Shown here: piece by piece, positions 1 through 64,000 of the stretch
How positions within the stretch are numbered: the stretch's first letter is position 1
Layout of the letters: each line of letters opens with the position of its first letter
IMG/VR virus record: IMGVR_UViG_3300046001_007123
Source of the DNA: a virus
Strand: one strand, 5' to 3'
Length of the DNA stretch: 64,000 nucleotides
Translations under genes and position numbers: made by a program
The notes under the pieces: generated by a model
Seen by the model: the letters and a program-made list of their open reading frames with translations, nothing else
Database searches by the model: none
Told to the model about the DNA's origin: nothing

Positions 1-180
1 GAAAGATTTGATGAATACTTAAATAAGTATCCTTCTTCAGTTCGTGATGTTATCAAAAAGAATGGAGAACAAGTTGATAAAAAACGTTTATGTTTATTGG
101 TGTCTTACCATAACCATAATAAAGCAAATAAACTTCTTTTCCGAGTTTTGGAGGAAAGGCTGGCTCAATGGTGGGATTAA
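1..180 (+). CDS. hypothetical protein, C-terminal fragment (5' end outside window)
   Basis: Frame 1 is open from base 1 to TAA at 178-180 (...LFRVLEERLAQWWD*). No recognisable motif. Confidence 0.3.
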   Translation, partial: ERFDEYLNKYPSSVRDVIKKNGEQVDKKRLCLLVSYHNHNKANKLLFRVLEERLAQWWD

Positions 181-270
181 AATTAGAACAAATTCCATTT
201 GATAGTAATTGAAAAAATGATTAAATTTGTATCTCACAAGTAATAACCAATAAATAAAATATGAAGTAGT

Positions 271-489
271 ATGTTTAATAAAATTAAATTAGGAGGGTGG
301 GGAGTCACCATACTAGTTATAATACATCTTTACGTTGTAAACTTATACACTGAGTTTATCTTAAGTAGGGAAGTATCGATCGAATTACAAATTGTGTCGA
401 CATTAGGAGTTTTGGTTAGCACATATTATATGTTTAAACTCATTTACAAATTTATTTATAACAATTTAAAAGAAAAAAAAGATGATTAG
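271..489 (+). CDS. small hydrophobic membrane protein
   Basis: 72-aa ORF with two hydrophobic segments (GVTILVIIHLYVV, VSTLGVLVSTYYMF). It overlaps the start of the SPFH gene, which is the position of an NfeD-like partner. Confidence 0.4.
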   Translation: MFNKIKLGGWGVTILVIIHLYVVNLYTEFILSREVSIELQIVSTLGVLVSTYYMFKLIYKFIYNNLKEKKDD

Positions 490-1435
490 TACATTAATTT
501 TTATTACAGGTTTAATTGCGGCAATCCTCATCGCATTAAAAACACGAGGAAGTATGTTTAAAGTTGAAACAGATCGATGGAATGATACCAGAGAGACATT
601 TCAAGCGAGTTGGTTAATCAAGCCTATTGGTGTTTTCGTTTTAGGTTTAATTTTATCGATGGTTCAACCATTTGCCCTTGAAAAAGTAGATAGTGGATAC
701 AAAGGTTTAAAAGTTAGTTTGGTAGGATCTCAACGTGGTGTTACAAATTACCAATACAAAACAGGGTGGGTAGTTTATAATACTTGGACAGAACAGATGT
801 TAGAGTTCCCAACGTTCCAACAACACATTGAGTATGATGACCAACAAGTAATCACAAAAGGTGGATTCCCTGCAACCATTAAACCAACATTTAACTACTC
901 TTTGAAAGAGGCAAATATTGGGGATATGTTCGTGAATTTACGATTGGATGTGAAACAAGTAGAGCAAGGATGGTTGAAAAACGCAATTATCGGAGCGGTG
1001 AATGACGTGGCAAACACTTGGGAGGTTGATAGTATCTTTGGACACAGACAAGCATTTGAAGCATCTATCGTCGCTGAATGTAACGTTCGATTATCTAAAT
1101 GGTTCAACGTATCACAATTACGTACAAACATCACACCACCTGAAGCATTACAAGAATCAATTATCGCTAAAACAAAGGCGATCCAACAAGCGGAAGCATC
1201 GGAACAACAAGCATTAACTGCGATTGCTGAAGGTAAACGTAAAGTTGCTGTAGCTAGAGCTGACTCTGCGGAATTAATCATTAACGCTTACGCCGCGGCA
1301 CAAGCAATTAAGATTAAACAAAATCAAATTACACCAATGTATATTGAGTATTTGAAAGCACAAGCTTGGGACGGGAAATTGCCAACAACAATGGCAGGTA
1401 ATAGTGGAATGTTTTTAAACTTAAATAAAAAATAA
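482..1435 (+). CDS. SPFH/band-7 (prohibitin/stomatin/HflC-like) membrane protein
   Basis: N-terminal TM helix (ISTLIFITGLIAAILIAL). Band-7-like core. C-terminal Ala/Gln/Glu-rich coiled coil (QQAEASEQQALTAIAEGKRKVAVARADSAELIINAYAAAQAIKIKQ), typical of the HflC/prohibitin family. Confidence 0.8.
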   Translation: MISTLIFITGLIAAILIALKTRGSMFKVETDRWNDTRETFQASWLIKPIGVFVLGLILSMVQPFALEKVDSGYKGLKVSLVGSQRGVTNYQYKTGWVVYNTWTEQMLEFPTFQQHIEYDDQQVITKGGFPATIKPTFNYSLKEANIGDMFVNLRLDVKQVEQGWLKNAIIGAVNDVANTWEVDSIFGHRQAFEASIVAECNVRLSKWFNVSQLRTNITPPEALQESIIAKTKAIQQAEASEQQALTAIAEGKRKVAVARADSAELIINAYAAAQAIKIKQNQITPMYIEYLKAQAWDGKLPTTMAGNSGMFLNLNKK

Positions 1436-1436
1436 T

Positions 1437-1658
1437 ATGCAAACATTAATTTTTAATACAACCTTAAAAACGGTTAAAGTACTAAGTAATTATAGACACA
1501 CAGGAGATGTTGTGGAATCTTTTGATAATGTCCCAACCGTTAAATGTTCTGAGTTAGGTTTTTACGAGGTAATGCAGAAAATGGATACAGAATCCTTAGG
1601 TGTAATCCCCGTGATGAGATTACCAATCTCAAATACAAATATGATTATTGTTAAATAA
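1437..1658 (+). CDS. hypothetical protein
   Basis: 73-aa ORF packed immediately after the SPFH gene and followed by a strong terminator. No motif recognised. Confidence 0.35.
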   Translation: MQTLIFNTTLKTVKVLSNYRHTGDVVESFDNVPTVKCSELGFYEVMQKMDTESLGVIPVMRLPISNTNMIIVK

Positions 1659-1665
1659 TTAAACC

Positions 1666-1696
1666 AACCCCACCCCAATAAGGTGGGGTTTTTTTA
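1666..1696 (+). terminator. rho-independent terminator (CCCCACC-loop-GGTGGGG, then T7)
   Basis: Perfect 7-bp GC stem with a 7-nt loop followed by TTTTTTT. The same motif type recurs at 2143, 57655, 57896 and 58552. Confidence 0.7.
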
Positions 1697-1751
1697 TATG
1701 TTAATTCTCATATAATGGAGAATATATGGTAGTTAACATATATTTATCATT

Positions 1752-2087
1752 ATGAAAAAGATTGTAAAACTTACAGAATCCGATTTAATTAGAATCGTAC
1801 AAAGAGTTATCCAAGAAGGTAAAACAGATAAAGGAGTTAAGGAAAAGGATGTTGACGTTAAACTCGATAGATTTCAAGAAACAATTAAAAACTTTATTAA
1901 ATCACACGATTGTAAAGTAAAACAAGTTGGTAACGATTTTGAAATTCATTGTGATGGAAAACACGTTGGACAAGTTATGTTCCGAAAAGATGGAATAACC
2001 GTTAAAAAGGTTGGTAGTAAATTTGGTAAAGAATTTAAATTTAATGAACTTGGTAAAGTAAAAAGTGAAATAAAAGGATTGATCTAA
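1752..2087 (+). CDS. member of the N-terminal-module family (variant 1: MKKIVKLTESDLIRIVQRVIQE)
   Basis: 111-aa ORF with its own TATATTTAT box abutting the ATG and its own terminator. The N-terminus matches at least 15 other genes in the window. Confidence 0.6.
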   Translation: MKKIVKLTESDLIRIVQRVIQEGKTDKGVKEKDVDVKLDRFQETIKNFIKSHDCKVKQVGNDFEIHCDGKHVGQVMFRKDGITVKKVGSKFGKEFKFNELGKVKSEIKGLI

Positions 2088-2137
2088 TGAAAATTATCAA
2101 ACTAACCGAATCTGATTTAACCAATATTATATAATAT
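2087..2137 (+). pseudogene. 16-aa remnant of a family-1 gene (MKIIKLTESDLTNII*)
   Basis: Starts on the ATG overlapping the stop of 1752..2087. It encodes only the conserved N-terminal module and then stops. The terminator follows immediately. Confidence 0.5.
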
Positions 2138-2142
2138 TAATA

Positions 2143-2170
2143 CCCACCCCAATAAGGTGGGTTTTTTATT
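2143..2170 (+). terminator. rho-independent terminator (ACCCACC-loop-GGTGGGT, then T6)
   Basis: GC stem-loop with a T-run. Same sequence type as 1666..1696. Confidence 0.7.
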
Positions 2171-2175
2171 TAAAA

Positions 2176-2730
2176 ATGTTTTATTATATTTGTGATATGA
2201 GTAAGATAGATTGGATTTTAGAACAACACAAAAGTACGAATCATCAATATGATACGTATCTTCCGTATGAATTTCACTTGAGAATGGTTTCAAATGTTGC
2301 ACAGGAATTTATTAATTTTGTGCCGGATAGAAATGATGGGGAAACTTCATTTAGAGGATCAGTACTTATTGCAACTTGGGGTCACGACCTAATTGAGGAC
2401 ACTCGTGTTTCATACAATGATGTGAAGAATCATTTGGGTCAAGATGCTGCCGACATCATTTACGCAGTTACCAACGAGAAAGGTAAGAACCGTAAAGAAC
2501 GAGCAAACGACAAATACTACGAAGGTATTAGAAATACGCCAGGTGCGGTGTTCGTTAAGTTGTGTGATCGTATTGCGAACGTACAATACTCAAAGATGAC
2601 AGGTAGTCGTATGTTTGAGATGTATAAGAAAGAAAGTGATAACTTCTTGACTAGCTTAGGTTTTGTTGAAGGGCAAGCACATCCCCTTGGTGAAATGTGT
2701 AATTATTTAGAAAACTTATTTAATGATTGA
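2176..2730 (+). CDS. HD-domain (p)ppGpp-hydrolase-like protein (small alarmone hydrolase, RelA/SpoT/Mesh1-type HD)
   Basis: H...HD..ED...D signature: FHLRMV, ATWGHDLIEDT, YAVTNEKG, VKLCDRIANVQY. These match the SpoT/Mesh1 hydrolase motifs AALLHDVIEDT and VKLADRLHNMRT. Confidence 0.7.
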   Translation: MFYYICDMSKIDWILEQHKSTNHQYDTYLPYEFHLRMVSNVAQEFINFVPDRNDGETSFRGSVLIATWGHDLIEDTRVSYNDVKNHLGQDAADIIYAVTNEKGKNRKERANDKYYEGIRNTPGAVFVKLCDRIANVQYSKMTGSRMFEMYKKESDNFLTSLGFVEGQAHPLGEMCNYLENLFND

Positions 2731-2951
2731 TTATGGAAAATAGAAGTAGACATTACGGAGACGTTGTAAAATGGATTGAAAAGGTAATTGATTCTTGTGA
2801 GACATATCAACAAACATTAGCAGCTAAAATGTTAATAGTTAATTTTGGTAAACAAATGTCTCGTAACAAAGTTGATACTAGATTAATGTGGGGTATAAGA
2901 TCTTCATTGGATCTTACATTAACTATTAAACGTGATAAATTGATAAATTGA
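2727..2951 (+). CDS. hypothetical protein
   Basis: 74-aa ORF with ATGA overlap with the upstream gene. Confidence 0.35.
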   Translation: MIMENRSRHYGDVVKWIEKVIDSCETYQQTLAAKMLIVNFGKQMSRNKVDTRLMWGIRSSLDLTLTIKRDKLIN

Positions 2952-2964
2952 TAAAACTTGCGGA

Positions 2965-3216
2965 ATGAATGGTAAACTAGTAAAATCACTTGGTGAATGG
3001 TTTGTTAAGTATGATAATGACGGACATATTGTACTTTACCCATTGTGCCCACAAACTTTAGTGTGGGCGAATAATCCATTGACCCAAAAGTTTATAAAAG
3101 AAGACATTGAGGTGGTTTTTTCTTTAATAGTTAAGGGTGAGTATTGTGAAACAAAAGAAATGTTGTTAAAAAACTATCAGGCAAAAATCACCTCCGTTGA
3201 TCACGAAACAATATAA
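2965..3216 (+). CDS. hypothetical protein
   Basis: 83-aa ORF in a same-strand array. Confidence 0.4.
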   Translation: MNGKLVKSLGEWFVKYDNDGHIVLYPLCPQTLVWANNPLTQKFIKEDIEVVFSLIVKGEYCETKEMLLKNYQAKITSVDHETI

Positions 3217-3219
3217 AGA

Positions 3220-3660
3220 ATGATTGATTTATCAAAATACAAGATTATAAAATACGCATACCCCTTTTCTTCAGATGAATTAGGAGTAATGATATGGGAT
3301 AAAATGAATGATCAAGAATCCAAATGGGCGATTCAGTTAACCTTGAAAGGTGTTAATGACACTGGTGGAACAGACACTGATTCTTGGGATTGTTTTTTTC
3401 TTGATGATAAGTTAAAAAATAAAATCGATGAGGTATTAGTTAAATACAATGTTCCGTTTGAGGTGGAAGATGAAACTCACTTACTTTTAGAAAATATTGA
3501 TTTATTACCTATTACGCTGATTGAAAAGTTAGATAAATATTTAGTTGAAAATTTAAGTATTGACGATGTGTTGGATAGAATATCGGAAGTTGGACTTCCT
3601 AACATAACAACCTTTGAGAGATACTTTTTAGATAAACACAAAGATGACGAACAAGATTGA
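3220..3660 (+). CDS. hypothetical acidic protein
   Basis: 146-aa ORF with an Asp/Glu-rich C-terminus. Confidence 0.4.
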   Translation: MIDLSKYKIIKYAYPFSSDELGVMIWDKMNDQESKWAIQLTLKGVNDTGGTDTDSWDCFFLDDKLKNKIDEVLVKYNVPFEVEDETHLLLENIDLLPITLIEKLDKYLVENLSIDDVLDRISEVGLPNITTFERYFLDKHKDDEQD

Positions 3661-4252
3661 TAATATAGAACAAATAAAAAAATTACTCAACTTCGAAAAT
3701 AAGGGTGACTTTTATATGCTTTACGTTCTTAAACGTAAGAAGGACCAACCTGAGGGGGAAAGAGATAATCACCAGTCAGTTAGAACAATTAAATCATATT
3801 GTATTGAGTCCATTGAACATTTGGATCGTAGATACGATGAGATTAAACAACTTTGTGAGATGTTTAAGGCTCGTGCTTATATCCACGTCCAAAAACAAAA
3901 TCATACGGACGTGTCATTGAATATGATGGTTGATCTTGCTAAAAGAATACAAGACGGTAATCATAAACAACAAGGTTTATTTGATTCTGTTGTGGGACAA
4001 GTTAAAACACAAGAGAAACGCTGGATTGTCGATATCGATACGACCGATTATCACGCTGTTACTGAAGTGACACAATTTATAACCAGCCTCAGACCTGAAG
4101 GTCCAAAGGTTGAAATGGTAATCCCAACTAAAAATGGATACCATTTAATAACTGCTAGATTTGATGTTAAAACCTTTTCTGAAAAATATCCGGAAATTAG
4201 TATTCAAAAAAAGAATCCGACACTACTTTATTTACCAAACGTTCTTTCGTGA
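3644..4252 (+). CDS. hypothetical protein
   Basis: 202-aa ORF. No motif recognised. Confidence 0.45.
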   Translation: MTNKIDNIEQIKKLLNFENKGDFYMLYVLKRKKDQPEGERDNHQSVRTIKSYCIESIEHLDRRYDEIKQLCEMFKARAYIHVQKQNHTDVSLNMMVDLAKRIQDGNHKQQGLFDSVVGQVKTQEKRWIVDIDTTDYHAVTEVTQFITSLRPEGPKVEMVIPTKNGYHLITARFDVKTFSEKYPEISIQKKNPTLLYLPNVLS

Positions 4253-4977
4253 TATTTATGGGTATGATAGGAATATACAAAATTACCAACCCAAAAAATA
4301 AAGTCTATATTGGACAAAGTGTTAATATTGAAGAAAGGTTTAAAAAATATATTAAATTAAATTGCCCATCTCAAACAAAATTACTGAATTCACTAAAAAA
4401 ATATGGTATTGATAGTCACAAATTTGAAATTATTGAAGAATGTTTGTTGGAAAACTTGAATGATCGAGAGAGGTATTGGCAAGATTACTATAACGTTTTA
4501 GAGGAAGGGTTGAATTTAATAAAAACCAAAACAGACACTAAAAGTGGTTATTTATCTGAAGAAACTAAAAATAAAATAAAAACATCCATGTTAGGTAAAA
4601 AAATACATAGTGATGAGTACAAGGAAAAGTTAAGACAAAGAATGTTAACAAACAACCCAAACAATATTGAGGGGGTTAGGGAAAAAATAATAAAGAATAA
4701 AACAGGAAAAAAACAACCTAAAATTTCTGAATCTAAAAAAGGTAAAAAACGTCCAGATATTTCTGGTGAAAAAAGTTTTTTTTACAAAAATAGACCCGCA
4801 AATGCTGGAACACCAAAAAAGGAAATTATACAAATTGACAAATTAACTAATGAGATTATCCAAATTTTTCCAAGTATAAGCGAGGCAATGAGAAAAACAA
4901 ATATAAAAGGAATTAAAGATTGCCTATCAAATAGACAAAAAACATCTGGAGGTTTTATTTGGAAATATCTAAATTAA
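4249..4977 (+). CDS. GIY-YIG homing endonuclease (I-TevI/Seg-like)
   Basis: GIYKITNPKNKVYIGQS...ERFKKY forms the GIY-YIG motif. Three NUMOD3-like basic repeats follow (TKNKIKTSMLGKK, REKIIKNKTGKKQ, SESKKGKKRPD). The C-terminal IQIFPSISEAMRKTNIKGIKDCLSNRQKTSGGFIWKY is an IENR1/NUMOD1-like HTH. Confidence 0.85.
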   Translation: MIFMGMIGIYKITNPKNKVYIGQSVNIEERFKKYIKLNCPSQTKLLNSLKKYGIDSHKFEIIEECLLENLNDRERYWQDYYNVLEEGLNLIKTKTDTKSGYLSEETKNKIKTSMLGKKIHSDEYKEKLRQRMLTNNPNNIEGVREKIIKNKTGKKQPKISESKKGKKRPDISGEKSFFYKNRPANAGTPKKEIIQIDKLTNEIIQIFPSISEAMRKTNIKGIKDCLSNRQKTSGGFIWKYLN

Positions 4978-4984
4978 TAATATA

Positions 4985-5350
4985 ATGAAAATCAACAGAC
5001 AAGAAGTTTATGATAAGTGTTCAGGTCATTGCGCTTATTGTGGAATTGAAATAACATTCAAACAGATGCAAGTGGATCACATAAAACCATTATATCGTAA
5101 TGATAAAGTTGAGACACTTGAGGCTTGGGGTGTTGAACGAGGAACAGATGAGATGGACAATTTAAATCCATCCTGTTCTCGTTGTAATAAATGGAAATCA
5201 ACATTCAGTTTAGAGATGTTTAGAACCATAGTCGAAAACTCTATCGATAGAATGGAGAGAGATACTCCTAATTTCAGATTAGCTCGTGATTACGGACTTA
5301 TTGAAGTCAAACAAAATCCTGTGGTTTTTTACTTTGAACGAAAGAATTAG
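4985..5350 (+). CDS. HNH homing endonuclease
   Basis: CSGHCAYCG ... DHIKP ... N ... CSRCNKWK: two Cys pairs flanking the His-Asn-His core. Confidence 0.8.
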   Translation: MKINRQEVYDKCSGHCAYCGIEITFKQMQVDHIKPLYRNDKVETLEAWGVERGTDEMDNLNPSCSRCNKWKSTFSLEMFRTIVENSIDRMERDTPNFRLARDYGLIEVKQNPVVFYFERKN

Positions 5351-5384
5351 AATAAATACCGGTTGTCTGATTTTAAATTTATTA

Positions 5385-5397
5385 ATATATTTGTATT
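5385..5397 (+). promoter_or_regulatory. TAnnTTTG-type box abutting the start codon (ATATATTTGTATT-ATGGAAAA)
   Basis: TATATTTG matches the Bacteroidota sigma-A -7 consensus and ends 5 nt before the ATG. A near-identical string occurs before ATG 49907 and before the minus-strand ATG at 49752. Confidence 0.4.
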
Positions 5398-5715
5398 ATG
5401 GAAAAAGTTATTATAGAAAAAGATGCGGTTCGCAAATGCGTAATCTTGGAAAAAGACGGTGAGTTTGTATTTCGTTCAGGGCCAGGAGAGTTCCACGAAG
5501 ATGTTGCAAATAGATTCAGAGGAATTGATCCAGAACTAAAGGAATGGAGAATTCGTGGTGGTGGTAGAGTTAGATGGTCTGATCTTGGTATTAGAGTTTA
5601 CGGTTATTCGGTTGACTACGGTCGTATGGATAAAGATGTTGTTGAACAACTGGTATCAGAGTTTGCAAATGAAAATGGTATTGAATTTATAAATGAAACA
5701 GGAGAGGGTTATTAA
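5398..5715 (+). CDS. hypothetical protein
   Basis: 105-aa ORF. Confidence 0.4.
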   Translation: MEKVIIEKDAVRKCVILEKDGEFVFRSGPGEFHEDVANRFRGIDPELKEWRIRGGGRVRWSDLGIRVYGYSVDYGRMDKDVVEQLVSEFANENGIEFINETGEGY

Positions 5716-5716
5716 A

Positions 5717-6004
5717 ATGAGAAAGTTAGTATTTTTAATGGGATTATTCCTATTGGTGTCTTGTGAAAGAGAAATTGAAGTAACCGTCGAAAAAACAACT
5801 GAGGTGGAAGATATTGGTGGTCTTGAGTTTGAATATACCGATATGGATGTGTACCACATTCAAGAAATTGATGGGTGTGAATACATTTTAGTTAATGGAA
5901 TGGATAATCGTGAACCGGCATTAACACACAAAGGGAATTGTAAATATTGTTTGGAACGAAACAAACAAAGGGTAATTGAGGTTAATGAAAAAGAAGAATA
6001 TTAA
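5717..6004 (+). CDS. putative lipoprotein
   Basis: Signal peptide with lipobox: MRKLVFLMGLFLLVSC. Confidence 0.5.
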   Translation: MRKLVFLMGLFLLVSCEREIEVTVEKTTEVEDIGGLEFEYTDMDVYHIQEIDGCEYILVNGMDNREPALTHKGNCKYCLERNKQRVIEVNEKEEY

Positions 6005-6005
6005 T

Positions 6006-6437
6006 ATGAAAAATTTATTATTTATTACCTTAATGGTATTTGGATTGTTTTCTTGTGATATGCCTGTCAAAAAAAGAGGTAGAACGGAAAATATCTATTT
6101 ACGACAATTAGTTAAAACGGATGAGGTAACGAAAGAGGGTTCCGCTAGTTATTTTTTAGTGATGGGATCGGCGTCTTATAGTGAGGAAGTTACCACTAAA
6201 ATTAAATTGATGGGTAAAGTGAATGGGTTCTATCGTCTTATTGAGTTTGATTTTAAAGATGCGAGAATTAAAATTGATAACACAATTAATAAACCATACC
6301 TTTATATAACTTATCGAGATTATTATAATCGTAGTACAAACCAATTACTTGGTAGTGAGTGGTATTTAGTTACCTCATTCGTTATTGTATGTCCTGAGAA
6401 ATATCTACCCGAAAAATTATTACCAATAAGTTTATGA
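6006..6437 (+). CDS. putative lipoprotein
   Basis: MKNLLFITLMVFGLFSC signal peptide plus lipobox. Confidence 0.5.
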   Translation: MKNLLFITLMVFGLFSCDMPVKKRGRTENIYLRQLVKTDEVTKEGSASYFLVMGSASYSEEVTTKIKLMGKVNGFYRLIEFDFKDARIKIDNTINKPYLYITYRDYYNRSTNQLLGSEWYLVTSFVIVCPEKYLPEKLLPISL

Positions 6438-6458
6438 AACCTATAGAAGAATATTAAA

Positions 6459-7721
6459 ATGATTAACCCAACAGGAAATAAATTAGAAAAAATTTTATTC
6501 GAGATCTTCGATAAATCTATCGAAAACGCCGATATATATAACCATAACAAAAGTTTATGGTTAATCTTTACCAATGATATGAAGTGGGTTGTTGAATACA
6601 CGGACACACAAACTCTGTGGTATAACTACCAATTCTTTAAGAATGAAATGGAACTTGTTGGTTTAGATTGTGTTACAAACAAAGACCTTATCCAAAAGTG
6701 GTTTGAAACAAGATTCCTTAAACCTAAGGTTGAAAAAACCATCCAGGATGGGGTAAAACACACCTTTTATCCAAATCGTGGTCAATGGGAAGGTGTTGAA
6801 GACACTATTCAAAATTGGGTGAAACACACCCATTTTTCTTTAAACCTATTAGACCCATCGTATCGTGTTGAAGACGCCATTAAAAATGGGGTGAAGAACA
6901 CCGGAAGAAATTATCACTATACGAGAACAGTTGAAGATACCATTCAAAATGGGGTGAAACACACCCATTTTTCTTTCAAAAAGGTCAACACAATAATTGA
7001 AGACACTATTCAAAATGGGGTGAAACACACCATACAACACGATCAAGATGTCCTTTTGTTGGTTGAAGATACCATTCAAAATGGTGTGAAACAAACTAAA
7101 GGTACTCTACGACATCCGGCATTCGTTGAAGATGCGGTTCAAAATGGAGTTATACATACGCAAGAAATTGATTGGAACCGTGATATCGGACTGGTTAAAG
7201 ACACCATTAAAAATGGGGTGAAAGACACCCAACGTGCTTTTGGTGAAAACAAATTACAAGTTGAAGACACCATTCAAAATGGGGTAAAGCACACATCATT
7301 AAAGCGTTTAGATCCATCGTATCGTGTTGAAGACGCCATTAAAAATGGTGTTAAAGAAGTGAAAGAAGTAAGTGAACTTAGTTTAGTAAGTGAAATATTT
7401 AAGGTTAATAGTAAAAGGGTAATTCAAAATGGGGTGAAGGAGACCACAACCAACAGATACCATCGTCGTAAGGAAGTTGAAGATACCATTGAAAATGGGG
7501 TGAAAAAAACTTCAGATAGACCTTTGGGGATAGAACTTGAGTGCATTAACGACATTATCCAAAATGGAGTGAAGTCCGTCTGTTTTGCTTATAATTGTGG
7601 CGATAATAGTGTTGAGGATATTATTGAAAATGGGGTGAAGTACGTTGATTTTGCTTTTGATCTTGGTTATTATGGTGATACTACGGTTGAGGATATTATT
7701 GAAAATGGTGAAAAAATATAG
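6459..7721 (+). CDS. tandem-repeat protein A (about 15 copies of [VI]EDTIQNGVK[HDE]T with 3-8-aa linkers)
   Basis: 90-aa N-terminal domain followed by imperfect tandem repeats. The DNA period is 48-57 nt. Confidence 0.6.
   Translation: MINPTGNKLEKILFEIFDKSIENADIYNHNKSLWLIFTNDMKWVVEYTDTQTLWYNYQFFKNEMELVGLDCVTNKDLIQKWFETRFLKPKVEKTIQDGVKHTFYPNRGQWEGVEDTIQNWVKHTHFSLNLLDPSYRVEDAIKNGVKNTGRNYHYTRTVEDTIQNGVKHTHFSFKKVNTIIEDTIQNGVKHTIQHDQDVLLLVEDTIQNGVKQTKGTLRHPAFVEDAVQNGVIHTQEIDWNRDIGLVKDTIKNGVKDTQRAFGENKLQVEDTIQNGVKHTSLKRLDPSYRVEDAIKNGVKEVKEVSELSLVSEIFKVNSKRVIQNGVKETTTNRYHRRKEVEDTIENGVKKTSDRPLGIELECINDIIQNGVKSVCFAYNCGDNSVEDIIENGVKYVDFAFDLGYYGDTTVEDIIENGEKI
6720..7718 (+). repeat. in-frame tandem coding repeats (unit about GTTGAAGATACCATTCAAAATGGGGTGAAACACACC)
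   Basis: The repeat unit is directly visible in the DNA. Third positions vary between copies. Confidence 0.7.
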
Positions 7722-7724
7722 AAG

Positions 7725-15731: not shown

Positions 15732-17642
15732 ATGAAATTAATTAAGGGGTTAATCCTTACAATGTTATTATCACTACCTTTTATAGGGTTATCACAAGTA
15801 CCTTCAGCACCATCTAATGGTTTGTGGGGTATCATTGCGTCTCAATATCAGATTGGGACTTCAGCACAAGGGTCAACAACCGCCAAAATTACACTACAAA
15901 ATACAACCCTAACAAAATTCGCTGGGGTTCAGCTTAGAGTATTTTATGATAAGGTAGCATTTACAAATGCAACGGTATCTTTGATAGGATCAACAACAAA
16001 CTTAGATCTTCAATATGTGACTAACACTGCGAATGGTTACATTACAATGACATTAAGTTACACTGGTCCAAGTTCTACGTACACTATACCAAACGGTGAA
16101 AAATTCTTAATCACATTTACTCACGCTCCAGCATCAACATTTAATAACTTATCAACAATAAGTAACTTAACTTGGACAGGAGTTCAAACGTTTACACCAT
16201 ACGCCGCAAAACAAGATGGTATGGATACAACTTTGAGTGTTCATAACTATGGTGGTGTGTTTACACCTGTAAACTTTGATTACCACGGAACATTTACAAA
16301 CGTAACTGGTACAGGAGCTAAAACATTAACTTTAGCGTTAGAGAAAAAACCATCAGGTGGATCAACTTGGACACAACATTCTGTTTATGTTACGGATAAT
16401 AACGGAGACTTTAATATTTCGGTTCCATTGGATACGACATATTGGGACGTTCGTTTAGCTGTTAAAGGAGATACTATGGGTGTTGGTAATGTTGTATCAA
16501 CAACAGATGCTCAATTAATAAACCAATGGGTTTTGGGTAACGGAACAATGACAGGGTTTGATTACTATACTGCAGATGTTAACGGATCTAACAACACAAC
16601 AATCTCAGACGTTTGGGGTGTGTTTGGTAGAGTTTCAGGAAGATTTACATCTTGGCCTAACAATACAAAAGATGTTAAATTCTTTACGTCAACGGAATAT
16701 ACGACAATTAATGGTTCGTCAACTAACTACACCTCATCAATTGCTGGTGTAACTAACTTTACATTTGATATCCTACCGGGTCAACCTGATTCAGTTGTTT
16801 ATTATGTGATGGTACCGGGTGATGCAAATGGGACAGGATATAATATGGCTCGTATAACCCCTATTGAGGTAGTGGTTGGTCCAATACCTGGTTTAGAAAA
16901 TCAAATATACAATGTTATTGACACTAAAGTGGAATACGATTTCCCAACACAATCTATTGAAATAAATGTTCCTAATATCTCAGTTCAGGCTGGTAACTTA
17001 GTTGAACTTCCTGTGAGTGTTATAACAAATGGAATTGAATTAAGTTCATTACAATTTGGTTTGAAATACAATGACACCTTATTACAATTTAAAGGTATTA
17101 CATCATCAGCCGAGGCAATGAAATGGATTTCATACGTTAACCCTAACGACAACGAGATTGAATGGGGAGGGTTTGATCCTACAAATAATGACAACACATT
17201 AAAAGATGGTAATCAAGTTGTTATAATACAATTCTTGGCGTTACAACCACAGAACTTATGGGATGCAAGTCCTTTGTACACTAATAGAAAATTTGCTGGA
17301 ACTACATACTCAAGTGATTTGTCTTTAACACCAACTAACGGAATCCTTCAGGTATTAAAAATGGAAGGTGGAAACATCTTGAACGATAACAATATGGAAG
17401 TATATCCTAATCCATATCAAGACGAAGTTACAATCACATTCAAAGTTGAGGAGACAACAAACGCAACACTATCGGTATATGATTTAGTTGGTAGAAAGTT
17501 AGTTACAATATTAGACACACAAATACCTGATGGGATTTATAACTACACTAAAAACTTAGGTGAGTTAGAACCAGGGGTTTACATAGTTAAACTTAGTGTT
17601 GAGAACGGAGTTCCATCATTCGAAAGAATAATTAAACAATAA
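15732..17642 (+). CDS. secreted protein with type IX secretion system C-terminal sorting domain
   Basis: Signal peptide MKLIKGLILTMLLSLPFIGLSQ. Thr/Asn-rich beta-rich body. The last 85 aa (VYPNPYQDEVTITF...LSVYDLVGRKL...GVYIVKLSVENG) match the Por/T9SS CTD. Confidence 0.75.
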   Translation: MKLIKGLILTMLLSLPFIGLSQVPSAPSNGLWGIIASQYQIGTSAQGSTTAKITLQNTTLTKFAGVQLRVFYDKVAFTNATVSLIGSTTNLDLQYVTNTANGYITMTLSYTGPSSTYTIPNGEKFLITFTHAPASTFNNLSTISNLTWTGVQTFTPYAAKQDGMDTTLSVHNYGGVFTPVNFDYHGTFTNVTGTGAKTLTLALEKKPSGGSTWTQHSVYVTDNNGDFNISVPLDTTYWDVRLAVKGDTMGVGNVVSTTDAQLINQWVLGNGTMTGFDYYTADVNGSNNTTISDVWGVFGRVSGRFTSWPNNTKDVKFFTSTEYTTINGSSTNYTSSIAGVTNFTFDILPGQPDSVVYYVMVPGDANGTGYNMARITPIEVVVGPIPGLENQIYNVIDTKVEYDFPTQSIEINVPNISVQAGNLVELPVSVITNGIELSSLQFGLKYNDTLLQFKGITSSAEAMKWISYVNPNDNEIEWGGFDPTNNDNTLKDGNQVVIIQFLALQPQNLWDASPLYTNRKFAGTTYSSDLSLTPTNGILQVLKMEGGNILNDNNMEVYPNPYQDEVTITFKVEETTNATLSVYDLVGRKLVTILDTQIPDGIYNYTKNLGELEPGVYIVKLSVENGVPSFERIIKQ

Positions 17643-17666
17643 ATAAACAAACAAATAAAAACAAAA

Positions 17667-17999
17667 ATGTCAGAAGAAGCGCAAGAGACCAATGACGGAA
17701 CTTGGTCAGGGTTGAAAAAAACAATCATCGGGACTTTAACTACCGTAATTGCTGGTGGTGGAGTATGGGTGAGTACATTATTATTCGGAGGTGGAGATGA
17801 ATCCGCTGAGGAAACTAAAACTGAACAAGTAGCACCGGCAAGTCAACCTGTTATTGTAAACGTTCAACAAAATCAAGAGAATAAACAAAAAGTTGAAAAT
17901 GGTGGAGGAACTCACGTAATTGAACGAGTAGTTGAAAAACCGTCAACAACACAAGCACAACCTGAAAAACCAAAAAAGGTTGAAGAAGAATCTTGGTAA
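17667..17999 (+). CDS. single-pass membrane protein
   Basis: TM segment IIGTLTTVIAGGGVWVSTLLFGG followed by a charged tail. The upstream leader AAACAAATAAAAACAAAAATG is duplicated before 18027. Confidence 0.45.
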   Translation: MSEEAQETNDGTWSGLKKTIIGTLTTVIAGGGVWVSTLLFGGGDESAEETKTEQVAPASQPVIVNVQQNQENKQKVENGGGTHVIERVVEKPSTTQAQPEKPKKVEEESW

Positions 18000-18026
18000 A
18001 TTAATAAACAAATAAATAAAACAAAA

Positions 18027-18311
18027 ATGGCAGAAAAGAAAACAAAAAAGAAATCATTCTTAGTAAGAATGTTTATGGATCAAAATGATATAAACGAAAA
18101 ATCAATAGTAGGATTTGGATCATTTTTAATGATGGTGGTGTGTCTTGGTGTGGATATTTGGACTGGTTTTCACGGACAAGAAATGCCAATTAACCAATTC
18201 ATCTATGACGGATTTTTGTGGATTACTTTAGGTTCTTTTGGTATTGCATCTGTTGATAAGTACTTATCGGGTAAAACTGCAACTAAAGAAGAAGAGGAAG
18301 AAATCGGATAA
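18027..18311 (+). CDS. two-TM small membrane protein (holin-like?)
   Basis: Two hydrophobic helices (IVGFGSFLMMVVCLGVDIW; GFLWITLGSFGIASV) and a charged C-terminus (EEEEEIG). Confidence 0.4.
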   Translation: MAEKKTKKKSFLVRMFMDQNDINEKSIVGFGSFLMMVVCLGVDIWTGFHGQEMPINQFIYDGFLWITLGSFGIASVDKYLSGKTATKEEEEEIG

Positions 18312-19054
18312 TGAAAAAAGTAGTATTCATACTATCAATATTTAGTTTATTCAGTTGTAAAACAACACAAGCTCAGCCCCCACAAACCAGTGGGGGTATT
18401 GGTTCTGTGAAAACTGAACAATATCAAGCTGAATTTGAGAAGAAGCAATCTATCAATGATGTGTCAGATTATACTGATACAATACAAGTTCCCATCCAAT
18501 TATTAAAGATTGGTATTAATGAGGAGTTGTATGAGTTATATCCTGAACTTAAAGACAAACGAGTTGGTTTAGGTGTAACAAACATTGTGATTGAGTATTT
18601 AGAGTATACGGGTAGATTTGTTTTTACCGAAGAAAAAGAAGACATCAAACAACGAATGATTGCTCAGGACAAAGCTTCTGATAAAGGAATTTCAGTTAAT
18701 AAGATTGATGTAAAAGGAAATGTAATCTTAGCAAAATACTTTGTATACATTGAGGTATATGACTTCAGTGTATCGGAGGATGAGGTTGTTAAAGTTAACG
18801 GACAACAGACAACAACACAAACAACACGATTAGGATTACAAATTAAATTCGTAGATGCTGAGACAAGTCAAGTGATCGTTGGATCAGGATTGGGTGAGGC
18901 AAGTACGGTAAAGACCTCAACAATATTGGGGGACATCTCAGATGATGTTAAATTTAACCAATCAACTATTGGTATAACAACAAAGAAGGCGTTAGAGACA
19001 GCATCTTCAAGAGTGGTGAGTCGACTTATCACAAAAGGAGTATTTAAAAATTGA
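18311..19054 (+). CDS. putative lipoprotein
   Basis: MKKVVFILSIFSLFSC lipobox. Confidence 0.5.
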   Translation: MKKVVFILSIFSLFSCKTTQAQPPQTSGGIGSVKTEQYQAEFEKKQSINDVSDYTDTIQVPIQLLKIGINEELYELYPELKDKRVGLGVTNIVIEYLEYTGRFVFTEEKEDIKQRMIAQDKASDKGISVNKIDVKGNVILAKYFVYIEVYDFSVSEDEVVKVNGQQTTTQTTRLGLQIKFVDAETSQVIVGSGLGEASTVKTSTILGDISDDVKFNQSTIGITTKKALETASSRVVSRLITKGVFKN

Positions 19055-20667
19055 AACTAAATGTATTCATATTATTGTTTTATTGCGTGTTTGGGTTCTT
19101 TAACCTGAATGCGCAATCTTACAATTATAGTTACTCTGATCCCTGTACGGGAAATCTTAAAACTATAGTCATACCGATAAATGGAAACGTAATAGTTTCA
19201 TACTACGGTGAAACGGGATCGTTTAGTCAAAACGATTTTACAAACGGGACATTTGAATCTTGGACTAATAACATATTTTCACAATATGGAACAAATAGTC
19301 CTTGCTCTGAAATAATAGGTTTGGGTACGGCAATTAACATAACCCAAGGAACAGCATTAAACGTAATCGGAATTCTTAATTCATTATCCACAATCTCAGA
19401 TTTAGCGGGGGGATCCACAAATTTAATAGGTGGGTCTGTAACTACTATTAATAATACAGGGAATGGAAATTCAAAGGGTAACGATAAGAAGGGGAATAAA
19501 TCCCAAAATGGAAGTGGAAATAATACTACAAATAATAATACCACAACCAATAATACTCAAAATCAAACGAATGGAACAGGTAACTCTACTCAAGGAGGTA
19601 CAACCACTTCTGGAACAAATGAAGGAGGTACAAACGGAGGAAATGGAACCACTAGTCAAAATGTTGGAACTCAAAATCCAACACAAGCAGGAGGAACTAC
19701 AACTCAAGGTGGATCAAATGAAACTGGAAATCAATCGACTAACCCGACTATAAATGGGGGAACTCAAACAACAGAACCAAATGGTGGTGGTCAAACAACT
19801 GAAACACCAATAAACAATCAAACAACAAGTGGAAATGGAAATAGTAGTAGTGAGCCTGGGAATGGGTCTAATGGTGGGGCAGGGAATAACGGGACTGGTT
19901 CGGGAAGTAATAAACCTGAGGAAAATAAAACTCCTGAAACAGGAAAAGAAGAAGGTGGACAAACAAATATAACAGGTGGTGCAACCACAACGGTAAAGGC
20001 AACCCCAACTAGTAAAGAAGGTGGTAAACCCACAATAGTCGCTAGTGGTGACTTTGTTGGGTTTAACTTTAGAGATTCTGAAGTGAATACAGGGTTAAAA
20101 GTAACAGGTGGGTATACTGCAATGAGATGGGATGGTAAAAGAAGTTCGGGGGTTTTAGGTGACTATACTTCAGCCCTTAGAGGTCCTAATATAACTGCGT
20201 TCTATGCTTTTATTAGACCTAAATCAATTGTGATTGGTTCTGGAACACTAACCATTGGGTTTGAAGGTAATAAGTCATTATACGGTACGGTAGCAATAGG
20301 ACAAATGTTTACGTTTAAGAAACCTAAATCTCTTAAACTTCTTTATATGGGGACGGTATCTTATGGAAATGTTTATAGAGAATCATTTTTGGGGACTGCA
20401 TTAATTGTTGGGGGGACTTACGATATGAGGATAGGTAAACGAATAGATGTTAAATTAATGAATTTATTTGTTTACGCTCCGTATGTTAGTTACTATAATG
20501 ATGTTGTATTGAAATCTCCTTATGTGATGTTACCAAGTATTGGTACAAATATTAAAATTACAAAGAAGTTCAAATTCAACATAAACGCAGGTGGTGCTTG
20601 GGATTTAAAAACAAGTGCTTTAAATTATACGGTAACGTGTGGAGCAAGAATGTTAGTAGGACAATAA
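19051..20667 (+). CDS. secreted N/G/T/S-rich low-complexity protein with beta-rich C-terminal domain
   Basis: Signal peptide. A 200-aa GNGT/NTT low-complexity tract. The C-terminal 200 aa have alternating hydrophobic residues. It could be an outer-membrane beta-barrel. Confidence 0.5.
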   Translation: MKLNVFILLFYCVFGFFNLNAQSYNYSYSDPCTGNLKTIVIPINGNVIVSYYGETGSFSQNDFTNGTFESWTNNIFSQYGTNSPCSEIIGLGTAINITQGTALNVIGILNSLSTISDLAGGSTNLIGGSVTTINNTGNGNSKGNDKKGNKSQNGSGNNTTNNNTTTNNTQNQTNGTGNSTQGGTTTSGTNEGGTNGGNGTTSQNVGTQNPTQAGGTTTQGGSNETGNQSTNPTINGGTQTTEPNGGGQTTETPINNQTTSGNGNSSSEPGNGSNGGAGNNGTGSGSNKPEENKTPETGKEEGGQTNITGGATTTVKATPTSKEGGKPTIVASGDFVGFNFRDSEVNTGLKVTGGYTAMRWDGKRSSGVLGDYTSALRGPNITAFYAFIRPKSIVIGSGTLTIGFEGNKSLYGTVAIGQMFTFKKPKSLKLLYMGTVSYGNVYRESFLGTALIVGGTYDMRIGKRIDVKLMNLFVYAPYVSYYNDVVLKSPYVMLPSIGTNIKITKKFKFNINAGGAWDLKTSALNYTVTCGARMLVGQ

Positions 20668-20675
20668 TAACAATA

Positions 20676-21644
20676 ATGTTATTTGTGATTCCGTTTATGG
20701 GGTTTACTCAAACCTTTACATATTCGGGATACATTTATAATGCGGATGGAACAGGCGCGGTTAATGTACCTGTTAAGTTGTATAAAAGAACAACACCGGT
20801 AATGAATGGATTTACCAATCAACAAAACTTTAATGGGCACTCATATTATAGATCAACAGGGTCAATGACTTGGACGGACGCAAGACAAGCCTGTATTAAT
20901 ATGGGGGGACATTTAGTTACCTCAACATCATTAGCCGAAAACAATTTCCTATTCAGCCTTTGGCCAAATGGGTGGATCGGATTAACCGATGAGGTCAATG
21001 AAGGTGTGTGGAGATGGGTTACGGGTGAACCTTATTCTTGGTCGTATTGGAATAGTGGAGAACCAAACAATGCCGGTAACGAGGACTACATTCAATTCGT
21101 CGGAGGAGGTAGATGGAATGATTTACCTAACACATCATTACCATATGTTTTGGAGTTTGAATATATTGTGACTTTTACCCCTTGGGTGTTACATCAAACG
21201 GTTTACACTAACTCATCGGGGTACTATAACTTTTCACAACCGACAAGTCCTGCGGTTGAGTGGTACATACAATATGATGCTCCAACACCGGTAACTACAC
21301 TACAAACTACGGATATGGTAGAAGTTTCTAAATTAATATTAGGTGTTACACCAATTAAAAGTATTCATTACCACAGATATGATGTGAACTATGATGGGAG
21401 AATAAACGTTGCCGATCAAAATTATATTAATCTTAGACGATATGGTTTATTAGGGGGTTGGATTAATATGAGTCCATCCAGATTATATACAACCGCACAA
21501 TACACAACATTAACGACAAATACATCAGATCTAAGATCAACAATACCTGGTGTGTCATCAATAACAATAAACTCACCTGTAAGTGGGGGATCACAAAACT
21601 ATTATCTGATCGCTCCTGGGTATAAAACAACCGTATCATATTAA
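20676..21644 (+). CDS. secreted C-type lectin-domain protein with dockerin-like Ca-binding repeat
   Basis: Signal peptide MLFVIPFMGFTQT. CTLD signature WIGLTDEVNEGVWRWVTGEPYSWSYWNSGEPNN...EDYIQF...WNDLPN. DVNYDGRINVADQNYINLRRYGL matches the dockerin consensus DxNxDGxVNxxD. Confidence 0.65.
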   Translation: MLFVIPFMGFTQTFTYSGYIYNADGTGAVNVPVKLYKRTTPVMNGFTNQQNFNGHSYYRSTGSMTWTDARQACINMGGHLVTSTSLAENNFLFSLWPNGWIGLTDEVNEGVWRWVTGEPYSWSYWNSGEPNNAGNEDYIQFVGGGRWNDLPNTSLPYVLEFEYIVTFTPWVLHQTVYTNSSGYYNFSQPTSPAVEWYIQYDAPTPVTTLQTTDMVEVSKLILGVTPIKSIHYHRYDVNYDGRINVADQNYINLRRYGLLGGWINMSPSRLYTTAQYTTLTTNTSDLRSTIPGVSSITINSPVSGGSQNYYLIAPGYKTTVSY

Positions 21645-21645
21645 A

Positions 21646-22239
21646 ATGAAAAATTTATTACTAACATTATTATTAACATTACCATTATTTGTTTTCAGTC
21701 AGAAAGCGTTAAGAGATTCCGTCTACATTAAAACAGATATGTTTGAGATTGTTTATTCTGAAAAATTACAACAACCAAAGTTCATTCGTTATACGGTACA
21801 ATGTCCCAATGGATCCGCACCAAGAAAAGGTATGGATTTCTATACTTGTGATTCGATACTGACATCTGACGATAAGGATTATGCGAACAACCCATATGAT
21901 AAAGGGCACTTAGCGCCCGCGGCAGATTTCAATTGTACTAAAGAATTACTATTCAAAACATTCACATACTTAAATTGTTCACTACAACAAGAGAACTTAA
22001 ATAGAACTACTTGGAGATTGTTAGAGGTTAGAGAAAGAGAATTGGCGAAGACAAATAAAAGTGTGATCGTTGAAATTCGTTGTGTTTATTCAACCAAATC
22101 AATTGTGTTACCAACAGGAGCTACGGTACCTGACGGATATTATAAGACAATTAAATACGGAAACAAAATCGAGAAATACTATTTCAAAAACGAGAAACCA
22201 TCAACAACCGACTTTACTAAATACCAAATTAAATTATGA
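21646..22239 (+). CDS. secreted DNA/RNA non-specific endonuclease (Serratia NucA/EndA family)
   Basis: Signal peptide followed by the DKGHLAPAADF active-site motif (DRGH-type). Confidence 0.75.
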   Translation: MKNLLLTLLLTLPLFVFSQKALRDSVYIKTDMFEIVYSEKLQQPKFIRYTVQCPNGSAPRKGMDFYTCDSILTSDDKDYANNPYDKGHLAPAADFNCTKELLFKTFTYLNCSLQQENLNRTTWRLLEVRERELAKTNKSVIVEIRCVYSTKSIVLPTGATVPDGYYKTIKYGNKIEKYYFKNEKPSTTDFTKYQIKL

Positions 22240-22691
22240 AAAATATAATCTTACTACTTGGTATGTTACTACTTGGTAACATCGCTAAAGCTCAACAATG
22301 TGTATTTGTTGATTCTGTATACTCGACTGCGAAATTAAGAGAACTTGGTAATAGAGATATTCGTTTTGGGGTTAAACAAATTGTTGAGGATGAGTTATCT
22401 GAAAAATATTGTTTATCAGAACAAGGGGATAAAATAGATGTTGAAATTTACTATTTTGGTTTACCTAAGACAACCATAAGAGTTGTTGGTGTTGAAAAAA
22501 CAAATACAATAACTCAAGTTGGAATTAAACTTCATTATAAAGGTAATTGTTACCAAGGGATGGGTGAGTCAGACACAGAGATTAGAGCAATTATTATTGA
22601 AGTTCAAGAGGGATCGATACCTTTTGAGAAGATGACATTGTCTTCAGCATTGAAGAAAGCAATACACGACGCAGCAATTAAATTACCGTGA
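22236..22691 (+). CDS. secreted hypothetical protein
   Basis: Signal peptide MKNIILLLGMLLLGNIAKAQQ. Confidence 0.45.
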   Translation: MKNIILLLGMLLLGNIAKAQQCVFVDSVYSTAKLRELGNRDIRFGVKQIVEDELSEKYCLSEQGDKIDVEIYYFGLPKTTIRVVGVEKTNTITQVGIKLHYKGNCYQGMGESDTEIRAIIIEVQEGSIPFEKMTLSSALKKAIHDAAIKLP

Positions 22692-23140
22692 GAATATGGA
22701 CACTCTTACTGGTTATGTTCACTTTCACACCAATATTTGGGCAAATAAAAATAACGGATGTTGGTGATGGATGGAAAGGGAAAGTCGAACAAGCGTTAGA
22801 TACAATACAAAAATACGATAAAGAAAAGTACTACCTTATTATGGAAACGTGTAAGGTAGTTGCTTTTTGGAATGGGGGATTCTCAACCACAGAATCAGAT
22901 AGTGTTATCACAATACCATCCAAAGAAATGAATAATGGTAATATCTATAACATTTCGGCAATCCTCGTTCACGAATCATTACATTTATACCTCCTAAAAA
23001 CTAACCTTAATTTGAACCCAAATGTGGAGGAAGTCATTGCGTACCAACACGAATTGGAGTTTTTAAAAAAAATACCTTACGTTGATAAATGGTTGATTGA
23101 AAACGCCAAAAACAAAATACAATTTTATACAAAACCATAG
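22688..23140 (+). CDS. secreted protein with HExxH motif (putative Zn-metallopeptidase)
   Basis: Signal peptide MRIWTLLLVMFTFTPIFGQ. ILVHESLHLY. Confidence 0.4.
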   Translation: MRIWTLLLVMFTFTPIFGQIKITDVGDGWKGKVEQALDTIQKYDKEKYYLIMETCKVVAFWNGGFSTTESDSVITIPSKEMNNGNIYNISAILVHESLHLYLLKTNLNLNPNVEEVIAYQHELEFLKKIPYVDKWLIENAKNKIQFYTKP

Positions 23141-23188
23141 TTGATTTGGTGGTGTTAATGTGGTATCATTAATAACAAACTATAGAAG

Positions 23189-23560
23189 ATGGAAAAACCC
23201 GACAACGTAGCAGATAATCCTGGACTATTACCATATGGTAGTAATGTTGGGGCGCCATCTATTAAACTGACCGACATCCAAAGTTGGAAAGAACCCAGAA
23301 TAATGGATCTTAATAAACAATTTATTGATAGATTTGAGGAATTAAAAAAAGAGTATCAGAAACTTGTTGATGAATACCAATGGAATGATTTGGTTTATCA
23401 ATCAAAATTTACTTTTGAACCAGTAATTGGGAAAATTTACCACCTTTATGTTGGTAACAACCAAAAAAATTTCCTATCTTTGATAGAACCAAATTTTTGG
23501 GATAAAGAACACATTGGATCTTTTAAGTATAATCACGACAATAAATGGATTAAAATATGA
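23189..23560 (+). CDS. hypothetical protein
   Basis: 123-aa ORF. Confidence 0.4.
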   Translation: MEKPDNVADNPGLLPYGSNVGAPSIKLTDIQSWKEPRIMDLNKQFIDRFEELKKEYQKLVDEYQWNDLVYQSKFTFEPVIGKIYHLYVGNNQKNFLSLIEPNFWDKEHIGSFKYNHDNKWIKI

Positions 23561-24249
23561 AATTAACAATTATATCGGATACTCACGGAAAACACAAACA
23601 CATTACAGGTGATTTACCTGGTGGTGATTTGTTGTTACACGCTGGTGATTTAAGTTCTATGGGTTACGAACACGAGATCCGTGAGTTTGCGTCTTGGTAT
23701 AATAAACTTGACGACTACGGACACAAAGTATTCATTGCTGGTAACCACGATTGGGGTTTCCAAAACAACGTAGAGAAAATCAAAGGTATTCTCACTGAAT
23801 ACAAACACATTGATTACGTACAAGACGAGTTAATTACAATACAAGATGGTGATGGACCTGAAGTTAAAATTTGGGGATCTCCTTGGCAACCTGAGTTCTA
23901 TAATTGGGCGTTTAACTTACCTAAAAATGGTGAAGAGTTGAAAGCGGTTTGGGATATGATTCCTGAAGGGATAGACATCTTAATTACTCACGGACCAGCT
24001 TGGGGATTCTTGGATGACGTTGAAGGTCGTCGAGGACAACACTTAGGTTGCGAATTACTTGCAGAACGAATCAAACAAATCAAACCGAAGATTCACATCT
24101 GTGGTCACATCCATAGTGGTCACGGACATTATTACGACGGACACACACACTACTTCAATGCGTCTGTGTTGGACGAACGATACCTTTATTCTCACTTGCC
24201 GTGGAATATTGATTGGAATCCAATAACAAATGAAATTAAATTTTTATAA
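23557..24249 (+). CDS. metallophosphoesterase (calcineurin-like, MJ0936/YfcE-like)
   Basis: ISDTHGKH, GDLSSMGY, GNHDWGF, ITHGPAW, CGHIHSGHGH: a complete MPP motif set. Confidence 0.75.
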   Translation: MKLTIISDTHGKHKHITGDLPGGDLLLHAGDLSSMGYEHEIREFASWYNKLDDYGHKVFIAGNHDWGFQNNVEKIKGILTEYKHIDYVQDELITIQDGDGPEVKIWGSPWQPEFYNWAFNLPKNGEELKAVWDMIPEGIDILITHGPAWGFLDDVEGRRGQHLGCELLAERIKQIKPKIHICGHIHSGHGHYYDGHTHYFNASVLDERYLYSHLPWNIDWNPITNEIKFL

Positions 24250-24746
24250 TGGAAAAGGCACATTTAGTTGAGAATAGAATTTTTATGGATAAAAGAGGAA
24301 CCTTTAGTCCGTTAGATCTTACTAAGTTAGATAAGAATTGGGTTCAAAGTAATGTAAGTGTCAACCCCCAGAAATTTACGTTAAGGGGGTTGCACTTTCA
24401 AAAGGACGAGTACGCTCAAGCCAAACTAATAAAAGTCATTGGTGGTAAGATATTGGACTTTGTGGTGGATCTTAGATGGGTATCTGAAGATTATAATAAA
24501 GTATTTTTCTTTGAGATGAACGAAGGTGATGAGATATATGTACCAAGATACTTCGCCCACGGATTTATCACTATAGAAGACAATACTATTGTTCAGTACT
24601 TAGTTGATAATGATTATAGTCCTGAGAACGAGGGGGTGAAAGTTTGGTCTGACTATCCTGAGATATATGGTAAAATAAAAGAAATTTACCCATCCTTTAA
24701 TGATGACCTTGTTTTGATTGCCGATAAAGATTTAATTAACAAATAG
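24249..24746 (+). CDS. dTDP-4-dehydrorhamnose 3,5-epimerase-like cupin (RmlC family)
   Basis: DKRGTFSPL...QSNVSVN..TLRGLHFQ...AQAKLIKVIGGKILDFVVDLR...YVPRYFAHGFITIEDNTIVQYLVDN.YSPENEGVKVWSD tracks the RmlC signature. Confidence 0.7.
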   Translation: MEKAHLVENRIFMDKRGTFSPLDLTKLDKNWVQSNVSVNPQKFTLRGLHFQKDEYAQAKLIKVIGGKILDFVVDLRWVSEDYNKVFFFEMNEGDEIYVPRYFAHGFITIEDNTIVQYLVDNDYSPENEGVKVWSDYPEIYGKIKEIYPSFNDDLVLIADKDLINK

Positions 24747-24776
24747 AAAGTCGATGATATTTATAATAAAAATATT

Positions 24777-25259
24777 ATGAGTGAATTTGATTTAAGTGAG
24801 CAGTTAAAGGTTGAATTGTTAAGAAGAAATCTTTTAGAACAAGAAGAAGATAAAACAGAGGACAAAGAAGAGGATTCAAAAGAATCTAACACTAATGAAG
24901 GTTTTTGTGAAATGATATGTCATTTATTGCAATCACAAACTCAAGTACACGTTTTTCATTTAGGAACAAAATCATATTCTGAACACAAGGCACTTCAAAA
25001 ATACTATGAAGGTATTGACGCATTAACTGACGGTTTGGTTGAATCTTACCAAGGAAAGTATGGTTTGATGACTAACTATAAATCATATAAGATGAGTGGT
25101 TATAAAAGCGGTAAACAAGTATTAAGTTACTTTACACAATTATTAAGTGTTATTGATAAAAATAGAAACGACGTTGAAGATAGTTATATCCAAAATCAAA
25201 TTGATACGGTACAAGAACTGATTTATTCAACAATGTATAAATTAAAGTTTTTATCTTAA
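24777..25259 (+). CDS. Dps-like ferritin-fold protein
   Basis: After an acidic N-tail, LLQSQTQVHVFHLGTKSYSEHKALQKYYEGIDALTDGLVESYQ matches the Dps ferroxidase-site pattern (HW..G..F..H..FeE.y.e.....D.iaER). Confidence 0.5.
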   Translation: MSEFDLSEQLKVELLRRNLLEQEEDKTEDKEEDSKESNTNEGFCEMICHLLQSQTQVHVFHLGTKSYSEHKALQKYYEGIDALTDGLVESYQGKYGLMTNYKSYKMSGYKSGKQVLSYFTQLLSVIDKNRNDVEDSYIQNQIDTVQELIYSTMYKLKFLS

Positions 25260-26005
25260 CGAACTGAAATAACAACCCAGATAGAATCTGGGTTTTTTTC
25301 ATCTATATCATATTCTTGAAAAGGATCGTTGTAAGGAACGTAAGAATCTAATATTTTAATTTGATTAATTGATGGTGGACTCTCTATTTCGTCACTTTCT
25401 TCACTACTTAATGAAGTCCCTAACTTTAAATTTCTTAATTCATCATTTAAAGTGTACGTTATTAGAAGTTTCTTTTCCCAAAACAAATCTTCACTCTCAA
25501 CCTCACCTGAACCTCCACATTCATCACAATTTTCTAACCCACTTCCAGAACAATTACCGCAAGTAACTCCCCCATCACCATTACATCCATAACAAGGATC
25601 ACCAGTTTCATCTTCACCCGATCCATCACAAAGATCACAAGTGGATTCACCATTAGTGTCACATTCATTGCAATCAAACGCTCCATTACCCTGACATTCG
25701 GGACACGTAAAATATCCACTACCCAATTCACTAAAGATCATACTTTCAATAATAGTAAATTGATTTAAAACATCGTTAACCGATTGATCAACATCACCCT
25801 CCAAATCATATAGATAAACCATAAATGATAATCTAATTTTATCTGTGTTTGTAACTCTTTGGGTTAAAATCTGTAGAAATTCATCATCAGTGATTTCTTT
25901 GTAAATTTTTGAAGGATTAAAAAGATAGTTTTCACCTTGATCGTCAATTATATGATTGTATATTTGTTTTGTAAAAATCTTGTATTTTTTTTGATCTAAA
26001 GCCAT
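25256..26005 (-). CDS. DnaJ-type zinc-finger (six CxxCxGxG repeats) protein
   Basis: CPECQGNG, CNECDTNG, CDLCDGSG, CYGCNGDG, CGNCSGSG, CDECGGSG in tandem. Acidic C-terminus. Its stop codon overlaps the stop of the convergent + gene. Confidence 0.6.
   Translation of the reverse strand: MALDQKKYKIFTKQIYNHIIDDQGENYLFNPSKIYKEITDDEFLQILTQRVTNTDKIRLSFMVYLYDLEGDVDQSVNDVLNQFTIIESMIFSELGSGYFTCPECQGNGAFDCNECDTNGESTCDLCDGSGEDETGDPCYGCNGDGGVTCGNCSGSGLENCDECGGSGEVESEDLFWEKKLLITYTLNDELRNLKLGTSLSSEESDEIESPPSINQIKILDSYVPYNDPFQEYDIDEKNPDSIWVVISVR
25275..25300 (+). terminator. rho-independent terminator (ACCCAGAT-loop-ATCTGGGT, then T7)
   Basis: Hairpin plus T-run just after the stop of 24777..25259. The hairpin lies inside the 3' coding end of the convergent minus gene. 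Confidence 0.65.
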
Positions 26006-26026
26006 CTTCCCTTTTAGTTATAAATA

Positions 26027-26323
26027 TTGTATAATTATAATATGGAAAAAAATCCACAAATAAATAAAGATTTGTTTTATCATTTGGCGAGACACCATAG
26101 TATAGTGTTCCCACCTGATGGGATTTATAATTCTGAATTACCAAGTTTATTTATAGAGGATGGTAGGACGTTTAAGATTGAAGGTAATAAGAAATATCTT
26201 AAACATAAACTACTTGAAGAGGTGGAATTTAGTAACCCTGAATTAATTAATGACGATAACATCGGATCAACAAATAAAACAATAAAACACTTTTTAGAAA
26301 GTGCATCAAAAATAAGAAAATAA
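26027..26323 (+). CDS. hypothetical protein
   Basis: 98-aa ORF. Confidence 0.4.
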   Translation: MYNYNMEKNPQINKDLFYHLARHHSIVFPPDGIYNSELPSLFIEDGRTFKIEGNKKYLKHKLLEEVEFSNPELINDDNIGSTNKTIKHFLESASKIRK

Positions 26324-26676
26324 TGGCACATCCAAACCTACATTCAAAAAGTTCAGCCAAAAAGTTTGGCGGAAAATGGGAAGATTATATACATCTACAC
26401 AATTGGTTAGATGAGAGTAAGGGTTGGTACGGACATTCCTTACATAGAGCCTTCAGACACCATTCAGAGGGGATATTTGAAATGGAACAAAAGTTTGGGT
26501 CTGAGTTTATAAATAGTGATGGGAAGATTGTTTACACAAGATATGTTGGGGAACAACACGTAAAAGAAGATTGTGACGGACACATTCCTTCGGCATCAGA
26601 GTGGATGAAAATATTAATATCAGGTGAGAGACCTACTTGGGTAACAAGAACTAAAAAGTTGGAGTTTGAAGATTAA
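26323..26676 (+). CDS. hypothetical His/Trp-rich protein
   Basis: 117-aa ORF. Confidence 0.4.
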   Translation: MAHPNLHSKSSAKKFGGKWEDYIHLHNWLDESKGWYGHSLHRAFRHHSEGIFEMEQKFGSEFINSDGKIVYTRYVGEQHVKEDCDGHIPSASEWMKILISGERPTWVTRTKKLEFED

Positions 26677-26700
26677 TGTATTTATAAATAAATAAGCAGA

Positions 26701-27438
26701 ATGGAATTAACTGAAATACAAAAAAAAGACCTACAAAAATATTCATTATTACTTAACTCATTAAATGAAGAAGATGGGATAAGTTGGAGTAGAAATTATT
26801 ACGACGGTGAATGGGAGGATGACTTAGGAGGACCATTTTATAATGGTAAGTATACTGATGAACCAAGTTTCATACCTAAATCAATAGAAGAATTATTCGA
26901 CAACATTGTGGAAGGATTTGACACTAGTAATTTTTATGATGAAATGTATGATAACGAAACTGGAACTTTGTATTTTGAGATTAATGCTCAAGATAGACAA
27001 GTTGTTGTGACATATGAGTATCCAGAACTAAATTCTGAGGAAACAAGTGTAACCAAAACTTTTGTTGATTTAGCTAATATACCTAACCCTTGGTATAGTC
27101 AAAATAACCCAAATAAACGTGAAAGGTTTTTAGATAAGGAATTCATTAATGAATTAAAAACTAAATATGGTAATGAAATTTTGTTAACATATGAAGGTAG
27201 TGGTGATGAAGGATGGATAAATGATTTTATGGAAACTGACAAAGGGGAAGTTAGAATGGATTCACTATTGGAAGATATATCTTACAACGTCATTGATTTG
27301 TTTCACGGTGGTTGGGAAAATAATGAAGGGTCTAATGGGTCGATACTAATTAATTTAGATGATGAAGATATTACAATTACACACAATAACAATTATGTTG
27401 AGGAAGTCCTAAAACATAATTTTACATTAAACTTCTAA
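26701..27438 (+). CDS. hypothetical acidic protein
   Basis: 245-aa ORF. Confidence 0.45.
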   Translation: MELTEIQKKDLQKYSLLLNSLNEEDGISWSRNYYDGEWEDDLGGPFYNGKYTDEPSFIPKSIEELFDNIVEGFDTSNFYDEMYDNETGTLYFEINAQDRQVVVTYEYPELNSEETSVTKTFVDLANIPNPWYSQNNPNKRERFLDKEFINELKTKYGNEILLTYEGSGDEGWINDFMETDKGEVRMDSLLEDISYNVIDLFHGGWENNEGSNGSILINLDDEDITITHNNNYVEEVLKHNFTLNF

Positions 27439-27455
27439 CTGAATATTTATCATTA

Positions 27456-28319
27456 ATGGAAAAGTTAATAAAAGAAGAGATATTAAGAATCTCAGAAGTG
27501 ATGAGGATCCAAACTCTAAACGAATCAGAGTATATGGAGTGTGGGAGATTTTCGGACAACAAACAAAAAATGTTGCTTTGCAAAAAAATCGCATCATTAA
27601 AAAGCTGGTTACATAAAGACGATGGACTTGGACTTAAAAGGATTATTAACAATAAAACCGAAGAACTTAAAACAGACGTTCCTGATTCCTTGAAACAACA
27701 ATTCATTAAGGGGGCGGAACTACTCCAATCATTAGGTAAGATAAGTGAGAAACAAAAAGAATACTTTATAAATAACAAAGTTAATTCAAGTAAGTTAGTT
27801 TACATAAATGGCGAATGGCAACCAATTAATAAGTTGAATACCAACTATTCGGATCTTTCTGAGTTGATTACGGATTTAATTTATAAAGGTGGTGAAAATG
27901 CTAAACCCACAATACAATCTATCATTAATAACCCAACCGAAGGATTAAAAAAAATCAAACCATACATTGGAAGATTGGTTGATAAGTATTTTGAAGATCC
28001 TAACGTACTATTGGATTATACTAAAAACATTCAAAGAGCAAGTGCGATCGGTGAGAGTGCTGAGAATAGAATTAAAGAAACCTTAGAGGATATGGGGTTT
28101 GAATCCGAATATAGTGGAGGTAATGGTGATCTAATTGATATGACTTTTGGTACCGATCTAATAATGACACACCCAACTCACGGAACAAAAACAATTCAGG
28201 TTAAAAATTCAGAAAGAGCTTGGGATAGAAAAGATGCTTACTCTTATGTTGATTGGGTTATTATTGCAAATCCTTTTACTATCTACGATAATAAAACTAA
28301 AAAACCTATTCAGATATGA
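27456..28319 (+). CDS. hypothetical protein (N-terminus MEKLIKEEILRISEV resembles family variant 2)
   Basis: 287-aa ORF. Confidence 0.45.
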   Translation: MEKLIKEEILRISEVMRIQTLNESEYMECGRFSDNKQKMLLCKKIASLKSWLHKDDGLGLKRIINNKTEELKTDVPDSLKQQFIKGAELLQSLGKISEKQKEYFINNKVNSSKLVYINGEWQPINKLNTNYSDLSELITDLIYKGGENAKPTIQSIINNPTEGLKKIKPYIGRLVDKYFEDPNVLLDYTKNIQRASAIGESAENRIKETLEDMGFESEYSGGNGDLIDMTFGTDLIMTHPTHGTKTIQVKNSERAWDRKDAYSYVDWVIIANPFTIYDNKTKKPIQI

Positions 28320-29047
28320 TGACACCAGGGCAAATGTGGGTTAAAAGAAGATATAAGGATCTTATAAGTGATGTTGAAGAGGCAACATCTCTCATAAATG
28401 TTGAGGATCATAAAGACTTCAAAGACTATGCTACTGAAGTATATGATTCGGCTTTAGATATCTATATGTCACATACTGACCACGAGTTAGATAATTTTTG
28501 GGACATATATAGTAGTATAATGGATTCAATGGAAGATATTTTTAATGATCAGTTGAAAGATTATTACGGTAATTCTGAAGAAACCCTAAATGAAAACTTT
28601 GATCAGATTCTTGATTTATACAAAAAAGTTAAGGAAGGCGAAAAGTTAAAACCATCCGAACAATCTATGATGAGGTCGTTTAAAAATTTTGTTGATAAAG
28701 GTGGTAACGCAGAAGAGTTTGTTTACGATCTTGATCAAGAGATGATGCCAGATGAAAGAGAGGGTGAAAGATTTAGATGGGAAAGACACGGAACTCCTTT
28801 AACTTATGAGTTTTCCGAAGAATATGAATCAGATGGGGAAATAAATTACTTCGGTGAGATAAAATATATGGGCGATGAATTCCTTGGGGTTATCTCAACA
28901 GACAAAAGAGGTTATCTAACCGATTATGACTTTTATAGTGTGTTCGATGAAGAAGTTAGATTACAGGATATTTTAAAAGAAAATGGACTCGAACCTGAAA
29001 TAACCAACTTCTTTCAAGAAGAGATAATCAATTCATTAAGAAAATGA
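28316..29047 (+). CDS. hypothetical acidic protein
   Basis: 243-aa ORF with ATGA junction. Confidence 0.45.
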   Translation: MMTPGQMWVKRRYKDLISDVEEATSLINVEDHKDFKDYATEVYDSALDIYMSHTDHELDNFWDIYSSIMDSMEDIFNDQLKDYYGNSEETLNENFDQILDLYKKVKEGEKLKPSEQSMMRSFKNFVDKGGNAEEFVYDLDQEMMPDEREGERFRWERHGTPLTYEFSEEYESDGEINYFGEIKYMGDEFLGVISTDKRGYLTDYDFYSVFDEEVRLQDILKENGLEPEITNFFQEEIINSLRK

Positions 29048-29595
29048 AAATAGTTATCACGGAATCTCAAATGAGAATGGTGATTGAGAGTTCAAACAAA
29101 CCCACTCGTAAATCCGAAATTCTTAAAAAAATGTGGGATAAACAAACTAAAGAGAAAGGTTACCCGACTTTTGATGAAGATATCTTAGGTTATTTCGGTA
29201 TAGATAGATGGACGGATATTAGGGACTATGGTGAGTTCTTCAATGATTACATTGGCGGAGAAGAAAAAACTATGGAAATAATTGATAACTTATCAATTAA
29301 TAACTTCTCAACAAAAGATTTTCCTGAAATGTTTGTTGGTGGGTATGACTTTGATTGGAGAATCACTAATGTTTACGTAAAAGATGATGTTTATAAAATA
29401 GAGTGTCAAGTATCAGAAGGGGGATCTGTTACCACTATGGATGGTAGACACTTATCTTTAGAAGATGCTTTGAATGATGATGAGGTTGGATTTGAGATAC
29501 AGGGTGAAGTAAGTGGAGTTATACAAGATTGTTTAAACTCATTAATATATCCGAGAACGGGAATAAAGGTTTTAGTGTATTACGTGGAGATATGA
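29044..29595 (+). CDS. family-1 member (MKIVITESQMRMVIESSNK)
   Basis: Conserved N-terminal module. ATGA junctions on both sides. Confidence 0.55.
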   Translation: MKIVITESQMRMVIESSNKPTRKSEILKKMWDKQTKEKGYPTFDEDILGYFGIDRWTDIRDYGEFFNDYIGGEEKTMEIIDNLSINNFSTKDFPEMFVGGYDFDWRITNVYVKDDVYKIECQVSEGGSVTTMDGRHLSLEDALNDDEVGFEIQGEVSGVIQDCLNSLIYPRTGIKVLVYYVEI

Positions 29596-29963
29596 AAATA
29601 ATAATTACAGAATCACAATTAAAAACTATAACATTTCAAAATACGGTTGATATGTCATTTGACGATATCAAAAAAAAATGTAATAAGATGAACGAACTTG
29701 GCGCCGATGCCCCTGAGATTATTAGTTTTGATGTTTGTGATCAAATAGAGTCAATTTCAAAAGTTGAAGTTGTAAATGTGTATAAAACAAACAATATGAT
29801 TGAAATATCGATTATTGTTTATTACGAAACTATTTTTCAATCGTTAGATGTTGGTGGATTCCTCTATGAGTTAGAATATCATTTGAGAGAATATTTAGGG
29901 AAAGGGAACTTTAAGTTAAAACTACTTAATTCAATAAATACAAGAGAGGACTTTAACTGGTGA
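29592..29963 (+). CDS. family-1 member (MKIIITESQLKTITFQ)
   Basis: Start moved to the ATG overlapping the upstream TGA, where the conserved module begins. Confidence 0.55.
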   Translation: MKIIITESQLKTITFQNTVDMSFDDIKKKCNKMNELGADAPEIISFDVCDQIESISKVEVVNVYKTNNMIEISIIVYYETIFQSLDVGGFLYELEYHLREYLGKGNFKLKLLNSINTREDFNW

Positions 29964-30295
29964 TGAAAATAATAATAAGTGAAAATCAAATGATGAGTTT
30001 AAGGTTCAGACGAAGAGGTGTGGAACTTGATAAAATAAGTGATATAATTGAGTATCAAACTGAAATACAAGATCCTTGTAATTTTGATGATGGTGAAGAA
30101 TATGCGGATTTTTGTATAAACCAAGGAATTAGTTTTTATTATTGTGATGAAAATTATTGTGATGAAGATGATGAGGATTACAGAGAACCTTCTGATGAAA
30201 TGATTGAGGTTAGAGAAGAAGTTGAAACATACCTAAATAATAAGTACTATAATTATTTAGTTAATTTATGGGAAGAAGATGGAAATTGTGATTAA
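29963..30295 (+). CDS. family-1 member (MKIIISENQMMSLRFRRR)
   Basis: TGATG junction. Conserved module. Confidence 0.5.
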   Translation: MKIIISENQMMSLRFRRRGVELDKISDIIEYQTEIQDPCNFDDGEEYADFCINQGISFYYCDENYCDEDDEDYREPSDEMIEVREEVETYLNNKYYNYLVNLWEEDGNCD

Positions 30296-30296
30296 T

Positions 30297-30599
30297 ATGA
30301 AAATAATACTAACAGAAAAGCAGGCGGATAGAATATTCAAAGACGAGATTGTTTGTGAGAAATGTGAACACTCTTGGAATAAAGAGGAGGGTGATAGACA
30401 TCCATACCTTTGCCACGATTGTGGTTGGGACCTGAAGGAACAAAAATATGACAAAGAAAATCTTTATAAGTTTTGGAAGAAGAAATTATCTAAAGATCCT
30501 ATTGAGGAAAAATGGTCTGAAAAATATAAAAAATCAATAAATTGTAAAAACCCAAAAGGTTTTAGTCAGAAGGCTCATTGTCAAGGGAGAAAAAAATAA
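30297..30599 (+). CDS. family-1 member with Cys4 zinc ribbon (MKIILTEKQADRIF...CEKCEH...CHDCGW)
   Basis: Conserved module plus CxxC...CxxC. Confidence 0.5.
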   Translation: MKIILTEKQADRIFKDEIVCEKCEHSWNKEEGDRHPYLCHDCGWDLKEQKYDKENLYKFWKKKLSKDPIEEKWSEKYKKSINCKNPKGFSQKAHCQGRKK

Positions 30600-30606
30600 G
30601 TCATTT

Positions 30607-31164
30607 ATGAATTTAATTACATTTATAATACCATCGATTAATAGACCCACAATAGACAATACAATCCAATCCTTACTTAATCAAACTAACCCAAATTGGA
30701 GTTGTTTTGTTCTTTACGACGGAGTTGTCGGGAAAGAATTTAATGACCCAAGAATACGAACATTCAACATAGAAAAGTTAGGAGTAAAGGGGGAAAGACA
30801 CGGAAATGCTGGGTTAGTTAGAAATGAAGGGATTAAAATGTGTGAAACAGAATGGATTGGATTCTTAGATGATGATGATACAATACACGAAGATTATGTT
30901 AAAACACTTGTAGAAAAATACTTACAATATGATTTTGTTGTTTGGAGAATGAAAACAACCGACGGTAAGATATTTCCCGAACTTTCAAGAAACAATCTTA
31001 TTAGAAACCGAGTTGGTATATCAATATCGTTTAAGACTACAATACCTAATATGTTATTCGACACTAATGACGATGGTGAAGATTTTGAGTTTGTCGATAA
31101 ATTACAAAATACCACGAACAATTTTATAATTGCACCTGAGATCTATTATAACATTAGACACTAA
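30607..31164 (+). CDS. glycosyltransferase family 2 (GT-A fold)
   Basis: IIPSINRPTIDNTIQSLLNQT...GFLDDDDTIHEDY (DxD motif). Confidence 0.7.
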   Translation: MNLITFIIPSINRPTIDNTIQSLLNQTNPNWSCFVLYDGVVGKEFNDPRIRTFNIEKLGVKGERHGNAGLVRNEGIKMCETEWIGFLDDDDTIHEDYVKTLVEKYLQYDFVVWRMKTTDGKIFPELSRNNLIRNRVGISISFKTTIPNMLFDTNDDGEDFEFVDKLQNTTNNFIIAPEIYYNIRH

Positions 31165-31214
31165 AAACAATTTATTAAAATTAATTTTTTCCTATAGTTA
31201 TAATAAAAAAAGAT

Positions 31215-31961
31215 ATGGGAATGCCTTTAATTGAACAAAACGCTGGTTATGCTTTAGGTAATTTTATAATGTTAACACCAGGGATAAAAAGGTTATCGGA
31301 AAAGGTAGGTCATAAAATAGATGTTTTTTTCACAATACCTTACGTTAAAGATTGTTTTATTGATTGTGATTTTATGAATCACGTAGGTAAATTACGAAGA
31401 GAACCAACGTTCTCCTCAAAAATGATTAATCTAAATGTTCCAGATTACGAATACACATTTGAATTAATGGTTGGTGAAAAATGGACTGACAAATACCACA
31501 CATATGTTGATCCCGCAATTGAAATACCAAAGAATAACGGAGATTATTTATTGTTATTAAATGGTTTGGGTGGGTTATCACTTAACGATAATGATCCGAA
31601 ACCAAAATGGTACGGAAAGAAGGAAGTACCTGAAGAGATATACGACCTAATAAAAGAAAATAGTAACTTACCAATTTATTTCACGGGATCGGAATCAGAT
31701 ATGAAACAAAATCCTTGGATGGAAAAGATATGTGATAGAATTGAAATTGGTGATATCCGAAAATCATTATCATTAGTGAGAGATGCTAAAAAGATTATTT
31801 CTAACGATACTGGATTAGCACATTGTGCTGGTGCAATGAATAAAGATCTCTTAATACTTTGGAAAGATACTCCATTTATAAAAAATCAAAACCCCGGTAA
31901 AAATACAAGATACTCCCAAAAAGAAAGTTGGATAAAAGATATTAATGAATACTTAAGTTAA
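31215..31961 (+). CDS. GT9-like glycosyltransferase (heptosyltransferase fold)
   Basis: ISNDTGLAHCAGAMNKDLLILW resembles the GT9 NDSGxMHLAAA motif. Confidence 0.5.
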   Translation: MGMPLIEQNAGYALGNFIMLTPGIKRLSEKVGHKIDVFFTIPYVKDCFIDCDFMNHVGKLRREPTFSSKMINLNVPDYEYTFELMVGEKWTDKYHTYVDPAIEIPKNNGDYLLLLNGLGGLSLNDNDPKPKWYGKKEVPEEIYDLIKENSNLPIYFTGSESDMKQNPWMEKICDRIEIGDIRKSLSLVRDAKKIISNDTGLAHCAGAMNKDLLILWKDTPFIKNQNPGKNTRYSQKESWIKDINEYLS

Positions 31962-32581
31962 TGCACATTATAACATTTTACGATAAAAAGATAAAACCAT
32001 TAGTTGTTGATTTACAACAAAAAGTTTTTAATAAATATGGTTTCACAATTAACCAAATTATGGTTGAGAATTGGACAACACACGGAGATGCGGTTGACAA
32101 TTATTTGAAAGACATATATGACCCTGAAGAGATAATTGTTTTATTTGACATTGATGCAATACCATTAAATAAAAAAATAATACCACTTGCAGTTGAATGG
32201 GCTAAAAATAACGTTGGATTATTTGGTAATGCTCAAGTGGCTTCTAAATTAAAACCACCACATAACAAATTTATTTTTGCGGCACCATCATTCTTAGTTT
32301 TTAGTATAAGAACATATAATGAGTTAGGGAGACCATCCTTCAATACGACTAACAGATCGGATTGTGCTGGAGAACTTTCTCACATTGCGACGGAAAATGA
32401 GATGTCAATTAATTTATTATTTCCTAATCACGCTGAAATACCAAATGTTAAACTTGATGAGAATCATAGTTTTGGGTATGGAACAACATATGGTAACAAT
32501 ACGTACCACGCATTTGAATCTAGGTTCGGTAAAAAAGATGTATTCTTTATTAATAAATGTAATTCAATATTAGGGGTATGA
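31961..32581 (+). CDS. hypothetical protein (possible glycosyltransferase accessory)
   Basis: 206-aa ORF inside the GT cluster. It contains a DxD-like LFDIDAIP. Confidence 0.4.
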   Translation: MHIITFYDKKIKPLVVDLQQKVFNKYGFTINQIMVENWTTHGDAVDNYLKDIYDPEEIIVLFDIDAIPLNKKIIPLAVEWAKNNVGLFGNAQVASKLKPPHNKFIFAAPSFLVFSIRTYNELGRPSFNTTNRSDCAGELSHIATENEMSINLLFPNHAEIPNVKLDENHSFGYGTTYGNNTYHAFESRFGKKDVFFINKCNSILGV

Positions 32582-33276
32582 TTATGGAATATGATTTTTG
32601 TGTTTTAATTACAACCTACAATAGATCGGAGATGCTTTATAAGTTATTGGACGATATTGATCGTAATAAAAAAGATTATAAAATATTAGTTGCGGTCTTT
32701 GATGATGGGTCGACTGAAAAAATAGATTTGTCAGGAAGAGATGTTATTAAAATAGGTATGTTTCCAAATATGGGTAAGAAGAAATATTACGTTACATACA
32801 ACGCAACCTTTAGTTTTGTTAAAAACGTAAATTCAAAGTATTTTATTTATTTACCTGACGATATTTCTTTAGTAGATAACTTTTTTGATGAAACCAAAAG
32901 ATTATACGAATCGATAGACTCGACTAAAAAAATATGTTTAAGTATATTAACTGACGATAGGGTTAATAAATCACATTGGGGTTATAAAAACCCAAAAGAT
33001 TTAGGTGAGGTTTTGCGGACACAATGGAATGACCTATGTTTCATATGTGAGAAGAATTTCTTTGAATTACTTGATTATAGGGTTAATGCGATTAGCGAAA
33101 AAAGATGGATTAATGATCCGCTAATAAGTTCTGGTGTTGGTCATCAAATCACCCAAAGACTTAATAGTAGTGGTAAATTTTTGTATCACGTAAAAAAATC
33201 ATTAGTGTATCACGGAGTTCACGAATCCAAAATGAATAAAAACGAAAGAAAAAAGAATAATTTAATCACAATATGA
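32578..33276 (+). CDS. glycosyltransferase family 2
   Basis: FCVLITTYNRSEMLYKLLDDI...VFDDGS. Confidence 0.65.
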   Translation: MIMEYDFCVLITTYNRSEMLYKLLDDIDRNKKDYKILVAVFDDGSTEKIDLSGRDVIKIGMFPNMGKKKYYVTYNATFSFVKNVNSKYFIYLPDDISLVDNFFDETKRLYESIDSTKKICLSILTDDRVNKSHWGYKNPKDLGEVLRTQWNDLCFICEKNFFELLDYRVNAISEKRWINDPLISSGVGHQITQRLNSSGKFLYHVKKSLVYHGVHESKMNKNERKKNNLITI

Positions 33277-34175
33277 GTGAAAAAAGAATAGTTAGTGTTG
33301 CGTCTTACAAAAGAATAGATAGTTTGGTTAAAACAATCGATTCAATTTATGATCAGTGTGATGAGATTAATATATTTTTAAATGATCACGAAGGGGAAAT
33401 TCCCCCTCAATTTTTAGATGAAAAAATAAACTTATATTTTTCCGATAATAGGTATGGGGACGCACTAAAGTTTGCAAAATTAATTGATTCGGACGGTTAT
33501 TACCTTACAATAGATGACGACTTAATTTACCCACCAAACTACGTTGACCATATGATCACAAGGTGTAAAGAGTTTTCAAATAAGAGGGTTATAACCCTAC
33601 ACGGAAGAAAGTTTTCTAAAGAACCAATAAAATCATTTTATAGTTCTTACATTGAATTTTATCATTGTCTTAGACATCAAAAAAGAGACGCGTTTATACA
33701 TTTTGGAGGCACTGGTGTTATGTGTTTTCATACAAGTTTAATGAAAATACCAATCACATATTTTGAACATCCAAATATGGCAGACGTATGGGTTGGTAAG
33801 TATTGTATTGAAAATAATATTGAAGTATTATCAATTGCTCACGAGAAAGATTTCTTGACATACCAACCACAAACAACAACGATATTTGATACTCATTCTA
33901 ACTCAGATACAATACAAACAAAAATAGTAAATGATTTGTTTAACCCAAGTAAGGAGGTAAACGTGGTAATAGAAACACCACCTATTCATACTAAAATAGA
34001 AAAAACTATAGAAAAGAGCCAAAAAACTTTAAATTATGAAATGGTAAACAAAATATTTGGGAACCAACACCACTCCACGCCCAAATCGATTAAACCCGTC
34101 CAAACCCAACAAACAAGACCTTCAGGTAATGTCCATATGTTAAGTAAAATAATGGGTAAAAAAAGAGGTAGATGA
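33273..34175 (+). CDS. GT-A-like glycosyltransferase
   Basis: SVASYKRIDSLVKTIDSIYDQ... followed by TIDDDLIYP. Confidence 0.55.
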   Translation: MSEKRIVSVASYKRIDSLVKTIDSIYDQCDEINIFLNDHEGEIPPQFLDEKINLYFSDNRYGDALKFAKLIDSDGYYLTIDDDLIYPPNYVDHMITRCKEFSNKRVITLHGRKFSKEPIKSFYSSYIEFYHCLRHQKRDAFIHFGGTGVMCFHTSLMKIPITYFEHPNMADVWVGKYCIENNIEVLSIAHEKDFLTYQPQTTTIFDTHSNSDTIQTKIVNDLFNPSKEVNVVIETPPIHTKIEKTIEKSQKTLNYEMVNKIFGNQHHSTPKSIKPVQTQQTRPSGNVHMLSKIMGKKRGR

Positions 34176-35131
34176 GTTTAAGTGTAATTATACCTACATA
34201 TGATAATGTGGATTTTTTGGATGAACTATTCGACTCAATTAAAAAAAATCAAGCTAACTTCCCCTTTGAGGTTTTAGTAGGTATTGATAATTGCGAAAAA
34301 ACAAAAGAATATATTAAAGATAAAACCTTCCCACCTAATTTCTTCTTTTTTTTCTTTTTGGAAAATGTTGGACCATATAAGATAAAAAATACTTTGTCTG
34401 AAATATCAAAATATGATAATTTATTTTTCTTTGATTCCGATGATGTTATGACGGAAAGTTGTTTATCTGAATTAAATAGTTTGACCTTAAAATATGAATG
34501 TGTCAAACCCAAATTTATAAACTTTAGAGATAATAATTTTGGTAGGGATTATAAAGACGAAAAGGGGCTTTACGGGGAAGGAGTATTCGCAATAAGAAAG
34601 AACTTATTTCTTGCAATGAATGGATTTGAGGGTTGGAGATGTGCTGCTGATTCGGATTTTATGGGTAGATTATATAGGATGAAAAGAAAAATTAATTTAA
34701 CAAGTAATATATTATTTCATAGACGACTACACCCAAAAAGTTTAACATTAAGTAATGAAACGGGGTATGCCTCCCAAATACGAGGTAAATATTTTAGAAT
34801 GTCAAAAAATAAAACTAATTTCGGTCCATTGACGATATTAGAGAAGGCTGACTACCAAATGTTGGATAATACTACGATTGAGTGGTCAGAATCAATTTCT
34901 GTGATAGAACAAAATGAAGTTGATCTGATAAAAGATCTAAAAGATAAGAAGCACCGATTATTAGAAACAATCTTCCAAAACCTACCAAAAGAAGTTAAAC
35001 CAAAAGAAGTTAAGGTGATTGATTATAATAGGGTGAATCAGAATAGTAATACCCAAACAACGAATACTTTAAATAATGCCCTGAAAAAGGCCAAATTAGA
35101 AAACCTCAAAAAAAATTATGGAAGAAGATAG
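34172..35131 (+). CDS. glycosyltransferase family 2 with internal poly-T tract
   Basis: LSVIIPTYDNVDFLDELFDSIKKNQ...FFDSDDVM. Codons 57-63 are FFFFFFL, encoded by TTCTTCTTTTTTTTCTTTTTG. Confidence 0.65.
   Translation: MSLSVIIPTYDNVDFLDELFDSIKKNQANFPFEVLVGIDNCEKTKEYIKDKTFPPNFFFFFFLENVGPYKIKNTLSEISKYDNLFFFDSDDVMTESCLSELNSLTLKYECVKPKFINFRDNNFGRDYKDEKGLYGEGVFAIRKNLFLAMNGFEGWRCAADSDFMGRLYRMKRKINLTSNILFHRRLHPKSLTLSNETGYASQIRGKYFRMSKNKTNFGPLTILEKADYQMLDNTTIEWSESISVIEQNEVDLIKDLKDKKHRLLETIFQNLPKEVKPKEVKVIDYNRVNQNSNTQTTNTLNNALKKAKLENLKKNYGRR
34340..34360 (+). repeat. T-rich homopolymeric tract (including T8) inside the GT2 CDS
   Basis: ttcttcttttttttctttttg. A possible slipped-strand site. Confidence 0.6.
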
Positions 35132-35162
35132 TTGATTTTAAAAAATTAACTATATTTGTTCT

Positions 35163-35522
35163 ATGGAACACAGCTTAAAAATAGGGAGAGCAATTAAATG
35201 TACGGATATTAAGTTTGTTAAAAAATTAATTAAGAAAAAAGGAATTGAATTCCAAGGAAGATTCCAAAGACCTAATGATTGTACCATCAAGGTAGTTAAT
35301 ATTCGAAAATATCAAAACTTATATTACTCTGATAAATGTGTTTACGAGGTGGACGTTACTGTTAAACTTAATGAATACTACTACACTTACTTTAATAGAA
35401 GAAATAACATCCACGCAAATAAACGAATTAGAAACTACCAAAATATAACGGATCTTTTAAATGAACTAGTTTATTTTAACATTAAGGATATACAAATTTC
35501 AAAAATTACTTTTGAACAGTAA
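35163..35522 (+). CDS. hypothetical basic protein
   Basis: 119-aa ORF. Confidence 0.4.
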   Translation: MEHSLKIGRAIKCTDIKFVKKLIKKKGIEFQGRFQRPNDCTIKVVNIRKYQNLYYSDKCVYEVDVTVKLNEYYYTYFNRRNNIHANKRIRNYQNITDLLNELVYFNIKDIQISKITFEQ

Positions 35523-35527
35523 TTGAT

Positions 35528-35540
35528 TATATTTATTAAT
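35528..35540 (+). promoter_or_regulatory. TATATTTATTAAT box abutting ATG
   Basis: The same 13-mer also sits immediately before ATG 48462 and, at a short distance, before ATG 45194. Near variants precede 53915, 44667 and 54787. Confidence 0.4.
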
Positions 35541-36452
35541 ATGAAATTATCAATAACTGAGCAACAATATAAGATCATACAATCTCGATTAAATTATAAT
35601 CAAGTACTTGAGGAGATGGTATTTAAACTTTCCATCCTTACTGAAGATGAAGAAAGACAACCCGATATGGAGTGGGATTTCACTGAAGTTAAAAATGAGT
35701 TAGACCTTTCAAAACTATGGGTTAAGACCAAAGAAGACGCAAAAGAATATCTATCCAACTTAAAAGAAAAGATTAAAAACCTACCAAGTGATTTAAAAAA
35801 AAGAATATTAAAATATGTTCTATATTCTTTCTTAGGGTTATTATCGTTAAACCAAATCAACAATTACTTAGAAACACCATTACAGAATGTTGTTAAAACA
35901 GAGAAGAAGATTTTTAAATCTATGGAGATCCCAAGGATTCGAAAATCTTCTGAAGGGATCTTTAACCATTTAAAAAGAGAGGAAGGGTCTGTTAGACATA
36001 AAGGCGAACCGATTTTAACAGCATACGACATTGGTGACGGAGCATATACAATAGGATATGGTCACGCAATATTTCCAGGTGAAGATGAGGGTTATGAATT
36101 CTTACCTAACTACAATGATATCGTACCAGGTCAAACTGCAATAACCAAAAAAAATGCTGAAACATTACTTAAAAATGATATCATTGAAGCTGAAGGTATC
36201 ATAAATAAAATTTTAGATGATTGGGAGAAAAAAGGTATTAAAACAAAAATAACGCAAGGTATGTATGATGCGATGGTGTCAATGGCATACAATATGGGTA
36301 GTGGAATTAGGAAAAGTGATTTCATACAAGCGGTTAAAAGAGGTGATTTAGAAGGAGCCAAAGAATTGATCCTTCAGACAAGTTCACATATGTTTGATAA
36401 ATTCCCTGGCCTTGAGGTGAGAAGGAATAATGAATATAATATGTTTGTATGA
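35541..36452 (+). CDS. GH24 (T4-type) lysozyme with family-1 N-terminal module and internal TM segment
   Basis: N-terminus MKLSITEQQYKIIQSRL (family-1 module). TM segment ILKYVLYSFLGLLSL. Lysozyme core YTIGYGH...ITKKNAETLLKNDI...MYDAMVSMAYNMG...GLEVRRNNEYNMF aligns with the T4 e lysozyme. Confidence 0.75.
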   Translation: MKLSITEQQYKIIQSRLNYNQVLEEMVFKLSILTEDEERQPDMEWDFTEVKNELDLSKLWVKTKEDAKEYLSNLKEKIKNLPSDLKKRILKYVLYSFLGLLSLNQINNYLETPLQNVVKTEKKIFKSMEIPRIRKSSEGIFNHLKREEGSVRHKGEPILTAYDIGDGAYTIGYGHAIFPGEDEGYEFLPNYNDIVPGQTAITKKNAETLLKNDIIEAEGIINKILDDWEKKGIKTKITQGMYDAMVSMAYNMGSGIRKSDFIQAVKRGDLEGAKELILQTSSHMFDKFPGLEVRRNNEYNMFV

Positions 36453-37087
36453 TGAACGATAAAAAAATATTAAGTTTATTAAAAAAGTTTGAAGGTGGCA
36501 CCATTGATGTTGATGGGATGATACTCACACCAGTAAAAGTGTCCGAAAAAAATGAATATGTTTATTTTAGGGCTCAAAATCCAAACGATGTGCCATATTT
36601 TAGACCAATATTATTTTATAAACTTGAAGGTGTGTTGGATGAATTTGGGGATTATATAAATCAAAAATTAAAACCTATGATTCATAACGAAGACATTGAT
36701 AATGGGTTATATTTGAGTGAAGAGGTAACCGAAAAAATACAAAATGTATTAAATAATATTTCCGTTATAACTTTTCATTATCCCGACAAATATAGTGAGG
36801 TTAAGATTTATGGGGTTTCTGAAGGATTTAACACTGATTGGGAATTTGATAATTACTCAATAAAAAATATATTTAAACCATTAAGAGCATCCGTTAACGG
36901 TAAAGAGGAAAATGTTGGTGAAGCTGTGGAAAAATATTACGATTTTTTAGAAGAGAAAGAAACGTATTGGGAGTCAGAGCGTTTGTACTCTAACATAGAC
37001 GATGTGATTAATGAATATCCACTTTTACAGGACTACTATAGTGATACCGCTACATATTACGCAACTAGGTTTAACTTAAAATCTTAA
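36449..37087 (+). CDS. hypothetical protein
   Basis: 212-aa ORF. Confidence 0.45.
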   Translation: MMNDKKILSLLKKFEGGTIDVDGMILTPVKVSEKNEYVYFRAQNPNDVPYFRPILFYKLEGVLDEFGDYINQKLKPMIHNEDIDNGLYLSEEVTEKIQNVLNNISVITFHYPDKYSEVKIYGVSEGFNTDWEFDNYSIKNIFKPLRASVNGKEENVGEAVEKYYDFLEEKETYWESERLYSNIDDVINEYPLLQDYYSDTATYYATRFNLKS

Positions 37088-37170
37088 CATAAATCAAGAC
37101 ATTTTTAATTTACAAGTCCCGATAAAAGGATTATGTTTTGGTAAGAAAATAAACCAAAATAAATATAAAA

Positions 37171-37722
37171 ATGAAACAATTAGTAATTGACCCATCTCAC
37201 TCTGACTTGGGATTTAAAATTAAACACTTGATGGTATCAAATGTTAAAGGAACATTAACTGATTATTCAGGTGGAATGAAATACACTATGGATGATATGT
37301 CAGATGCTGAGGTTAGATTTGAGGCTGAAGTTAAATCAATTTCTACTGGTAACACAGATAGAGATAAACACCTTAACAATGAAGATTTCTTCAACACGGA
37401 GAGGTTCCCTAAAATGTATTTTGAATCAACTTACGTTAATCTTGACAATGGAAAGATGAAAGGTGAAATGACAATCAAAGATACAACAAAAGAAATTGAG
37501 TTGGACATCGAATACAATGGTAAAAATACGGATCCTTGGGGTAACACAAAACACGGATTTGAAATTAGCGGAGTAATTAATCGTTCAGATTATGATCTTA
37601 CTTGGAACGCGACTCTTGACACAGGAGGAGTATTATTAAGTGATGAGGTGAAGTTAAACTTAGATGTTCAGATGTTAGAAATGGTAGAAAATTTAGAACC
37701 TCAATCTGAAACTGCGGAATAA
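37171..37722 (+). CDS. YceI-like (polyisoprenoid-binding) domain protein
   Basis: IDPSHSDLGFKIKHLMVSNVKGT...FEAEVKSISTGNTDRDKHLNNEDFFNTERFPKMYFEST matches the YceI family. Confidence 0.7.
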   Translation: MKQLVIDPSHSDLGFKIKHLMVSNVKGTLTDYSGGMKYTMDDMSDAEVRFEAEVKSISTGNTDRDKHLNNEDFFNTERFPKMYFESTYVNLDNGKMKGEMTIKDTTKEIELDIEYNGKNTDPWGNTKHGFEISGVINRSDYDLTWNATLDTGGVLLSDEVKLNLDVQMLEMVENLEPQSETAE

Positions 37723-37751
37723 TATAATTTTCGTACAACACAAAACTATAA

Positions 37752-37782
37752 AATCCCTACATAATTGTGGGGATTTTTCTTT
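37752..37782 (+). terminator. rho-independent terminator (AAATCCCTAC-loop-GTGGGGATTTTT)
   Basis: GC stem plus T-run. Belongs to the ATCC..GGGGAT terminator type. Confidence 0.65.
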
Positions 37783-37802
37783 TATTAAAGTATTTATATG
37801 TG

Positions 37803-39344
37803 ATGAAAAGTTTAATTAAAAAAGTATTACAGGAAGAGGTTAAAGGTATTTTAACTGAAAGTGGTATAAGAAACATACGTGAATTAGCAAAGAGATACCC
37901 AATGGCTAAAATTTACTTTCACCAAGATTTGGATGGAGTAACTACGGCTTTAGCGATGAAAAACTATTTGGAACAACACGGGATCAAAGTTGTTGATGCT
38001 GAGATAATCCAATATGGGGACAAAGAGTTTGCGATTAAGAAACAAGATGCTTCAGGTGATATAATGCCAGTACTTGTTGATTTTGCTCACGGAAAACCAA
38101 TGTTTGTTATTCATACAGATCACCACGATACTCAAGCGGGTGTTGAAAAAGGAACCTCAACAAACTTTAAACCATCAAGATCAAACGTTGAGACGATCTC
38201 TCAAACAATTTCACCAAAGGATATCTTCACCAAAGATGATATTGAGTTAATTTCAATGGTGGATTCGGCTGACTACGCAAAGAATGATATCACACCAGAA
38301 CAGGTAATGAATTATTTGTATAAGTTCGATAGAGAAAAATCAGTAGGTCAAAACAAAAAACTATTAGGTTTGATTACAAACAAACTTCTTTTAGCATTTA
38401 AAAACAAACCTAATTTCTTAAGAGATATTGTTATGAATGCTAAACCATCTTTAATGAGTATGTTATTAAACATTAAAGATCAGATGAAAACAAAAGGGTA
38501 TGCTAGTATTGAGAACTTAGAAAAAAACAAAGAAGATTATGTTAGGTCTCAGAAAATGAATCCAAACGTCGATCTTCAAGATAAAGTAATCGTTCAATAT
38601 GGTGGTGGTAATATGATGAGACCTGGATCATATGATCGATTTACTCCATTTAGAAATAATCCTGAAGCTGACTTCTTGGTAATTGCTTGGCCAATGGGAA
38701 TGGTTCAGGCATCTTGTAATCCATTTAAGAAAGAAAGAGCACTTAAAGGTGTTAACTTAGGTGAGGTTAAAGATGAGGTCTTAGGTAAATGGGAATCTCA
38801 ATTAAGAGAAAAAATGATTCCATTATCAACAATAAAGTGGGTATCTGAATCAGGAAAAGATTTCGGAGGAGAGTCAGTTGGATTTACATTCAAAGATTTT
38901 ATGGCACTTTATGGTGATAAATTCGATGGATCAAAAACAAGTGAAAAATCTTTAGAGGTTATCAAAAAAGCAATGGATACACCATTCAAGGAATTATCCG
39001 AAAAAGAAATGGACTTAATGGATTCTATACAAGTTAGCGCTTGGGATTTAATAAATGCTAATAGTGGTGGACACAAATGTATTACAAACATATCGGCATT
39101 GAATTACTTTGGTCGTGGAAAAAGACCACCAAAAGGAAAATATAGTTACGATGCAAATGCTGAAGATTCGGCATATGTTAAGTTTACGAAGATGATCCAA
39201 CGTGAGTTTGCAAGAGTTCTTAAAGAAAAGATTGCAAAAGCTGGTGACGAAAGATATGAACCTGAGTATGAGATTGATGTTAACGAATCGGTTAGAATTA
39301 CCAAATCAAAAATCAAATCAAAACCTTATAAAATCAACAGATAA
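37803..39344 (+). CDS. DHH/DHHA1 phosphoesterase with family-2 N-terminal module
   Basis: N-terminus MKSLIKKVLQEEVKGILTES. DHH motifs HQDLDGVTTALAM, VDFAHG, IHTDHHD. C-terminal GGH (DHHA1-like). Confidence 0.7.
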   Translation: MKSLIKKVLQEEVKGILTESGIRNIRELAKRYPMAKIYFHQDLDGVTTALAMKNYLEQHGIKVVDAEIIQYGDKEFAIKKQDASGDIMPVLVDFAHGKPMFVIHTDHHDTQAGVEKGTSTNFKPSRSNVETISQTISPKDIFTKDDIELISMVDSADYAKNDITPEQVMNYLYKFDREKSVGQNKKLLGLITNKLLLAFKNKPNFLRDIVMNAKPSLMSMLLNIKDQMKTKGYASIENLEKNKEDYVRSQKMNPNVDLQDKVIVQYGGGNMMRPGSYDRFTPFRNNPEADFLVIAWPMGMVQASCNPFKKERALKGVNLGEVKDEVLGKWESQLREKMIPLSTIKWVSESGKDFGGESVGFTFKDFMALYGDKFDGSKTSEKSLEVIKKAMDTPFKELSEKEMDLMDSIQVSAWDLINANSGGHKCITNISALNYFGRGKRPPKGKYSYDANAEDSAYVKFTKMIQREFARVLKEKIAKAGDERYEPEYEIDVNESVRITKSKIKSKPYKINR

Positions 39345-39348
39345 TAAA

Positions 39349-39648
39349 CTACGCAAGATTCTTTAGAACCATCTCCAAAGAGTAGATGGATTCTTTGTCT
39401 TGTTTAGTTTTATTTGTCTTAGATCTTAAGTAGTTCAAACTATCAATAATTTCTTCTCTCTTACTTTTTGATCTCAAAGGTGGGGTTACCAATGAGGGAG
39501 TTTTTCTTGTATTCGCCTTACTTAAATTATCAGATCCAAGAAACTCTCTAACAATCTCTAACGACTTATCAGGATTCCAAGTGAAGATGTTAACCAAAAC
39601 GTATGCGAATATCTTTTTCATATTATAAAGATACAAAATATTCAACAC
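39349..39648 (-). CDS. hypothetical protein (isolated minus-strand gene, signal-peptide-like N-terminus)
   Basis: 99-aa ORF. MKKIFAYVLVNIF... Confidence 0.4.
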   Translation of the reverse strand: MLNILYLYNMKKIFAYVLVNIFTWNPDKSLEIVREFLGSDNLSKANTRKTPSLVTPPLRSKSKREEIIDSLNYLRSKTNKTKQDKESIYSLEMVLKNLA

Positions 39649-39677
39649 ATAACTATCTTTAAGGATATTTATTTATA

Positions 39678-40319
39678 ATGAAACAACTCATCAGACATAT
39701 ATTAAAAGAAGAAGTTAATCGAAAATATTCTAAACCTACACCAAAGGTAGAACAACTTGTTTATAGATGGTTAAATGATTATTTTAATGGTGCTCAAATG
39801 TACCACAACAAATCGTGGGAATCAACACATAGTTTTGAATTTTGTAATCACGGAAAAGAAATATTACATATTACTTTATATTTTAATGTTGATTATAGTG
39901 TTTATGATGATAAAAGAAAAACCGAAGAAAGAGATCTTGAGCGAGGTTACCTAACAGTTCCAAAAAATGTATTTGAAGAGTTATCGTTAGATATTCCTGT
40001 AAGGGCAAGTTATTTAAAATACCTTTTTGAAGAATGGTTTGACGATACTTATTTAGGTGAAATTCAAAAGTTTATGGGTAGAAATGATATCTATATTGAT
40101 GAATTTGATGTTACTGGTAGAGACGCTGAAACTTGCGTACCACCAGTAACAAAACCTGAAGATGTGAGTGATGAGGATATGATACAATATATTCTTAAAA
40201 CCACACTTTTTAAAAAAGATGATATATTAAAATATGAAAATGAAGAACCAGGTTGGATTGAAAAAACTTATTTAGAAAAACTTCGCGGTGATGAAATGGA
40301 AAGATTAAGAGGACAATGA
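39678..40319 (+). CDS. family-2 member (MKQLIRHILKEEVNRK)
   Basis: First of five consecutive paralogs. Stop and start codons overlap. Confidence 0.55.
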   Translation: MKQLIRHILKEEVNRKYSKPTPKVEQLVYRWLNDYFNGAQMYHNKSWESTHSFEFCNHGKEILHITLYFNVDYSVYDDKRKTEERDLERGYLTVPKNVFEELSLDIPVRASYLKYLFEEWFDDTYLGEIQKFMGRNDIYIDEFDVTGRDAETCVPPVTKPEDVSDEDMIQYILKTTLFKKDDILKYENEEPGWIEKTYLEKLRGDEMERLRGQ

Positions 40320-40822
40320 GAGAACTAATAAGAAAAATATTAAATGAAAGTATAGTCAAGGATCAAGTTAAACAATTGATTGATGATGAAGGTCTTGCAG
40401 GTGCTATAGAATATATTGGTGGTGCCGATAATTTAATTAAGATCTTATATAATGGTGATATAATGAAATACTACGAAGAAACGGGATTCCGACCGATAAG
40501 ATTAACTATAGATCCCAATTTATATATTGATGATCTAATTGTTCAAAAGTTAAATTTACCATCAATTAGGTTTTCAGGTCAAGATATGAAAGATTTAGGT
40601 GAGTTTAGTTGGACAACTAATGGTCATACTTATAAGTTTAATGCTCAATTGATACCAAGGGATCTTTACTCAGGTCAAAAAATATGGAGAGTTGTTGGTC
40701 AATCAGGTGATTATGGATTTGGTTATTCATTTATTACTAAAAGAAATACATTAGGTAAAAGGGCAAGAACACAAATATACAACCAAATAATAGATAAATA
40801 CGATTTACAAGAGTACCTGTGA
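40316..40822 (+). CDS. family-2 member (MRELIRKILNESIVKD)
   Basis: ATGA junction. Confidence 0.55.
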   Translation: MRELIRKILNESIVKDQVKQLIDDEGLAGAIEYIGGADNLIKILYNGDIMKYYEETGFRPIRLTIDPNLYIDDLIVQKLNLPSIRFSGQDMKDLGEFSWTTNGHTYKFNAQLIPRDLYSGQKIWRVVGQSGDYGFGYSFITKRNTLGKRARTQIYNQIIDKYDLQEYL

Positions 40823-41664
40823 GAGAACTAATTAGACATATCTTAAAAGAACAATCGAATAAACTTAAGTTATTAAAAGTAATTCAAAATGAAGGTATTT
40901 TTAGTGCCGCTGAACTTGTCGGTGGACTAAATAACCTTAAAAGAGTATTCAAAGATAACAAGGCAATAATTGATAGAATTGAATCTCTTAAAGGTAAAGT
41001 CACCTTTGGTTATGATGGAATCGATTTCCCGTTCAACTTTGATATCATTGGAATGAAGGCAAACAAGTGGAATACTAATTTTTGGCCAATAGTTAATGTT
41101 ACTTATGACAATAGTGAATTAACTGAGGAGGAAGATAACTTGGTTAAACGTTTTATTATTGAAGGACAAGATAGTCCATATAATGTTTCTTTAGATAAAA
41201 ATTACGAAAAAATTAGGTTCAACACACCTAATTATATTACTATTAAGGAAATAAATGGTGAAAATGCTGATCAAATTGATTTCCCTATAGTACCATTTAC
41301 AGATCCATTTGATGAAATGTTACAATTAAGAAGTAAGTTATATAAAAAAACATCTCTTTACGAAAGTGTTGAGGACACACAGAAAAACGTAATCAATTTT
41401 CTTATGAGAAGATATGAAGTTGAGGATAAAGATTTGGGTTGGGGTGAAGATAATTTACCGATGAGGTTAGTTAAATTCGACGTTAACGGACAAACCTACG
41501 TTATCACAAGTTTCGACACAAAAAGAAAACAGATAAATGAGATACTTTATATGTTAATCGAAAATAATATAATCGAGAGACCGTTTGAAAACTTTAACGA
41601 AAACGATCCGTATAGACAAAAAATAGTTAGAACAATTAAAATGTTTTTGAATAAAGTAATGTAA
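40819..41664 (+). CDS. family-2 member (GTG start; MRELIRHILKEQSNK)
   Basis: GTGA junction with the upstream stop. Confidence 0.5.
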   Translation: MRELIRHILKEQSNKLKLLKVIQNEGIFSAAELVGGLNNLKRVFKDNKAIIDRIESLKGKVTFGYDGIDFPFNFDIIGMKANKWNTNFWPIVNVTYDNSELTEEEDNLVKRFIIEGQDSPYNVSLDKNYEKIRFNTPNYITIKEINGENADQIDFPIVPFTDPFDEMLQLRSKLYKKTSLYESVEDTQKNVINFLMRRYEVEDKDLGWGEDNLPMRLVKFDVNGQTYVITSFDTKRKQINEILYMLIENNIIERPFENFNENDPYRQKIVRTIKMFLNKVM

Positions 41665-42113
41665 TGAAAGAATTAATTAGACATATATTAAAAGAGGAGG
41701 TTAACAATAGTAAAAACATTACTAAAGGTATTAATCTTGCGGTTAAATTACTATCCAAAAAATATCCATTCATTGTTGGATGGAAATTGGCTAACGAATT
41801 AAATGATTATACATATACTATTTATGTGAACTTACTTGTAGATTTCCCAAAAGTTAAAGAATATTATGGACTTGAGACAAATAAAGTATATTTAAGATCT
41901 CCCGAATTTATTTATGACTCAGGACACGGAAAACCTTACCCTTTCTCTGCTTTGGATTATGATAAAGTATTTGATGACCCATTTTTTATTAATAAAGAGT
42001 TAGTGAATAATTTTTCTGACATATATAATGATTTACCTGATAGTTTAAAAATGGAACGTGGTGACGACAAATATAAAGATATAAATGTGGATAGTTATTT
42101 TTATGTCAAATGA
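41664..42113 (+). CDS. family-2 member (MKELIRHILKEEVNNSK)
   Basis: TAATG junction. Confidence 0.55.
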   Translation: MKELIRHILKEEVNNSKNITKGINLAVKLLSKKYPFIVGWKLANELNDYTYTIYVNLLVDFPKVKEYYGLETNKVYLRSPEFIYDSGHGKPYPFSALDYDKVFDDPFFINKELVNNFSDIYNDLPDSLKMERGDDKYKDINVDSYFYVK

Positions 42114-43756
42114 AAAAATTACTTAATAAAATAATACAGGATTTTATTTTACCTGAATACAAACACGTAATATGTGATATTGAGGTTAAAGATCCAAATG
42201 AAAGATTTGATACCTTGGGAGGAACTCCATTTAAATCACCAAGTGTTACTATAACATTTATTGGTGGTCGAGGAACAAAACTTTGGCCCGTTACTCAAGG
42301 GATTCAGAAAATGTATGATGACGTAATGGATGAGGTTTGGCATACCATATATGATTATACTGAAACTGCTGTCGACATCTATAGCAACACCACAAAAGAT
42401 TGTGGGAAAGAAAACATTTACCTTAAAGAACATATTAAAAAAGTTTTAAAAGAAGAAACACAAAAAATTAAAAAAAGAGCTCCATTGGAAAAGGCCGTTA
42501 CAACTTTTATTGAATCGTTGTTGGAAGATTATGATCTACCTGAAAATTTTAAAGGAGTCGCTGTTGATATTGTTGATGGTGGTAAAGAATGTCATATTAC
42601 AGGACTATTCGAGAATAGTTTTAATCAAAATGATTCTAATAAACTATTTTCAGTCTTCAATAAAATAAAGAAAGAAATACCAAATTATTTTGGAGACCAA
42701 TTTGATTACGTAACAACTGGTAACTCAACCATAAATAATTATAACGATCATCAGTGGTGGTATGATAAGAAAAAATCAATTAATGAATCAAAATTCTTTC
42801 GTAGAAGAATTGATATGGTCCTGATGGACAAAGAATTCTATGAGTATTTAAATATCGTTACCAGTCTTTCTTTAGAAAGGATTCTTAATAATGTTGAATT
42901 TAATTTTAATGATTTCAACGACGGAGTTATAACTCACCTTATAGATGCTTACTATATGGATTTATCCGATAATAGATCAAACAAAGTACCTTATGATGAA
43001 ATTTATGACTTCCTGTCAAAATATTATTACGATAAGATCAAAGATAGGTATGATAGTTTGTTTACCCAAAACATCAATGAACTTTTTAATCGAAAAGACA
43101 TTAGAAGAAGAACATCTGAATTTAACGAGGAGAACATCATACGATTGATTAAAAAGGAAATGAGTGAAACAGACCCGAACGATTATTCGGATGAGTATGA
43201 TTATGCTTCCGACATAATAAGTTGGGTTATTCCACATTTTTATCCATATAATGAATACGACCCAAAGTATGAGGACACATATGAGGAGATTGATGATTTT
43301 ATGAAGATGGAATACGGAGGAATGATATTTGATTACTTCAATGAAATTAATCCTGATATTAACGATTTAAATGAATCGGAAAACAAAAAGTATGGATTAC
43401 TTAGACCAATAGAAGAGAATGGTTTATTTCAGGTAATGCAAGACACAGGACTATCTCTTCAACAAATCATATCAAAGACAGGTGAACTACCAAGAGAAGT
43501 ATTAGAGAGATACATTAGGGACTTTATAAATGAGGAAGGATATCATCAGACAAAAGGAGATGTAACGATAGAATTTTCAATAGAATTAGATAAAGATAAA
43601 AGTGCCGATTCATTTTATTTGTCGGGAGATAAGGTTACGGTAGAAGTAAATGAGTATGGTAAGTATGGTATGCAAATAAATGGATTTATAGAAAGACTAT
43701 CAAACTTCACTGATAAAGAAATTTATATGGTAGTTAAAGGTATGATTAATTGGTGA
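42110..43756 (+). CDS. family-2-related large protein with an internal second copy of the module (LKEHIKKVLKEETQKIKK at about aa 105)
   Basis: 548 aa. The N-terminus MKKLLNKIIQDFILPEY plus the internal module suggest a fusion of two family members. Confidence 0.5.
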   Translation: MKKLLNKIIQDFILPEYKHVICDIEVKDPNERFDTLGGTPFKSPSVTITFIGGRGTKLWPVTQGIQKMYDDVMDEVWHTIYDYTETAVDIYSNTTKDCGKENIYLKEHIKKVLKEETQKIKKRAPLEKAVTTFIESLLEDYDLPENFKGVAVDIVDGGKECHITGLFENSFNQNDSNKLFSVFNKIKKEIPNYFGDQFDYVTTGNSTINNYNDHQWWYDKKKSINESKFFRRRIDMVLMDKEFYEYLNIVTSLSLERILNNVEFNFNDFNDGVITHLIDAYYMDLSDNRSNKVPYDEIYDFLSKYYYDKIKDRYDSLFTQNINELFNRKDIRRRTSEFNEENIIRLIKKEMSETDPNDYSDEYDYASDIISWVIPHFYPYNEYDPKYEDTYEEIDDFMKMEYGGMIFDYFNEINPDINDLNESENKKYGLLRPIEENGLFQVMQDTGLSLQQIISKTGELPREVLERYIRDFINEEGYHQTKGDVTIEFSIELDKDKSADSFYLSGDKVTVEVNEYGKYGMQINGFIERLSNFTDKEIYMVVKGMINW

Positions 43757-43879
43757 TAATATATTATTACATATTGATAGTGAAATGATGGGTAAAGTAT
43801 TTGAAAAGTTATTTAAAAAGAAAGTTAATATTGTAAGAGGATATGGTGAATTATAAATAATTTCTACTATATTTGCCAT

Positions 43880-44485
43880 ATGGAAGGATATATCTATTTG
43901 GGTGAATACTATGATGTTCTCGGAAGAGAACTCGACACAACCGACAAGAAGATCGGGAAAACAATCTCTTTAACTCAAAGAGAGTATCAACTTAACAGAA
44001 CAAAATCTCCAATAGGATATAAGATTATCTCTGCGTATATGGTAGACGATATGGATAAGGTGGAAAAACTATTACACGCCATCCTCGATAGTCGAAGATT
44101 GGTTGGGGAGTGGTTTAAAGATGATGAGGACACATTAACAGGTGAGTTCATCAACTTTATGAATATCTATGGGGCTACCACTATGGATATGAAACAACTC
44201 AAAGAAGAACAAATCTCATTAAGTGGTGATGAAAGATTAGTGAAGATCGCCGACTCATTTGGTAAAGATACGATGTTGATCCGAACATACAAAGGAATCG
44301 ACTACGACGTACTATTAGATTCAAAAGGAATATTACACTTCAACGGAGAAACCTTTGACACTCCAAATAAGTTCTACAATAGTGGTTTACTTAAGTTCTT
44401 AACTGGTAAACGAGGTAATAGTGGTACCAATCAGGTAACTCAATTTAAAGTTAAGGAAACGAAGGAATCACTAAGAGAATTATAA
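43880..44485 (+). CDS. T5orf172 (GIY-YIG-like) domain protein
   Basis: GYIYLGEYYD...KKIGKTISLTQREYQLNRTKSPIGYKII...VEKLLHAILDSRRLVGEWF follows the T5orf172 pattern (GxVYI..KIG.T....R...L....P.....E..LH..F...R..GEWF). Confidence 0.65.
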   Translation: MEGYIYLGEYYDVLGRELDTTDKKIGKTISLTQREYQLNRTKSPIGYKIISAYMVDDMDKVEKLLHAILDSRRLVGEWFKDDEDTLTGEFINFMNIYGATTMDMKQLKEEQISLSGDERLVKIADSFGKDTMLIRTYKGIDYDVLLDSKGILHFNGETFDTPNKFYNSGLLKFLTGKRGNSGTNQVTQFKVKETKESLREL

Positions 44486-44504
44486 TTTAATGAAAACAAT
44501 AATT

Positions 44505-44612
44505 AGTCAGGTGGCGGAATTGGTAACGTACATATAATGAGAGTTCTGCAGGCTCGCCCGAAAAGTAAGTTATATGGTGGTATAAATACAGGTTCGAATC
44601 CTGTCCTGACTA
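44505..44612 (+). ncRNA. tRNA-derived element A (tRNA-Leu-type acceptor/D arm and T arm/acceptor; 57-nt non-tRNA centre)
   Basis: 5' AGTCAGGTGGCGGAATTGGTAACG ... 3' ACAGGTTCGAATCCTGTCCTGACTA. The centre contains a 7-bp CATATAA/TTATATG stem and will not fold as an anticodon arm. Confidence 0.5.
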
Positions 44613-44614
44613 CA

Positions 44615-44650
44615 TAAAAATCCTTCACAATGGTGGGGGATTTTTATTTT
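44615..44650 (+). terminator. rho-independent terminator (ATCCTTCAC-loop-GTGGGGGAT, T-run)
   Basis: Follows element A directly. The next ATG is at 44667. Confidence 0.6.
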
Positions 44651-44666
44651 AGTATATTTATTAGAT

Positions 44667-45122
44667 ATGAATCTTAAGGAACAAATAAAGAAAGTATTAA
44701 GGGAAGAGACAAACATTAAACCTGCGTTAAGAAATCTAATTGATATGGCGGTTGATGGATTAGACGACTTATATTATGATTGGGCAGAATATGATTGTGG
44801 TATGGGAGTATGTTGTGACCCATATGCAATAGGATTTGTAAAACAAACAAGTGAGTATAACGATTACACCTTCAAGTTGGTTGATGGAGATAAATGGGAT
44901 GTGTATGGGGATTACCCTGAAGAATTTATTGATGACTTACCTGAAGTATGTTATGACACACCCGACCTTAGAAACCCAAACTTCAATACAATAATTTTAT
45001 ATGAAGAATTGGCTAGCGAAATTGAGGATTACTTCGGATCGGTTAAAAATTGGGAATCACCTCTATTGGATTTAATAAACGAAAAGTATCATAGTCACGC
45101 AACTAGAATATTATTCATATAA
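44667..45122 (+). CDS. family-2 member (MNLKEQIKKVLREETN)
   Basis: 151-aa ORF. TATATTTATTAGAT box abuts the ATG. Confidence 0.5.
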   Translation: MNLKEQIKKVLREETNIKPALRNLIDMAVDGLDDLYYDWAEYDCGMGVCCDPYAIGFVKQTSEYNDYTFKLVDGDKWDVYGDYPEEFIDDLPEVCYDTPDLRNPNFNTIILYEELASEIEDYFGSVKNWESPLLDLINEKYHSHATRILFI

Positions 45123-45193
45123 TTCACAATAAAAATCACAAAATAATAGATGTTTTCGTTATTCCATATATTTATTAATTAAAGTAGACAACT

Positions 45194-45805
45194 ATGGAAT
45201 TAAATAGATTTAAACAATTATTAGAATCAACAATGGGCGATGCCAAACCATTGATCTCAGAACAAGAAGAAATGGGTTATACGGTCAAAAATGACGCAAC
45301 TTTTGAAAATGCAACTAGTGAGGCTAAACCTGAGTTAAAGATTTTTAAAGGAACTAAGTTTGTTAAAAACGGTGATGTGTTAGTCGCTAACACTAAGTAT
45401 CAATTTGTTGATAGTAGAACTGGGGTTAAACTAGGTTATGGACCAAAAGATGCGTTAAAATTTGAGTACGCGGGTAAAGTTACTTACAACTGCGCCGAGG
45501 GTAAATTTACGGTAAACGCATCTAAAGATAAGTATTTCCAACAATACGGCGGTCTAACAAAAGCTTTAGCTCCATTATGTAAAACAAAGGTTGCGCCAAC
45601 GAACACCGAAACCAAATCAAACCATATATGTGACACAGATAAAACAAGTCAATTACAGACAGGTAGATCTTTCAAGTATTGTAAAAATGGTGAGGATTAT
45701 TATTTCATCGGAACTGCAGGTGAGTTCCAAACTAAATACCCTGAATGGACACAGGCGAAAGGTACAGGTTTAGAATCAATCAAGACAAAGATATTCTATA
45801 AGTAA
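45194..45805 (+). CDS. hypothetical Cys-containing protein. Its N-terminal stretch (FKQLLESTMGDAKPLISEQEE) recurs in the small ORF 57476..57649
   Basis: 203-aa ORF. The shared module is visible by eye. Confidence 0.45.
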   Translation: MELNRFKQLLESTMGDAKPLISEQEEMGYTVKNDATFENATSEAKPELKIFKGTKFVKNGDVLVANTKYQFVDSRTGVKLGYGPKDALKFEYAGKVTYNCAEGKFTVNASKDKYFQQYGGLTKALAPLCKTKVAPTNTETKSNHICDTDKTSQLQTGRSFKYCKNGEDYYFIGTAGEFQTKYPEWTQAKGTGLESIKTKIFYK

Positions 45806-45832
45806 AATAACATTACATAAAATAAATAATTT

Positions 45833-45868
45833 AATCCTCCACTTGTAAAGATGGGGGATTTTTTATAT
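45833..45868 (+). terminator. rho-independent terminator (AATCCTCCA-loop-TGGGGGATT, T6)
   Basis: GC stem with T/G wobble plus T-run. Confidence 0.65.
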
Positions 45869-45878
45869 ATTAGCGGTA

Positions 45879-46280
45879 ATGAAAGATCTGACGAAATATA
45901 TTGACTCATTAGTGGAGGGAAATGTGGATAACTATGAGATAAACTTCAAAGATGGGGCGTATGTTGTTACGATCATAATAGATATTTCAGATAAAACTTT
46001 CCCTGCATATCTTCTTGTGGATATGTTAGCTATGTCACGTAGAGATATAGTTAGAAGAATGTTAAGTGGTTATTTACCTAAAAATTTATTTGTTGTAGAT
46101 CACAAAGTGGTTGGTCAGGAGATAAATGTAAAATTAACCTATCCCGATGACATTAGAATAACAGGGTATGTTGATATGGACGACATTCAACCACTAAACA
46201 TCGGTGACTACATTAATATGAGAGTAGATCCTTGTAATATAAACGACATATCTACATTCGTAACATATGATCCATTATGA
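45879..46280 (+). CDS. hypothetical protein
   Basis: 133-aa ORF. Confidence 0.4.
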   Translation: MKDLTKYIDSLVEGNVDNYEINFKDGAYVVTIIIDISDKTFPAYLLVDMLAMSRRDIVRRMLSGYLPKNLFVVDHKVVGQEINVKLTYPDDIRITGYVDMDDIQPLNIGDYINMRVDPCNINDISTFVTYDPL

Positions 46281-46531
46281 ATAAGTTAGAGAACATAATG
46301 TTGAGATACTTTGAGTTAATAAACTCATTACCTTACGATGAGGTAAAGATGGCTACGAGTTTAATGGAACCAATGGGGATTGTGGTATTAACAATATACG
46401 TTAAAACGATGGATGAAAAATACCTGTATCAAAAAATGATAAATAGGAAAAGAGTAATTGATATATTAAATGGTGAGATGTCATATATGTTCCCATATGT
46501 ATTTTTAATGAAGTGTAAAGTAAAAATTTAA
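46277..46531 (+). CDS. hypothetical protein
   Basis: 84-aa ORF. Confidence 0.35.
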   Translation: MNKLENIMLRYFELINSLPYDEVKMATSLMEPMGIVVLTIYVKTMDEKYLYQKMINRKRVIDILNGEMSYMFPYVFLMKCKVKI

Positions 46532-46533
46532 AA

Positions 46534-46695
46534 ATGAAAAAGGAATTAAAAGAAGATCTAATAGCATTAACAATATTGGTGGTGATGTTTTCGGGGTTGG
46601 CAATGGGAGTGTTAGGTGGATCATTAACTAGTTCGTTAGGTGTTGCTTTATTTGTGGTGTCGATAATAGTGGCTTACTGGGTAACATTAGATTGA
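46534..46695 (+). CDS. 53-aa two-TM membrane peptide (not in ORF track)
   Basis: MKKELKEDLIALTILVVMFSGLAMGVLGGSLTSSLGVALFVVSIIVAYWVTLD*. ATG 3 nt after the upstream stop. Confidence 0.35.
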   Translation: MKKELKEDLIALTILVVMFSGLAMGVLGGSLTSSLGVALFVVSIIVAYWVTLD

Positions 46696-46765
46696 TGATT
46701 CCGATTGCATAACCTATAATTGGTTTTGGAAATAAAAAAATAATGTATTATATTTGAAAAATATT

Positions 46766-46910
46766 AGTCAGGTGGCGGAATGGTAGACGCTAACCAAGTA
46801 AATCCAAAAGACAGCCTTGCTACTGCAATAGGTGTAGGGGATATGGATTTAATAGTATAATGTGCAGAATGATTACTAACGATTTACAGGTTCGAATCCT
46901 GTCCTGACTA
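46766..46910 (+). ncRNA. tRNA-derived element B (95-nt centre)
   Basis: Same 25-nt 5' half and 26-nt 3' half as element A. The centre has AAATCC/GGATTT and TTGC/GCAA stems. Confidence 0.5.
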
Positions 46911-46932
46911 CAAAAAATTAAAACAAATAGAT

Positions 46933-47049
46933 ATGGACTTTGATGAAGAAAAAGAATGGGATAGACTGTGGATAAAACATAGAAATGCAATGATTCATAT
47001 GTTAATATGTGGTGTGATACTCGGTTGGTGTATTGGAATTTATTGTTAA
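46933..47049 (+). CDS. 38-aa hydrophobic peptide (not in ORF track)
   Basis: MDFDEEKEWDRLWIKHRNAMIHMLICGVILGWCIGIYC*. Lies between elements B and C. Confidence 0.3.
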   Translation: MDFDEEKEWDRLWIKHRNAMIHMLICGVILGWCIGIYC

Positions 47050-47058
47050 CTAACAAAT

Positions 47059-47095
47059 AGTCAGGTGGTGGAATTGGTAGACTCAGTCCTGACTA
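47059..47095 (+). ncRNA. tRNA-derived element C, collapsed to a 37-nt minihelix
   Basis: AGTCAGGTGGTGGAATTGGTAGAC-TCAG-TCCTGACTAC. The 5' half is joined almost directly to the acceptor 3' strand. Confidence 0.45.
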
Positions 47096-47110
47096 CAAAA
47101 AATTAAAGAT

Positions 47111-47344
47111 ATGGAACAAGAGGAAAAACAAAAATTGATCAATCTAATGTTTGAGATGGTTTTAGCGACAACTAATGACCCTGTTTTTTGTAAAAGACCT
47201 AGAGGTGAGAGAATGGCTTGGGTTGCAAATAATCTAAGAGATATTGGAATTGACACACACCCAATCGGGATGAGTTGGGGTGTAATGGTAAGTGAAGACT
47301 TTAGAGATACCGTTGAAGTCATCAAAGATAATTTAGATAATTAA
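47111..47344 (+). CDS. hypothetical protein
   Basis: 77-aa ORF between elements C and D. Confidence 0.4.
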   Translation: MEQEEKQKLINLMFEMVLATTNDPVFCKRPRGERMAWVANNLRDIGIDTHPIGMSWGVMVSEDFRDTVEVIKDNLDN

Positions 47345-47348
47345 TCAT

Positions 47349-47445
47349 AGTCAGGTGGCGGAATGGTAGACGCTGATATTTGAGACTACAAGAAACCTAG
47401 GAACGGAAGTGGCAGCTCATACAGGTTCGAATCCTGTCCTGACTA
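47349..47445 (+). ncRNA. tRNA-derived element D (47-nt centre)
   Basis: Conserved halves. The centre has a CCUAGG palindrome. Confidence 0.5.
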
Positions 47446-47514
47446 CGAAATCCTGAAAATACATACGTCCGTTTACGGCTATGGAAGTGGTTGACAGCTG
47501 GAAAGACAGCAAAT

Positions 47515-47636
47515 AGTCAGGTGGCGGAAGTGGTGTACGCAGTGGTGTGTTAAATGTGGGAATAGACATAATCCCTAACCCTGAAAGGGGCTAACTGCTT
47601 GTCTCTTAGCTACAGGTTCGATTCCTGTCCTGACTA
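47515..47636 (+). ncRNA. tRNA-derived element E (71-nt centre; T-loop variant TTCGATT)
   Basis: Conserved halves. The centre has a CCCU-GAAA-GGGG GNRA hairpin. Confidence 0.5.
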
Positions 47637-47654
47637 CAATTAAAAATAAATGTT

Positions 47655-47912
47655 ATGAATATTAAACAATTAAAAGAATCAATCTCAAATCTTCCTGATG
47701 AAATGGAAGTGGTTTTACAAAAAGATAGTGAAGGTAACGGGTATAGTCCACTTAAAGGTGTTGACTCAGATGCTGTTTATATTCCTTATAATACGTGGTC
47801 AGGAGATGTTTATTCAATGGGATGGACTTCAGATGAAGCTGATATGTCAGATAAACAATGGCAAGAAATAAAGTCAAAACCAAGAACTTTGATTTTATAT
47901 CCTGTCAATTAA
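47655..47912 (+). CDS. hypothetical protein
   Basis: 85-aa ORF between elements E and F. Confidence 0.4.
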   Translation: MNIKQLKESISNLPDEMEVVLQKDSEGNGYSPLKGVDSDAVYIPYNTWSGDVYSMGWTSDEADMSDKQWQEIKSKPRTLILYPVN

Positions 47913-47921
47913 CATTAACAT

Positions 47922-48022
47922 AGTCAGGTGGCGGAATTGGTAGACGTATCTCACTCAGGTGTAGATTTGGTGAAACATAAAATGTATCGAATACATTACA
48001 GGTTCGAATCCTGTCCTGACTA
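47922..48022 (+). ncRNA. tRNA-derived element F (50-nt centre with a CTCAGGT Leu-CAG-like loop and an AAUGUAU-CGA-AUACAUU hairpin)
   Basis: Nearest to a real type-II tRNA-Leu. The putative anticodon stem has only 3-4 bp and 15 extra nt. Confidence 0.5.
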
Positions 48023-48038
48023 CAAATAATAAAAACAT

Positions 48039-48422
48039 ATGAATGGATTAGAATTTAAAGACAAACTCAAGGAATATATTAATTCGGAGTATGAAAGATT
48101 ACAGGAACAAAGAAAGGATCCTAACCATAATAATTCATTAGAGTGGGCATACTTACAAAAATGTGAAGCTGAACAACTATTGTTACAATATATAGAAACA
48201 TTAAAGTACACCAAAAAGAGATGGTTTAGAAAACCTGAAACACTATATAAAGATGTTAAACTATGGGAGTTTGACCGTTTTTGGTCCAAGTATTCTGAAT
48301 CTTATCGTAACCATCCAGCAGACAGTGCCGAAGCCAACCTAAGAAGTTGGTACAGATATAAGGCACCATATTCTTACGGTAATAACATCATTCATAAAAT
48401 ATTAAAAGATTCCCTCATATAA
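48039..48422 (+). CDS. hypothetical protein
   Basis: 127-aa ORF. Confidence 0.4.
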   Translation: MNGLEFKDKLKEYINSEYERLQEQRKDPNHNNSLEWAYLQKCEAEQLLLQYIETLKYTKKRWFRKPETLYKDVKLWEFDRFWSKYSESYRNHPADSAEANLRSWYRYKAPYSYGNNIIHKILKDSLI

Positions 48423-48450
48423 CAATGGGGGGATTTTTTGTTTACGGGTA
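48411..48450 (+). terminator. rho-independent terminator (TCCCTC-loop-GGGGGGA, T6)
   Basis: Overlaps the 3' end of the 48039 gene. Confidence 0.6.
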
Positions 48451-48461
48451 TATTTATTAAT

Positions 48462-48824
48462 ATGAACCTACAAGAAAACATACAAAGAATTAGAGAAATG
48501 ATGGGAATGGATAATTCTCGTTTAACTTTTGACATACAAAAACTTGTGGATGATGAAATTATATTCGTTACAGAACCAGGTGATGGACAAGGAGGAATTG
48601 CAAAACCAAATTGGGAAGGGGATTGTAGTGTAATAACATTAGCCAACTTAACAGATGATGAAATAAAATTAAATCCGTGGAGATTAAAGGCAATAGAAAG
48701 ACCTTTTAGTGATTGCATACCATATGTCCAAGATAGACAAAATGAATGGAGTGAAGAAAAATACCAACAAGTTATTGATTCAATAAAAATGAAAGGTGAA
48801 GAAGTTGATAATTATATAATATGA
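48462..48824 (+). CDS. family-2 member (MNLQENIQRIREMMG)
   Basis: Start moved to the ATG directly after the TATATTTATTAAT box. Confidence 0.5.
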   Translation: MNLQENIQRIREMMGMDNSRLTFDIQKLVDDEIIFVTEPGDGQGGIAKPNWEGDCSVITLANLTDDEIKLNPWRLKAIERPFSDCIPYVQDRQNEWSEEKYQQVIDSIKMKGEEVDNYII

Positions 48825-49276
48825 ACCTACAGGAACACATAAGAAGAGTACTAAAGGAAGAGACGTTAAAGACCAAATTAATTCACAACATCAAGAATGA
48901 TGGTTGGTTTAATGTTTCGCCATATGTAGGTGGTGATGATAATCTTAAAAAAGTTACTGACATACATAACGCGTTAGGTTTTATGAAGTTGTTTTTAGAT
49001 CTAAAAGGAGTTGTAAGCGAACAAGAACCACTAATGAGGTTATATAAAAATGAGAATGGGGAAAACGTATTTGTTATAAGAACTATATGGAATGAAAATA
49101 CGATTTACGTTAATTATGATTTAATTTTTAGACCATTAAAGGTTTTTTTAGAAACGGATACAAATATGAAGACAAGAGATTTTTTAGACAAATGGTTTAA
49201 AAATAAGTACGGTATTATAGTTAATGATTGGGTAAATCATTTCTCAAAGGATGATTATATAGGGATGATTAATTAA
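48821..49276 (+). CDS. family-2 member (MNLQEHIRRVLKEETLK)
   Basis: ATGA junction. Confidence 0.5.
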   Translation: MNLQEHIRRVLKEETLKTKLIHNIKNDGWFNVSPYVGGDDNLKKVTDIHNALGFMKLFLDLKGVVSEQEPLMRLYKNENGENVFVIRTIWNENTIYVNYDLIFRPLKVFLETDTNMKTRDFLDKWFKNKYGIIVNDWVNHFSKDDYIGMIN

Positions 49277-49752
49277 TACTCATCGGAGATCAATCTCTCA
49301 TAGTTTCTAGCAACCCCAACCAAATCATAGTCATCCAAGCATCTCCAAGAGTTAACAAATAAGATACGATTATATCCGATCTCAGACACGTTCTCATAAT
49401 ATTCAAGAGATTCGTCATCAATAATAAGAAACTTCGTGTAACCCTCAGATTTACGTTTAATAACAAACCCAGCACGATCATCGGGATCACCAAAGGTAAG
49501 ACCATTCACAATGATACCTCTACTAATCAAGAAATCCTTAAACTCCTCACCATCATTAGATCCGTTCCAATAAGAGCGACCCCAAGTAGATACAATACAT
49601 ATATGAGCATCAAACATTGTGATGATACTATTAAGGACTTCAACAGATTTAGGGATGAAAGAATGTTTACCATCAGGATCACGGTCCTTTAGTTTAAGGT
49701 AACTAACAAGTACACCATCAATGTCAAGATATATAGTAAACGGTTTTTCCAT
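49273..49752 (-). CDS. HAD-superfamily phosphatase
   Basis: MEKPFTIYLDIDGVL (motif I DxDG), CIVSTW (motif II), K, IIDDE (motif IV). The upstream TTTGTACT-ATGGAAAAA copies the + strand leader. Confidence 0.65.
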   Translation of the reverse strand: MEKPFTIYLDIDGVLVSYLKLKDRDPDGKHSFIPKSVEVLNSIITMFDAHICIVSTWGRSYWNGSNDGEEFKDFLISRGIIVNGLTFGDPDDRAGFVIKRKSEGYTKFLIIDDESLEYYENVSEIGYNRILFVNSWRCLDDYDLVGVARNYERLISDEY

Positions 49753-49788
49753 AGTACAAAGATAATAATAATATATGTATGACACAAT

Positions 49789-49873
49789 AAGAGTATACGA
49801 TTAAACTATTCATTACATCCTCCCGTTCGTAAACTCACTACGGACTTCATTCATAATTTTATCCTATACTCTT
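49789..49873. repeat. 85-bp element with 9-bp terminal inverted repeats (AAGAGTATA...TATACTCTT), copy 1
   Basis: Internal CCGT-loop-ACGG hairpin. A second copy (about 80% identical) lies at 50886..50967. Confidence 0.6.
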
Positions 49874-49906
49874 TTGTAGAATGGGAATCTTTTATATATT
49901 TGTATT

Positions 49907-50089
49907 ATGGAAAATACAAAATCACTTTTAGATGAGGTTCTCGAACACTATGAGAACAACGATCAACCTACAGACGAAACTCCGTCGGAGGTTAAAGAAT
50001 CTTTCTGTAAATTACAGGAGTATTTAGTTGGGGATGGGGATATTCGACATCTGTATGATTACTACAATTTAGTTAATCAAGGTAAGTAA
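49907..50089 (+). CDS. hypothetical acidic protein
   Basis: 60-aa ORF with the ATATATTTGTATT-ATGGAAAA leader. Confidence 0.4.
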   Translation: MENTKSLLDEVLEHYENNDQPTDETPSEVKESFCKLQEYLVGDGDIRHLYDYYNLVNQGK

Positions 50090-50096
50090 AAAAACT

Positions 50097-50130
50097 TAGA
50101 TCCTCCATTGTGAAGTGGGGGATTTTTTGT
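50097..50130 (+). terminator. rho-independent terminator (GATCCTCCA-loop-TGGGGGATT, T6)
   Basis: ATCC..GGGGAT type. Confidence 0.65.
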
Positions 50131-50141
50131 ATATTTGTTTT

Positions 50142-50888
50142 ATGGACATTGAAAAAAAGATATCAATTAAGAATTTTATTAAAGACCTCACAGTCTCTGA
50201 AGTAGTTGATTTTTTTGGGTCTTTAAAAAACGTATCAAAAATTCTTGGATATGAATCAATTTTAAATCTTTATGGTGCGACTGATAACGGACATCCCGAT
50301 TATATTTTTTATGACGGAGTTAAACAAACAGTAACAAATGATTTTAATTTTGGTGATTGGACTAGTATAAATAAAATTATTTGGGACTCAGGTCAATGTT
50401 TCCACACAAACATTACTAACCTTTCCAATATGCAATCTACATCAGGTAATTTTGGTATTTACGATTTAGTTTTAACTAATTTCGGAGGTTTAGAAATTCA
50501 CAACGGGGATTTTATTGTGGGACACGATTCTACAATTATTATTTGGGACACTTTAAAAAATGTATTGGGCAATTTAGTAATCTATGAAACAGCTTGCGTG
50601 GAAAGTTTGGGAAATTTAAAGATAGTTGGTGGTAAGTTAGACATTAGAGGGGTAGTGCATGATTTAGGTGAGTTAGAATATGTCGGAGGAGATTTAATTG
50701 TAAAAAACAAGTTACTCAAATCTTTAGGTAATGTAAAACACATAAAAGGTAGACTTAGAATTAGAAATAGTGGGATATCAGATATTGGTTCTTTAGAGAA
50801 AGTTGATGGTGGAGTTTTAATAGATAAAAACACGCCAACTTCTTTAATTAATCAACTTAAAGAACGAAACATTAAGTACAAAAAGTAA
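50142..50888 (+). CDS. leucine-rich-repeat-like protein
   Basis: Repeating LGNLVIY / SLGNLKIVGGKLDIRG / LGELEYVGGDLIV / SLGNVKHIKGRLRIRN / IGSLEKVDGGVLI units. Confidence 0.5.
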   Translation: MDIEKKISIKNFIKDLTVSEVVDFFGSLKNVSKILGYESILNLYGATDNGHPDYIFYDGVKQTVTNDFNFGDWTSINKIIWDSGQCFHTNITNLSNMQSTSGNFGIYDLVLTNFGGLEIHNGDFIVGHDSTIIIWDTLKNVLGNLVIYETACVESLGNLKIVGGKLDIRGVVHDLGELEYVGGDLIVKNKLLKSLGNVKHIKGRLRIRNSGISDIGSLEKVDGGVLIDKNTPTSLINQLKERNIKYKK

Positions 50889-50967
50889 GAGTATACGATC
50901 AATTCATTCGGTTCATAGTCCTCCGTTATCACTACGGAATTCACCTCATAAATTTATCCTACACTCT
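50886..50967. repeat. 85-bp TIR-bounded element, copy 2 (AAGAGTATA...TACACTCTT)
   Basis: Starts on the stop codon of 50142..50888. The internal CCGT-loop-ACGG hairpin is conserved. Confidence 0.6.
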
Positions 50968-51247
50968 TACCGTTATTATAGGTCCATAAGGTAAAATATA
51001 ATTTACAAATTAATGTATATTTGTAAAAAGTATTTTCAGTTATTAATCCCCCCACTTATAAAAGACCCCCAATGAAAGACAGACATTATGGTATACAATT
51101 TTGTTATACGATGAGGTATTCATTGTGGTGTTCATTTTAAAGGAATGTTCAGTTACACTGAACATAAAGAATTAGTGAACAGATGAAGGAATATATGAAA
51201 GTATATTTTAGTATGTAGATGAAAGGGTTATTAAGTATATCATTCAG

Positions 51248-51264
51248 GTCAGGTTAAACCTGAC
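51248..51264. other. perfect 7-bp hairpin GTCAGGT-TAA-ACCTGAC (acceptor-stem sequence of the tRNA-derived elements with no insert)
   Basis: GGTCAGG...CCTGACTAT mirrors the AGTCAGG...CCTGACTAC ends of elements A to F. Confidence 0.4.
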
Positions 51265-51495
51265 TATAGTGATATAAAAGATACCCACTTATTACCACCA
51301 CTTTACTTGTATGTTTAGTATGTCTATTATTAGGGGGTCAGATGTTGAATGGATCCCTTACGGGTCGTTGAAGAATGATTATAATATGACATTATGTCCT
51401 ACTCTAACGTCCTAAAGGACTGTCCCCGCTCATTGTACTCTAACACTATATTTTTTGCTGGAATTTATATATAGTAAAAAAAATGGTCTTCTTGA

Positions 51496-51517
51496 CCCCT
51501 ACAGAGGGGATTTTTTA
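51496..51517 (+). terminator. orphan rho-independent terminator (CCCCT-ACAG-AGGGG, T6) in a non-coding region
   Basis: No ORF upstream, which suggests a small RNA 3' end. Confidence 0.45.
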
Positions 51518-51683
51518 TGGCTGGTCATACAACCAGCAAGGATTATGGTGGTAGAAAGTGGTAATGAAATGGGGAAGTAATAGATCAAAACCCCGTGAGG
51601 GGATTGTGTGGTGAAGCGAACGTGACTGACATTTTGACAAAATCAAGTTTTTTAACATATATTTATTAACAAAAGTCCCCCTT

Positions 51684-51965
51684 ATGATAGAATTAATCAA
51701 CAAGTTCTCAACAACACTAACCGATAATAACGGTACCATAATGGTTAATTATGAGAATGGTCCCCTAACAGGGTTCTGTGAGTATAGTATGATCGAAGTA
51801 AATAACCGATTTAAACAGAAGGCGTGGGTTCTTGTCAACACCGATATGGGTGATGTCATAGAGTTCATTCATTCCAACTCCCCTCTGTCAGGAGAGAAAC
51901 TACAAGATGTTAATAAGTTATTAAGAGATCATTCCCTTTCAAAGGTCAAGGAGATCAATCCTTAA
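51684..51965 (+). CDS. hypothetical protein
   Basis: 93-aa ORF with the TATATTTATTAAC box 20 nt upstream. Confidence 0.4.
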   Translation: MIELINKFSTTLTDNNGTIMVNYENGPLTGFCEYSMIEVNNRFKQKAWVLVNTDMGDVIEFIHSNSPLSGEKLQDVNKLLRDHSLSKVKEINP

Positions 51966-52173
51966 TAGGGGGTTCAAGAACATCATCCTCAAGTAAACCT
52001 TTCTCAAGGGGTTTAGTAGGTTCAAGATCTATATCAGAGATAATATGTTTACTGATCCACATCCCCAACTTAGTGTGGGGGCGTGTCTTAACTATATGAA
52101 TACTGATTAGTATTGGTAAGGATAGAATGGCGATCCCCAACATACACAGAAGGAAGTATAAGATATAAATCAT
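51955..52173 (-). CDS. small membrane protein
   Basis: 72 aa with an N-terminal TM helix YILYFLLCMLGIAILSLPILISI. Confidence 0.4.
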   Translation of the reverse strand: MIYILYFLLCMLGIAILSLPILISIHIVKTRPHTKLGMWISKHIISDIDLEPTKPLEKGLLEDDVLEPPIKD

Positions 52174-52355
52174 TCTTCGTCCTCTTCTTCAATAAGGTTT
52201 AGTTCAGTAGATGGTAGAACACAAGGGATGGTTCTAACGATCATAGATGAAACCCCCAATCCAAATAGGGATGACAATAGTACGATAAGTAAATTAGTTT
52301 TCATATATCTCCAAAAAGTTAATGGTCCAATCATACATTCTTCTAACAGGTCCAA
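52170..52355 (-). CDS. small membrane protein with acidic tail
   Basis: 61 aa (LLIVLLSSLFGLGVSSMIV), ending EEEDEE. ATGA overlap with 51955..52173. Confidence 0.4.
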   Translation of the reverse strand: MDLLEECMIGPLTFWRYMKTNLLIVLLSSLFGLGVSSMIVRTIPCVLPSTELNLIEEEDEE

Positions 52356-53120
52356 CCAATGAACAGTAGAGTCTGTACATAATGAGGGGTAATGTTAAAT
52401 AGAGAATAGTAATCATATGTAAATATAAGTATAATATTTTGATTGACAATATGTTTTTTATAATAGATGATTATATTTATAATAGATCATTCACCCCACG
52501 CAGGGTGTTAGTTGTTCAGTCACTTCGGTACGTAAAGGATAAGATGATCACAACAAACAAACAATAAGATCTGTAATCTCTTACAAACGTGGGGGAATTT
52601 TTTTATGCTTATATATATTATAAGGCAGGTTGGAGTCTACACTCCAAGGGGTGTTGTTCCCCCAGCCCGACATCTCTCTCACATTGTCCATACAAAGATA
52701 GGGAATATAATTGACACCACCAAAGGATCACTAAGTTATTTACTAAATAAAGTTATTAACAATATACCTACCTCCCCTGATCTTGGCATGGGGGTCCTCC
52801 TGTCATATAGACCCCTCCCCCCCTCCGTATCCCCCCCATATATGACATTTTGACACCCTATTAGGGGGGTCAATCCCGCGTGTAACGTATTCGTAAAAAA
52901 TTTTCTGGAAAAAAATTTGGGAAAAATGGAAACTATTTCCCCCATCTATTCTTGGATTTATCTATATGAATACACCACATAAATCCAATCATAATCCGTA
53001 AAGTAAAACTCTTCTAATCTGTAATGTCGACCCCCTCTTCAAATGGATCCCAAATACTGAAAAAAAATTTCTGGAAAAAATTGGGGAAAATGGGAGTATT
53101 TATAATTAAACAATAACATT

Positions 53121-53348
53121 ATGAAAAAAGTAATTAGATTAACTGAAAGGGATCTTGAGAATATCGTTAAACGAACAATCAATGAGTGGGACGAAAATAC
53201 TTTGTATAAGGACATCAAAGGAATAATCAGAAACTCCAATTCGGGACGAGAAGAAGTTATTAGTATTTTGAGAACCATTGCTGACGAAATGGAATCAGGT
53301 GGGAGAATGAGTGACAACATCAGAAAGAGATTTAGAGGTGAAATGTAA
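53121..53348 (+). CDS. family-1 member (MKKVIRLTERDLENIVKRTINEW)
   Basis: 75 aa with its own terminator. Confidence 0.55.
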   Translation: MKKVIRLTERDLENIVKRTINEWDENTLYKDIKGIIRNSNSGREEVISILRTIADEMESGGRMSDNIRKRFRGEM

Positions 53349-53374
53349 GTAACCCCTTTTGTAAATAAAAATTA

Positions 53375-53408
53375 AACCCCTTCAACCACGGAGGGGTTTT
53401 TTGTTTTC
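53375..53408 (+). terminator. rho-independent terminator (AAACCCCTTC-loop-GGAGGGGTTTTTT)
   Basis: GC stem plus T-run. Confidence 0.7.
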
Positions 53409-53426
53409 CATAGTATTTATTTATAT

Positions 53427-53903
53427 ATGAAAATCATTATCACAGAATCTCAATTAAATCTATTTCTTAATGAAGAATCATTAAAACAGAATCTACTATC
53501 TCAGATTGAGGAGAACGGGTGGGCTGAAACCGCCGAACTTGTTGGGTATAAAAACCTTTTAAACATTGTTGGTTATGATAAGTTGGTTGACTTATTGATT
53601 TCCTCTTTTAATGATTTAAATGTAATAACAAGGGGTCGTAATGTAATCTTACGTGATAACCACCTCCCATTAATGGAAACAACTAAAGATGTATTTGGGG
53701 ATAATTGGGTAATGGTATATAACGATCATATTATATTGAGACTCGAACTTAGATTGGGTTCCGACATTTTAGAAATTTATGAAAAAGTAAGAAGGGAATT
53801 CATTAGGGAACTAATAAATAGATTTCCTGAATTATCTGGACAAAAAGTTGAGGTCTTTAAAGACAGCGGACTTTATCAAAAATACGATTCATTTGAGTTA
53901 TAA
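53427..53903 (+). CDS. family-1 member (MKIIITESQLNLFLNEES)
   Basis: 158 aa. GTATTTATTTATAT-ATG leader. Confidence 0.55.
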   Translation: MKIIITESQLNLFLNEESLKQNLLSQIEENGWAETAELVGYKNLLNIVGYDKLVDLLISSFNDLNVITRGRNVILRDNHLPLMETTKDVFGDNWVMVYNDHIILRLELRLGSDILEIYEKVRREFIRELINRFPELSGQKVEVFKDSGLYQKYDSFEL

Positions 53904-53914
53904 TATTTATTAAT

Positions 53915-54295
53915 ATGGAACAATTAATTAAAAGGATTATTAGGGAGTCGGTTATGGGGAAGTTCGTTGAATCTCATATCCCCCAGCTTAACAACCTTAA
54001 AAGGAAATCTAATTATAGTTCTCGTTTGTATGGATCAAACGTTATCTATTACGATAAGGACAGTAAGGAATATTATTTTAGGGTTGCCGAACCAAGGGAC
54101 GTATATTATTGGGACGAAGTTGAGGATAAGTACATATTAAGGAATGTCGGGAAAACCTTATATATCCTTAAAGATCTTTATAATGAAATATCTGACTTCA
54201 TCCCTAACGATGATATGATATTAAAATGGTTTAACGAGAAGTATAAACAAGATGCCGAAAGGTTGCAAACACATTATATTCTAAAACAAGCATAA
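53915..54295 (+). CDS. family-2-like member (MEQLIKRIIRESVMG)
   Basis: 126 aa. ATATTTATTAAT-ATG leader. Confidence 0.5.
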   Translation: MEQLIKRIIRESVMGKFVESHIPQLNNLKRKSNYSSRLYGSNVIYYDKDSKEYYFRVAEPRDVYYWDEVEDKYILRNVGKTLYILKDLYNEISDFIPNDDMILKWFNEKYKQDAERLQTHYILKQA

Positions 54296-54302
54296 CTCAT
54301 CT

Positions 54303-54632
54303 ATGAAATTAATAATCACTGAAGATCAATATAATAAATTATCCCTACGTAGAAGATTGGGGGATATGTTAAATGTTGCGTCTGATTTAATCGATATGGG
54401 TGATGAATTTTATGGTAATCTTGATTTCTGTAAGTATTTCCCCACGTTTCAGAAATACATAAGTAATATAGTTGGGGACATTATAGAACTTTATGACCCT
54501 GATTATGGTATTGATGATATATCTGATTTTATTTATGAGGGTGTTGGTTACGAAACCTTCGTTAAGTTATTAATGGATGAACACGGGGCTAAGATTAGAA
54601 GTTTCTATAATAGAAAAACAAGAGATTGTTAA
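54303..54632 (+). CDS. family-1 member (MKLIITEDQYNKLSLRRR)
   Basis: 109 aa. Confidence 0.55.
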   Translation: MKLIITEDQYNKLSLRRRLGDMLNVASDLIDMGDEFYGNLDFCKYFPTFQKYISNIVGDIIELYDPDYGIDDISDFIYEGVGYETFVKLLMDEHGAKIRSFYNRKTRDC

Positions 54633-54698
54633 TAATTCTGCCTTTCTTATTGAATCCGGAAACGGATCCCGACTTCGTCGGAAAAAAATCGACCGACC

Positions 54699-54718
54699 GA
54701 ACCCTTCGGGTCTTTTTG
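54699..54718 (+). terminator. GC-rich hairpin (ACCC-TTC-GGGT) plus T-run. A second hairpin, CCGAC-TTC-GTCGG, lies at about 54669..54681
   Basis: Unusually GC-rich 80-nt spacer. The 64-aa ORF 54577..54771 that covers it is probably spurious. Confidence 0.5.
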
Positions 54719-54786
54719 TGATTATTAAGTTGTTTACTTTAGTAGTCCCTTCAGAAAAAGGTGGTTGTTAATATATTTATTATAAT

Positions 54787-55416
54787 ATGAAATACATTAT
54801 AACCGAATCTCAGTATCAGTCCATTAAGGAGTCTTTAGAAAAAAACAAAAAGTTTTTAATTAAAACTATGGGTGTTGATCTAACCGACAATATTCAGATG
54901 GTAAACTCACGATATGATGTCCCGACGGAATTTGATGAAGGTATTAGTCCTGATTTGGTTAGACGTATGTTAAACAATTGGGGACCTATGTATCTTTTTA
55001 ATCTGAATGGTAAGGATTATTTATATCAGGATCGTGGGGAGTACGAATGGTTTATTGATACGGAGGGTTTTGAGTTTGTTGATAATGAAATTATTGAGAA
55101 ACTTGGGGTTGATGTATTGGGTATGGATTTTTCTGATATAATTAAAGTATTTTATACTGAAGATCAATCCATAAACGAATCCACAGAAAAGGATTATACT
55201 TCCCTGATCGATAAGTTTATTTCCGAATATGATTTCCCTGATTATTTTAAGGGATATAACATTGGTAGAGATGACGACGCGTATAAGGTCACATTTGTTG
55301 TCGGTAAAGAACAAATGAAAAGATACCAAGAGGTCTTCAAGGTAATCGAACCATTATTTGACGATATAAATTCTTTCATTCCAATTAATGTGTGGCCAAA
55401 GGTTGAGTATAAGTAA
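54787..55416 (+). CDS. family-1 member (MKYIITESQYQSIKESLEK)
   Basis: 209 aa. ATATATTTATTATAAT-ATG leader. Confidence 0.55.
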   Translation: MKYIITESQYQSIKESLEKNKKFLIKTMGVDLTDNIQMVNSRYDVPTEFDEGISPDLVRRMLNNWGPMYLFNLNGKDYLYQDRGEYEWFIDTEGFEFVDNEIIEKLGVDVLGMDFSDIIKVFYTEDQSINESTEKDYTSLIDKFISEYDFPDYFKGYNIGRDDDAYKVTFVVGKEQMKRYQEVFKVIEPLFDDINSFIPINVWPKVEYK

Positions 55417-55435
55417 AATCTCAAATTGACCTTTC

Positions 55436-55458
55436 AGGTAAAGTGTCTACCTTTTTTA
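55436..55458 (+). terminator. rho-independent terminator (AGGTA-loop-TACCT, T6)
   Basis: Stem-loop plus T-run after the 54787 gene. Confidence 0.55.
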
Positions 55459-55534
55459 CTCTTTCTTTTTATTTATAAAGAAAAATCCCTATGAAAAAAA
55501 TAGTAAAATAAAAAAACTACATATATTTATATGT

Positions 55535-56191
55535 ATGAACAAAAGTTATAGTAAAATCAGACACATCCAAGAATCCAATAGGTTAATGGAAAACAGAACC
55601 TTAGGAAGAAAAGTTTTGCTTGAGTACGACATTGATGATGATAAAATGTCATCTGTTGATCAAGAATTAAATTCCGTTGCACCCGATGTTCAGGCATTAA
55701 ACCCTCAATTCGATTTTAGTAGTGTTGAAGCTGCTCAAAATAGCGTTGATAATAGTGAGATATGTCAAATCGGTGATGATGTTGAGGGATTTGTTTCAAG
55801 AAGATTTGGACAAAAGATTAAGGAGATGTTTCCTGACAAAGCTCAAGAGGTAATTAAAACAATGTCAGGTTACATTAGTAAGTTTATTGATTATTTATCA
55901 TCATTAAAGTTATCCGACCTTAAATCATTGGTTAAAAGTCTGAAGTCAAAAATAAAAGGTGATGAGGTTGTTTCTGAAGAAATAATTAAAGAGTTCTTTG
56001 GTACAAGTATGGCTCTTGTTACGATCGGATCATTTGCAATGCCAGCATTAGTTTTAACAATCGCGTCTTGGGTAATTGTAGGTTTGGTTACACTTTGGTT
56101 ATTAAAAGTCATTTTGTGCTCATTCAACATAAATATAACTACGAAAAATAAGTGTCGAGTTAAAAGTTTTTCTTGGGGTCAGTGTAATTAA
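55535..56191 (+). CDS. hypothetical protein with C-terminal double TM anchor
   Basis: 218 aa. MALVTIGSFAMPALVLTIASWVIVGLVTLWLLKVIL. Confidence 0.45.
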   Translation: MNKSYSKIRHIQESNRLMENRTLGRKVLLEYDIDDDKMSSVDQELNSVAPDVQALNPQFDFSSVEAAQNSVDNSEICQIGDDVEGFVSRRFGQKIKEMFPDKAQEVIKTMSGYISKFIDYLSSLKLSDLKSLVKSLKSKIKGDEVVSEEIIKEFFGTSMALVTIGSFAMPALVLTIASWVIVGLVTLWLLKVILCSFNINITTKNKCRVKSFSWGQCN

Positions 56192-56197
56192 GATATA

Positions 56198-56551
56198 ATG
56201 AAAAAAATAATAAAATTAACTGAGTCGGAATTAATTAACGTTGTTAAAATGGTAATTGAATCAAATGATGGTCCCACCATTCCAAAACACATTCAAAGGA
56301 GATACTCAGACATTAAAGATGCTGTTTATGATTATTTGCTTTTTTTTAATATGAATCAATTGGTTGGTAATTTTGATGATTTTAGATCAGAACTTGCTTG
56401 GGACGTAGCAAACGAAGTACTGACTAAGTCCAAAAACGACGGTGATTTAACAACGAGTAGAAATCAAATGATCCAATTCATTAAAAATCACTTTTACGAA
56501 GAACTAAAAGAATATTACGATCGGAATAATTATTGGTCCAGAAAAAAATAA
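56198..56551 (+). CDS. family-1 member (MKKIIKLTESELINVVKMVIESNDG)
   Basis: 117 aa. Confidence 0.55.
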   Translation: MKKIIKLTESELINVVKMVIESNDGPTIPKHIQRRYSDIKDAVYDYLLFFNMNQLVGNFDDFRSELAWDVANEVLTKSKNDGDLTTSRNQMIQFIKNHFYEELKEYYDRNNYWSRKK

Positions 56552-56553
56552 CA

Positions 56554-56592
56554 AAATCCTCCATCATAATTGATTGGGGGATTTTTTTTTAT
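56554..56592 (+). terminator. rho-independent terminator (AATCCTCCATCA-loop-TGATTGGGGGATT, T9)
   Basis: ATCC..GGGGAT type. Confidence 0.65.
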
Positions 56593-56604
56593 TATATTTT
56601 TTTT

Positions 56605-57105
56605 ATGGAACGAAGTAATGAACATAACTCCTATATGGCGTATAAACAACACAAAGAAGATAATGAATTAAGAGGACTCATTTACAATAAATATCTTAAG
56701 GTATTAGGTAGATTTATTGAGAATATGTATCCTAAATTAAAATTTGATATTTTTGTTTGTGAACGCAATAAAAAACAAAGAAAGTCGGACTGGTATGGAA
56801 TGGTATATATGAATTTAGTCATTTATGATGTAATCAGGCAACCAATATATAACCCAAGAACCTTTGACCCCAGTTATAGGTCGTTAAGTTACGATGGGTT
56901 TATATCGTCTTACGATTTTTATGACACAATAGATTCTTATATGTCAGAAATAAATAAACATCTTTTAATATCCTTTGAACCTCCAAGAGATGAAAATATG
57001 TCGACCACTATGATGATGTCTAATATGTTACAAATTCCTGACTTTGAATGTTGGGTGGAACATTGGAAAAAATCCTACGTCAAAGGCGATTTTCAAATAT
57101 ATTAA
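56605..57105 (+). CDS. hypothetical protein
   Basis: Start moved to MERSNEHNSY, directly after the terminator and T-run. The upstream part of track ORF 56533 is terminator sequence. Confidence 0.45.
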   Translation: MERSNEHNSYMAYKQHKEDNELRGLIYNKYLKVLGRFIENMYPKLKFDIFVCERNKKQRKSDWYGMVYMNLVIYDVIRQPIYNPRTFDPSYRSLSYDGFISSYDFYDTIDSYMSEINKHLLISFEPPRDENMSTTMMMSNMLQIPDFECWVEHWKKSYVKGDFQIY

Positions 57106-57125
57106 CTAAAATAAAAACAGAAACA

Positions 57126-57383
57126 ATGGCAAAAATTAATGTTTATCGTACTGAATCCTACGACACTTGGATTCTTAAAGAACCTGTGGAAATTGACACA
57201 GACAACTACCCTGAAATGGAGGGAATGACCGAAGAGGAAATGAAAGATTATATTCGTGATAATTATCACGATATGAAACCAGTCAATGGTGAGTGGTATG
57301 ATAGTCTGTCAGAAGAATTGGACAGTCAGGACATCCGTAGAGATAAGATCACAAACGAAGATCAAGACATTATGTTTGATTAA
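57126..57383 (+). CDS. hypothetical acidic protein
   Basis: Start moved to MAKINVYRTESYD. Confidence 0.4.
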   Translation: MAKINVYRTESYDTWILKEPVEIDTDNYPEMEGMTEEEMKDYIRDNYHDMKPVNGEWYDSLSEELDSQDIRRDKITNEDQDIMFD

Positions 57384-57387
57384 ATTT

Positions 57388-57414
57388 AAAACCCCCTTAA
57401 TTGGGGGTTTTTAT
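57388..57414 (+). terminator. rho-independent terminator (AAACCCCC-TTAAT-GGGGGTTTTT)
   Basis: Perfect 6-bp stem with T-run. Confidence 0.7.
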
Positions 57415-57475
57415 ATGGTAATTACCATATATTCACAATTATATGATGATTACCATATATTTATAGTAAAAAACT

Positions 57476-57649
57476 ATGAAACATTTATTGAACGATATGA
57501 GTTCTGAGGAGAAGAATAGTATCCGAGAACAACACGAAGGTGGAATTAAAGTAGACACTTCAAAATTTAAATCACTTTTGGAATCTAAATTAGGGGATTC
57601 AAAACCATTGGTTGATGAAGTTTCTGAAACAAAAAATAAAACTAAATAA
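57476..57649 (+). CDS. 57-aa protein made of two shared modules (not in ORF track)
   Basis: MKHLLNDMSSEEKNSIREQHEGG is related to the N-terminus of 59803 (ISESEKERILGMHKEAT). KFKSLLESKLGDSKPLVDEVSE is related to the N-terminus of 45194 (RFKQLLESTMGDAKPLISEQEE). It has its own terminator. Coordinates are good to about 1 nt. Confidence 0.45.
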   Translation: MKHLLNDMSSEEKNSIREQHEGGIKVDTSKFKSLLESKLGDSKPLVDEVSETKNKTK

Positions 57650-57654
57650 TGATT

Positions 57655-57680
57655 AACCCACCACAAGTGGGTTTTTTATT
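57655..57680 (+). terminator. rho-independent terminator (AACCCAC-CACAA-GTGGGTT, T6)
   Basis: CCCACC type. Confidence 0.65.
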
Positions 57681-57712
57681 TATTTGTGAATCTTTTAAAT
57701 TATTATTATAAT

Positions 57713-57892
57713 ATGACGAACGAACAAAAAGGGGTGGCTTACGGCAAGTTAATGGTTGAACACACCAAATTACAGAACAAAATGGCAGAAATACAAGGAT
57801 CATCTATCAATTTATCTAACGATCAATTGAAAGAGGTTGAGGAGATCAAAAGGAAAATGGTTTACATTTTTAATTTAGCGTCTCGTCTCTAA
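57713..57892 (+). CDS. hypothetical protein
   Basis: Start moved to the internal ATG (MTNEQKGVAYGKLMVEHTKLQNK...), because track ORF 57686 begins inside the preceding terminator. Confidence 0.4.
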   Translation: MTNEQKGVAYGKLMVEHTKLQNKMAEIQGSSINLSNDQLKEVEEIKRKMVYIFNLASRL

Positions 57893-57895
57893 TGA

Positions 57896-57928
57896 AACTA
57901 CCCACCTCATCGGTGGGTTTTTTGTTTT
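57896..57928 (+). terminator. rho-independent terminator (CTACCCACC-TCAT-CGGTGGGT, T6)
   Basis: Part of a 50-bp block that is repeated exactly at 58536..58585. Confidence 0.7.
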
Positions 57929-57946
57929 ATGTAGTATTTATATCAT

Positions 57947-58516
57947 ATGAAAATTGTTATTTCTGAATCCCAATATCATAGTCTTTTTAAAAGTCAAGAT
58001 GAAAAGAACTCAAACCTCATCTATAAGATGTGGAATGATGGTATGGACATTTATGAGATTTCAGAACTATTGGGTATGAAGGAAACCCAAGTGGTCGTCC
58101 TACTTAAAGATAAAGAAATCAATATTGATTGCGGATTTGCCGATTACTTACTTCCAATACTTTATAAGACAAATTTACTTAATACAAAATTTAACTTTAA
58201 CGGGGGTCAGATGAAAATTGAGTTAGAATGGTCGAATTTTGGTGGGTATCTAGAATTTGAATATGAGGACAAAGATTGTAGGTTAGTGGGAATGGCAACC
58301 CCTTATTGGAACGGTGATTGTACAACACCTGTTGATGGGAGTGAATTTGAAAATAAAATCACGGGTGATTACGTTGATAGTTACACAGAATTAGGTTTAC
58401 GTATTGACTCCCCCTCTAATTTTAAATCAATACAAGAACTTATGGATTTTCTAAACAACTATTTCCCAAAACAATTGATCATCCCAATAAGAACATTAAT
58501 AGACTACTATAAATAA
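57947..58516 (+). CDS. family-1 member (MKIVISESQYHSLFKSQDEK)
   Basis: 189 aa. Confidence 0.55.
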   Translation: MKIVISESQYHSLFKSQDEKNSNLIYKMWNDGMDIYEISELLGMKETQVVVLLKDKEINIDCGFADYLLPILYKTNLLNTKFNFNGGQMKIELEWSNFGGYLEFEYEDKDCRLVGMATPYWNGDCTTPVDGSEFENKITGDYVDSYTELGLRIDSPSNFKSIQELMDFLNNYFPKQLIIPIRTLIDYYK

Positions 58517-58535
58517 AAATACGTTTAATATATCA

Positions 58536-58585
58536 TCTCGTCTCTAATGAAACTACCCACCTCATCGGTGGGTTTTTTGTTTTAT
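58536..58585 (+). repeat. exact 50-bp duplicate of 57881..57930 (TCTCGTCTCTAATGAAACTACCCACCTCATCGGTGGGTTTTTTGTTTTAT), including the terminator
   Basis: Copy 1 covers the last 4 codons and stop of gene 57713..57892. Copy 2 is purely intergenic. Confidence 0.7.
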
Positions 58586-58598
58586 CGTATATTTATTA

Positions 58599-59021
58599 TT
58601 GATGGACAAACCGGAAGCGATATCAAAAGAAAAAATAAAAAAGATCAATAAGGTCATTAAAGATATGGTCTTTACTTATAAAGGACCTGTGTCAGAATAC
58701 AACAATGGAGAATTCCAATATCAGATTAGTATTTCGGGTCAAAAACATATGATTTCTGTTGGTGAGTATTATAATTATTTAATTATGGATGTTGTTATAA
58801 TTGACGGATCACCTATGACAACATTATTCATAAAATACTTACCTTATATCTTGGGTGATTATAAAACTTTAAATTATTTAAGTCGTGAAATTTCAGAAGA
58901 ATTACAATATTTTTTCGGAGTTGAGTACGTTAGAGTTGTTTATAGTGATGGGAAAATTAAGGTAAGCGAAGAATATCAACAGAAGATAGATAATACTGAA
59001 CCAGAACAATTTCATAAATAG
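58599..59021 (+). CDS. hypothetical protein
   Basis: 140-aa ORF. Confidence 0.4.
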   Translation: MMDKPEAISKEKIKKINKVIKDMVFTYKGPVSEYNNGEFQYQISISGQKHMISVGEYYNYLIMDVVIIDGSPMTTLFIKYLPYILGDYKTLNYLSREISEELQYFFGVEYVRVVYSDGKIKVSEEYQQKIDNTEPEQFHK

Positions 59022-59060
59022 TATTTAAAATGTCAATTACTCTGTCTATTATTGTTTTTA

Positions 59061-59372
59061 ATGAAAAAGGCAATCTCAAATTTATTTGATTTAGTTTATG
59101 GGACTATCAGTCCGTTGGAATCAAAAATATTTGGTAAAATATGTTTTATTTTCTATGATGAAGATACATTTAAACCCATAATTGTTTATTATCCATCCAC
59201 CAGAGATGTTAAAACGTTAAGAGATAAGGAAATGGACTTCTCAACATTTATCCCCCTTCATAGTCAAGATTTTAAGGAACAGTTTTCATATTGGATGGAA
59301 CAAAAATTTGGTAAGGAAATATTGTTCAAGGGTATTGACTTCATTGAATTTACTGAAGAACTACTTATGTGA
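59061..59372 (+). CDS. hypothetical protein
   Basis: Start at MKKAISNLFDL. Confidence 0.4.
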   Translation: MKKAISNLFDLVYGTISPLESKIFGKICFIFYDEDTFKPIIVYYPSTRDVKTLRDKEMDFSTFIPLHSQDFKEQFSYWMEQKFGKEILFKGIDFIEFTEELLM

Positions 59373-59383
59373 TATTTATTATT

Positions 59384-59725
59384 ATGAGTGTAAGAGACGA
59401 ACTATTAAAATTTAAAAATTCATCACCAAGGAATAAAAAACAATCTTTAAACGAGCAAAGTGTTTTTTCTAACTTACCGGGAGTACAACCTGATAAGATG
59501 AATTATCAGAGACCCATCCCCGACCCTGTTACAATACCGGATTGTTTTTCGGTTCTTATGAACCTAAAAGATAATATGGTTTCTTTTGATAAAAACTCAC
59601 TTAAAGACGAAGTTCAAAAAAGAATGAATGGGGTTGACATCATATTTGATCCTAACGCTCATTCTAATGATTTAGGAATTACCGTAATGAAGGATGGTAA
59701 ACCATTTTGTTTTGTTAGTAAGTAA
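59384..59725 (+). CDS. hypothetical protein
   Basis: Start at MSVRDELLKF. Confidence 0.4.
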   Translation: MSVRDELLKFKNSSPRNKKQSLNEQSVFSNLPGVQPDKMNYQRPIPDPVTIPDCFSVLMNLKDNMVSFDKNSLKDEVQKRMNGVDIIFDPNAHSNDLGITVMKDGKPFCFVSK

Positions 59726-59740
59726 AAAATATTTAAATTA

Positions 59741-59768
59741 AAACCTCATAGAATGGGGTTTTTTTATT
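59741..59768 (+). terminator. rho-independent terminator (CCTCAT-AGA-ATGGGG, T8)
   Basis: Stem with T/G wobble plus a long T-run. Confidence 0.6.
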
Positions 59769-59802
59769 TATTGAAATATTTATTAATGTATAAAAATTAC
59801 AT

Positions 59803-60636
59803 ATGAAAAAAAATCTATTTATAATAAGTGAATCCGAAAAAGAAAGAATCTTAGGGATGCACAAAGAAGCTACCAAAAGAAGTTATATTTCTGAACAAGC
59901 GGCACCGGCAGCACCTGCGGCAACTACACCGGCAGCACCTGCGGCAACTACACCGGCAGCACCTGCGGCAACTACACCGGCAGCACCTGCGGCAACTACA
60001 CCTGAGGCAACCGCACCAACTGGAGAAACAACATATAGTTCTTATAGTGATTACGATTACGACTATAAAAAAGAAGGAGATAAATACTTTTTCAAATTAA
60101 AGTTTGAACCTAAGAGTCCTAAAGCGTTGGCATACAAAAATGCTGGTAAATTTTTATCTTGGACCGAACCAACAGGAAAAGCATTAGAGGCAATAAAAAA
60201 ATTACCATTCTCAAGTGAGAAATTAGCAACCAAACCAGCAACGGCAGTTACTGGCCAACTTGCTGCTGACCAATCTAAGACATTGGCGGCATCAGGTGGT
60301 GGTGGTAGTGTACCAAAACTTGCTGACCCAATTGGTGATGCTAAAAAATTGATGCCTAAGATAGATACTTTAGACCCTGTAAAATCAAGTGAGGTTATTG
60401 CTTGGTCAAAATCACCTTCAGGTCAATACGTCCTTAATACACCGGCAGATCAAAGAGAGGCCGCGTTGGATAATTTAGATCGTAGAAAGGGTGATGCAAA
60501 AACGAGAGAACTTAAAAAAGAGATTAGACAAGCTTTAGGTATGTCAGCTGACACTTTAGTTGGTAAGGTAGCATCTTCAGTAAGAGGAGGCGTCCAAGGA
60601 CTTAAACAAGGGTTCCGACAACAAGTAACTAAATAA
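59803..60636 (+). CDS. protein with family-1-like N-terminus (MKKNLFIISESEKERIL) and a (TTPAAPAA)x4 linker
   Basis: 277 aa. The C-terminal half is Lys/Ala-rich. Confidence 0.5.
   Translation: MKKNLFIISESEKERILGMHKEATKRSYISEQAAPAAPAATTPAAPAATTPAAPAATTPAAPAATTPEATAPTGETTYSSYSDYDYDYKKEGDKYFFKLKFEPKSPKALAYKNAGKFLSWTEPTGKALEAIKKLPFSSEKLATKPATAVTGQLAADQSKTLAASGGGGSVPKLADPIGDAKKLMPKIDTLDPVKSSEVIAWSKSPSGQYVLNTPADQREAALDNLDRRKGDAKTRELKKEIRQALGMSADTLVGKVASSVRGGVQGLKQGFRQQVTK
59905..60000 (+). repeat. 4 x 24-nt perfect tandem repeat (CCGGCAGCACCTGCGGCAACTACA) encoding PAAPAATT
   Basis: Four identical copies with no synonymous drift. The duplication is recent or the tract is length-variable. Confidence 0.8.
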
Positions 60637-60656
60637 ATAATTAATTAAATAAAAAT

Positions 60657-61220
60657 ATGAAAAAAATTAGATTAACCGAGACAGAATTTAGATCACTTAT
60701 AAAAAGAATTGTGGTTGAAGCTCAAAATGAAATGTATAATGATGAAATTGAAGAGGGTATGTTCGGAGGTTTTGGGGATAAACTTGACGATGCTGTAAAA
60801 GGTGTTGCTGATTTCTTTAAGAATGAAGTGTTATCTGATTTATCCGATGAGGACAAAATGAATTTAAAAAGAAGAATATCTAACGTTAACATTGAAAGAG
60901 AAATGGAAAAGGTTGACAATGGTGAAGAAGATATGTTAGAAGAAGGAATTATCACTGAGGGTATTGGTGATCGATTAAGAAGTTTCTTTGAGAGATTAGG
61001 TATTGGTAGTGGTCTTGGTATTTCCGCTTCTGGACTTTTAGGTCTTGTATCAAACGGAGCTGGATGGTCTGAAAGTGAAATATTAACAAATGTTCACGAT
61101 ATTATGCAGAACGCAGGGATTGGTAATTACGGTGGACCTGTTTCACTTTTGGTAATTATCGCAGGAATTGCCTTGGCGTTAAAATCAACATCAATGAGAC
61201 ATAATAGAATGGGTAAGTAA
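60657..61220 (+). CDS. family-1 member with Gly-rich C-terminal TM anchor (MKKIRLTETEFRSLIKRIVVEAQNE)
   Basis: 187 aa. GPVSLLVIIAGIALAL near the C-terminus. Confidence 0.55.
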   Translation: MKKIRLTETEFRSLIKRIVVEAQNEMYNDEIEEGMFGGFGDKLDDAVKGVADFFKNEVLSDLSDEDKMNLKRRISNVNIEREMEKVDNGEEDMLEEGIITEGIGDRLRSFFERLGIGSGLGISASGLLGLVSNGAGWSESEILTNVHDIMQNAGIGNYGGPVSLLVIIAGIALALKSTSMRHNRMGK

Positions 61221-61237
61221 TAATTACTCACATAATA

Positions 61238-61268
61238 AAAAACCCCATAGTAATATGGGGTTTTTTTG
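61238..61268. terminator. bidirectional rho-independent terminator (A6-CCCCATA-loop-TATGGGG-T7)
   Basis: Lies between the convergent genes 60657..61220 (+) and 61272..61613 (-). Confidence 0.7.
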
Positions 61269-61271
61269 TGT

Positions 61272-61613
61272 CTAAACTTTTTTTCTTTCCTTGATAAATC
61301 TTTCTAAGATAAGAATGATCTCTTTAATTTCTTCCATTTCCTCATCGGTTACTAACTTTAATTTAAGTTTAACCCTAACAAATTTCCAAAATAAAAAGTA
61401 ATGAATTACGATTGCCAAAATTAATGTAGTCAAATTCTGATTAACAAAAAGAACGTACACAATAAAATATGGTGTTAAAGATAAGATAAAATCCACCTCT
61501 TCTTTACCGAAAAATCTCAAAAATTTATACGCAAAGATAGTTAACCTTAATTTTAAAAGTGATGAATTTTTGTATTCGTAAGCTTCTTTTTCGGACTTAG
61601 ACATTTCCTTCAT
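61272..61613 (-). CDS. three-TM small membrane protein
   Basis: 113 aa. LRLTIFAYKFLRFF / FILSLTPYFIVYVLFV / TLILAIVIHYFLFW. Confidence 0.45.
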   Translation of the reverse strand: MKEMSKSEKEAYEYKNSSLLKLRLTIFAYKFLRFFGKEEVDFILSLTPYFIVYVLFVNQNLTTLILAIVIHYFLFWKFVRVKLKLKLVTDEEMEEIKEIILILERFIKERKKV

Positions 61614-61669
61614 AATATCTTATTTTATAGTATTCCCACAAATATAGGAATATAAATTAAAATAAAAAA

Positions 61670-62095
61670 TTATCCCACAGAAATAACTTCTAAATCAAAA
61701 ATTAAATCCTTACCCGCTAATGGATGATTTGCGTCCAAAATAACTTTATCTTCAGTAACTTCTTTAACCACAACATTCATAGGACCTTGTGGTGTCATTG
61801 TTTGTAACATTTGACCTTCCGCAACTCCTTCAGGAACTTGAGTTTTATCTACTTCAGCAATTAATTGAGGATTAAACTCTCCGTACGCTTCGGTTGCCGG
61901 TATATTAATAGTTTTTTTCTCACCTTCTTCCATTCCAACAAGACCCTTTTCAAAACCAGGGATTAAAGATCCTTGTCCTAATGTTGCTGATAACGGTTCA
62001 CGACCTTCATTCAATGATGAATCAAACACACTACCATCTTCCAATTTACCCGTGTAATTAACAGTCACGGTACTGTTTACGTCAACTTTTTTCAT
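61670..62095 (-). CDS. FKBP-type peptidyl-prolyl cis-trans isomerase (SlyD/FkpB-like)
   Basis: VTVNYTGKLEDGSVFDSS...GQGSLIPGFEKGLVGMEEGEKKTINIPATEAYGE, then a flap region. Start taken at MKKVDV. Confidence 0.8.
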   Translation of the reverse strand: MKKVDVNSTVTVNYTGKLEDGSVFDSSLNEGREPLSATLGQGSLIPGFEKGLVGMEEGEKKTINIPATEAYGEFNPQLIAEVDKTQVPEGVAEGQMLQTMTPQGPMNVVVKEVTEDKVILDANHPLAGKDLIFDLEVISVG

Positions 62096-62159
62096 AAAAT
62101 ACAATTTCTATAAAAACTAACAAATAAAAACTATTATGTAAAACGATATTTATAATAAA

Positions 62160-62354
62160 ATGAAAAATTTTCTAAAATACCTTTATATTAATTTGATGAA
62201 CAAATATGGATCCTTTATGTGGTTTGGTATTCATATGGGTGTGACTCAAGTTACTTGGCATTGGTTAATGGAAATTGGTTTGTGCGTGTTGATTAATTCA
62301 ATGGTTTTACATACCCTTTACCTTGAATGGAAAGATTCGTTTAAAAAAAATTAA
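62160..62354 (+). CDS. small hydrophobic protein
   Basis: 64-aa ORF. Weak call. Confidence 0.3.
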   Translation: MKNFLKYLYINLMNKYGSFMWFGIHMGVTQVTWHWLMEIGLCVLINSMVLHTLYLEWKDSFKKN

Positions 62355-62389
62355 ACACAACCCCATTAACATAAATTCGTTTATATAGT

Positions 62390-64000
62390 ATGAGACATTT
62401 ATTACTTTTATTTTTATTCCCCCTTTTTGTTTATTCACAATATTGTCCTGACTTGGGTCCAGATCAATTTTTACCTTGTGGGGTAGGAACAACAACTCTA
62501 ACGGCTAATTTAAGTCAATGTGGGCCTGGAGGTCCTAACCCTAAACAAACTACGAATTATGGGGTGACTAACATTCCGTATGTTTCACAAACTAATACAG
62601 GGACTCAGTTATTTATGACTGATGATTCACAACAGGGTCCATTTAATATTGGGTTTAACTTTTGTTTTTTTGGAACAACATATACTCAATTTTATGTTGG
62701 GTCTAATGGGTGGATATCATTCGGTGGGGGACAACCAACAACGTTTACATCACAATCAATCCCAACGGGAAATGTGTTAGTCCCTAATAATTGTATTATG
62801 GGTCCTTGGCAAGATTGGCATCCAGGGATTGGTGGTCAGATAAGATATCAATTACAAGGCACTGCTCCTTGTAGGAAGTTAGTTATCAGTTGGATCGGTG
62901 TACCTATGTTCCAATGTAATAGTAATTTTGGAACATTCCATATTGTAATATATGAGACAACAAATATTATTGAAAATCATATCCAAGATAAACCTGATTG
63001 TTCTCAATGGCAGAATGGTACGTCAGTTCAAGGGATACATAACTCAACAGGTACGATTGGAATACCGGTTCCTGGTAGAAACTCAACCTCTTGGACTGCA
63101 AATAACGACGCATATCGATGGACGCCAAGTGGACCTACGGTAAATCCTGTTTTAACTTGGTTTAGAATAGGTAACCCTAACCCAATTGGGACTGGACCGA
63201 CAATAAATGTAACTCCTCCCGCAATAGGTGCTCAATATACGTGTCGATATGTCTATCCTATCTGTAATGCGGGGTGGTCAACTTGTAATTCAGTTGCAGG
63301 ACCAGGTCCTGACACCGTATTTGTTTTACCGGGTCTACCGAATCTACCTCAACCCACTATAACAACAACAAACCCAACGTGTTATCAGTATTGTGACGGA
63401 TCAATAAATGTTGTTCCTGTTGGTGGAAACGGAGTTCAAACAATTTCGTGGAATAACGGGATACCAAATAACTTTACTAACAACTTTTTATGTTCTGGTG
63501 TCTATAACTTTTTAATAACTGACTCTCAAGGTTGTACCGTAAGTGGGAATGTTACATTAGTGGATCCACCACAAATAATTGTAGACCCTATTGTTGGAAC
63601 AAGTATCCTATGTTATAACTCAACTACTAATCAGTTCACCACCTCGAGTCTAAACCCTAATTTAAATTACGTTTGGACGACAACAAATGGTAATATTACC
63701 TCAGGACAAGGGACTCCTCAAGTTAATTTAGACGTTACGGGTGTTAATGGGGGTAATTACCCTAATATGTTGTCGGTATACGCTGAAAATAACCTTGGAT
63801 GTTTAAGTCAAACTGAAAATTTCACTATTGATGTGTTAAACATACTCCCAATTATCGATCCTCTTGGTCCATATTGTGAATATGATGGGTGTGTTAACAT
63901 TAATACAACACCTACAGGTGGTATTTTATTCGGTAATAACGTTTGGGGAACACAATATTGTCCTGACAATGGATTTATTGGGTTAGATAATGTTACTTAC
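62390..64000 (+). CDS. secreted SprB-repeat / Ig-like adhesin-type protein, N-terminal 537 aa (continues beyond window); missed by the ORF track
   Basis: I translated it by hand. There is no stop from ATG 62390 to base 64000. Signal peptide MRHLLLLFLFPLFVYSQ. Repeated Cys-containing units such as CYQYCDGSINVVPVGGNGVQTISWNNG match the SprB repeat pattern (C.G..DG.I....GG..PY.Y.W). Confidence 0.65.
   Translation, partial: MRHLLLLFLFPLFVYSQYCPDLGPDQFLPCGVGTTTLTANLSQCGPGGPNPKQTTNYGVTNIPYVSQTNTGTQLFMTDDSQQGPFNIGFNFCFFGTTYTQFYVGSNGWISFGGGQPTTFTSQSIPTGNVLVPNNCIMGPWQDWHPGIGGQIRYQLQGTAPCRKLVISWIGVPMFQCNSNFGTFHIVIYETTNIIENHIQDKPDCSQWQNGTSVQGIHNSTGTIGIPVPGRNSTSWTANNDAYRWTPSGPTVNPVLTWFRIGNPNPIGTGPTINVTPPAIGAQYTCRYVYPICNAGWSTCNSVAGPGPDTVFVLPGLPNLPQPTITTTNPTCYQYCDGSINVVPVGGNGVQTISWNNGIPNNFTNNFLCSGVYNFLITDSQGCTVSGNVTLVDPPQIIVDPIVGTSILCYNSTTNQFTTSSLNPNLNYVWTTTNGNITSGQGTPQVNLDVTGVNGGNYPNMLSVYAENNLGCLSQTENFTIDVLNILPIIDPLGPYCEYDGCVNINTTPTGGILFGNNVWGTQYCPDNGFIGLDNVTY

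What the first reader, a model, noticed from the sequence alone, without database searches (positions are those of the whole stretch)
44505..48022. Six tRNA-derived elements with conserved tRNA-Leu-type ends but hypervariable centres
Elements at 44505, 46766, 47059, 47349, 47515 and 47922 all start AGTCAGGTGGCGGAAT(T)GGTAGACG and end ACAGGTTCGAATCCTGTCCTGACTA(C). The start is the acceptor 5' strand plus a canonical type-II D arm as in tRNA-Leu. The end is a canonical T arm plus acceptor 3' strand and discriminator A, with no encoded CCA. The 0 to 95 nt between these ends are unrelated from copy to copy and do not form an anticodon arm. Only F keeps a CUCAGGU Leu(CAG)-like loop, on a defective stem. 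The centres fold into their own hairpins, including a GNRA tetraloop in E. Total lengths are 37 to 145 nt and are incompatible with functional tRNAs or group I introns. They alternate with tiny ORFs of 38 to 127 aa. Possible roles: tRNA-like punctuation for RNase P / RNase Z processing of a polycistronic transcript; a family of tRNA-scaffolded small RNAs, comparable to the T4 stable RNAs in its tRNA cluster; or recombination sites bounding mobile micro-cassettes.
Basis: seen in the sequence. Interest (0 to 1): 0.9.

Follow-up and report, generated by a model that had tools for sequence, protein, structure and literature searches.

The report
Phage tRNA-scaffold RNAs with swappable inserts
Six genes in this phage fragment (probable Bacteroidota host) encode tRNA-shaped RNAs that keep the acceptor, D and T parts of a leucine tRNA but carry a different insert where the anticodon arm should be; they belong to a large, apparently undescribed family in hundreds of uncultivated phage contigs, where the inserts and neighbouring small genes are exchanged between genomes.

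Summary
Six + strand elements (A-F) share a tRNA-Leu-type 5' half and, except for the deleted copy C, a T arm, acceptor 3' strand and A73. ARAGORN finds no tRNA. Rfam's tRNA model hits four copies, each with a large insertion in place of the anticodon arm.

The family is large: over 240 phage and metagenome contigs (both scans were truncated), 413 unique elements and 309 insert classes.

The scaffold is selected as RNA:
- Variants of the free T-stem strand keep pairing through G.U in 36 of 38 cases.
- D stems and, in a huge-phage relative, the acceptor stem covary.
- Position 48 is U in 82%.
- The flanks (U-1, encoded C74, A-rich trailer) match those of 201 genuine tRNA genes in the same contigs.
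- All copies are co-oriented with those tRNAs.

Inserts can be conserved structured domains. Class A (25 loci) has 5 of 7 compensatory pairs in helix P1, and B has a covarying relative.

Homology breakpoints between genomes fall about 9-fold preferentially in the elements, and inserts are replaced at orthologous sites.

Best reading: these are tRNA-processed, tRNA-scaffolded small RNAs whose constant ends also serve as recombination arms. Their cellular role is unknown. They retain the known LeuRS determinants, but leucylation is untested.

The parts
43880..44485 (+). T5orf172/MUG113 (GIY-YIG-like, homing-endonuclease-type) gene ending 19 nt upstream of element A
   Evidence: Pfam PF10544 at 3.9e-08 and PF13455 at 2.3e-10. 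In L066 the same insert class follows an HNH endonuclease gene.
44505..44612 (+). Element A: tRNA-like scaffold with a class A insert, made of a 7-bp helix P1, hairpin P2 and a purine-rich strand
   Evidence: RF00005 at 43.6 bits. There are 25 IMG/VR loci of the same class. P1 has 5 of 7 compensatory pairs, with 0 of 500 shuffles reaching the score. P2 folds with different stems in 15 of 17 members.
44614..44647 (+). Intrinsic-terminator-like hairpin followed by a T run, directly after A
   Evidence: sequence.
46725..46756 (+). Bacteroidota-type promoter-like motif, TTTG-N20-TATATTTG, ending 9 nt upstream of element B
   Evidence: Read from the sequence. The consensus TTTG/TAnnTTTG is recalled from memory, so this is a pattern match only.
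46766..46910 (+). Element B: scaffold with a 95-nt insert containing two hairpins
   Evidence: Relative L196 (146 nt) shows compensatory changes in both hairpins.
46933..47049 (+). 38-aa ORF with a hydrophobic C-terminus, between B and C
   Evidence: It is 92% identical at the DNA level over 195 bp to L010, where it is flanked by elements with different centres.
47059..47095 (+). Element C: internally deleted copy with the 5' acceptor strand, D arm and 3' acceptor strand but no T arm
   Evidence: The homologous slot in L010 holds a 70-nt element.
47111..47344 (+). 77-aa ORF (ORFan) between C and D
47349..47445 (+). Element D: scaffold with a 47-nt insert; a singleton class in the sample
   Evidence: RF00005 at 38.6 bits. 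No exact match of its insert in IMG/VR. Singleton among 413 elements.
47515..47636 (+). Element E: scaffold (T loop TTCGATT) with a 72-nt insert that includes a GAAA-capped hairpin; a singleton class
   Evidence: RF00005 at 35.1 bits.
47655..47912 (+). 85-aa ORF (ORFan) between E and F
47922..48022 (+). Element F: the most tRNA-Leu-like copy, with a CUCAGGU loop on a 3/5-bp stem, 14 extra nt and a 7-bp variable-arm-like hairpin
   Evidence: RF00005 at 40.1 bits. Fold z-score -2.06. No exact match of its insert in IMG/VR.
48039..48422 (+). 127-aa ORF (ORFan), the last gene of the B-F unit
48411..48443 (+). Hairpin ending GGGGGGATTTTTT, terminator-like, closing the B-F unit
   Evidence: Sequence. 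It is one member of the repeated TGGGGGATTTTT motif. The scan did not call it.

Best explanation
The six elements are genes for small RNAs built on a leucine-tRNA chassis. They are members of a large family carried by uncultivated phages, in tRNA-gene clusters and accessory regions; where a host can be guessed it is a freshwater Bacteroidota.

Shown here: the acceptor stem, D arm, T arm, U8, the GG of the D loop, U48 and the T loop are kept by selection acting on the transcript of the + strand. The anticodon arm and variable arm are replaced by an insert that differs from class to class; in some relatives the insert lies in the D loop instead. At least some inserts (classes A and B) are themselves conserved, structured domains.

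Inferred: each element is transcribed together with the neighbouring small ORFs. B to F form one unit with a promoter-like motif before B and a terminator-like hairpin after the last ORF; A lies at the 3' end of an endonuclease-like gene, just before a terminator. Each element is then cut out by the host's tRNA maturation enzymes, with RNase P cutting after U-1 and 3' processing at the encoded C74 followed by CA addition. It then accumulates as a stable L-shaped RNA whose insert is the specificity module. The same cuts would release the ORFs as short-leader mRNAs.

Also shown: the invariant 25-nt ends act as portable homology. Inserts are replaced at orthologous positions, the same insert occurs in unrelated contexts, and ORF cassettes bounded by half-elements move between genomes.

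Unknown: what the mature RNAs do. The conserved part equals what bacterial LeuRS, RNase P and the CCA-adding enzyme recognise, so they may be leucylated without being able to decode.
For: - This gives 413 unique elements in 309 insert classes.
- RNA-level, strand-specific selection on parts that were not in the search pattern: 36 of 38 variants of T-stem positions 49-51 keep all pairs through G.U. Position 48 is T in 82-83% of elements. D stems covary: 24 of 64 form 4 bp, against a permuted mean of 11.6 and a maximum of 22 in 1000 permutations. D-stem pair 12:25 takes GC, UA and AU in class A. The acceptor in a huge-phage relative is AGTTAAG/CTTAACT, two compensatory pairs away.
- tRNA-type maturation context: -1 is T in 79%, +1 is C in 98%, and +2..+4 are A-rich. 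In 201 genuine tRNA genes of the same contigs, +1 is C in 100% and -1 is T in 67%.
- Orientation: in 100 of 100 multi-copy loci all copies are on one strand, and canonical tRNAs are co-oriented 455 to 4.
- Functional inserts: class A occurs in 25 loci and 13 unrelated flank contexts. Its helix P1 has 5 of 7 pairs with double changes, 96% of cells paired, 0 of 500 shuffles reaching the score, and about 30% paired when slid. P2 is kept with different stems. B and L196 show compensatory changes in two helices.
- Recombination: 102 of 618 internal homology ends fall in elements that make up 1.85% of bases. The window and L010 share the 38-aa ORF cassette but not the centres. L022, L065, L104, L051 and L095 have about 90% identical flanks and unrelated centres. 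The class A element sits in different slots in collinear L148 and L066.
- LeuRS determinants: A73 and the U8-A14, G18-U55 and G19-C56 core are critical, and the anticodon arm is dispensable (PMC2377443). 24 of 28 genuine phage tRNA-Leu genes have R1:U72 plus A73, like the scaffold.
Against: - There are no expression or end-mapping data, so processing, stability, CCA addition and aminoacylation are all inferred.
- Single-sequence folds of A, C, D and E are not better than shuffles (z -0.2 to -0.95). The centres as a population are only mildly structured (mean z -0.9).
- D, E and F have no relatives in the sample, so nothing shows that their inserts are functional.
- No partner protein is linked across loci, no insert matches a known RNA family, no antisense targets were found, and no motif is shared among inserts. 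The functional part of the model therefore has no positive support beyond conservation.
- All loci were retrieved by exact match to the 3' end, so conservation of that strand is by construction.
Confidence: 0.6

Rival explanations
1. Pure punctuation. The elements exist only as cis-acting processing signals: tRNA-like handles for RNase P and 3' processing that cut polycistronic transcripts into short-leader mRNAs. The inserts are tolerated filler with no function, and the excised RNAs are by-products.
For: The elements are packed 4-22 nt from ORFs in the window. ORF starts peak 10-20 nt downstream across the family. The flanks match those of real tRNAs. Most insert classes are singletons (251 of 309), and the centres are weakly structured on average.
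Against: An acceptor/T-arm minihelix is sufficient for RNase P (textbook knowledge), yet the D arm, U48 and the elbow are conserved too. Inserts of 50-150 nt are kept rather than lost, and class A and B inserts are conserved across unrelated contexts with compensatory changes. Element A lies at the 3' end of a transcript just before a terminator, with no downstream ORF to release.
Confidence: 0.15
2. DNA-level elements only. The conserved ends are recombination or homing sites, either targets or homology arms for the GIY-YIG, HNH and T5orf172 endonucleases common in these regions. The tRNA-like appearance is just ancestry.
For: Breakpoints are enriched in the elements. The class A element is mobile between slots, once together with an HNH gene. 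A T5orf172 gene lies upstream of A. Endonuclease-like genes recur near the elements.
Against: Variation in the free strands is restricted to changes that give G.U pairs in the + strand RNA only (36 of 38), and D and acceptor stems covary. DNA recognition does not predict this. Endonuclease-like genes make up only about 7% of 94 non-redundant upstream neighbours. Strict co-orientation with tRNA genes is not needed for a DNA site.
Confidence: 0.06
3. Intron-bearing tRNA-Leu genes. The inserts are short intervening sequences removed by an unknown phage or host activity, to give decoding tRNAs.
For: With introns allowed, ARAGORN calls A a tRNA-Leu(GAG) with a 27-nt intron at 37/38. Class A keeps an NAG triplet followed by A at that place. 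F, the L065 class and the L010 class retain Leu-type loop sequences.
Against: Most class A members have C where U33 should be, and the putative 5' splice site lies inside helix P2, with no bulge-helix-bulge motif. ARAGORN's intron calls for B, D, E and F give inconsistent isotypes and intron positions. Leu anticodon-loop motifs are not enriched in the inserts (1.2-fold, z at most 1.6). No group I intron model hits an element, and the inserts are far too short for one. Some inserts lie in the D loop.
Confidence: 0.07
4. Decaying pseudogenes. The elements are dead copies of phage tRNA-Leu genes drifting neutrally in a hyperplastic region.
For: F looks like a damaged tRNA-Leu(CAG) and C is a deletion remnant. 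The window has no intact tRNA.
Against: The scaffold is near-identical across hundreds of otherwise unrelated contigs, while the genuine tRNA-Leu genes of the same contigs have diverse acceptor stems. There is pair-preserving variation, there are conserved flank signals, and the inserts covary.
Confidence: 0.03

Closest known systems
Phage T4 stable RNAs C and D (species 1 and 2), encoded in the T4 tRNA cluster (from my own knowledge; no paper on them was retrieved)
   Same: They are small non-tRNA stable RNAs of unknown function, encoded among phage tRNA genes and co-transcribed and processed with them.
   Different: They are two fixed genes in one phage lineage. There is no shared invariant tRNA-Leu chassis, no hyperdiverse insert classes and no evidence of insert exchange. 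Sequence relatedness was not tested here.
Engineered 'tRNA scaffold' for recombinant RNA expression (cited in PMC3753655, listed)
   Same: The architecture is the same: the acceptor, D and T arms are kept so that cellular enzymes process and stabilise the RNA, and the anticodon arm is replaced by an arbitrary structured RNA.
   Different: The scaffold is a laboratory design. Here the design appears in nature, in many copies per genome and with hundreds of inserts. Processing and stability are not shown here.
tmRNA
   Same: The topology is the same: a tRNA-like acceptor/T-arm domain whose two halves are separated by a large inserted domain.
   Different: There is no G3:U70 alanine identity, no tag reading frame or pseudoknots, a full D arm is present, and the inserts are 16-146 nt. 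The Rfam tmRNA model and ARAGORN's tmRNA mode find nothing. A genuine phage tmRNA in L008 is unrelated.
PeSL mobile regulatory cassettes of T4-type phages (PMC2839356, PMC4122927)
   Same: These are short conserved intergenic repeats that flank small ORFs in hyperplastic regions and mark the boundaries of insertions, deletions and replacements between related phages.
   Different: PeSLs are promoter-plus-terminator stem-loops, not tRNA-like RNAs, and they carry no variable internal module. The window has a separate PeSL-like motif of its own.
Murine gammaherpesvirus-68 tRNA-like RNAs (paper listed; the details are from my own knowledge)
   Same: A virus uses a non-decoding tRNA-like unit, handled by host tRNA enzymes, to express other small RNAs.
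   Different: The virus is eukaryotic, transcription is by Pol III, the cargo (pre-miRNA hairpins) lies downstream of the tRNA-like unit rather than inside it, and there are only eight genes.
Bacterial Y-RNA-like YrlA (PMC4201824, listed)
   Same: It is a non-coding RNA with a tRNA-mimicking module (T arm, D arm and acceptor-like stem) joined to another functional domain.
   Different: The arrangement is permuted, with the ends lying in the Ro-binding stem. It is linked to an Ro60 gene, and no Ro60/TROVE gene was seen here.

Membership tests
Canonical tRNA (type II, tRNA-Leu) | 7-bp acceptor stem, D arm with G18G19, T arm with a TTCRANY loop, and the U8, A14 and 48 core positions | tested here: met
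   Sequence. RF00005 aligns these parts at high posterior probability for A, D, E and F. Copy C lacks the T arm.
Canonical tRNA (type II, tRNA-Leu) | 5-bp anticodon stem with a 7-nt loop (U33, anticodon, R37) at positions 27-43 | tested here: not met
   ARAGORN finds 0 genes. The Rfam alignment skips the arm or marks its pairs as non-standard. F has 3 of 5 pairs. Class A has a 7-bp helix capped by a junction.
Canonical tRNA (type II, tRNA-Leu) | Length of about 74-90 nt | tested here: not met
   Window copies are 37-145 nt. The family median is 104-106 nt, up to 273 by the loosest parse, while neighbouring canonical tRNAs are 72-87 nt.
Canonical tRNA (type II, tRNA-Leu) | LeuRS identity set: A73 plus the U8-A14, G18-U55 and G19-C56 (and A15-U48) tertiary core | tested here: met
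   The determinants are taken from PMC2377443, and all are present in the sequence. Actual charging cannot be tested with these tools.
tmRNA | G3:U70 alanine identity, a tag reading frame with a resume codon, and pseudoknots | tested here: not met
   The 3:70 pair is U:A. There is no RF00023 hit in the window. ARAGORN in tmRNA mode finds 0.
tRNA gene interrupted by a group I intron | An insert of at least about 200 nt with the P1-P9 catalytic core, inside an otherwise complete anticodon loop | tested here: not met
   The inserts are 0-95 nt in the window. There is no RF00028 hit in the window or in the elements of 18 loci, while the model does detect a true intron in L008.
tRNA gene with an archaeal-type (bulge-helix-bulge) intron | Removing the insert restores a canonical anticodon arm, and the splice sites lie in 3-nt bulges flanking a 4-bp helix | tested here: not met
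   Only A gives a Leu call with an intron at 37/38. Its 5' site lies within helix P2, and most class members have C at position 33. The other copies give inconsistent calls.
PeSL-type mobile regulatory cassettes | A conserved intergenic repeat located at the boundaries of indels and replacements between related phage genomes | tested here: met
PeSL-type mobile regulatory cassettes | The repeat is composed of an early promoter plus a terminator stem-loop | tested here: not met
   The repeat here is a tRNA-like structure. TAnnTTTG lies within 45 nt upstream of only 18 of 206 elements, and a terminator-like hairpin lies downstream of only 4 of 207.
T4-type stable RNAs of phage tRNA clusters | Encoded within, and co-oriented with, a phage tRNA gene cluster | tested here: met
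   98 of 281 loci also hold canonical tRNAs, co-oriented 455 to 4. The window itself has no canonical tRNA.
T4-type stable RNAs of phage tRNA clusters | Accumulate as discrete stable RNAs processed by RNase P and 3' enzymes | not testable with these tools
   Only the flank signature shared with real tRNAs is available.

The most novel reading that the evidence does not exclude
Phages of freshwater Bacteroidota maintain a natural 'display library' of structured RNA modules on a leucine-tRNA chassis. The chassis supplies tRNA-type processing, stability and possibly leucylation without decoding. The module replaces the anticodon arm, the very part that anti-phage tRNases (PrrC, PARIS AriB, PtuAB, Schlafen; PMC13056530) recognise and cut. 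It would act as a decoy, sponge or inhibitor of such tRNA-directed host factors. The constant 25-nt ends would let modules be swapped between co-infecting phages. This would be an RNA counterpart of hypervariable anti-defence protein loci. Weak contextual hints: an Acb3 CBASS inhibitor elsewhere in the window, and an RNA-repair-type HAD phosphatase 1.25 kb from element F.
Probability: 0.2. Interest if true: 0.95.

Novelty: new variant of a known kind. Interest (0 to 1): 0.8.

Why it matters
If these RNAs are made and processed as inferred, nature already uses the 'tRNA scaffold' trick of RNA engineers, and on a large scale. One chassis carries hundreds of different inserts, with up to 12 copies in one fetched locus, across at least 240 phage contigs.

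- This would add a sizeable class of phage non-coding RNAs that tRNA finders and Rfam families do not classify. ARAGORN either misses them or assigns spurious isotypes.
- It would give a concrete, testable example of modular exchange of RNA domains through short conserved arms.
- It would raise the question whether non-decoding, possibly leucylated tRNA mimics are used against hosts.
- Practically, it shows that 'tRNA' counts in phage genomes from these environments need care.
- It offers a ready set of naturally validated inserts and insertion points (the anticodon-arm position and the D loop) for RNA scaffold design.

Tried and rejected
- Host tRNA or attachment-site fragment: the 3' end occurs in no isolate genome among 185,579 species, only in 18 MAG contigs.
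- Known phage: there is no megablast match for the region or for the first 25 kb beyond thymidylate synthase, and no GenBank phage has both scaffold halves.
- Antisense regulators: the centres have no complementarity beyond chance 10-13-mers in the window or in 1.2 Mb of related phage DNA with the elements masked.
- Spacer-like captured sequences: 19-22-mers from the D, E and F centres have no match anywhere in IMG/VR, and all 25 hits of the class A pattern are elements.
- A motif shared by all inserts: none was found. The enriched k-mers are displaced D-arm pieces.
- A known RNA family inside the inserts: none at gathering score in 18 loci, and none at E up to 1-10 in the window.
- A linked partner protein: the best protein family is present in only 16 of 137 loci. 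Endonuclease-like genes make up only about 7% of upstream neighbours. The window's proteome shows no synthetase, CCA-adding enzyme or RNA ligase among the 25 Pfam families listed out of 32.
- Intron-bearing tRNA-Leu and tmRNA-like readings: see the rival explanations and membership test.
- Relatives of the operon through the 127-aa ORF: none.
- The 38-aa ORF in metagenome contigs: no exact match.

Full report
**1. Observation**

| Element | Coordinates | Length (nt) |
|---|---|---|
| A | 44505-44612 | 108 |
| B | 46766-46910 | 145 |
| C | 47059-47095 | 37 |
| D | 47349-47445 | 97 |
| E | 47515-47636 | 122 |
| F | 47922-48022 | 101 |

- The 16-nt 5' motif occurs six times with at most one mismatch, against 0.19 expected even at three mismatches.
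- The 25-nt 3' motif occurs five times, against 0.00 expected.
- C is an internally deleted copy: it has the acceptor 5' strand and D arm, then TCAG, then the acceptor 3' strand, with no T arm.
- ARAGORN finds no tRNA or tmRNA in the 64 kb.
- Rfam's tRNA model scores A, F, D and E at 35-44 bits, above the gathering score of 29. It aligns the acceptor, D and T arms confidently and skips 38-64 nt at the anticodon arm.
- The window has 32.8% G+C, and the elements have 41-49%.

**2. Genome context**

- The window is phage DNA with a probable Bacteroidota host. It encodes a protein with a T9SS sorting domain, a thymidylate synthase nearest to that of Flavobacterium phages, a lysozyme, homing-endonuclease types and an Acb3 CBASS inhibitor.
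- It also shares a gene with uncultured huge phages. It is not a known isolate.
- The ORFs around the elements are all ORFans.
- A follows a T5orf172/GIY-YIG-like gene by 19 nt and is followed at once by a terminator-like hairpin.
- B is preceded by TTTG-N20-TATATTTG. This fits my recollection of the Bacteroidota promoter consensus, so it is a pattern match only.
- B, ORF38, C, ORF77, D, E, ORF85, F and ORF127 follow each other with gaps of 4-22 nt, apart from 69 nt between D and E. They end at another hairpin with a T run.

**3. The family**

- The 22-nt 3' end is found in 119 IMG/VR contigs, and a 23-nt version in 120 metagenome contigs. Some contigs are probably present in both collections (for example a 53,608-nt contig).
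- It is also found in 18 MAG contigs, several of them Bacteroidota, but in no isolate genome. No phage in GenBank has both scaffold halves.
- Across the 281 loci with an element there are 413 unique elements with a median length of 104 nt. They fall into 309 insert classes, of which 251 are singletons.
- There are up to 12 copies in one fetched locus.
- In 98 of the 281 loci the elements lie among canonical tRNA genes.
- In the first 137 loci, elements with the acceptor strand CCTGACT have a median length of 106 nt. The other tRNA-like genes there are 72-87 nt, with varied acceptors.
- Genuine tRNA-Leu genes in the same contigs have normal anticodon arms and diverse acceptor stems.

**4. RNA-level selection**

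The 3' strands of the T stem and acceptor stem were fixed by the search, so only the other parts are informative.

- Positions 49-51 are ACA in 127 of 165 contexts. Of the 38 variants, 36 are GCA, ACG or ATA, which keep all three pairs as G.U in the + strand transcript only.
- Position 48 is T in 82-83% of elements, which fits the A15:U48 pair of tRNA-Leu.
- D stems take many complementary forms (GCGG, GTGT, GCTT, ACTC, GCTC and others). 24 of 64 non-GCG D arms form a 4-bp stem, against a permuted mean of 11.6 and a maximum of 22 in 1000 permutations.
- In class A, D-stem pair 12:25 is GC, UA or AU.
- A 111-nt element in the tRNA cluster of the 735-kb phage LR756501 has the acceptor AGTTAAG/CTTAACT, two compensatory pairs away from AGTCAGG/CCTGACT, with the same D and T arms. 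L011 and L034 show TGTCAGG/CCTGACA against TGTAAGG/CCTTACA.
- In some members the insert lies in the D loop rather than after the D arm. This is what one expects if only a tRNA-like core has to be preserved.

**5. Maturation context**

Flank positions were not in the search pattern.

| Position | Elements | 201 canonical tRNA genes, same contigs |
|---|---|---|
| -1 | T 79% | T 67% |
| -2 | A 71% | A 56% |
| +1 | C 98% | C 100% |
| +2 | A 57% | A 61% |
| +3 | A 73% | A 72% |
| +4 | A 69% | A 60% |

- Only 14 of the 201 canonical tRNA genes encode the full CCA.
- The elements therefore carry the same end signals as real tRNAs.
- They are strictly co-oriented: all copies are on one strand in 100 of 100 multi-copy loci, and canonical tRNAs are co-oriented 455 to 4.
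- A same-strand ORF most often starts 10-20 nt downstream (46 of 159).
- I infer processing by RNase P and the tRNA 3' pathway. It is not shown.

**6. Inserts**

- The inserts share no motif.
- They are only mildly more structured than shuffles (mean z -0.9, p = 1e-4).
- They match no Rfam family.
- They have no detectable antisense targets.
- They are not random, however. Class A, which includes window element A, has 25 loci in IMG/VR.
  - In a 12-sequence alignment, the 7-bp helix P1 that replaces the anticodon stem has five pairs with changes on both sides. 96% of its cells are paired. For the four-helix structure counted, 0 of 500 shuffles reach the observed score, and pairing falls to about 30% when the partners are slid.
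  - The hairpin P2 inside P1 is kept with different stems: GAGTT/GGCTC, GGGTT/AGCCC, GAGC/GCTC and GCTG/CAGC.
  - Class A members sit in 13 flank contexts with no detectable DNA similarity to one another.
- Window element B has one relative, L196, with compensatory changes in two helices.
- D, E and F are singletons.
- F is the closest to a real tRNA-Leu(CAG). It has the same CUCAGGU loop and a 7-bp variable-arm-like hairpin, but a stem with 3 of 5 pairs and 14 extra nucleotides.

**7. Modularity and mobility**

- Between the window and L010, 195 bp are 92% identical. This stretch runs from the 3' end of one element, through the 38-aa ORF, into the first 12 nt of the next element. The centres on both sides differ.
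- In an all-against-all comparison, 102 of 618 internal alignment ends lie in elements, which cover 1.85% of the bases.
- At one orthologous site (L022, L065, L107, L076, L104, L051, L095) the flanks are about 90% identical for 500 bp and 450 bp. The alignments stop about 15 nt into the element and resume about 23 nt before its end. The centres are 160, 90, 93, 110 and 97 nt long and are unrelated.
- L148 and L066 are collinear at 75-78% identity, but the class A element, 95% identical between them, occupies a different intergenic slot in each. In L066 it arrived together with an 85-aa HNH endonuclease gene.
- Endonuclease-like genes are recurrent neighbours, but make up only about 7% of 94 non-redundant upstream ORFs.

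**8. Interpretation**

- The data fit tRNA-scaffolded small RNAs best: the chassis is selected as RNA, the genes sit in a tRNA maturation context, and at least some inserts are conserved structured domains.
- The same excision would punctuate the polycistronic transcript. The constant ends clearly act as recombination junctions.
- These are facets of one system rather than alternatives.
- The conserved part coincides with what bacterial LeuRS requires: A73 and the U8-A14, G18-U55 and G19-C56 core. Deleting the whole anticodon stem-loop costs only 2.5-fold in affinity (PMC2377443).
- 24 of 28 genuine phage tRNA-Leu genes share the scaffold's R1:U72 plus A73. Leucylation without decoding is therefore plausible but untested.
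- The cellular role is unknown.
- One speculative reading is that the diversified part replaces exactly the arm that anti-phage tRNases cut (PMC13056530). An RNA-repair-type HAD phosphatase gene lies 1.25 kb from F.

**9. Rivals**

- Punctuation only does not explain the conserved D arm and elbow, the retained long inserts, covariation in the inserts, or A's position before a terminator.
- DNA-only sites do not explain G.U-restricted variation or strict co-orientation.
- Introns: only A gives a coherent Leu(GAG) call with an intron at 37/38. However, most class members have C at position 33, the 5' site lies inside P2, the other copies give inconsistent calls, and Leu loops are not enriched.
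- Pseudogenes are excluded for the family, although C is probably dead.

**10. Novelty**

- Seven full-text searches found no description of such a family.
- The nearest known things are the T4 stable RNAs, tmRNA topology, the engineered tRNA scaffold, PeSL cassettes, gammaherpesvirus tRNA-like RNAs and YrlA.
- I class this as a new variant of a known kind, namely viral tRNA-like small RNAs.
- The main caveats are that everything about expression is inferred, and that sampling was anchored on one exact 3' sequence.

Noticed in passing
window 44634, 45852, 48427, 50116, 52590, 56575 (TGGGGGATTTTT) and 35528, 44653, 45167, 48449, 51658, 54772, 58588 (TATATTTATTA): A second repeated intergenic composite: a hairpin ending TGGGGGATTTTT, followed at 44634, 48427 and 52590 (seen in the sequence or the hit positions) within about 10-20 nt by TATATTTATTA, with an ATG a few bases later in the two I could read. 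It looks like a terminator-plus-promoter cassette of the PeSL kind, and may give very short leaders. Counts are 6 against 1.1 expected, and 23 against 12.8 expected.
   Followed up: partly
L008 7609-8193 (- strand): A phage-encoded tmRNA (RF00023, 49 bits, with G3.U70 and a tag reading frame) whose T-loop region is interrupted by a group I intron (RF00028, 98 bits). It is unrelated to the AGTCAGG family.
   Followed up: partly
Canonical tRNA genes in loci L001-L160 (for example L036, L048, L057, L070, L119): All 201 canonical tRNA genes in these phage contigs encode C74 followed by an A-rich trailer, and only 14 encode the full CCA. G1.U72 or A1:U72 is common (70 of 201), and occurs in 24 of 28 tRNA-Leu genes.
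   Followed up: partly
window 49273-49749 (- strand): A stand-alone HAD domain of the 'Swiss-army-knife' RNA-repair proteins (PF18143, 8e-10), one of the few minus-strand genes, 1.25 kb downstream of element F. It may be a polynucleotide 3'-phosphatase.
   Followed up: partly
window, ORF not localised (one of the 91 ORFs scanned): A homologue of the CBASS inhibitor Acb3 (PF25187, 1.6e-30). The window also holds an HNH, a GIY-YIG and a non-specific endonuclease gene, a Clp protease and two glycosyltransferases.
   Followed up: no
window 15732-17642 and 20598-21644: Phage-encoded proteins with a T9SS C-terminal sorting domain plus a cohesin domain, and with a C-type lectin domain plus a below-threshold dockerin match (E = 0.003). 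These are surface or adhesion-type modules that point to a Bacteroidota host.
   Followed up: no
L066 7176-7432 with 7439-7547; L148 (- strand orientation) 1320-1457: An 85-aa HNH endonuclease gene plus a class A element form an insertion block in L066 relative to collinear L148. In L148, a class A element with an extra hairpin in its D loop lies in a different slot, and the stop codon of the upstream gene overlaps the element's first two bases.
   Followed up: yes
L281 (LR756501.1 201047-207076, reverse complement) 1577-1667 and 2917-3027: The tRNA cluster of a published 735-kb huge phage holds an unannotated 111-nt family-like element with a covarying acceptor and discriminator T. It also holds a 91-nt tRNA-like gene that appears to carry an insertion in its D loop.
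   Followed up: partly
L065/L076/L107 element (for example L065 4813-4902): A 90-nt class with a perfect CUUAAGU (Leu-UAA) loop on an extended 9-bp stem. ARAGORN calls it tRNA-Leu with the anticodon displaced to position 38. It may be an intermediate between a decoding tRNA and the scaffold RNAs.
   Followed up: no

What the first reader, a model, noticed from the sequence alone, without database searches (positions are those of the whole stretch)
47059..47095. Collapsed copies: a 37-nt minihelix and a 17-nt perfect hairpin made only of the acceptor-stem sequence
Element C keeps the 24-nt 5' half fused through TCAG to the acceptor 3' strand. At 51248..51264, inside the non-coding region, GTCAGGT-TAA-ACCTGAC is a perfect hairpin of the same AGTCAGG/CCTGACT stem, with flanks GGTCAGG...CCTGACTAT. 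This series runs from full elements through a minihelix to a bare stem. It suggests the conserved acceptor stem is the functional core, as a protein or ribozyme recognition hairpin or a recombination core site, and that centres are gained and lost by deletion or insertion between the two half-sites.
Basis: seen in the sequence. Interest (0 to 1): 0.6.

Follow-up and report, generated by a model that had tools for sequence, protein, structure and literature searches.

The report
Collapsed copy of swappable phage tRNA-like gene
The 37-base element is a gutted copy of an apparently undescribed phage family of tRNA-shaped genes, found in at least 119 uncultured phage contigs, whose identical ends stay fixed while the middle is swapped, lost or deleted; the second hairpin is a separate conserved structure.

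Summary
Both sequences are exactly as described. E3 (47059-47095) is the sixth copy of a tRNA-Leu-derived, non-decoding tRNA-like gene. The other five are E1 44505-44612, E2 46766-46910, E4 47349-47445, E5 47515-47636 and E6 47922-48022.

The 24-base 3' end of this family occurs exactly in at least 119 uncultured phage contigs. It was absent from cultured phages and from bacterial isolate genomes.

Interiors are hypervariable: 183 distinct elements fall into 154 interior clusters. They are exchanged as modules. Of 57 orthologous pairs, 25 have unrelated interiors. Twenty pairs share an interior but sit in unrelated flanks.

At E3's own site, one relative (L362) has a full 115-nt element and two relatives have none. 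E3 is therefore an internally deleted copy. It has no T arm, so it is not a true acceptor-TΨC minihelix. No other copy of it was found. Other phages carry independent collapsed copies with microhomology at their junctions.

The hairpin at 51248 is not part of this series. It is the core of a 41-nt extended stem-loop in a conserved 795-nt non-coding region. Related phages keep or lose it independently of the tRNA-like genes. The 8-10 bases it shares with the elements' ends may be coincidence.

The function of the family is inferred, not shown.

The parts
47059..47095 (+). E3, the collapsed copy. It has the acceptor 5' strand plus D-arm 5' part (24 nt), then TCAG, then the acceptor 3' strand plus A73. 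There is no T arm and no D-stem 3' strand.
   Evidence: The orthologous site in L362 holds a full 115-nt element, while L361 and L363 hold none.
44505..44612 (+). E1, a full tRNA-like element of 108 nt. It follows the T5orf172-like ORF and is followed by a terminator.
   Evidence: Rfam tRNA model 43.6 bits, with the anticodon arm not aligned. Its homologue in L080 shows a compensatory change, CATATAA/TTATATG versus CATACAA/TTGTATG.
46766..46910 (+). E2, a full tRNA-like element of 145 nt with a 95-nt interior. It is the first gene of the E2-E6 transcription unit.
   Evidence: It falls below the Rfam tRNA threshold.
47349..47445 (+). E4, a full tRNA-like element of 97 nt.
   Evidence: Rfam tRNA 38.6 bits. 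The same downstream trailer follows four unrelated interiors, in the window, L087, L364 and L365.
47515..47636 (+). E5, a full tRNA-like element of 122 nt.
   Evidence: Rfam tRNA 35.1 bits.
47922..48022 (+). E6, a full tRNA-like element of 101 nt. It keeps a Leu(CAG)-like loop CTCAGGT on a decayed stem.
   Evidence: Rfam tRNA 40.1 bits, with all five anticodon-stem pairs flagged non-canonical.
46725..46756 (+). Promoter-like site TTTG-N20-TATATTTG, ending 9 nt before A1 of E2. It is of the Bacteroidota -33/-7 type.
   Evidence: Read from the sequence. A sigma-70-like match overlaps it at 46726-46754. The consensus itself is from established knowledge.
46933..47049 (+). Small ORF of 38 aa between E2 and E3.
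   Evidence: no family match.
47111..47344 (+). Small ORF of 77 aa that starts 15 nt after E3. Its orthologues define E3's site in other phages.
47446..47514 (+). Conserved 69-nt trailer and leader between E4 and E5. It ends in a hairpin, GCTG-GAAAGA-CAGC, at 47497-47510.
   Evidence: It is conserved in L087, L364 and L365 while the flanking elements differ. The hairpin stem covaries: GCTG/CAGC, CTCG/CGAG, CCTCG/CGAGG, GCTTG/CAAGC, GATG/CATC.
51236..51276 (.). Extended stem-loop TATATCATT-CA-GGTCAGGT-TAA-ACCTGACT-AT-AGTGATATA.
   Evidence: -20 kcal/mol, z = -6.0. Homologues with the same stem and varying loops are in L180, L185, L202, L206, L234, L183 and L168. L274 has a G.U pair. The hairpin is lost in L239, L240 and L277.
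50889..51683 (+). A 795-nt non-coding region that holds the stem-loop. It has conserved blocks, a TATATTTG box near 51016 and a terminator at 51496-51509.
43880..44485 (+). T5orf172/MUG113-domain ORF immediately upstream of E1. This domain is often associated with homing-endonuclease-like phage genes (my reading, not a tool result).
   Evidence: Pfam PF13455 at 2.3e-10 and PF10544 at 3.9e-8. Relatives L239 and L240 have the gene, but an 85-aa ORF in place of E1.

Best explanation
E3 is an internally deleted, probably dead copy of a member of a large phage gene family. This family appears to be undescribed.

The family consists of non-decoding tRNA-like genes derived from a type II (tRNA-Leu-like) tRNA. 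Each has an invariant 7-bp acceptor stem (AGTCAGG/CCTGACT), A73 then C74, a Leu-type D arm and a canonical T arm. In place of the anticodon and variable arms there is a hypervariable interior of about 20-150 nt.

In the window, E2 to E6 are co-transcribed with small ORFs from one promoter.

Inferred steps:
- The RNAs fold into a tRNA-like top half and are cut out by the host tRNA-processing enzymes (RNase P at U-1/A1, then 3' trimming and CCA addition).
- This would release stable small RNAs and also separate the flanking mRNAs and spacer RNAs.
- The identical short ends act as portable homology, so whole elements or their interiors are exchanged between copies and between co-infecting phages.
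- Slippage inside an element gives collapsed copies such as E3.

The 51248 hairpin is a different conserved structure. It shares 8-10 bases with the element ends and is not a member of the series.
For: Shown: tRNA-like but not decoding.
- ARAGORN in standard mode finds no tRNA in 64 kb.
- The Rfam tRNA model matches the acceptor, D and T parts of four elements at 35-44 bits, with the anticodon arm unaligned. True tRNAs in related loci score 55-75 bits.

Shown: RNA-level constraint.
- The D stem covaries: GCG/CGC 82 times, GTG/CAC 9, GCA/TGC 3, GCT/AGC 2.
- Single acceptor changes are G.U in 10 of 17 cases, and most of the mismatches sit at or next to the ends of the helix.
- Interior hairpins show compensatory changes.
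- Position -1 is T in 81% of elements and position 74 is C in 97%.

Shown: spread.
- In genome collections it occurs only in 18 MAG contigs, many assigned to Bacteroidota.
- No cultured phage has it.

Shown: module exchange.
- 183 distinct elements fall into 154 interior clusters.
- 25 of 57 orthologous pairs have unrelated interiors, and one site has at least 6 alleles.
- L157 and the L143 group have 97-100% identical flanks around two different interiors.
- 20 pairs share an interior in unrelated flanks, with homology starting at -2/-1 and ending at C74.
- The trailer downstream of E4 follows four different interiors.

Shown: E3's origin.
- Its site has three states: full, collapsed and empty.

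Shown: collapse recurs.
- L138 and L160 (twice) are joined at GAAT, which is shared by the D loop and the T loop.
- The L143 group is joined at GT.

Shown: one operon.
- No terminator lies between 46.7 and 48.4 kb.
Against: - No transcript, processing or aminoacylation data exist.
- Host RNase P and 3' processing do not need a fixed acceptor sequence, so they do not explain why AGTCAGG/CCTGACT is invariant.
- Seven to 25 bases of homology is short for ordinary homologous recombination. No recombinase or other protein family is co-located in more than 15 of 137 loci.
- Elements were collected with an exact 3' 24-mer, so the invariance of the T arm and the 3' strand is partly built in. Covarying acceptor variants do exist: AGTTGTG/CACAACT, AGCCAAG/CTTGGCT and GGTCAGG/CCTGACC.
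- Collapsed copies keep perfect stems, which could mean they are still used.
- The data are metagenome assemblies, although the repeats are shorter than typical assembly k-mers and identical loci recur in five samples.
Confidence: 0.55

Rival explanations
1. The acceptor-stem hairpin is itself the functional unit. A phage or host protein, or a ribozyme, would recognise the AGUCAGG/CCUGACU helix, or the inverted DNA half-sites. It would use them as a site-specific recombination or cleavage site. On this view E3, the other mini copies and the 51248 hairpin are minimal working sites.
For: - The acceptor strands are the only invariant part. Even the T arm and D arm are replaced (L363 versus L361; L157 versus L143).
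- Module boundaries fall exactly at the element ends.
- At least four independent collapsed forms keep a perfect stem, and L160 has two identical copies.
- The 51248 stem is invariant while its loop varies across several phages.
- Read on the minus strand, the hairpin is ATAGTCAGGT, identical to 10 nt at the 5' junction of E3, E4, E5 and E6.
Against: - No recombinase or nuclease family travels with the elements.
- No target-site duplication is seen.
- E3's sequence is unique, and its site is empty in L361 and L363.
- Fetched stretches that carry the hairpin hold no elements.
- Hairpin homologues decay in L239, L240 and L277.
- G.U variants in the acceptor and in L274 fit an RNA helix better than a DNA protein site.
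Confidence: 0.22
2. The elements are only punctuation. They would be tRNA-shaped processing signals that let RNase P and RNase Z cut a polycistronic transcript into small mRNAs and spacer RNAs. Their interiors would have no function of their own and would drift or be replaced freely. E3 would be a signal that has died.
For: - The elements alternate with small ORFs in one operon.
- ORF starts peak 12-30 nt after the element in 45 of 159 cases.
- The E4-E5 spacer is better conserved than the elements on either side of it.
- Interiors share no common motif and match no known RNA family.
Against: - Interior hairpins keep pairing through compensatory changes, and their loops stay conserved. An example is L010 versus L042: three compensated pairs around an unchanged GCTGGGTAA loop.
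- The same interior is kept at 80-100% identity in unrelated contexts.
- Punctuation does not require an invariant acceptor sequence.
- The ORF after E3 works without any element in L361 and L363.
Confidence: 0.3
3. The elements are decoys or sponges for host defences that attack tRNAs. The constant top half would attract a tRNA-targeting nuclease. The diversified bottom half would resist cleavage or trap the enzyme.
For: - Septu and retron-Eco7 cleave the variable loop of a type II tRNA (tRNA-Tyr), and phage tRNAs with altered variable loops counter them (PMC13096335, read).
- The elements derive from a type II tRNA, and it is exactly the anticodon and variable region that diversifies.
- Extreme allelic diversity at one site is typical of arms-race loci.
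- They lie in tRNA regions next to homing-endonuclease-like genes.
Against: - The support is entirely by analogy.
- No defence system or target is identified.
- The hosts are unknown uncultured bacteria.
- The invariance of the acceptor sequence is not explained.
Confidence: 0.12
4. For the 51248 hairpin only: its resemblance to the acceptor stem is a coincidence.
For: - One extra CCTGACTA in 128 kb of AT-rich sequence is about what chance gives (roughly 1.2 expected; my arithmetic on the counts).
- The hairpin has its own conserved flanks and genomic context.
- In the viral collection, the count of GTCAGGT-N3-ACCTGACTA hits is not above a uniform-composition expectation (my estimate).
Against: - Of the few G+C-containing perfect 7-bp hairpins in the window, one carries exactly this stem plus the flanking T and TA. 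I estimate the chance at 0.001-0.02.
- Both motifs live in AT-rich phages of similar composition (GC 0.28-0.34 for the hairpin-bearing stretches).
- In L168 the hairpin lies inside a tRNA array.
Confidence: 0.45

Closest known systems
Canonical bacterial and phage tRNA-Leu (a type II tRNA)
   Same: 7-bp acceptor stem. A73. A D arm GGCGGAAT(T)GGTAGACGC that is identical to the bacterial tRNA-Leu type. A T arm with a TTCGAAT loop. U at -1 and C at 74, as in the true tRNA genes of the same contigs.
   Different: There is no 5-bp/7-nt anticodon stem-loop. Interiors range from about 20 to 150 nt and are unrelated to each other. The acceptor sequence is invariant across divergent phages, whereas true tRNA-Leu genes of the same contigs differ freely.
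PeSL cassettes of T4-type phages (promoter-early stem-loops; Arbiol et al. 2010, PMC2839356; Comeau et al. 2014, PMC4122927)
   Same: Short conserved repeated motifs that flank small ORFans in plastic genome regions. Recombination between copies causes insertion, deletion and replacement between close relatives (here).
   Different: PeSLs are a promoter plus a terminator. The repeats here are the two ends of a tRNA-shaped RNA gene, and the exchanged piece is often the inside of that gene.
Engineered tRNA scaffolds for expressing RNAs (Ponchon and Dardel 2007) and tRNA-linked viral small RNAs such as the MHV68 TMERs. Both are cited from memory.
   Same: A tRNA frame, recognised by tRNA-processing enzymes, that carries or releases an unrelated RNA. 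In the scaffold design the anticodon arm is replaced by the cargo, which is the same topology as here.
   Different: The first is artificial and the second is eukaryotic, with the cargo placed downstream of the tRNA. No natural bacteriophage family of this design turned up in the six literature searches I ran.
Acceptor-TΨC minihelix substrates of RNase P, the CCA-adding enzyme and some aminoacyl-tRNA synthetases (established knowledge)
   Same: E3 and the other collapsed copies keep the 7-bp acceptor stem and A73.
   Different: A minihelix is the 12-bp coaxial acceptor plus T stem, closed by the T loop. E3 has no T stem or T loop. The L138/L160 forms keep only half of the T stem.
MITEs and other elements bounded by terminal inverted repeats
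   Same: A discrete module bounded by an 8-bp inverted repeat (TAGTCAGG...CCTGACTA). It occurs in many copies with varying content and in varied contexts.
   Different: No target-site duplication and no transposase are seen. The inverted repeat is a tRNA acceptor stem, and the body keeps tRNA D and T arms.

Membership tests
Decoding tRNA | 7-bp acceptor stem, D arm with G18 G19, and T arm with a T-psi-C loop | tested here: met
   Met by E1, E2, E4, E5 and E6. Not met by E3, which lacks the T arm and the 3' strand of the D stem.
Decoding tRNA | Anticodon arm: a 5-bp stem and a 7-nt loop with U33 | tested here: not met
   ARAGORN standard mode calls nothing. With introns allowed it gives arbitrary anticodons. 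Rfam alignments skip the arm or flag it as non-canonical.
Decoding tRNA | Score at or above the Rfam RF00005 gathering score | tested here: inconclusive
   E1, E4, E5 and E6 score 35-44 bits against a gathering score of 29. E2 and E3 do not match. True tRNAs in related loci score 55-75 bits.
Acceptor-TΨC minihelix | 12-bp stacked acceptor plus T stem closed by the T loop | tested here: not met
   E3 is a 7-bp stem plus a 22-nt loop made of D-arm remnants.
Acceptor-TΨC minihelix | Cleavage by RNase P, or CCA addition | not testable with these tools
   This needs in vitro assays.
tmRNA | tRNA-like domain plus a tag reading frame and pseudoknots | tested here: not met
   ARAGORN and Rfam find no tmRNA in the window.
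tRNA with intron (group I or bulge-helix-bulge) | A canonical tRNA remains after removal of a defined intron | tested here: not met
   No consistent anticodon arm or intron position exists. No group I intron or ribozyme family matches.
PeSL-type shuffling cassette | Repeated short conserved motif at the borders of indels and replacements between close relatives | tested here: met
PeSL-type shuffling cassette | The motif is a strong promoter plus a terminator stem-loop | tested here: not met
   The motif is the two ends of a tRNA-like gene. Only E2 has a promoter, and only E1 is followed by a terminator.
MITE or transposon | Target-site duplication and a cognate transposase | tested here: not met
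   The flanks show only a general A-rich bias. No transposase is among the co-located protein families.
CRISPR array | Regularly spaced direct repeats with short spacers | tested here: not met
   The conserved parts are inverted ends. Spacing is irregular, and ORFs lie between the units.
Intrinsic terminator (for the 51248 hairpin) | G+C-rich stem followed by a run of T | tested here: not met
   The stem is followed by ATAGTGATATAAAAG. The terminator scan does not list it.

The most novel reading that the evidence does not exclude
Phages of uncultured, probably Bacteroidota, hosts carry a natural 'tRNA-scaffold display' system. An invariant tRNA top half ensures processing and stability. Its fixed ends act as universal recombination handles, so a community-wide library of small RNA modules, possibly anti-defence decoys or aptamers, is swapped in and out of fixed genomic slots. 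This would be an RNA-gene analogue of integron cassettes. Collapsed copies such as E3 would be emptied slots.
Probability: 0.2. Interest if true: 0.85.

Novelty: new variant of a known kind. Interest (0 to 1): 0.62.

Why it matters
- If the family is real RNA, it is a widespread class of phage small RNAs that standard tRNA finders miss or mislabel. ARAGORN gives no calls in standard mode and random 'intron' tRNAs in intron mode.
- It offers a clear case in which a very short conserved sequence marks the borders of module exchange between phage genomes. One genomic slot carries at least six alleles.
- It would be a natural precedent for the tRNA-scaffold designs used in RNA engineering.
- For annotation, the practical point is that 37-nt and 26-30-nt acceptor hairpins in such phages are remnants of these genes. 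They are not independent motifs.

Tried and rejected
- Standard tRNA and tmRNA detection: nothing found.
- Intron-tolerant ARAGORN: anticodons arbitrary, so rejected as evidence of real tRNAs.
- Rfam at gathering and E-value thresholds on the window and 19 loci: only the tRNA model and one phage tmRNA matched. No ribozyme or riboswitch lies in the interiors.
- Cultured phage genomes: no match to the 8-kb region. A composite frame query hit only ordinary tRNA D or T arms.
- Host tRNA mimicry: the 24-mer is in no isolate genome, only in 18 MAG contigs.
- Antisense or guide idea: interiors have no significant complementarity within the 64 kb. The best match is 13 nt, on the same strand.
- Shared interior motif: none.
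- Dedicated partner protein: no family is present in more than 15 of 137 loci. The neighbouring small ORFs have no family match.
- Transposon model: no target-site duplication.
- E3 elsewhere: absent from the viral and metagenome collections.
- Unbiased collection of hairpin-region homologues with a 14-mer: mostly chance hits. Only L274 and L277 were informative.
- Literature: six searches, including one on the exact sequences, found no description of the family.

Full report
**1. The observation**

Window 47059-47095 reads AGTCAGGTGGTGGAATTGGTAGAC-TCAG-TCCTGACTA. Window 51248-51264 reads GTCAGGT-TAA-ACCTGAC.

The window is AT-rich (33% G+C) and phage-like, and most of its ORFs match no known family.

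AGTCAGG...CCTGACT pairs within 160 nt occur six times. All are on the + strand between 44.5 and 48.0 kb, with spacers of 93, 130, 22, 82, 107 and 86 nt. A Markov model expects 0.003. The elements are:
- E1 44505-44612
- E2 46766-46910
- E3 47059-47095
- E4 47349-47445
- E5 47515-47636
- E6 47922-48022

**2. What the full elements are**

Each full element has these parts, in order:
- a 7-bp acceptor stem;
- U8;
- a D arm GGCGGAAT(T)GGTAGACGC of the bacterial tRNA-Leu type;
- a variable interior of 47-95 nt;
- a T arm ACAGG-TTCGAAT-CCTGT;
- the 3' acceptor strand, then A73 and C74.

ARAGORN finds no tRNA in the window. The Rfam tRNA model matches four elements at 35-44 bits, but only over the acceptor, D and T parts. 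So they are tRNA-shaped but have no anticodon arm. E6 keeps a Leu(CAG)-like loop, CTCAGGT, on a decayed stem.

E2 is preceded by TTTG-N20-TATATTTG, which fits the Bacteroidota -33/-7 promoter type. No terminator lies between E2 and the ORF after E6. E2 to E6 and four small ORFs therefore form one transcription unit.

**3. The family is large and appears to be undescribed**

- The 24-mer CAGGTTCGAATCCTGTCCTGACTA occurs exactly in at least 119 viral metagenome contigs, often several times per contig.
- Total element lengths run from 54 to 182 nt.
- Cultured phage genomes lack it.
- Among one genome per species of 185,579 species, it is present only in 18 MAG contigs, many assigned to freshwater Bacteroidota. 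These are probably mis-binned phage.
- Six literature searches, including one on the sequences themselves, found nothing.

**4. Evidence that the family acts as RNA**

- The D stem covaries: GCG/CGC 82 times, GTG/CAC 9, GCA/TGC 3, GCT/AGC 2.
- Among elements located by D arm and T loop only, 107 have the consensus acceptor. Ten have one change that gives a G.U pair. Seven have a mismatch, mostly at or next to the ends of the helix. One has a doubly compensated pair.
- Acceptor variants that covary fully also exist: AGTTGTG/CACAACT and AGCCAAG/CTTGGCT.
- Position -1 is T in 81% of elements, which is the base that bacterial RNase P prefers. Position 74 is C in 97%, as in the true tRNA genes of the same contigs.
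- Interior hairpins keep their pairing through compensatory changes. E1 and L080 have CATATAA/TTATATG versus CATACAA/TTGTATG. L010 and L042 differ by three compensated pairs around a conserved loop.

**5. Interiors are hypervariable and move as modules**

The 183 distinct elements fall into 154 interior clusters. They share no common motif, and only the tRNA model matches them.

Same flanks, different interior:
- Of 57 pairs from different loci whose 80-nt flanks on both sides are at least 80% identical, 25 have unrelated interiors.
- One slot (L022, L051, L073, L092, L101, L104, L110) has at least six alleles.
- L157 and the L143 group have 97-100% identical flanks. Yet both of their full elements differ completely, including the D arm and T loop. 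A collapsed 26-nt copy between those elements is unchanged.

Same interior, different flanks:
- Twenty pairs share an interior at 80% identity or more in unrelated flanks.
- Homology starts at -2/-1 and ends at C74. L012 and L015 share an identical 93 nt.

The window's own elements take part:
- The 69-nt trailer after E4 is conserved in L087, L364 and L365 behind three other interiors.
- L361 and L363 share a leader but have unrelated elements with different T arms.

True tRNA-Leu genes of these contigs have diverged normally. The fixed ends are therefore unusual.

**6. E3**

The ORF that starts 15 nt after E3 has orthologues in three other contigs.
- In L362, a full 115-nt element sits at E3's place. 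It has the same 5' 22 nt and the same 3' strand, and is followed by the same kind of A-rich leader and ATG.
- In L361 and L363 there is no element at that place.

E3 is therefore the collapsed state of a slot that can be full or empty.

Its 5' 24 nt are the GTG-type D-arm variant of the family, but its partner strand has been lost. Its 3' flank is identical for 22 nt to that of E2. TCAG may be a remnant of an E6-like CTCAGGT loop or of the T-stem strand (A/T)CAGG. This point is inference.

E3's exact sequence occurs nowhere else. Its fold is no better than shuffles (z = -0.95).

Other phages carry independent collapsed copies:
- AGTCAGGTGGCGGAAT|CCTGTCCTGACTA, in L138 and twice in L160, in unrelated flanks. 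The junction is at GAAT, which the D loop and T loop share.
- A variant of that form in L142.
- The L146/L148 form.
- AGTCAGGTGGCAATTGG|TCCTGACTA in the L143 group, with GT at the junction.

Recurrent slippage at microhomology explains these copies. Whether the remnants retain any function is unknown.

**7. The 51248 hairpin**

The hairpin is the core of a 41-nt extended stem-loop at 51236-51276, with -20 kcal/mol and z = -6.0. It lies in a 795-nt non-coding region with a promoter-like box and a terminator.

- The same stem, with varying loops (TAA, TTA, TTC, TCA), recurs with conserved flanks (ATATC...GATAT, then TGATAYAAAACATA). It sits in the homologous non-coding region of L180, L185, L202, L206, L234 and L183. 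It also appears in other contexts, including a tRNA array in L168.
- L274 has a G.U pair in the stem. L277, L239 and L240 have lost the hairpin while keeping neighbouring blocks.
- None of these stretches contains a tRNA-like element of this family; L168 holds true tRNA genes only.
- L239 and L240, which are relatives of the window, lack both the elements and an intact hairpin. That is only two genomes.

The hairpin has no D-arm or T-arm remnant. It is therefore not the end of a decay series.

The shared bases could reflect a common recogniser or could be chance. They are CCTGACTA on one strand and ATAGTCAGGT on the other. I estimate the chance at roughly 0.001-0.02 for this window. This estimate is post hoc.

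**8. Mechanism**

Shown:
- tRNA-like architecture without an anticodon arm;
- operon context;
- structural covariation;
- modular exchange bounded by the element ends;
- collapse by internal deletion.

Inferred:
- processing by RNase P and the 3' maturation enzymes;
- stability of the excised RNAs;
- recombination using the fixed ends as homology;
- any role of the interiors.

The invariance of the acceptor sequence is not explained by processing alone. It could come from repeated gene conversion and horizontal spread, or from an unknown sequence-specific partner.

The rivals I kept are:
- a functional acceptor hairpin or recombination site;
- pure transcript punctuation;

**9. Comparison with known systems, and verdict**

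The closest known systems are:
- tRNA-Leu itself (same frame, but no decoding arm here);
- the PeSL cassettes of T4-type phages (same role in modular shuffling, different nature; PMC2839356);
- engineered tRNA scaffolds (same topology, cited from memory).

Verdict:
- It is wrong about the hairpin and about the 'minihelix'.
- The finding leads to a widespread and apparently undescribed family, which is the interesting part.

Noticed in passing
window 47446-47514 (hairpin at 47497-47510): The 69-nt spacer between E4 and E5 is better conserved than the elements around it. It is present in L087, L364 and L365. It ends in a hairpin with a fixed GAAAGA loop and a covarying stem: GCTG/CAGC, CTCG/CGAG, CCTCG/CGAGG (L009), GCTTG/CAAGC (L056) and GATG/CATC (L363). 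It may be a small RNA released from between two tRNA-like elements, comparable to the 3'ETS-leuZ sponge of E. coli (from memory).
   Followed up: partly
window 50889-51683: A 795-nt non-coding region whose blocks are conserved in L180, L185, L202, L206, L234, L183, L239 and L240. It has a TATATTTG promoter-like box near 51016 and an intrinsic terminator at 51496-51509. It is a candidate structured RNA of about 480 nt, or a regulatory or origin region. No Rfam family matches it.
   Followed up: partly
window 52895-52924, 53061-53090 and 53091-53174: Repeated intergenic motifs (AAAAAATTTCTGGAAAAAA-TTGGGGAAAA) and an ORF start region. They match several places each in the related loci L202, L206 and L234. 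They may be repeated regulatory cassettes of an early region.
   Followed up: no
window 44632-44663, 48425-48459, 53388-53422, 57909-57943, 58564-58598, 59751-59785: A recurring terminator-plus-promoter cassette: a GGGG hairpin, a T run, then TATATTTAT(TA). It lies between small genes. In layout it resembles the PeSL cassettes of T4-type phages.
   Followed up: no
L022, L049, L060, L062, L095, L116 (viral contigs): Some family members carry an extra hairpin inserted in the D loop, between GGAAT and GGTAGAC. An example is GGGGTGTCCTC. The D loop is therefore a second site that tolerates insertions.
   Followed up: no
interiors of 9 of 181 elements (for example L029, L036, L077, L083): These interiors contain a second T-arm-like hairpin (a stem plus a TTCGANTC loop). 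Shuffles give 0.3 on average. They may be remnants of nested or fused tRNA-like genes, or functional T-loop modules.
   Followed up: partly
window 49273-49785 (- strand): An ORF with a HAD domain of the 'Swiss Army Knife' RNA-repair proteins (PF18143, E = 1.1e-9). It lies 1.3 kb from the tRNA-like cluster.
   Followed up: no
window 59879-60031: A 24-nt tandem repeat (CACCGGCAGCACCTGCGGCAACTA, about 4-5 copies) inside ORF 59803-60636. It should encode a repeat rich in Ala, Pro and Thr.
   Followed up: no
L048 4975-5349: One of the phage contigs that carries the family also encodes a tmRNA (Rfam RF00023, 53.3 bits), next to a large tRNA array.
   Followed up: no
L362 2800-2861: Directly upstream of the full element at E3's orthologous site lies a broken tRNA-like piece, GGTCAGGG...CGGTTCGAGTCCG. 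Its expected 3' acceptor strand is replaced by the 5' strand of the next element. This looks like a fusion of two elements.
   Followed up: no

Follow-up and report, generated by a model that had tools for sequence, protein, structure and literature searches.

Accessory gene exchange in large phages, which includes genes of defence, counter-defence and host takeover, is to our knowledge poorly understood beyond the T4-like phages. One viral sequence, of which a stretch of 64,000 nucleotides was analysed here (IMG/VR record IMGVR_UViG_3300046001_007123; this whole stretch is called the window), poses the question in compact form: two short, similar repeats bracket two small genes, so what are the repeats, and how might the genes have come to lie between them? 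An earlier note on this DNA had suggested a MITE-like element, a cassette boundary, or a structured RNA used twice, as a 5' and a 3' UTR. The locus comprises the following features.

49273–49755, minus strand: HAD_SAK_2 phosphatase-like gene, left neighbour of the locus (Pfam match, 8.7e-10)
49789–49873, minus strand: element copy 1 (resident, subtype A), an 85-nt imperfect palindrome with a long hairpin on the minus strand
49874–50886, plus strand: cassette cargo of two self-contained transcription units, missing from five relatives
49874–49902, plus strand: promoter of the first cassette gene (motif scan and sequence)
49907–50089, plus strand: 60-aa acidic ORF, no family match
50098–50131, plus strand: intrinsic terminator between the two cassette genes, a 12-bp stem (50098–50125) with a T run
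50130–50137, plus strand: TAtaTTTG promoter box of the second cassette gene (motif scan), 4 nt before the ATG at 50142
50142–50888, plus strand: ORF of a 248-aa repeat protein (weak Pfam match), its stop codon overlapping copy 2
50887–50968, minus strand: element copy 2 (subtype B), 3' end of the inserted cassette (covariance model R1, RNA fold)
50967–50994, no strand assigned: short hairpin TTACC...GGTAA (sequence, flank listing)
50995–51680, no strand assigned: conserved ORF-free region after the last element of the array, also present in relatives (ORF list, relative comparison)

Copies 1 and 2 are direct repeats, each a long imperfect palindrome, and are the only two in the window. The earlier note had their orientation and the coordinates of copy 1 right, but placed copy 2 one nucleotide off (50886..50967); beside its estimate of about 80%, the global identity of the copies is 77% (mean column identity reaches 84% when short flanks are included). 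The 9-bp terminal inverted repeats that it described are present in both copies (AAGAGTATA...TATACTCTT and AAGAGTATA...TACACTCTT), as is the internal CCGT...ACGG hairpin. Copy 2 indeed begins within the TAA stop codon of the 248-aa ORF (50886–50888), its first two bases completing the stop, and copy 1 lies, as proposed, next to the divergent HAD gene, 33 nt from its ATG at 49755. R1 gave minus-strand scores of 82.9 bits for copy 1 and 103.2 for copy 2, the plus-strand scores being 32.8 and 31.5; the R1 scores of both copies are far above chance (E 1e-12 to 1e-16).

What lies between the repeats is more than the single transcription unit of the earlier note: the 60-aa and 248-aa ORFs each have their own TAnnTTTG box, and an intrinsic terminator separates them. 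In the first promoter, a TTG sits at the element junction (49874–49876), and 4 nt separate the TAtaTTTG box (49895–49902) from the ATG. Cassettes in three other genomes (L245, L253 and L128) open with this promoter module, TTGTAGAATGGGG...TAtcTTTG. Both ORFs exist as described, the 60-aa one being annotated as a gene in four public contigs, while the leucine-rich-repeat likeness of the 248-aa protein was harder to sustain: its match to Pfam Recep_L_domain (E 0.0016) scores 19 bits and thus misses the cutoff of 21.8. Two distant homologues bear the same precomputed domain, and from its sequence the protein is possibly L-domain/LRR-like. IMG/VR held no close relative of it, and public contigs encoding an identical protein always show the same context and therefore provide no independent insertion site. 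Samples with contigs that encode this protein are 3300042567, 3300034062, ERZ27272060 and ERZ27272103. In L279–L282, a 49%-identical homologue again has an element, a divergent one, at its stop codon. A terminator search of the window found none for the 248-aa gene.

On the left, the promoter box of the HAD gene (TAtcTTTG, 49757–49764) lies between the gene and copy 1, and copy 1 is placed just upstream of this minus-strand promoter in all six genomes examined; in L130/L136 the HAD gene is itself enclosed in a cassette between two elements. To the right, the short hairpin that immediately follows copy 2 is absent or shortened in the close relative L204, and similar hairpins (TTACCGT...ACGGTAA-like) come after many other elements in the flank listing. 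The ORF-free region contains a promoter box with no ORF behind it (51016–51023) and TGTTCA/TGAACA palindromes (51125–51190). Beyond it lie minus-strand transcription units, with a promoter box at 52700 and small ORFs at 51955–52449. GC skew across the window does not switch near the locus, so that a replication origin there is unsupported.

A search with a 23-nt motif, followed by confirmation with R1, placed the two repeats in a family. The motif matched 18 IMG/VR contigs and at least 119 metagenome contigs, and R1 confirmed about 120 copies (55–105 bits) in viral and metagenome contigs, corresponding to 103 unique contexts and 84 distinct sequences. All are structured and intergenic, 80–91 bp long. 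A scan of IMG/VR with the 14-mer TAAGAGTATACGAT gave 120 loci, nearly all by chance and three real. The earlier note had held that, if no further copies existed and relatives carried the same genes without the elements, simple local duplication would be left; the many copies found give that reading, in which the repeats have no wider meaning, practically no chance. Only the count of two in the window speaks for it, against the copies in other contigs and the fact that the window copies are different subtypes: copy 1 is 97.6% identical to the lone element of L204 and copy 2 97.6% identical to the HAD-adjacent element of L130/L136, that is, each resembles another phage's element more closely than its neighbour at 77%.

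Outside these contigs the family was not encountered. Among 185,579 bacterial and archaeal genomes, 17 pattern matches were obtained and none was upheld by the covariance model. At the elements, Rfam gave no match on either strand at the gathering threshold, E<=1 or E<=10, and ARAGORN no tRNA match. Neither blastn with 49200–51200 nor tblastn with a 548-aa window protein matched any of 50,697 GenBank phage records, and by these sequence searches no isolated relative was identified among them. The carriers appear to be large, AT-rich freshwater phages that infect Bacteroidota; IMG/VR contigs bearing the element include some of 280–304 kb.

Placement within the family is highly regular. Elements come after sense-strand genes in uniform orientation within a locus, with one to four copies per locus and one element-bearing locus per contig. 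In about 45% of contexts the upstream ORF has its stop codon in the opening 12 nt of the element, and in many the element is placed after the canonical terminator (GGGGGATTTTTT) of the upstream gene. The cassettes measure 0.6–2.7 kb, hold one to eight genes and have their own promoters; on the sense strand, a TAnnTTTG box follows the element in 22 of 90 contexts, 15–138 nt away and outside the conserved element. The family end consensus is AAGAGTATA...TAYACTCTT, with conserved termini and a variable apex, and the same element ends are found next to 72 flank clusters on the upstream side and 39 on the downstream side. In deeper relatives pairing is kept although the termini are quite different (for example AATAATACAAT...ATTGTATTATT), and chimeric combinations of arms and apex occur. 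In small and non-independent samples, the arms are tied more closely to the upstream gene than to the downstream flank; the apex varies freely. No two adjacent elements of an array exceed 85% identity, which is a trend only (P ~0.07; Mann-Whitney 0.36). Cargo at the locus includes restriction-modification genes, a DNA methylase with a partner gene and secreted proteins, and in relatives a compact Cas12f-like type V CRISPR-Cas system with its own CRISPR array.

This distribution bears directly on the MITE reading, according to which the repeats would be non-autonomous transposons that have inverted repeats at their ends and rely on a transposase supplied from elsewhere. The 9-bp inverted ends, small size, discrete termini and many different neighbours are what such an element would have. 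However, no target-site duplication was seen: flanks matched at k=2 in 18 of 102 cases, at k=3–4 in two and at k>=5 in none, and no TA rule was apparent. The elements are not dispersed either, being confined to one locus (two copies in 64 kb) in one orientation relative to genes and having no upheld hit in the bacterial and archaeal scan, and their termini co-vary instead of keeping their sequence. No transposase with matching ends was seen; an OrfB_IS605/"TnpB" match near one element, considered as a candidate transposase, proved to be Cas12f-like, with a CRISPR array beside it. The MITE-like label is thus largely refuted, and we regard transposition of this kind as highly improbable.

Comparison with relatives supports the cassette-boundary suggestion instead. 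Five relatives (L204, L136, L137, L138 and L222) lack the segment 49874–50886 but have the HAD gene, a single element and, downstream, the non-coding region of the window; their HAD-side element runs directly into the counterpart of window position ~50990–51110 onward. These empty sites, which along with further copies the earlier note had proposed to look for, imply that the window holds an extra cassette consisting of two promoter-bearing genes and copy 2. The same kind of element-bounded indel distinguishes L221 from L228, L130 from L124, L176 from L177 and L253 from L175. A single element in one genome therefore corresponds to element–cassette–element in another, and arrays of up to four co-oriented elements occur elsewhere.

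The lone element of an empty genome is a mosaic of the two elements that flank the cassette in its counterpart. The switch points lie beyond column 86 for window/L204, in columns 1–10 for L221/L228, in columns 10–37 for L130/L124 and roughly in columns 57–83 for L130/L167. Because the crossover site is different in each pair, homology-driven recombination is indicated rather than a fixed-site recombinase. Homology between contexts also begins at conserved gene-start and promoter modules. In the indel pairs of L253 and L176 the flanking elements are too unlike to recombine with each other, which implies other homology or another process. Homologous recombination also offers no way to generate the many new, nucleotide-precise junctions at which element ends meet unrelated genes.

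A long hairpin, unnoticed in the earlier note, folds well on the minus strand only, which is surprising for a mere recombination repeat. As RNA, the minus strand folds with -25.2 kcal/mol (z -4.7) in copy 1 and -27.3 kcal/mol (z -5.35) in copy 2; the corresponding plus-strand values are -14.1 and -12.5. With DNA parameters the minus strand is also favoured, but the hairpin is weak (-8.7 and -11.5 kcal/mol), and the sense-strand fold is not significant. RNAalifold returned the long hairpin for the minus strand and an empty consensus for the plus strand. Across 16 pairs, G·U pairs number 114 on the minus strand and one on the plus strand, where A·C disrupts pairing exactly at the positions at which the minus strand shows G·U. 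Paired cells on the minus strand amount to 95.3%, compared with 33–44% when partners are slid, and the covariation score of 0.252 (0.146 in shuffles) was reached by none of 500 shuffles. Eight stem pairs have changed on both sides, in a compensatory manner. The irregularities of the stem are 1x1 mismatches, with no clear bulged bases. Judged from these substitution patterns, the hairpin is under selection on the strand antisense to the cassette genes, and the element is more than passive homology.

These folds weigh on the possibility that the element acts on the sense strand and serves the upstream gene as a 3' UTR, as a terminator or as a hairpin that stabilises its mRNA. Its constant position 3' of sense genes would suit such a role, as would the 248-aa gene, which has no other terminator, and some divergent variants whose apex is a canonical terminator (on the sense strand, a G+C stem with TTTTT behind it). 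Nevertheless, the sense strand has no consensus structure, being broken by A·C where the minus strand keeps G·U, and folds weakly as RNA and not significantly as DNA; in the main types, no U tract follows the hairpin on either strand, and the stem is AT-rich. An element located behind the canonical terminator of its upstream gene would, in addition, often not be transcribed with that gene. The idea of a structured RNA serving as both 5' and 3' UTR was not borne out on the same grounds, and we consider a sense-strand function very unlikely.

Which molecule folds is a separate matter. In 67 of 88 sequences a G·U pair is kept at one position of the stem, a feature typical for RNA that would destabilise a DNA hairpin. 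The structured form is somewhat more probably an antisense RNA than single-stranded DNA. If so, the hairpin might be a functional antisense-strand RNA in the first place (for instance a small RNA or protective stem, a site of processing, or a structure that blocks or ends minus-strand transcription), and its boundary role a side effect of repetition. The strong minus-strand folds, the conserved G·U pair with the compensatory changes and the 114-to-1 asymmetry are all in keeping with this, and so are the minus-strand units to the right of the array and the position of copy 1 upstream of the HAD promoter in six of six genomes. On the other hand, a Bacteroidota-type promoter faces into the element on the minus strand in only 3 of 90 contexts, so that the promoter search points to no source of a minus-strand RNA, the minus-strand hairpin has no trailing U tract, and Rfam has no counterpart on either strand even at E<=10. 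A TAAATTTA box within the stem was considered as the promoter of the folded RNA and rejected, as a transcript starting there would miss one arm of the hairpin. We therefore treat a primarily RNA-based role as a minority prospect of some weight; it overlaps with the explanation that we prefer and differs only in what is primary.

The same strand specificity recalls integrons, and one may ask whether the elements are attC-like sites whose bottom strand folds as single-stranded DNA, with a phage or host recombinase moving cassettes of gene plus element. The geometry is that of attC: an imperfect palindrome of 80–91 bp where cassette ORFs end, often over the stop codon, with conserved termini, a variable apex, uniform orientation, arrays in one locus and folding restricted to the antisense strand. 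What is gained or lost is a cassette with its own element, placed right after the resident element, even where the elements are dissimilar; element type goes with the upstream gene, the 49%-identical cargo homologue keeping a divergent element at its stop; and the precise junctions extend to the 72 upstream and 39 downstream flank clusters. Against this, the crossover points vary by pair, whereas an attC-type reaction has one fixed point; the termini lack the RYYYAAC/GTTRRRY core and, in deeper relatives, are very different while still pairing; the hairpin is weak as DNA and holds the RNA-typical G·U pair; and the cassettes bring their own promoters. Nor was any recombinase, tyrosine or other, found in the best 25 of 31 Pfam families matched by the 83 ORFs of the 64-kb window (the genome may exceed 120 kb), or any recurrent integrase or transposase in the best 25 Pfam families listed for 150 neighbour proteins, among which a Resolvase domain occurs in one member only. 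An integron-like system of this description is, in our judgement, quite unlikely.

Taken together, we give an even chance to the explanation that the elements are cassette-end repeats of one hyper-variable locus, shuffled by homology-driven recombination and maintained as an antisense hairpin. Each element closes a self-contained cassette of promoter(s) and gene(s) beside the conserved non-coding region; in the window, copy 1 is the resident element next to the HAD gene, and 49874–50968 an extra cassette behind it. We infer that cassettes are gained, lost and swapped through homologous recombination between the repeats, with short conserved modules such as promoters and conserved gene starts also serving as homology. 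Recombination could take place within one genome or between co-infecting genomes, the cassette being looped out or in. For transcripts that come into the cassettes from the minus-strand units on the right, the putative antisense RNA may serve as a stable end, as a site of processing or as a barrier, and a hairpin in single-stranded DNA would be the alternative to it. A bolder possibility, and an unlikely one, is that the locus is a new kind of integron-like gene-capture platform, in which an enzyme or an RNA-templated process uses the antisense single-stranded hairpin, of DNA or RNA. If true, use of the hairpin would make the precise junctions with more than 70 unrelated genes, and homologous recombination would only reshuffle the cassettes later.

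The strictly antisense hairpin predicts an antisense RNA or a single-stranded DNA intermediate at every cassette end. The element family offers a marker of the exchange locus that can be searched for by covariance model or 23-nt motif, and the locus belongs to abundant large freshwater phages that probably infect Bacteroidota. It has natural filled and empty sites, and its mosaics record crossover events.

Among known repeats, the bacterial MITEs (Correia, RUP, IS630-derived) resemble the element in size, terminal inverted repeats, whole-element hairpin and intergenic position; unlike them, it generates no TA or other duplication, is undispersed, keeps one orientation and was not found in the bacterial genomes scanned. 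REPs are 20–40 nt long, with hundreds of dispersed chromosomal copies and RAYT transposases. REP/BIME sequences share with the element imperfect palindromes downstream of genes and a strand-specific G·U pattern, but their size, dispersal and RAYT link are all inapplicable here.

Integron attC sites are imperfect palindromes of ~57–141 bp at cassette 3' ends with RYYYAAC...GTTRRRY cores, and CALINs are attC clusters lacking an integrase. The present elements fall within that size range and likewise occupy cassette 3' ends in co-oriented arrays, with conserved ends, a variable centre, a fold on the strand opposite the genes and a stop codon often within the site. They differ in having no such core, no IntI or attI that we could find, crossovers that are not fixed, cassettes with promoters and a hairpin far more stable as RNA than as DNA. 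In attC the choice of strand is set by extrahelical bases; the 1x1 mismatches of the present stem, with no clear bases of that kind, may be a further difference.

The closest precedent for cassette shuffling by stem-loop repeats is the promoter-early stem-loop (PeSL) of T4-like phages (Arbiol et al. 2010, PMC2839356; Comeau et al. 2014, PMC4122927). In a PeSL, a sigma-70 promoter is joined to a G+C-rich stem-loop by which sense transcription is terminated, and shuffling was proposed to proceed through recombination between motif copies, with circular intermediates, or mini-circles (PMC2839356; PMC4122927). Both systems consist of short repeated intergenic stem-loop motifs in hyperplastic (hyper-variable) regions, starting at an upstream stop codon beside accessory or ORFan genes with their own promoters; in both, the motif marks the limits of segments inserted, deleted or replaced between related phages, here in five independent indel pairs, and the variable crossovers inside our elements fit the PeSL mechanism. 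In contrast to PeSLs, the present element is 80–91 nt long, AT-rich and devoid of a conserved promoter (one follows in 22 of 90 contexts), is no sense terminator except in rare variants, occurs in one locus rather than in many hyperplastic regions, and resides in phages inferred to infect Bacteroidota. While shuffling of cassettes by stem-loop repeats has already been proposed for PeSLs, a family that folds on the antisense strand is distinct from them.

The two 85-bp hairpin repeats of the window are real and belong to a family of regulatory or structural repeats that mark the ends of phage gene cassettes and are apparently prone to recombination.

Hairpin repeats in the window
49789-49873, copy 1, direct repeat of copy 2
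50887-50968, copy 2, direct repeat of copy 1

As the earlier note had it, the copies are direct repeats, each bounded by inverted ends of 9 bp and containing a CCGT...ACGG hairpin. They share 77% identity in a global alignment and are the sole copies within the 64-kb window. Copy 2 indeed begins at a stop codon, its start falling inside the TAA of the 248-aa ORF that forms the second cargo gene. Copy 1 does adjoin the divergent HAD gene (HAD_SAK_2, minus strand), but 33 nt separate it from the ATG and the HAD promoter box lies between. The sequence between the copies, thought to be exactly one transcription unit, comprises two: a promoter box precedes either ORF, with a terminator between the two genes. 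An ORF-free region (~50969-51680) follows copy 2. Its 50995-51680 portion is conserved among relatives. At 51016 this portion has a TAtaTTTG promoter box that no ORF follows, and it also contains runs rich in C or in G and, at 51125-51190, TGTTCA/TGAACA palindromes. It matched no Rfam family; a non-coding RNA gene, an operator and an origin are candidate identities.

The window has a G+C content of ~32%, carries nearly all genes on the + strand, and encodes phage-like functions (thymidylate synthase, ClpP, lysozyme, a homologue of the CBASS inhibitor Acb3, HNH and GIY-YIG nucleases). Because one protein has a type IX secretion sorting domain and TAnnTTTG boxes stand 4 nt before the ATG of window genes, the host is presumably a member of Bacteroidota. 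So short a distance from promoter box to ATG also implies leaderless or near-leaderless mRNAs window-wide. Many window genes are separated by composite repeats of a terminator (GGGGGATTTTTT) and then a promoter (e.g. 48421-48463, 53384-53426, 57869-57941, 58524-58596). Most related contigs derive from freshwater samples, and they range up to 280-304 kb; the virus may be of one kind with the freshwater Bacteroidetes phages described at 293-331 kb and 31-34% G+C (PMC9723584).

Other repeats occur in the window. Five full tRNA-like scaffolds (44505, 46766, 47349, 47515, 47922) and a truncated copy (47059-47100) are interleaved with small ORFs across 44505-48022, near an RNA-repair-type HAD gene. 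They share an acceptor stem, a Leu-like D arm and a perfect T arm around middles that all differ (38-85 nt; total 97-145 nt); the Rfam tRNA model scored four at 35-44 bits, and ARAGORN called none. About eight such scaffolds lie within 2 kb in the related contig L204. Adjacent ORFs of 420 and 397 aa (6459-8918) consist of a 66-nt (22-aa) unit repeated ~26-35 times, with only a weak Dodecin match in Pfam, and a perfect 24-nt tandem repeat (CACCGGCAGCACCTGCGGCAACTA) occupies 59879-60031 within ORF 59803-60636.

A 14-mer scan returned mostly noise yet yielded 3 true relatives, and the conserved 3' motif of the element matched 18 viral contigs and at least 119 metagenome contigs. A covariance model built on 20 distinct copies confirmed ~120 copies in other contigs, scoring 55-105 bits on one strand and 31-41 bits on the other. 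A scan of 185,579 bacterial and archaeal genomes gave 17 pattern matches, none of which the model upheld, and no Rfam family matched the element at any threshold. Both window copies have a 97.6% identical counterpart in another phage yet share only 77% identity with each other; together with the family size, this largely excludes local duplication.

Elements lie 3' of a sense-strand ORF in 103 unique contexts. The upstream stop codon falls within the first 12 nt of the element in ~45% of contexts (27 cases of a T/AA junction stop); in other contexts the element comes after the gene's own GGGGGATTTTTT terminator and would therefore often lie outside the sense mRNA. This position, together with RNAalifold finding no structure at all on the plus strand of the family, largely excludes the sense-strand structured UTR once suggested. 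A MITE fares no better, as target-site duplications are absent and all elements of a locus share a single orientation. A sense promoter box follows some elements at 15-47 nt (within 150 nt in 22/90 contexts). The same two element ends adjoin 72 upstream and 39 downstream flank clusters, all different.

Loci of 10-64 kb contain one or two copies, at most 1.3 kb apart, and the 6.8-kb L128 locus contains four. Among the cargo are genes for an N6/N4 DNA methylase, accompanied by a partner gene, for a YceI protein and for secreted proteins, besides many ORFans. A conserved ORF-free region rich in short hairpins follows the last element; in the window it is the one at ~50969-51680. Directly after that element in relatives is a hairpin, TATAAAGGATATGT[CCCATTAATTACC]ACATATCTTATA (e.g. 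L136 reverse complement 10600-10640), whose 13-nt loop takes either orientation depending on the phage, apparently through flip-flop inversion between the stem arms. Some related phages also encode, upstream of an element, a 395-aa TnpB/Cas12f-like protein (Pfam OrfB_IS605, Cas12f1-like_TNB, HTH_OrfB_IS605) followed by 3-7 36-nt repeats (GGTGTGAGTGAYCCACAAATGAAAGGTAATCACAAC) with 30-nt spacers, a putative type V CRISPR-Cas system of compact size carried by phages. In L274 no further cassette stands between this unit and the element; the array-to-element distance is ~1.2-2.6 kb in L227 and L168.

TnpB/Cas12f-like genes in related contigs
L274 1773-2957, minus strand, array ~1480-1700
L227 2073-3236, plus strand, array 3351-3730
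L168 6076-7242, minus strand, array 5512-5962
L246 1-936

On the minus strand the family folds as one long hairpin, with 95.3% of cells paired (33-44% with partners slid), a covariation score above all 500 shuffles, and both-sided changes in 8 pairs (e.g. AU/UA, GC/AU, AU/GU/GC). At 16 consensus pairs, counted over 84 distinct sequences, the minus strand forms 1206 Watson-Crick and 114 G·U pairs, whereas on the plus strand just one mismatch would be G·U; wobble occurs in at least 11 different columns. Mutation bias does not account for this asymmetry, because the C-to-T bias usually seen on coding strands would act in the opposite direction. Copies 1 and 2 fold as RNA at -25.2 and -27.3 kcal/mol on the minus strand (z -4.7 and -5.4) versus -14.1 and -12.5 kcal/mol on the plus strand; DNA parameters give -8.7 and -11.5 versus -4.7 and -4.8. 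Given this greater stability as RNA and a U·G pair that is the majority state (67/88 sequences), we lean, from sequence, towards RNA as the folded form. Selection for a strand-specific hairpin is not accounted for by recombination alone, which keeps a primary antisense RNA function under consideration; it is nevertheless unlikely, as a promoter faces the element on the other strand in only 3/90 contexts.

The apex is very variable (7 to ~25 nt, with a whole terminator hairpin in rare variants). Divergent members with a canonical intrinsic terminator (AAAGGGAGAC-loop-GTCTCCTTTTT) as apex (L253 sense 2800-2893; L176 sense 4463-4545; L279 1634-1717) have ends of other sequence that still pair. 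Since distant relatives differ in terminal sequence and keep the pairing, pairing rather than a recognition sequence is what is conserved.

Empty sites, a check proposed in the earlier note, were found. HAD homologues 87-90% identical occur in three viral contigs, L204 is a closer relative found among the metagenome matches, and L222 is a fifth contig with the same flanks; in all five, HAD and a single element are followed by sequence homologous to the non-coding region of the window. The window therefore carries 1.1 kb more than they do, made up of cargo and one element. A like difference separates L221 from L228, L130 from L124, L176 from L177 and L253 from L175, in support of the proposed cassette-boundary role. 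HAD itself is cargo in L130, and L128 and L198 share a gene and element followed by different cassettes. We mapped crossovers by comparing the single element of the empty genome with both elements of the filled one.

Crossover positions in filled/empty pairs
Window/L204, single element like left copy throughout, switch beyond column 86
L221/L228, left copy at column 1, right copy from column 10, switch in columns 1-10
L130/L124, left copy to column 10, right copy from column 37, switch within a 26-nt identical block
L130/L167, left copy, then right copy, switch at ~columns 57-83

Crossovers at different points within shared blocks are what homologous recombination leaves behind when the repeats have diverged, and cassettes would be exchanged in this way; an enzyme acting at one fixed site would not yield such pair-to-pair differences. 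Chimeric arm and apex combinations, partial elements retaining only the first 19-42 nt, and breaks in homology that fall at conserved gene starts or at promoter modules fit homologous recombination. What it cannot do is join unrelated genes to the element at new, precise positions, and in two indels the flanking elements differ too much for recombination between them. An attC-like site, acting as in integron cassettes, is retained for these reasons, but the variable crossovers, and the lack of a recurrent recombinase among the best 25 Pfam families for 83 window ORFs and for 150 neighbour proteins, make it quite improbable.

Under homologous recombination, conserved gene starts would also act as recombination points, because homology between otherwise different contexts begins at the DNA of a common N-terminal helix and some genes are preceded by truncated 'MNLQEQII*' remnants. 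This helix (MNLQE.IRRILKEE or MKKIIRLTE.DL) starts many small proteins (window 39678-42457, 48438, 48821, 53121, 53427; L069 ~490; L253 ~1300).

Such recombination behaviour has been described for the PeSLs, promoter-early stem-loop cassettes of T4-like phages (PMC2839356), and the element cassettes appear to show the same. Among cassette-bounding phage repeats, it is the antisense-strand hairpin that sets the element apart.
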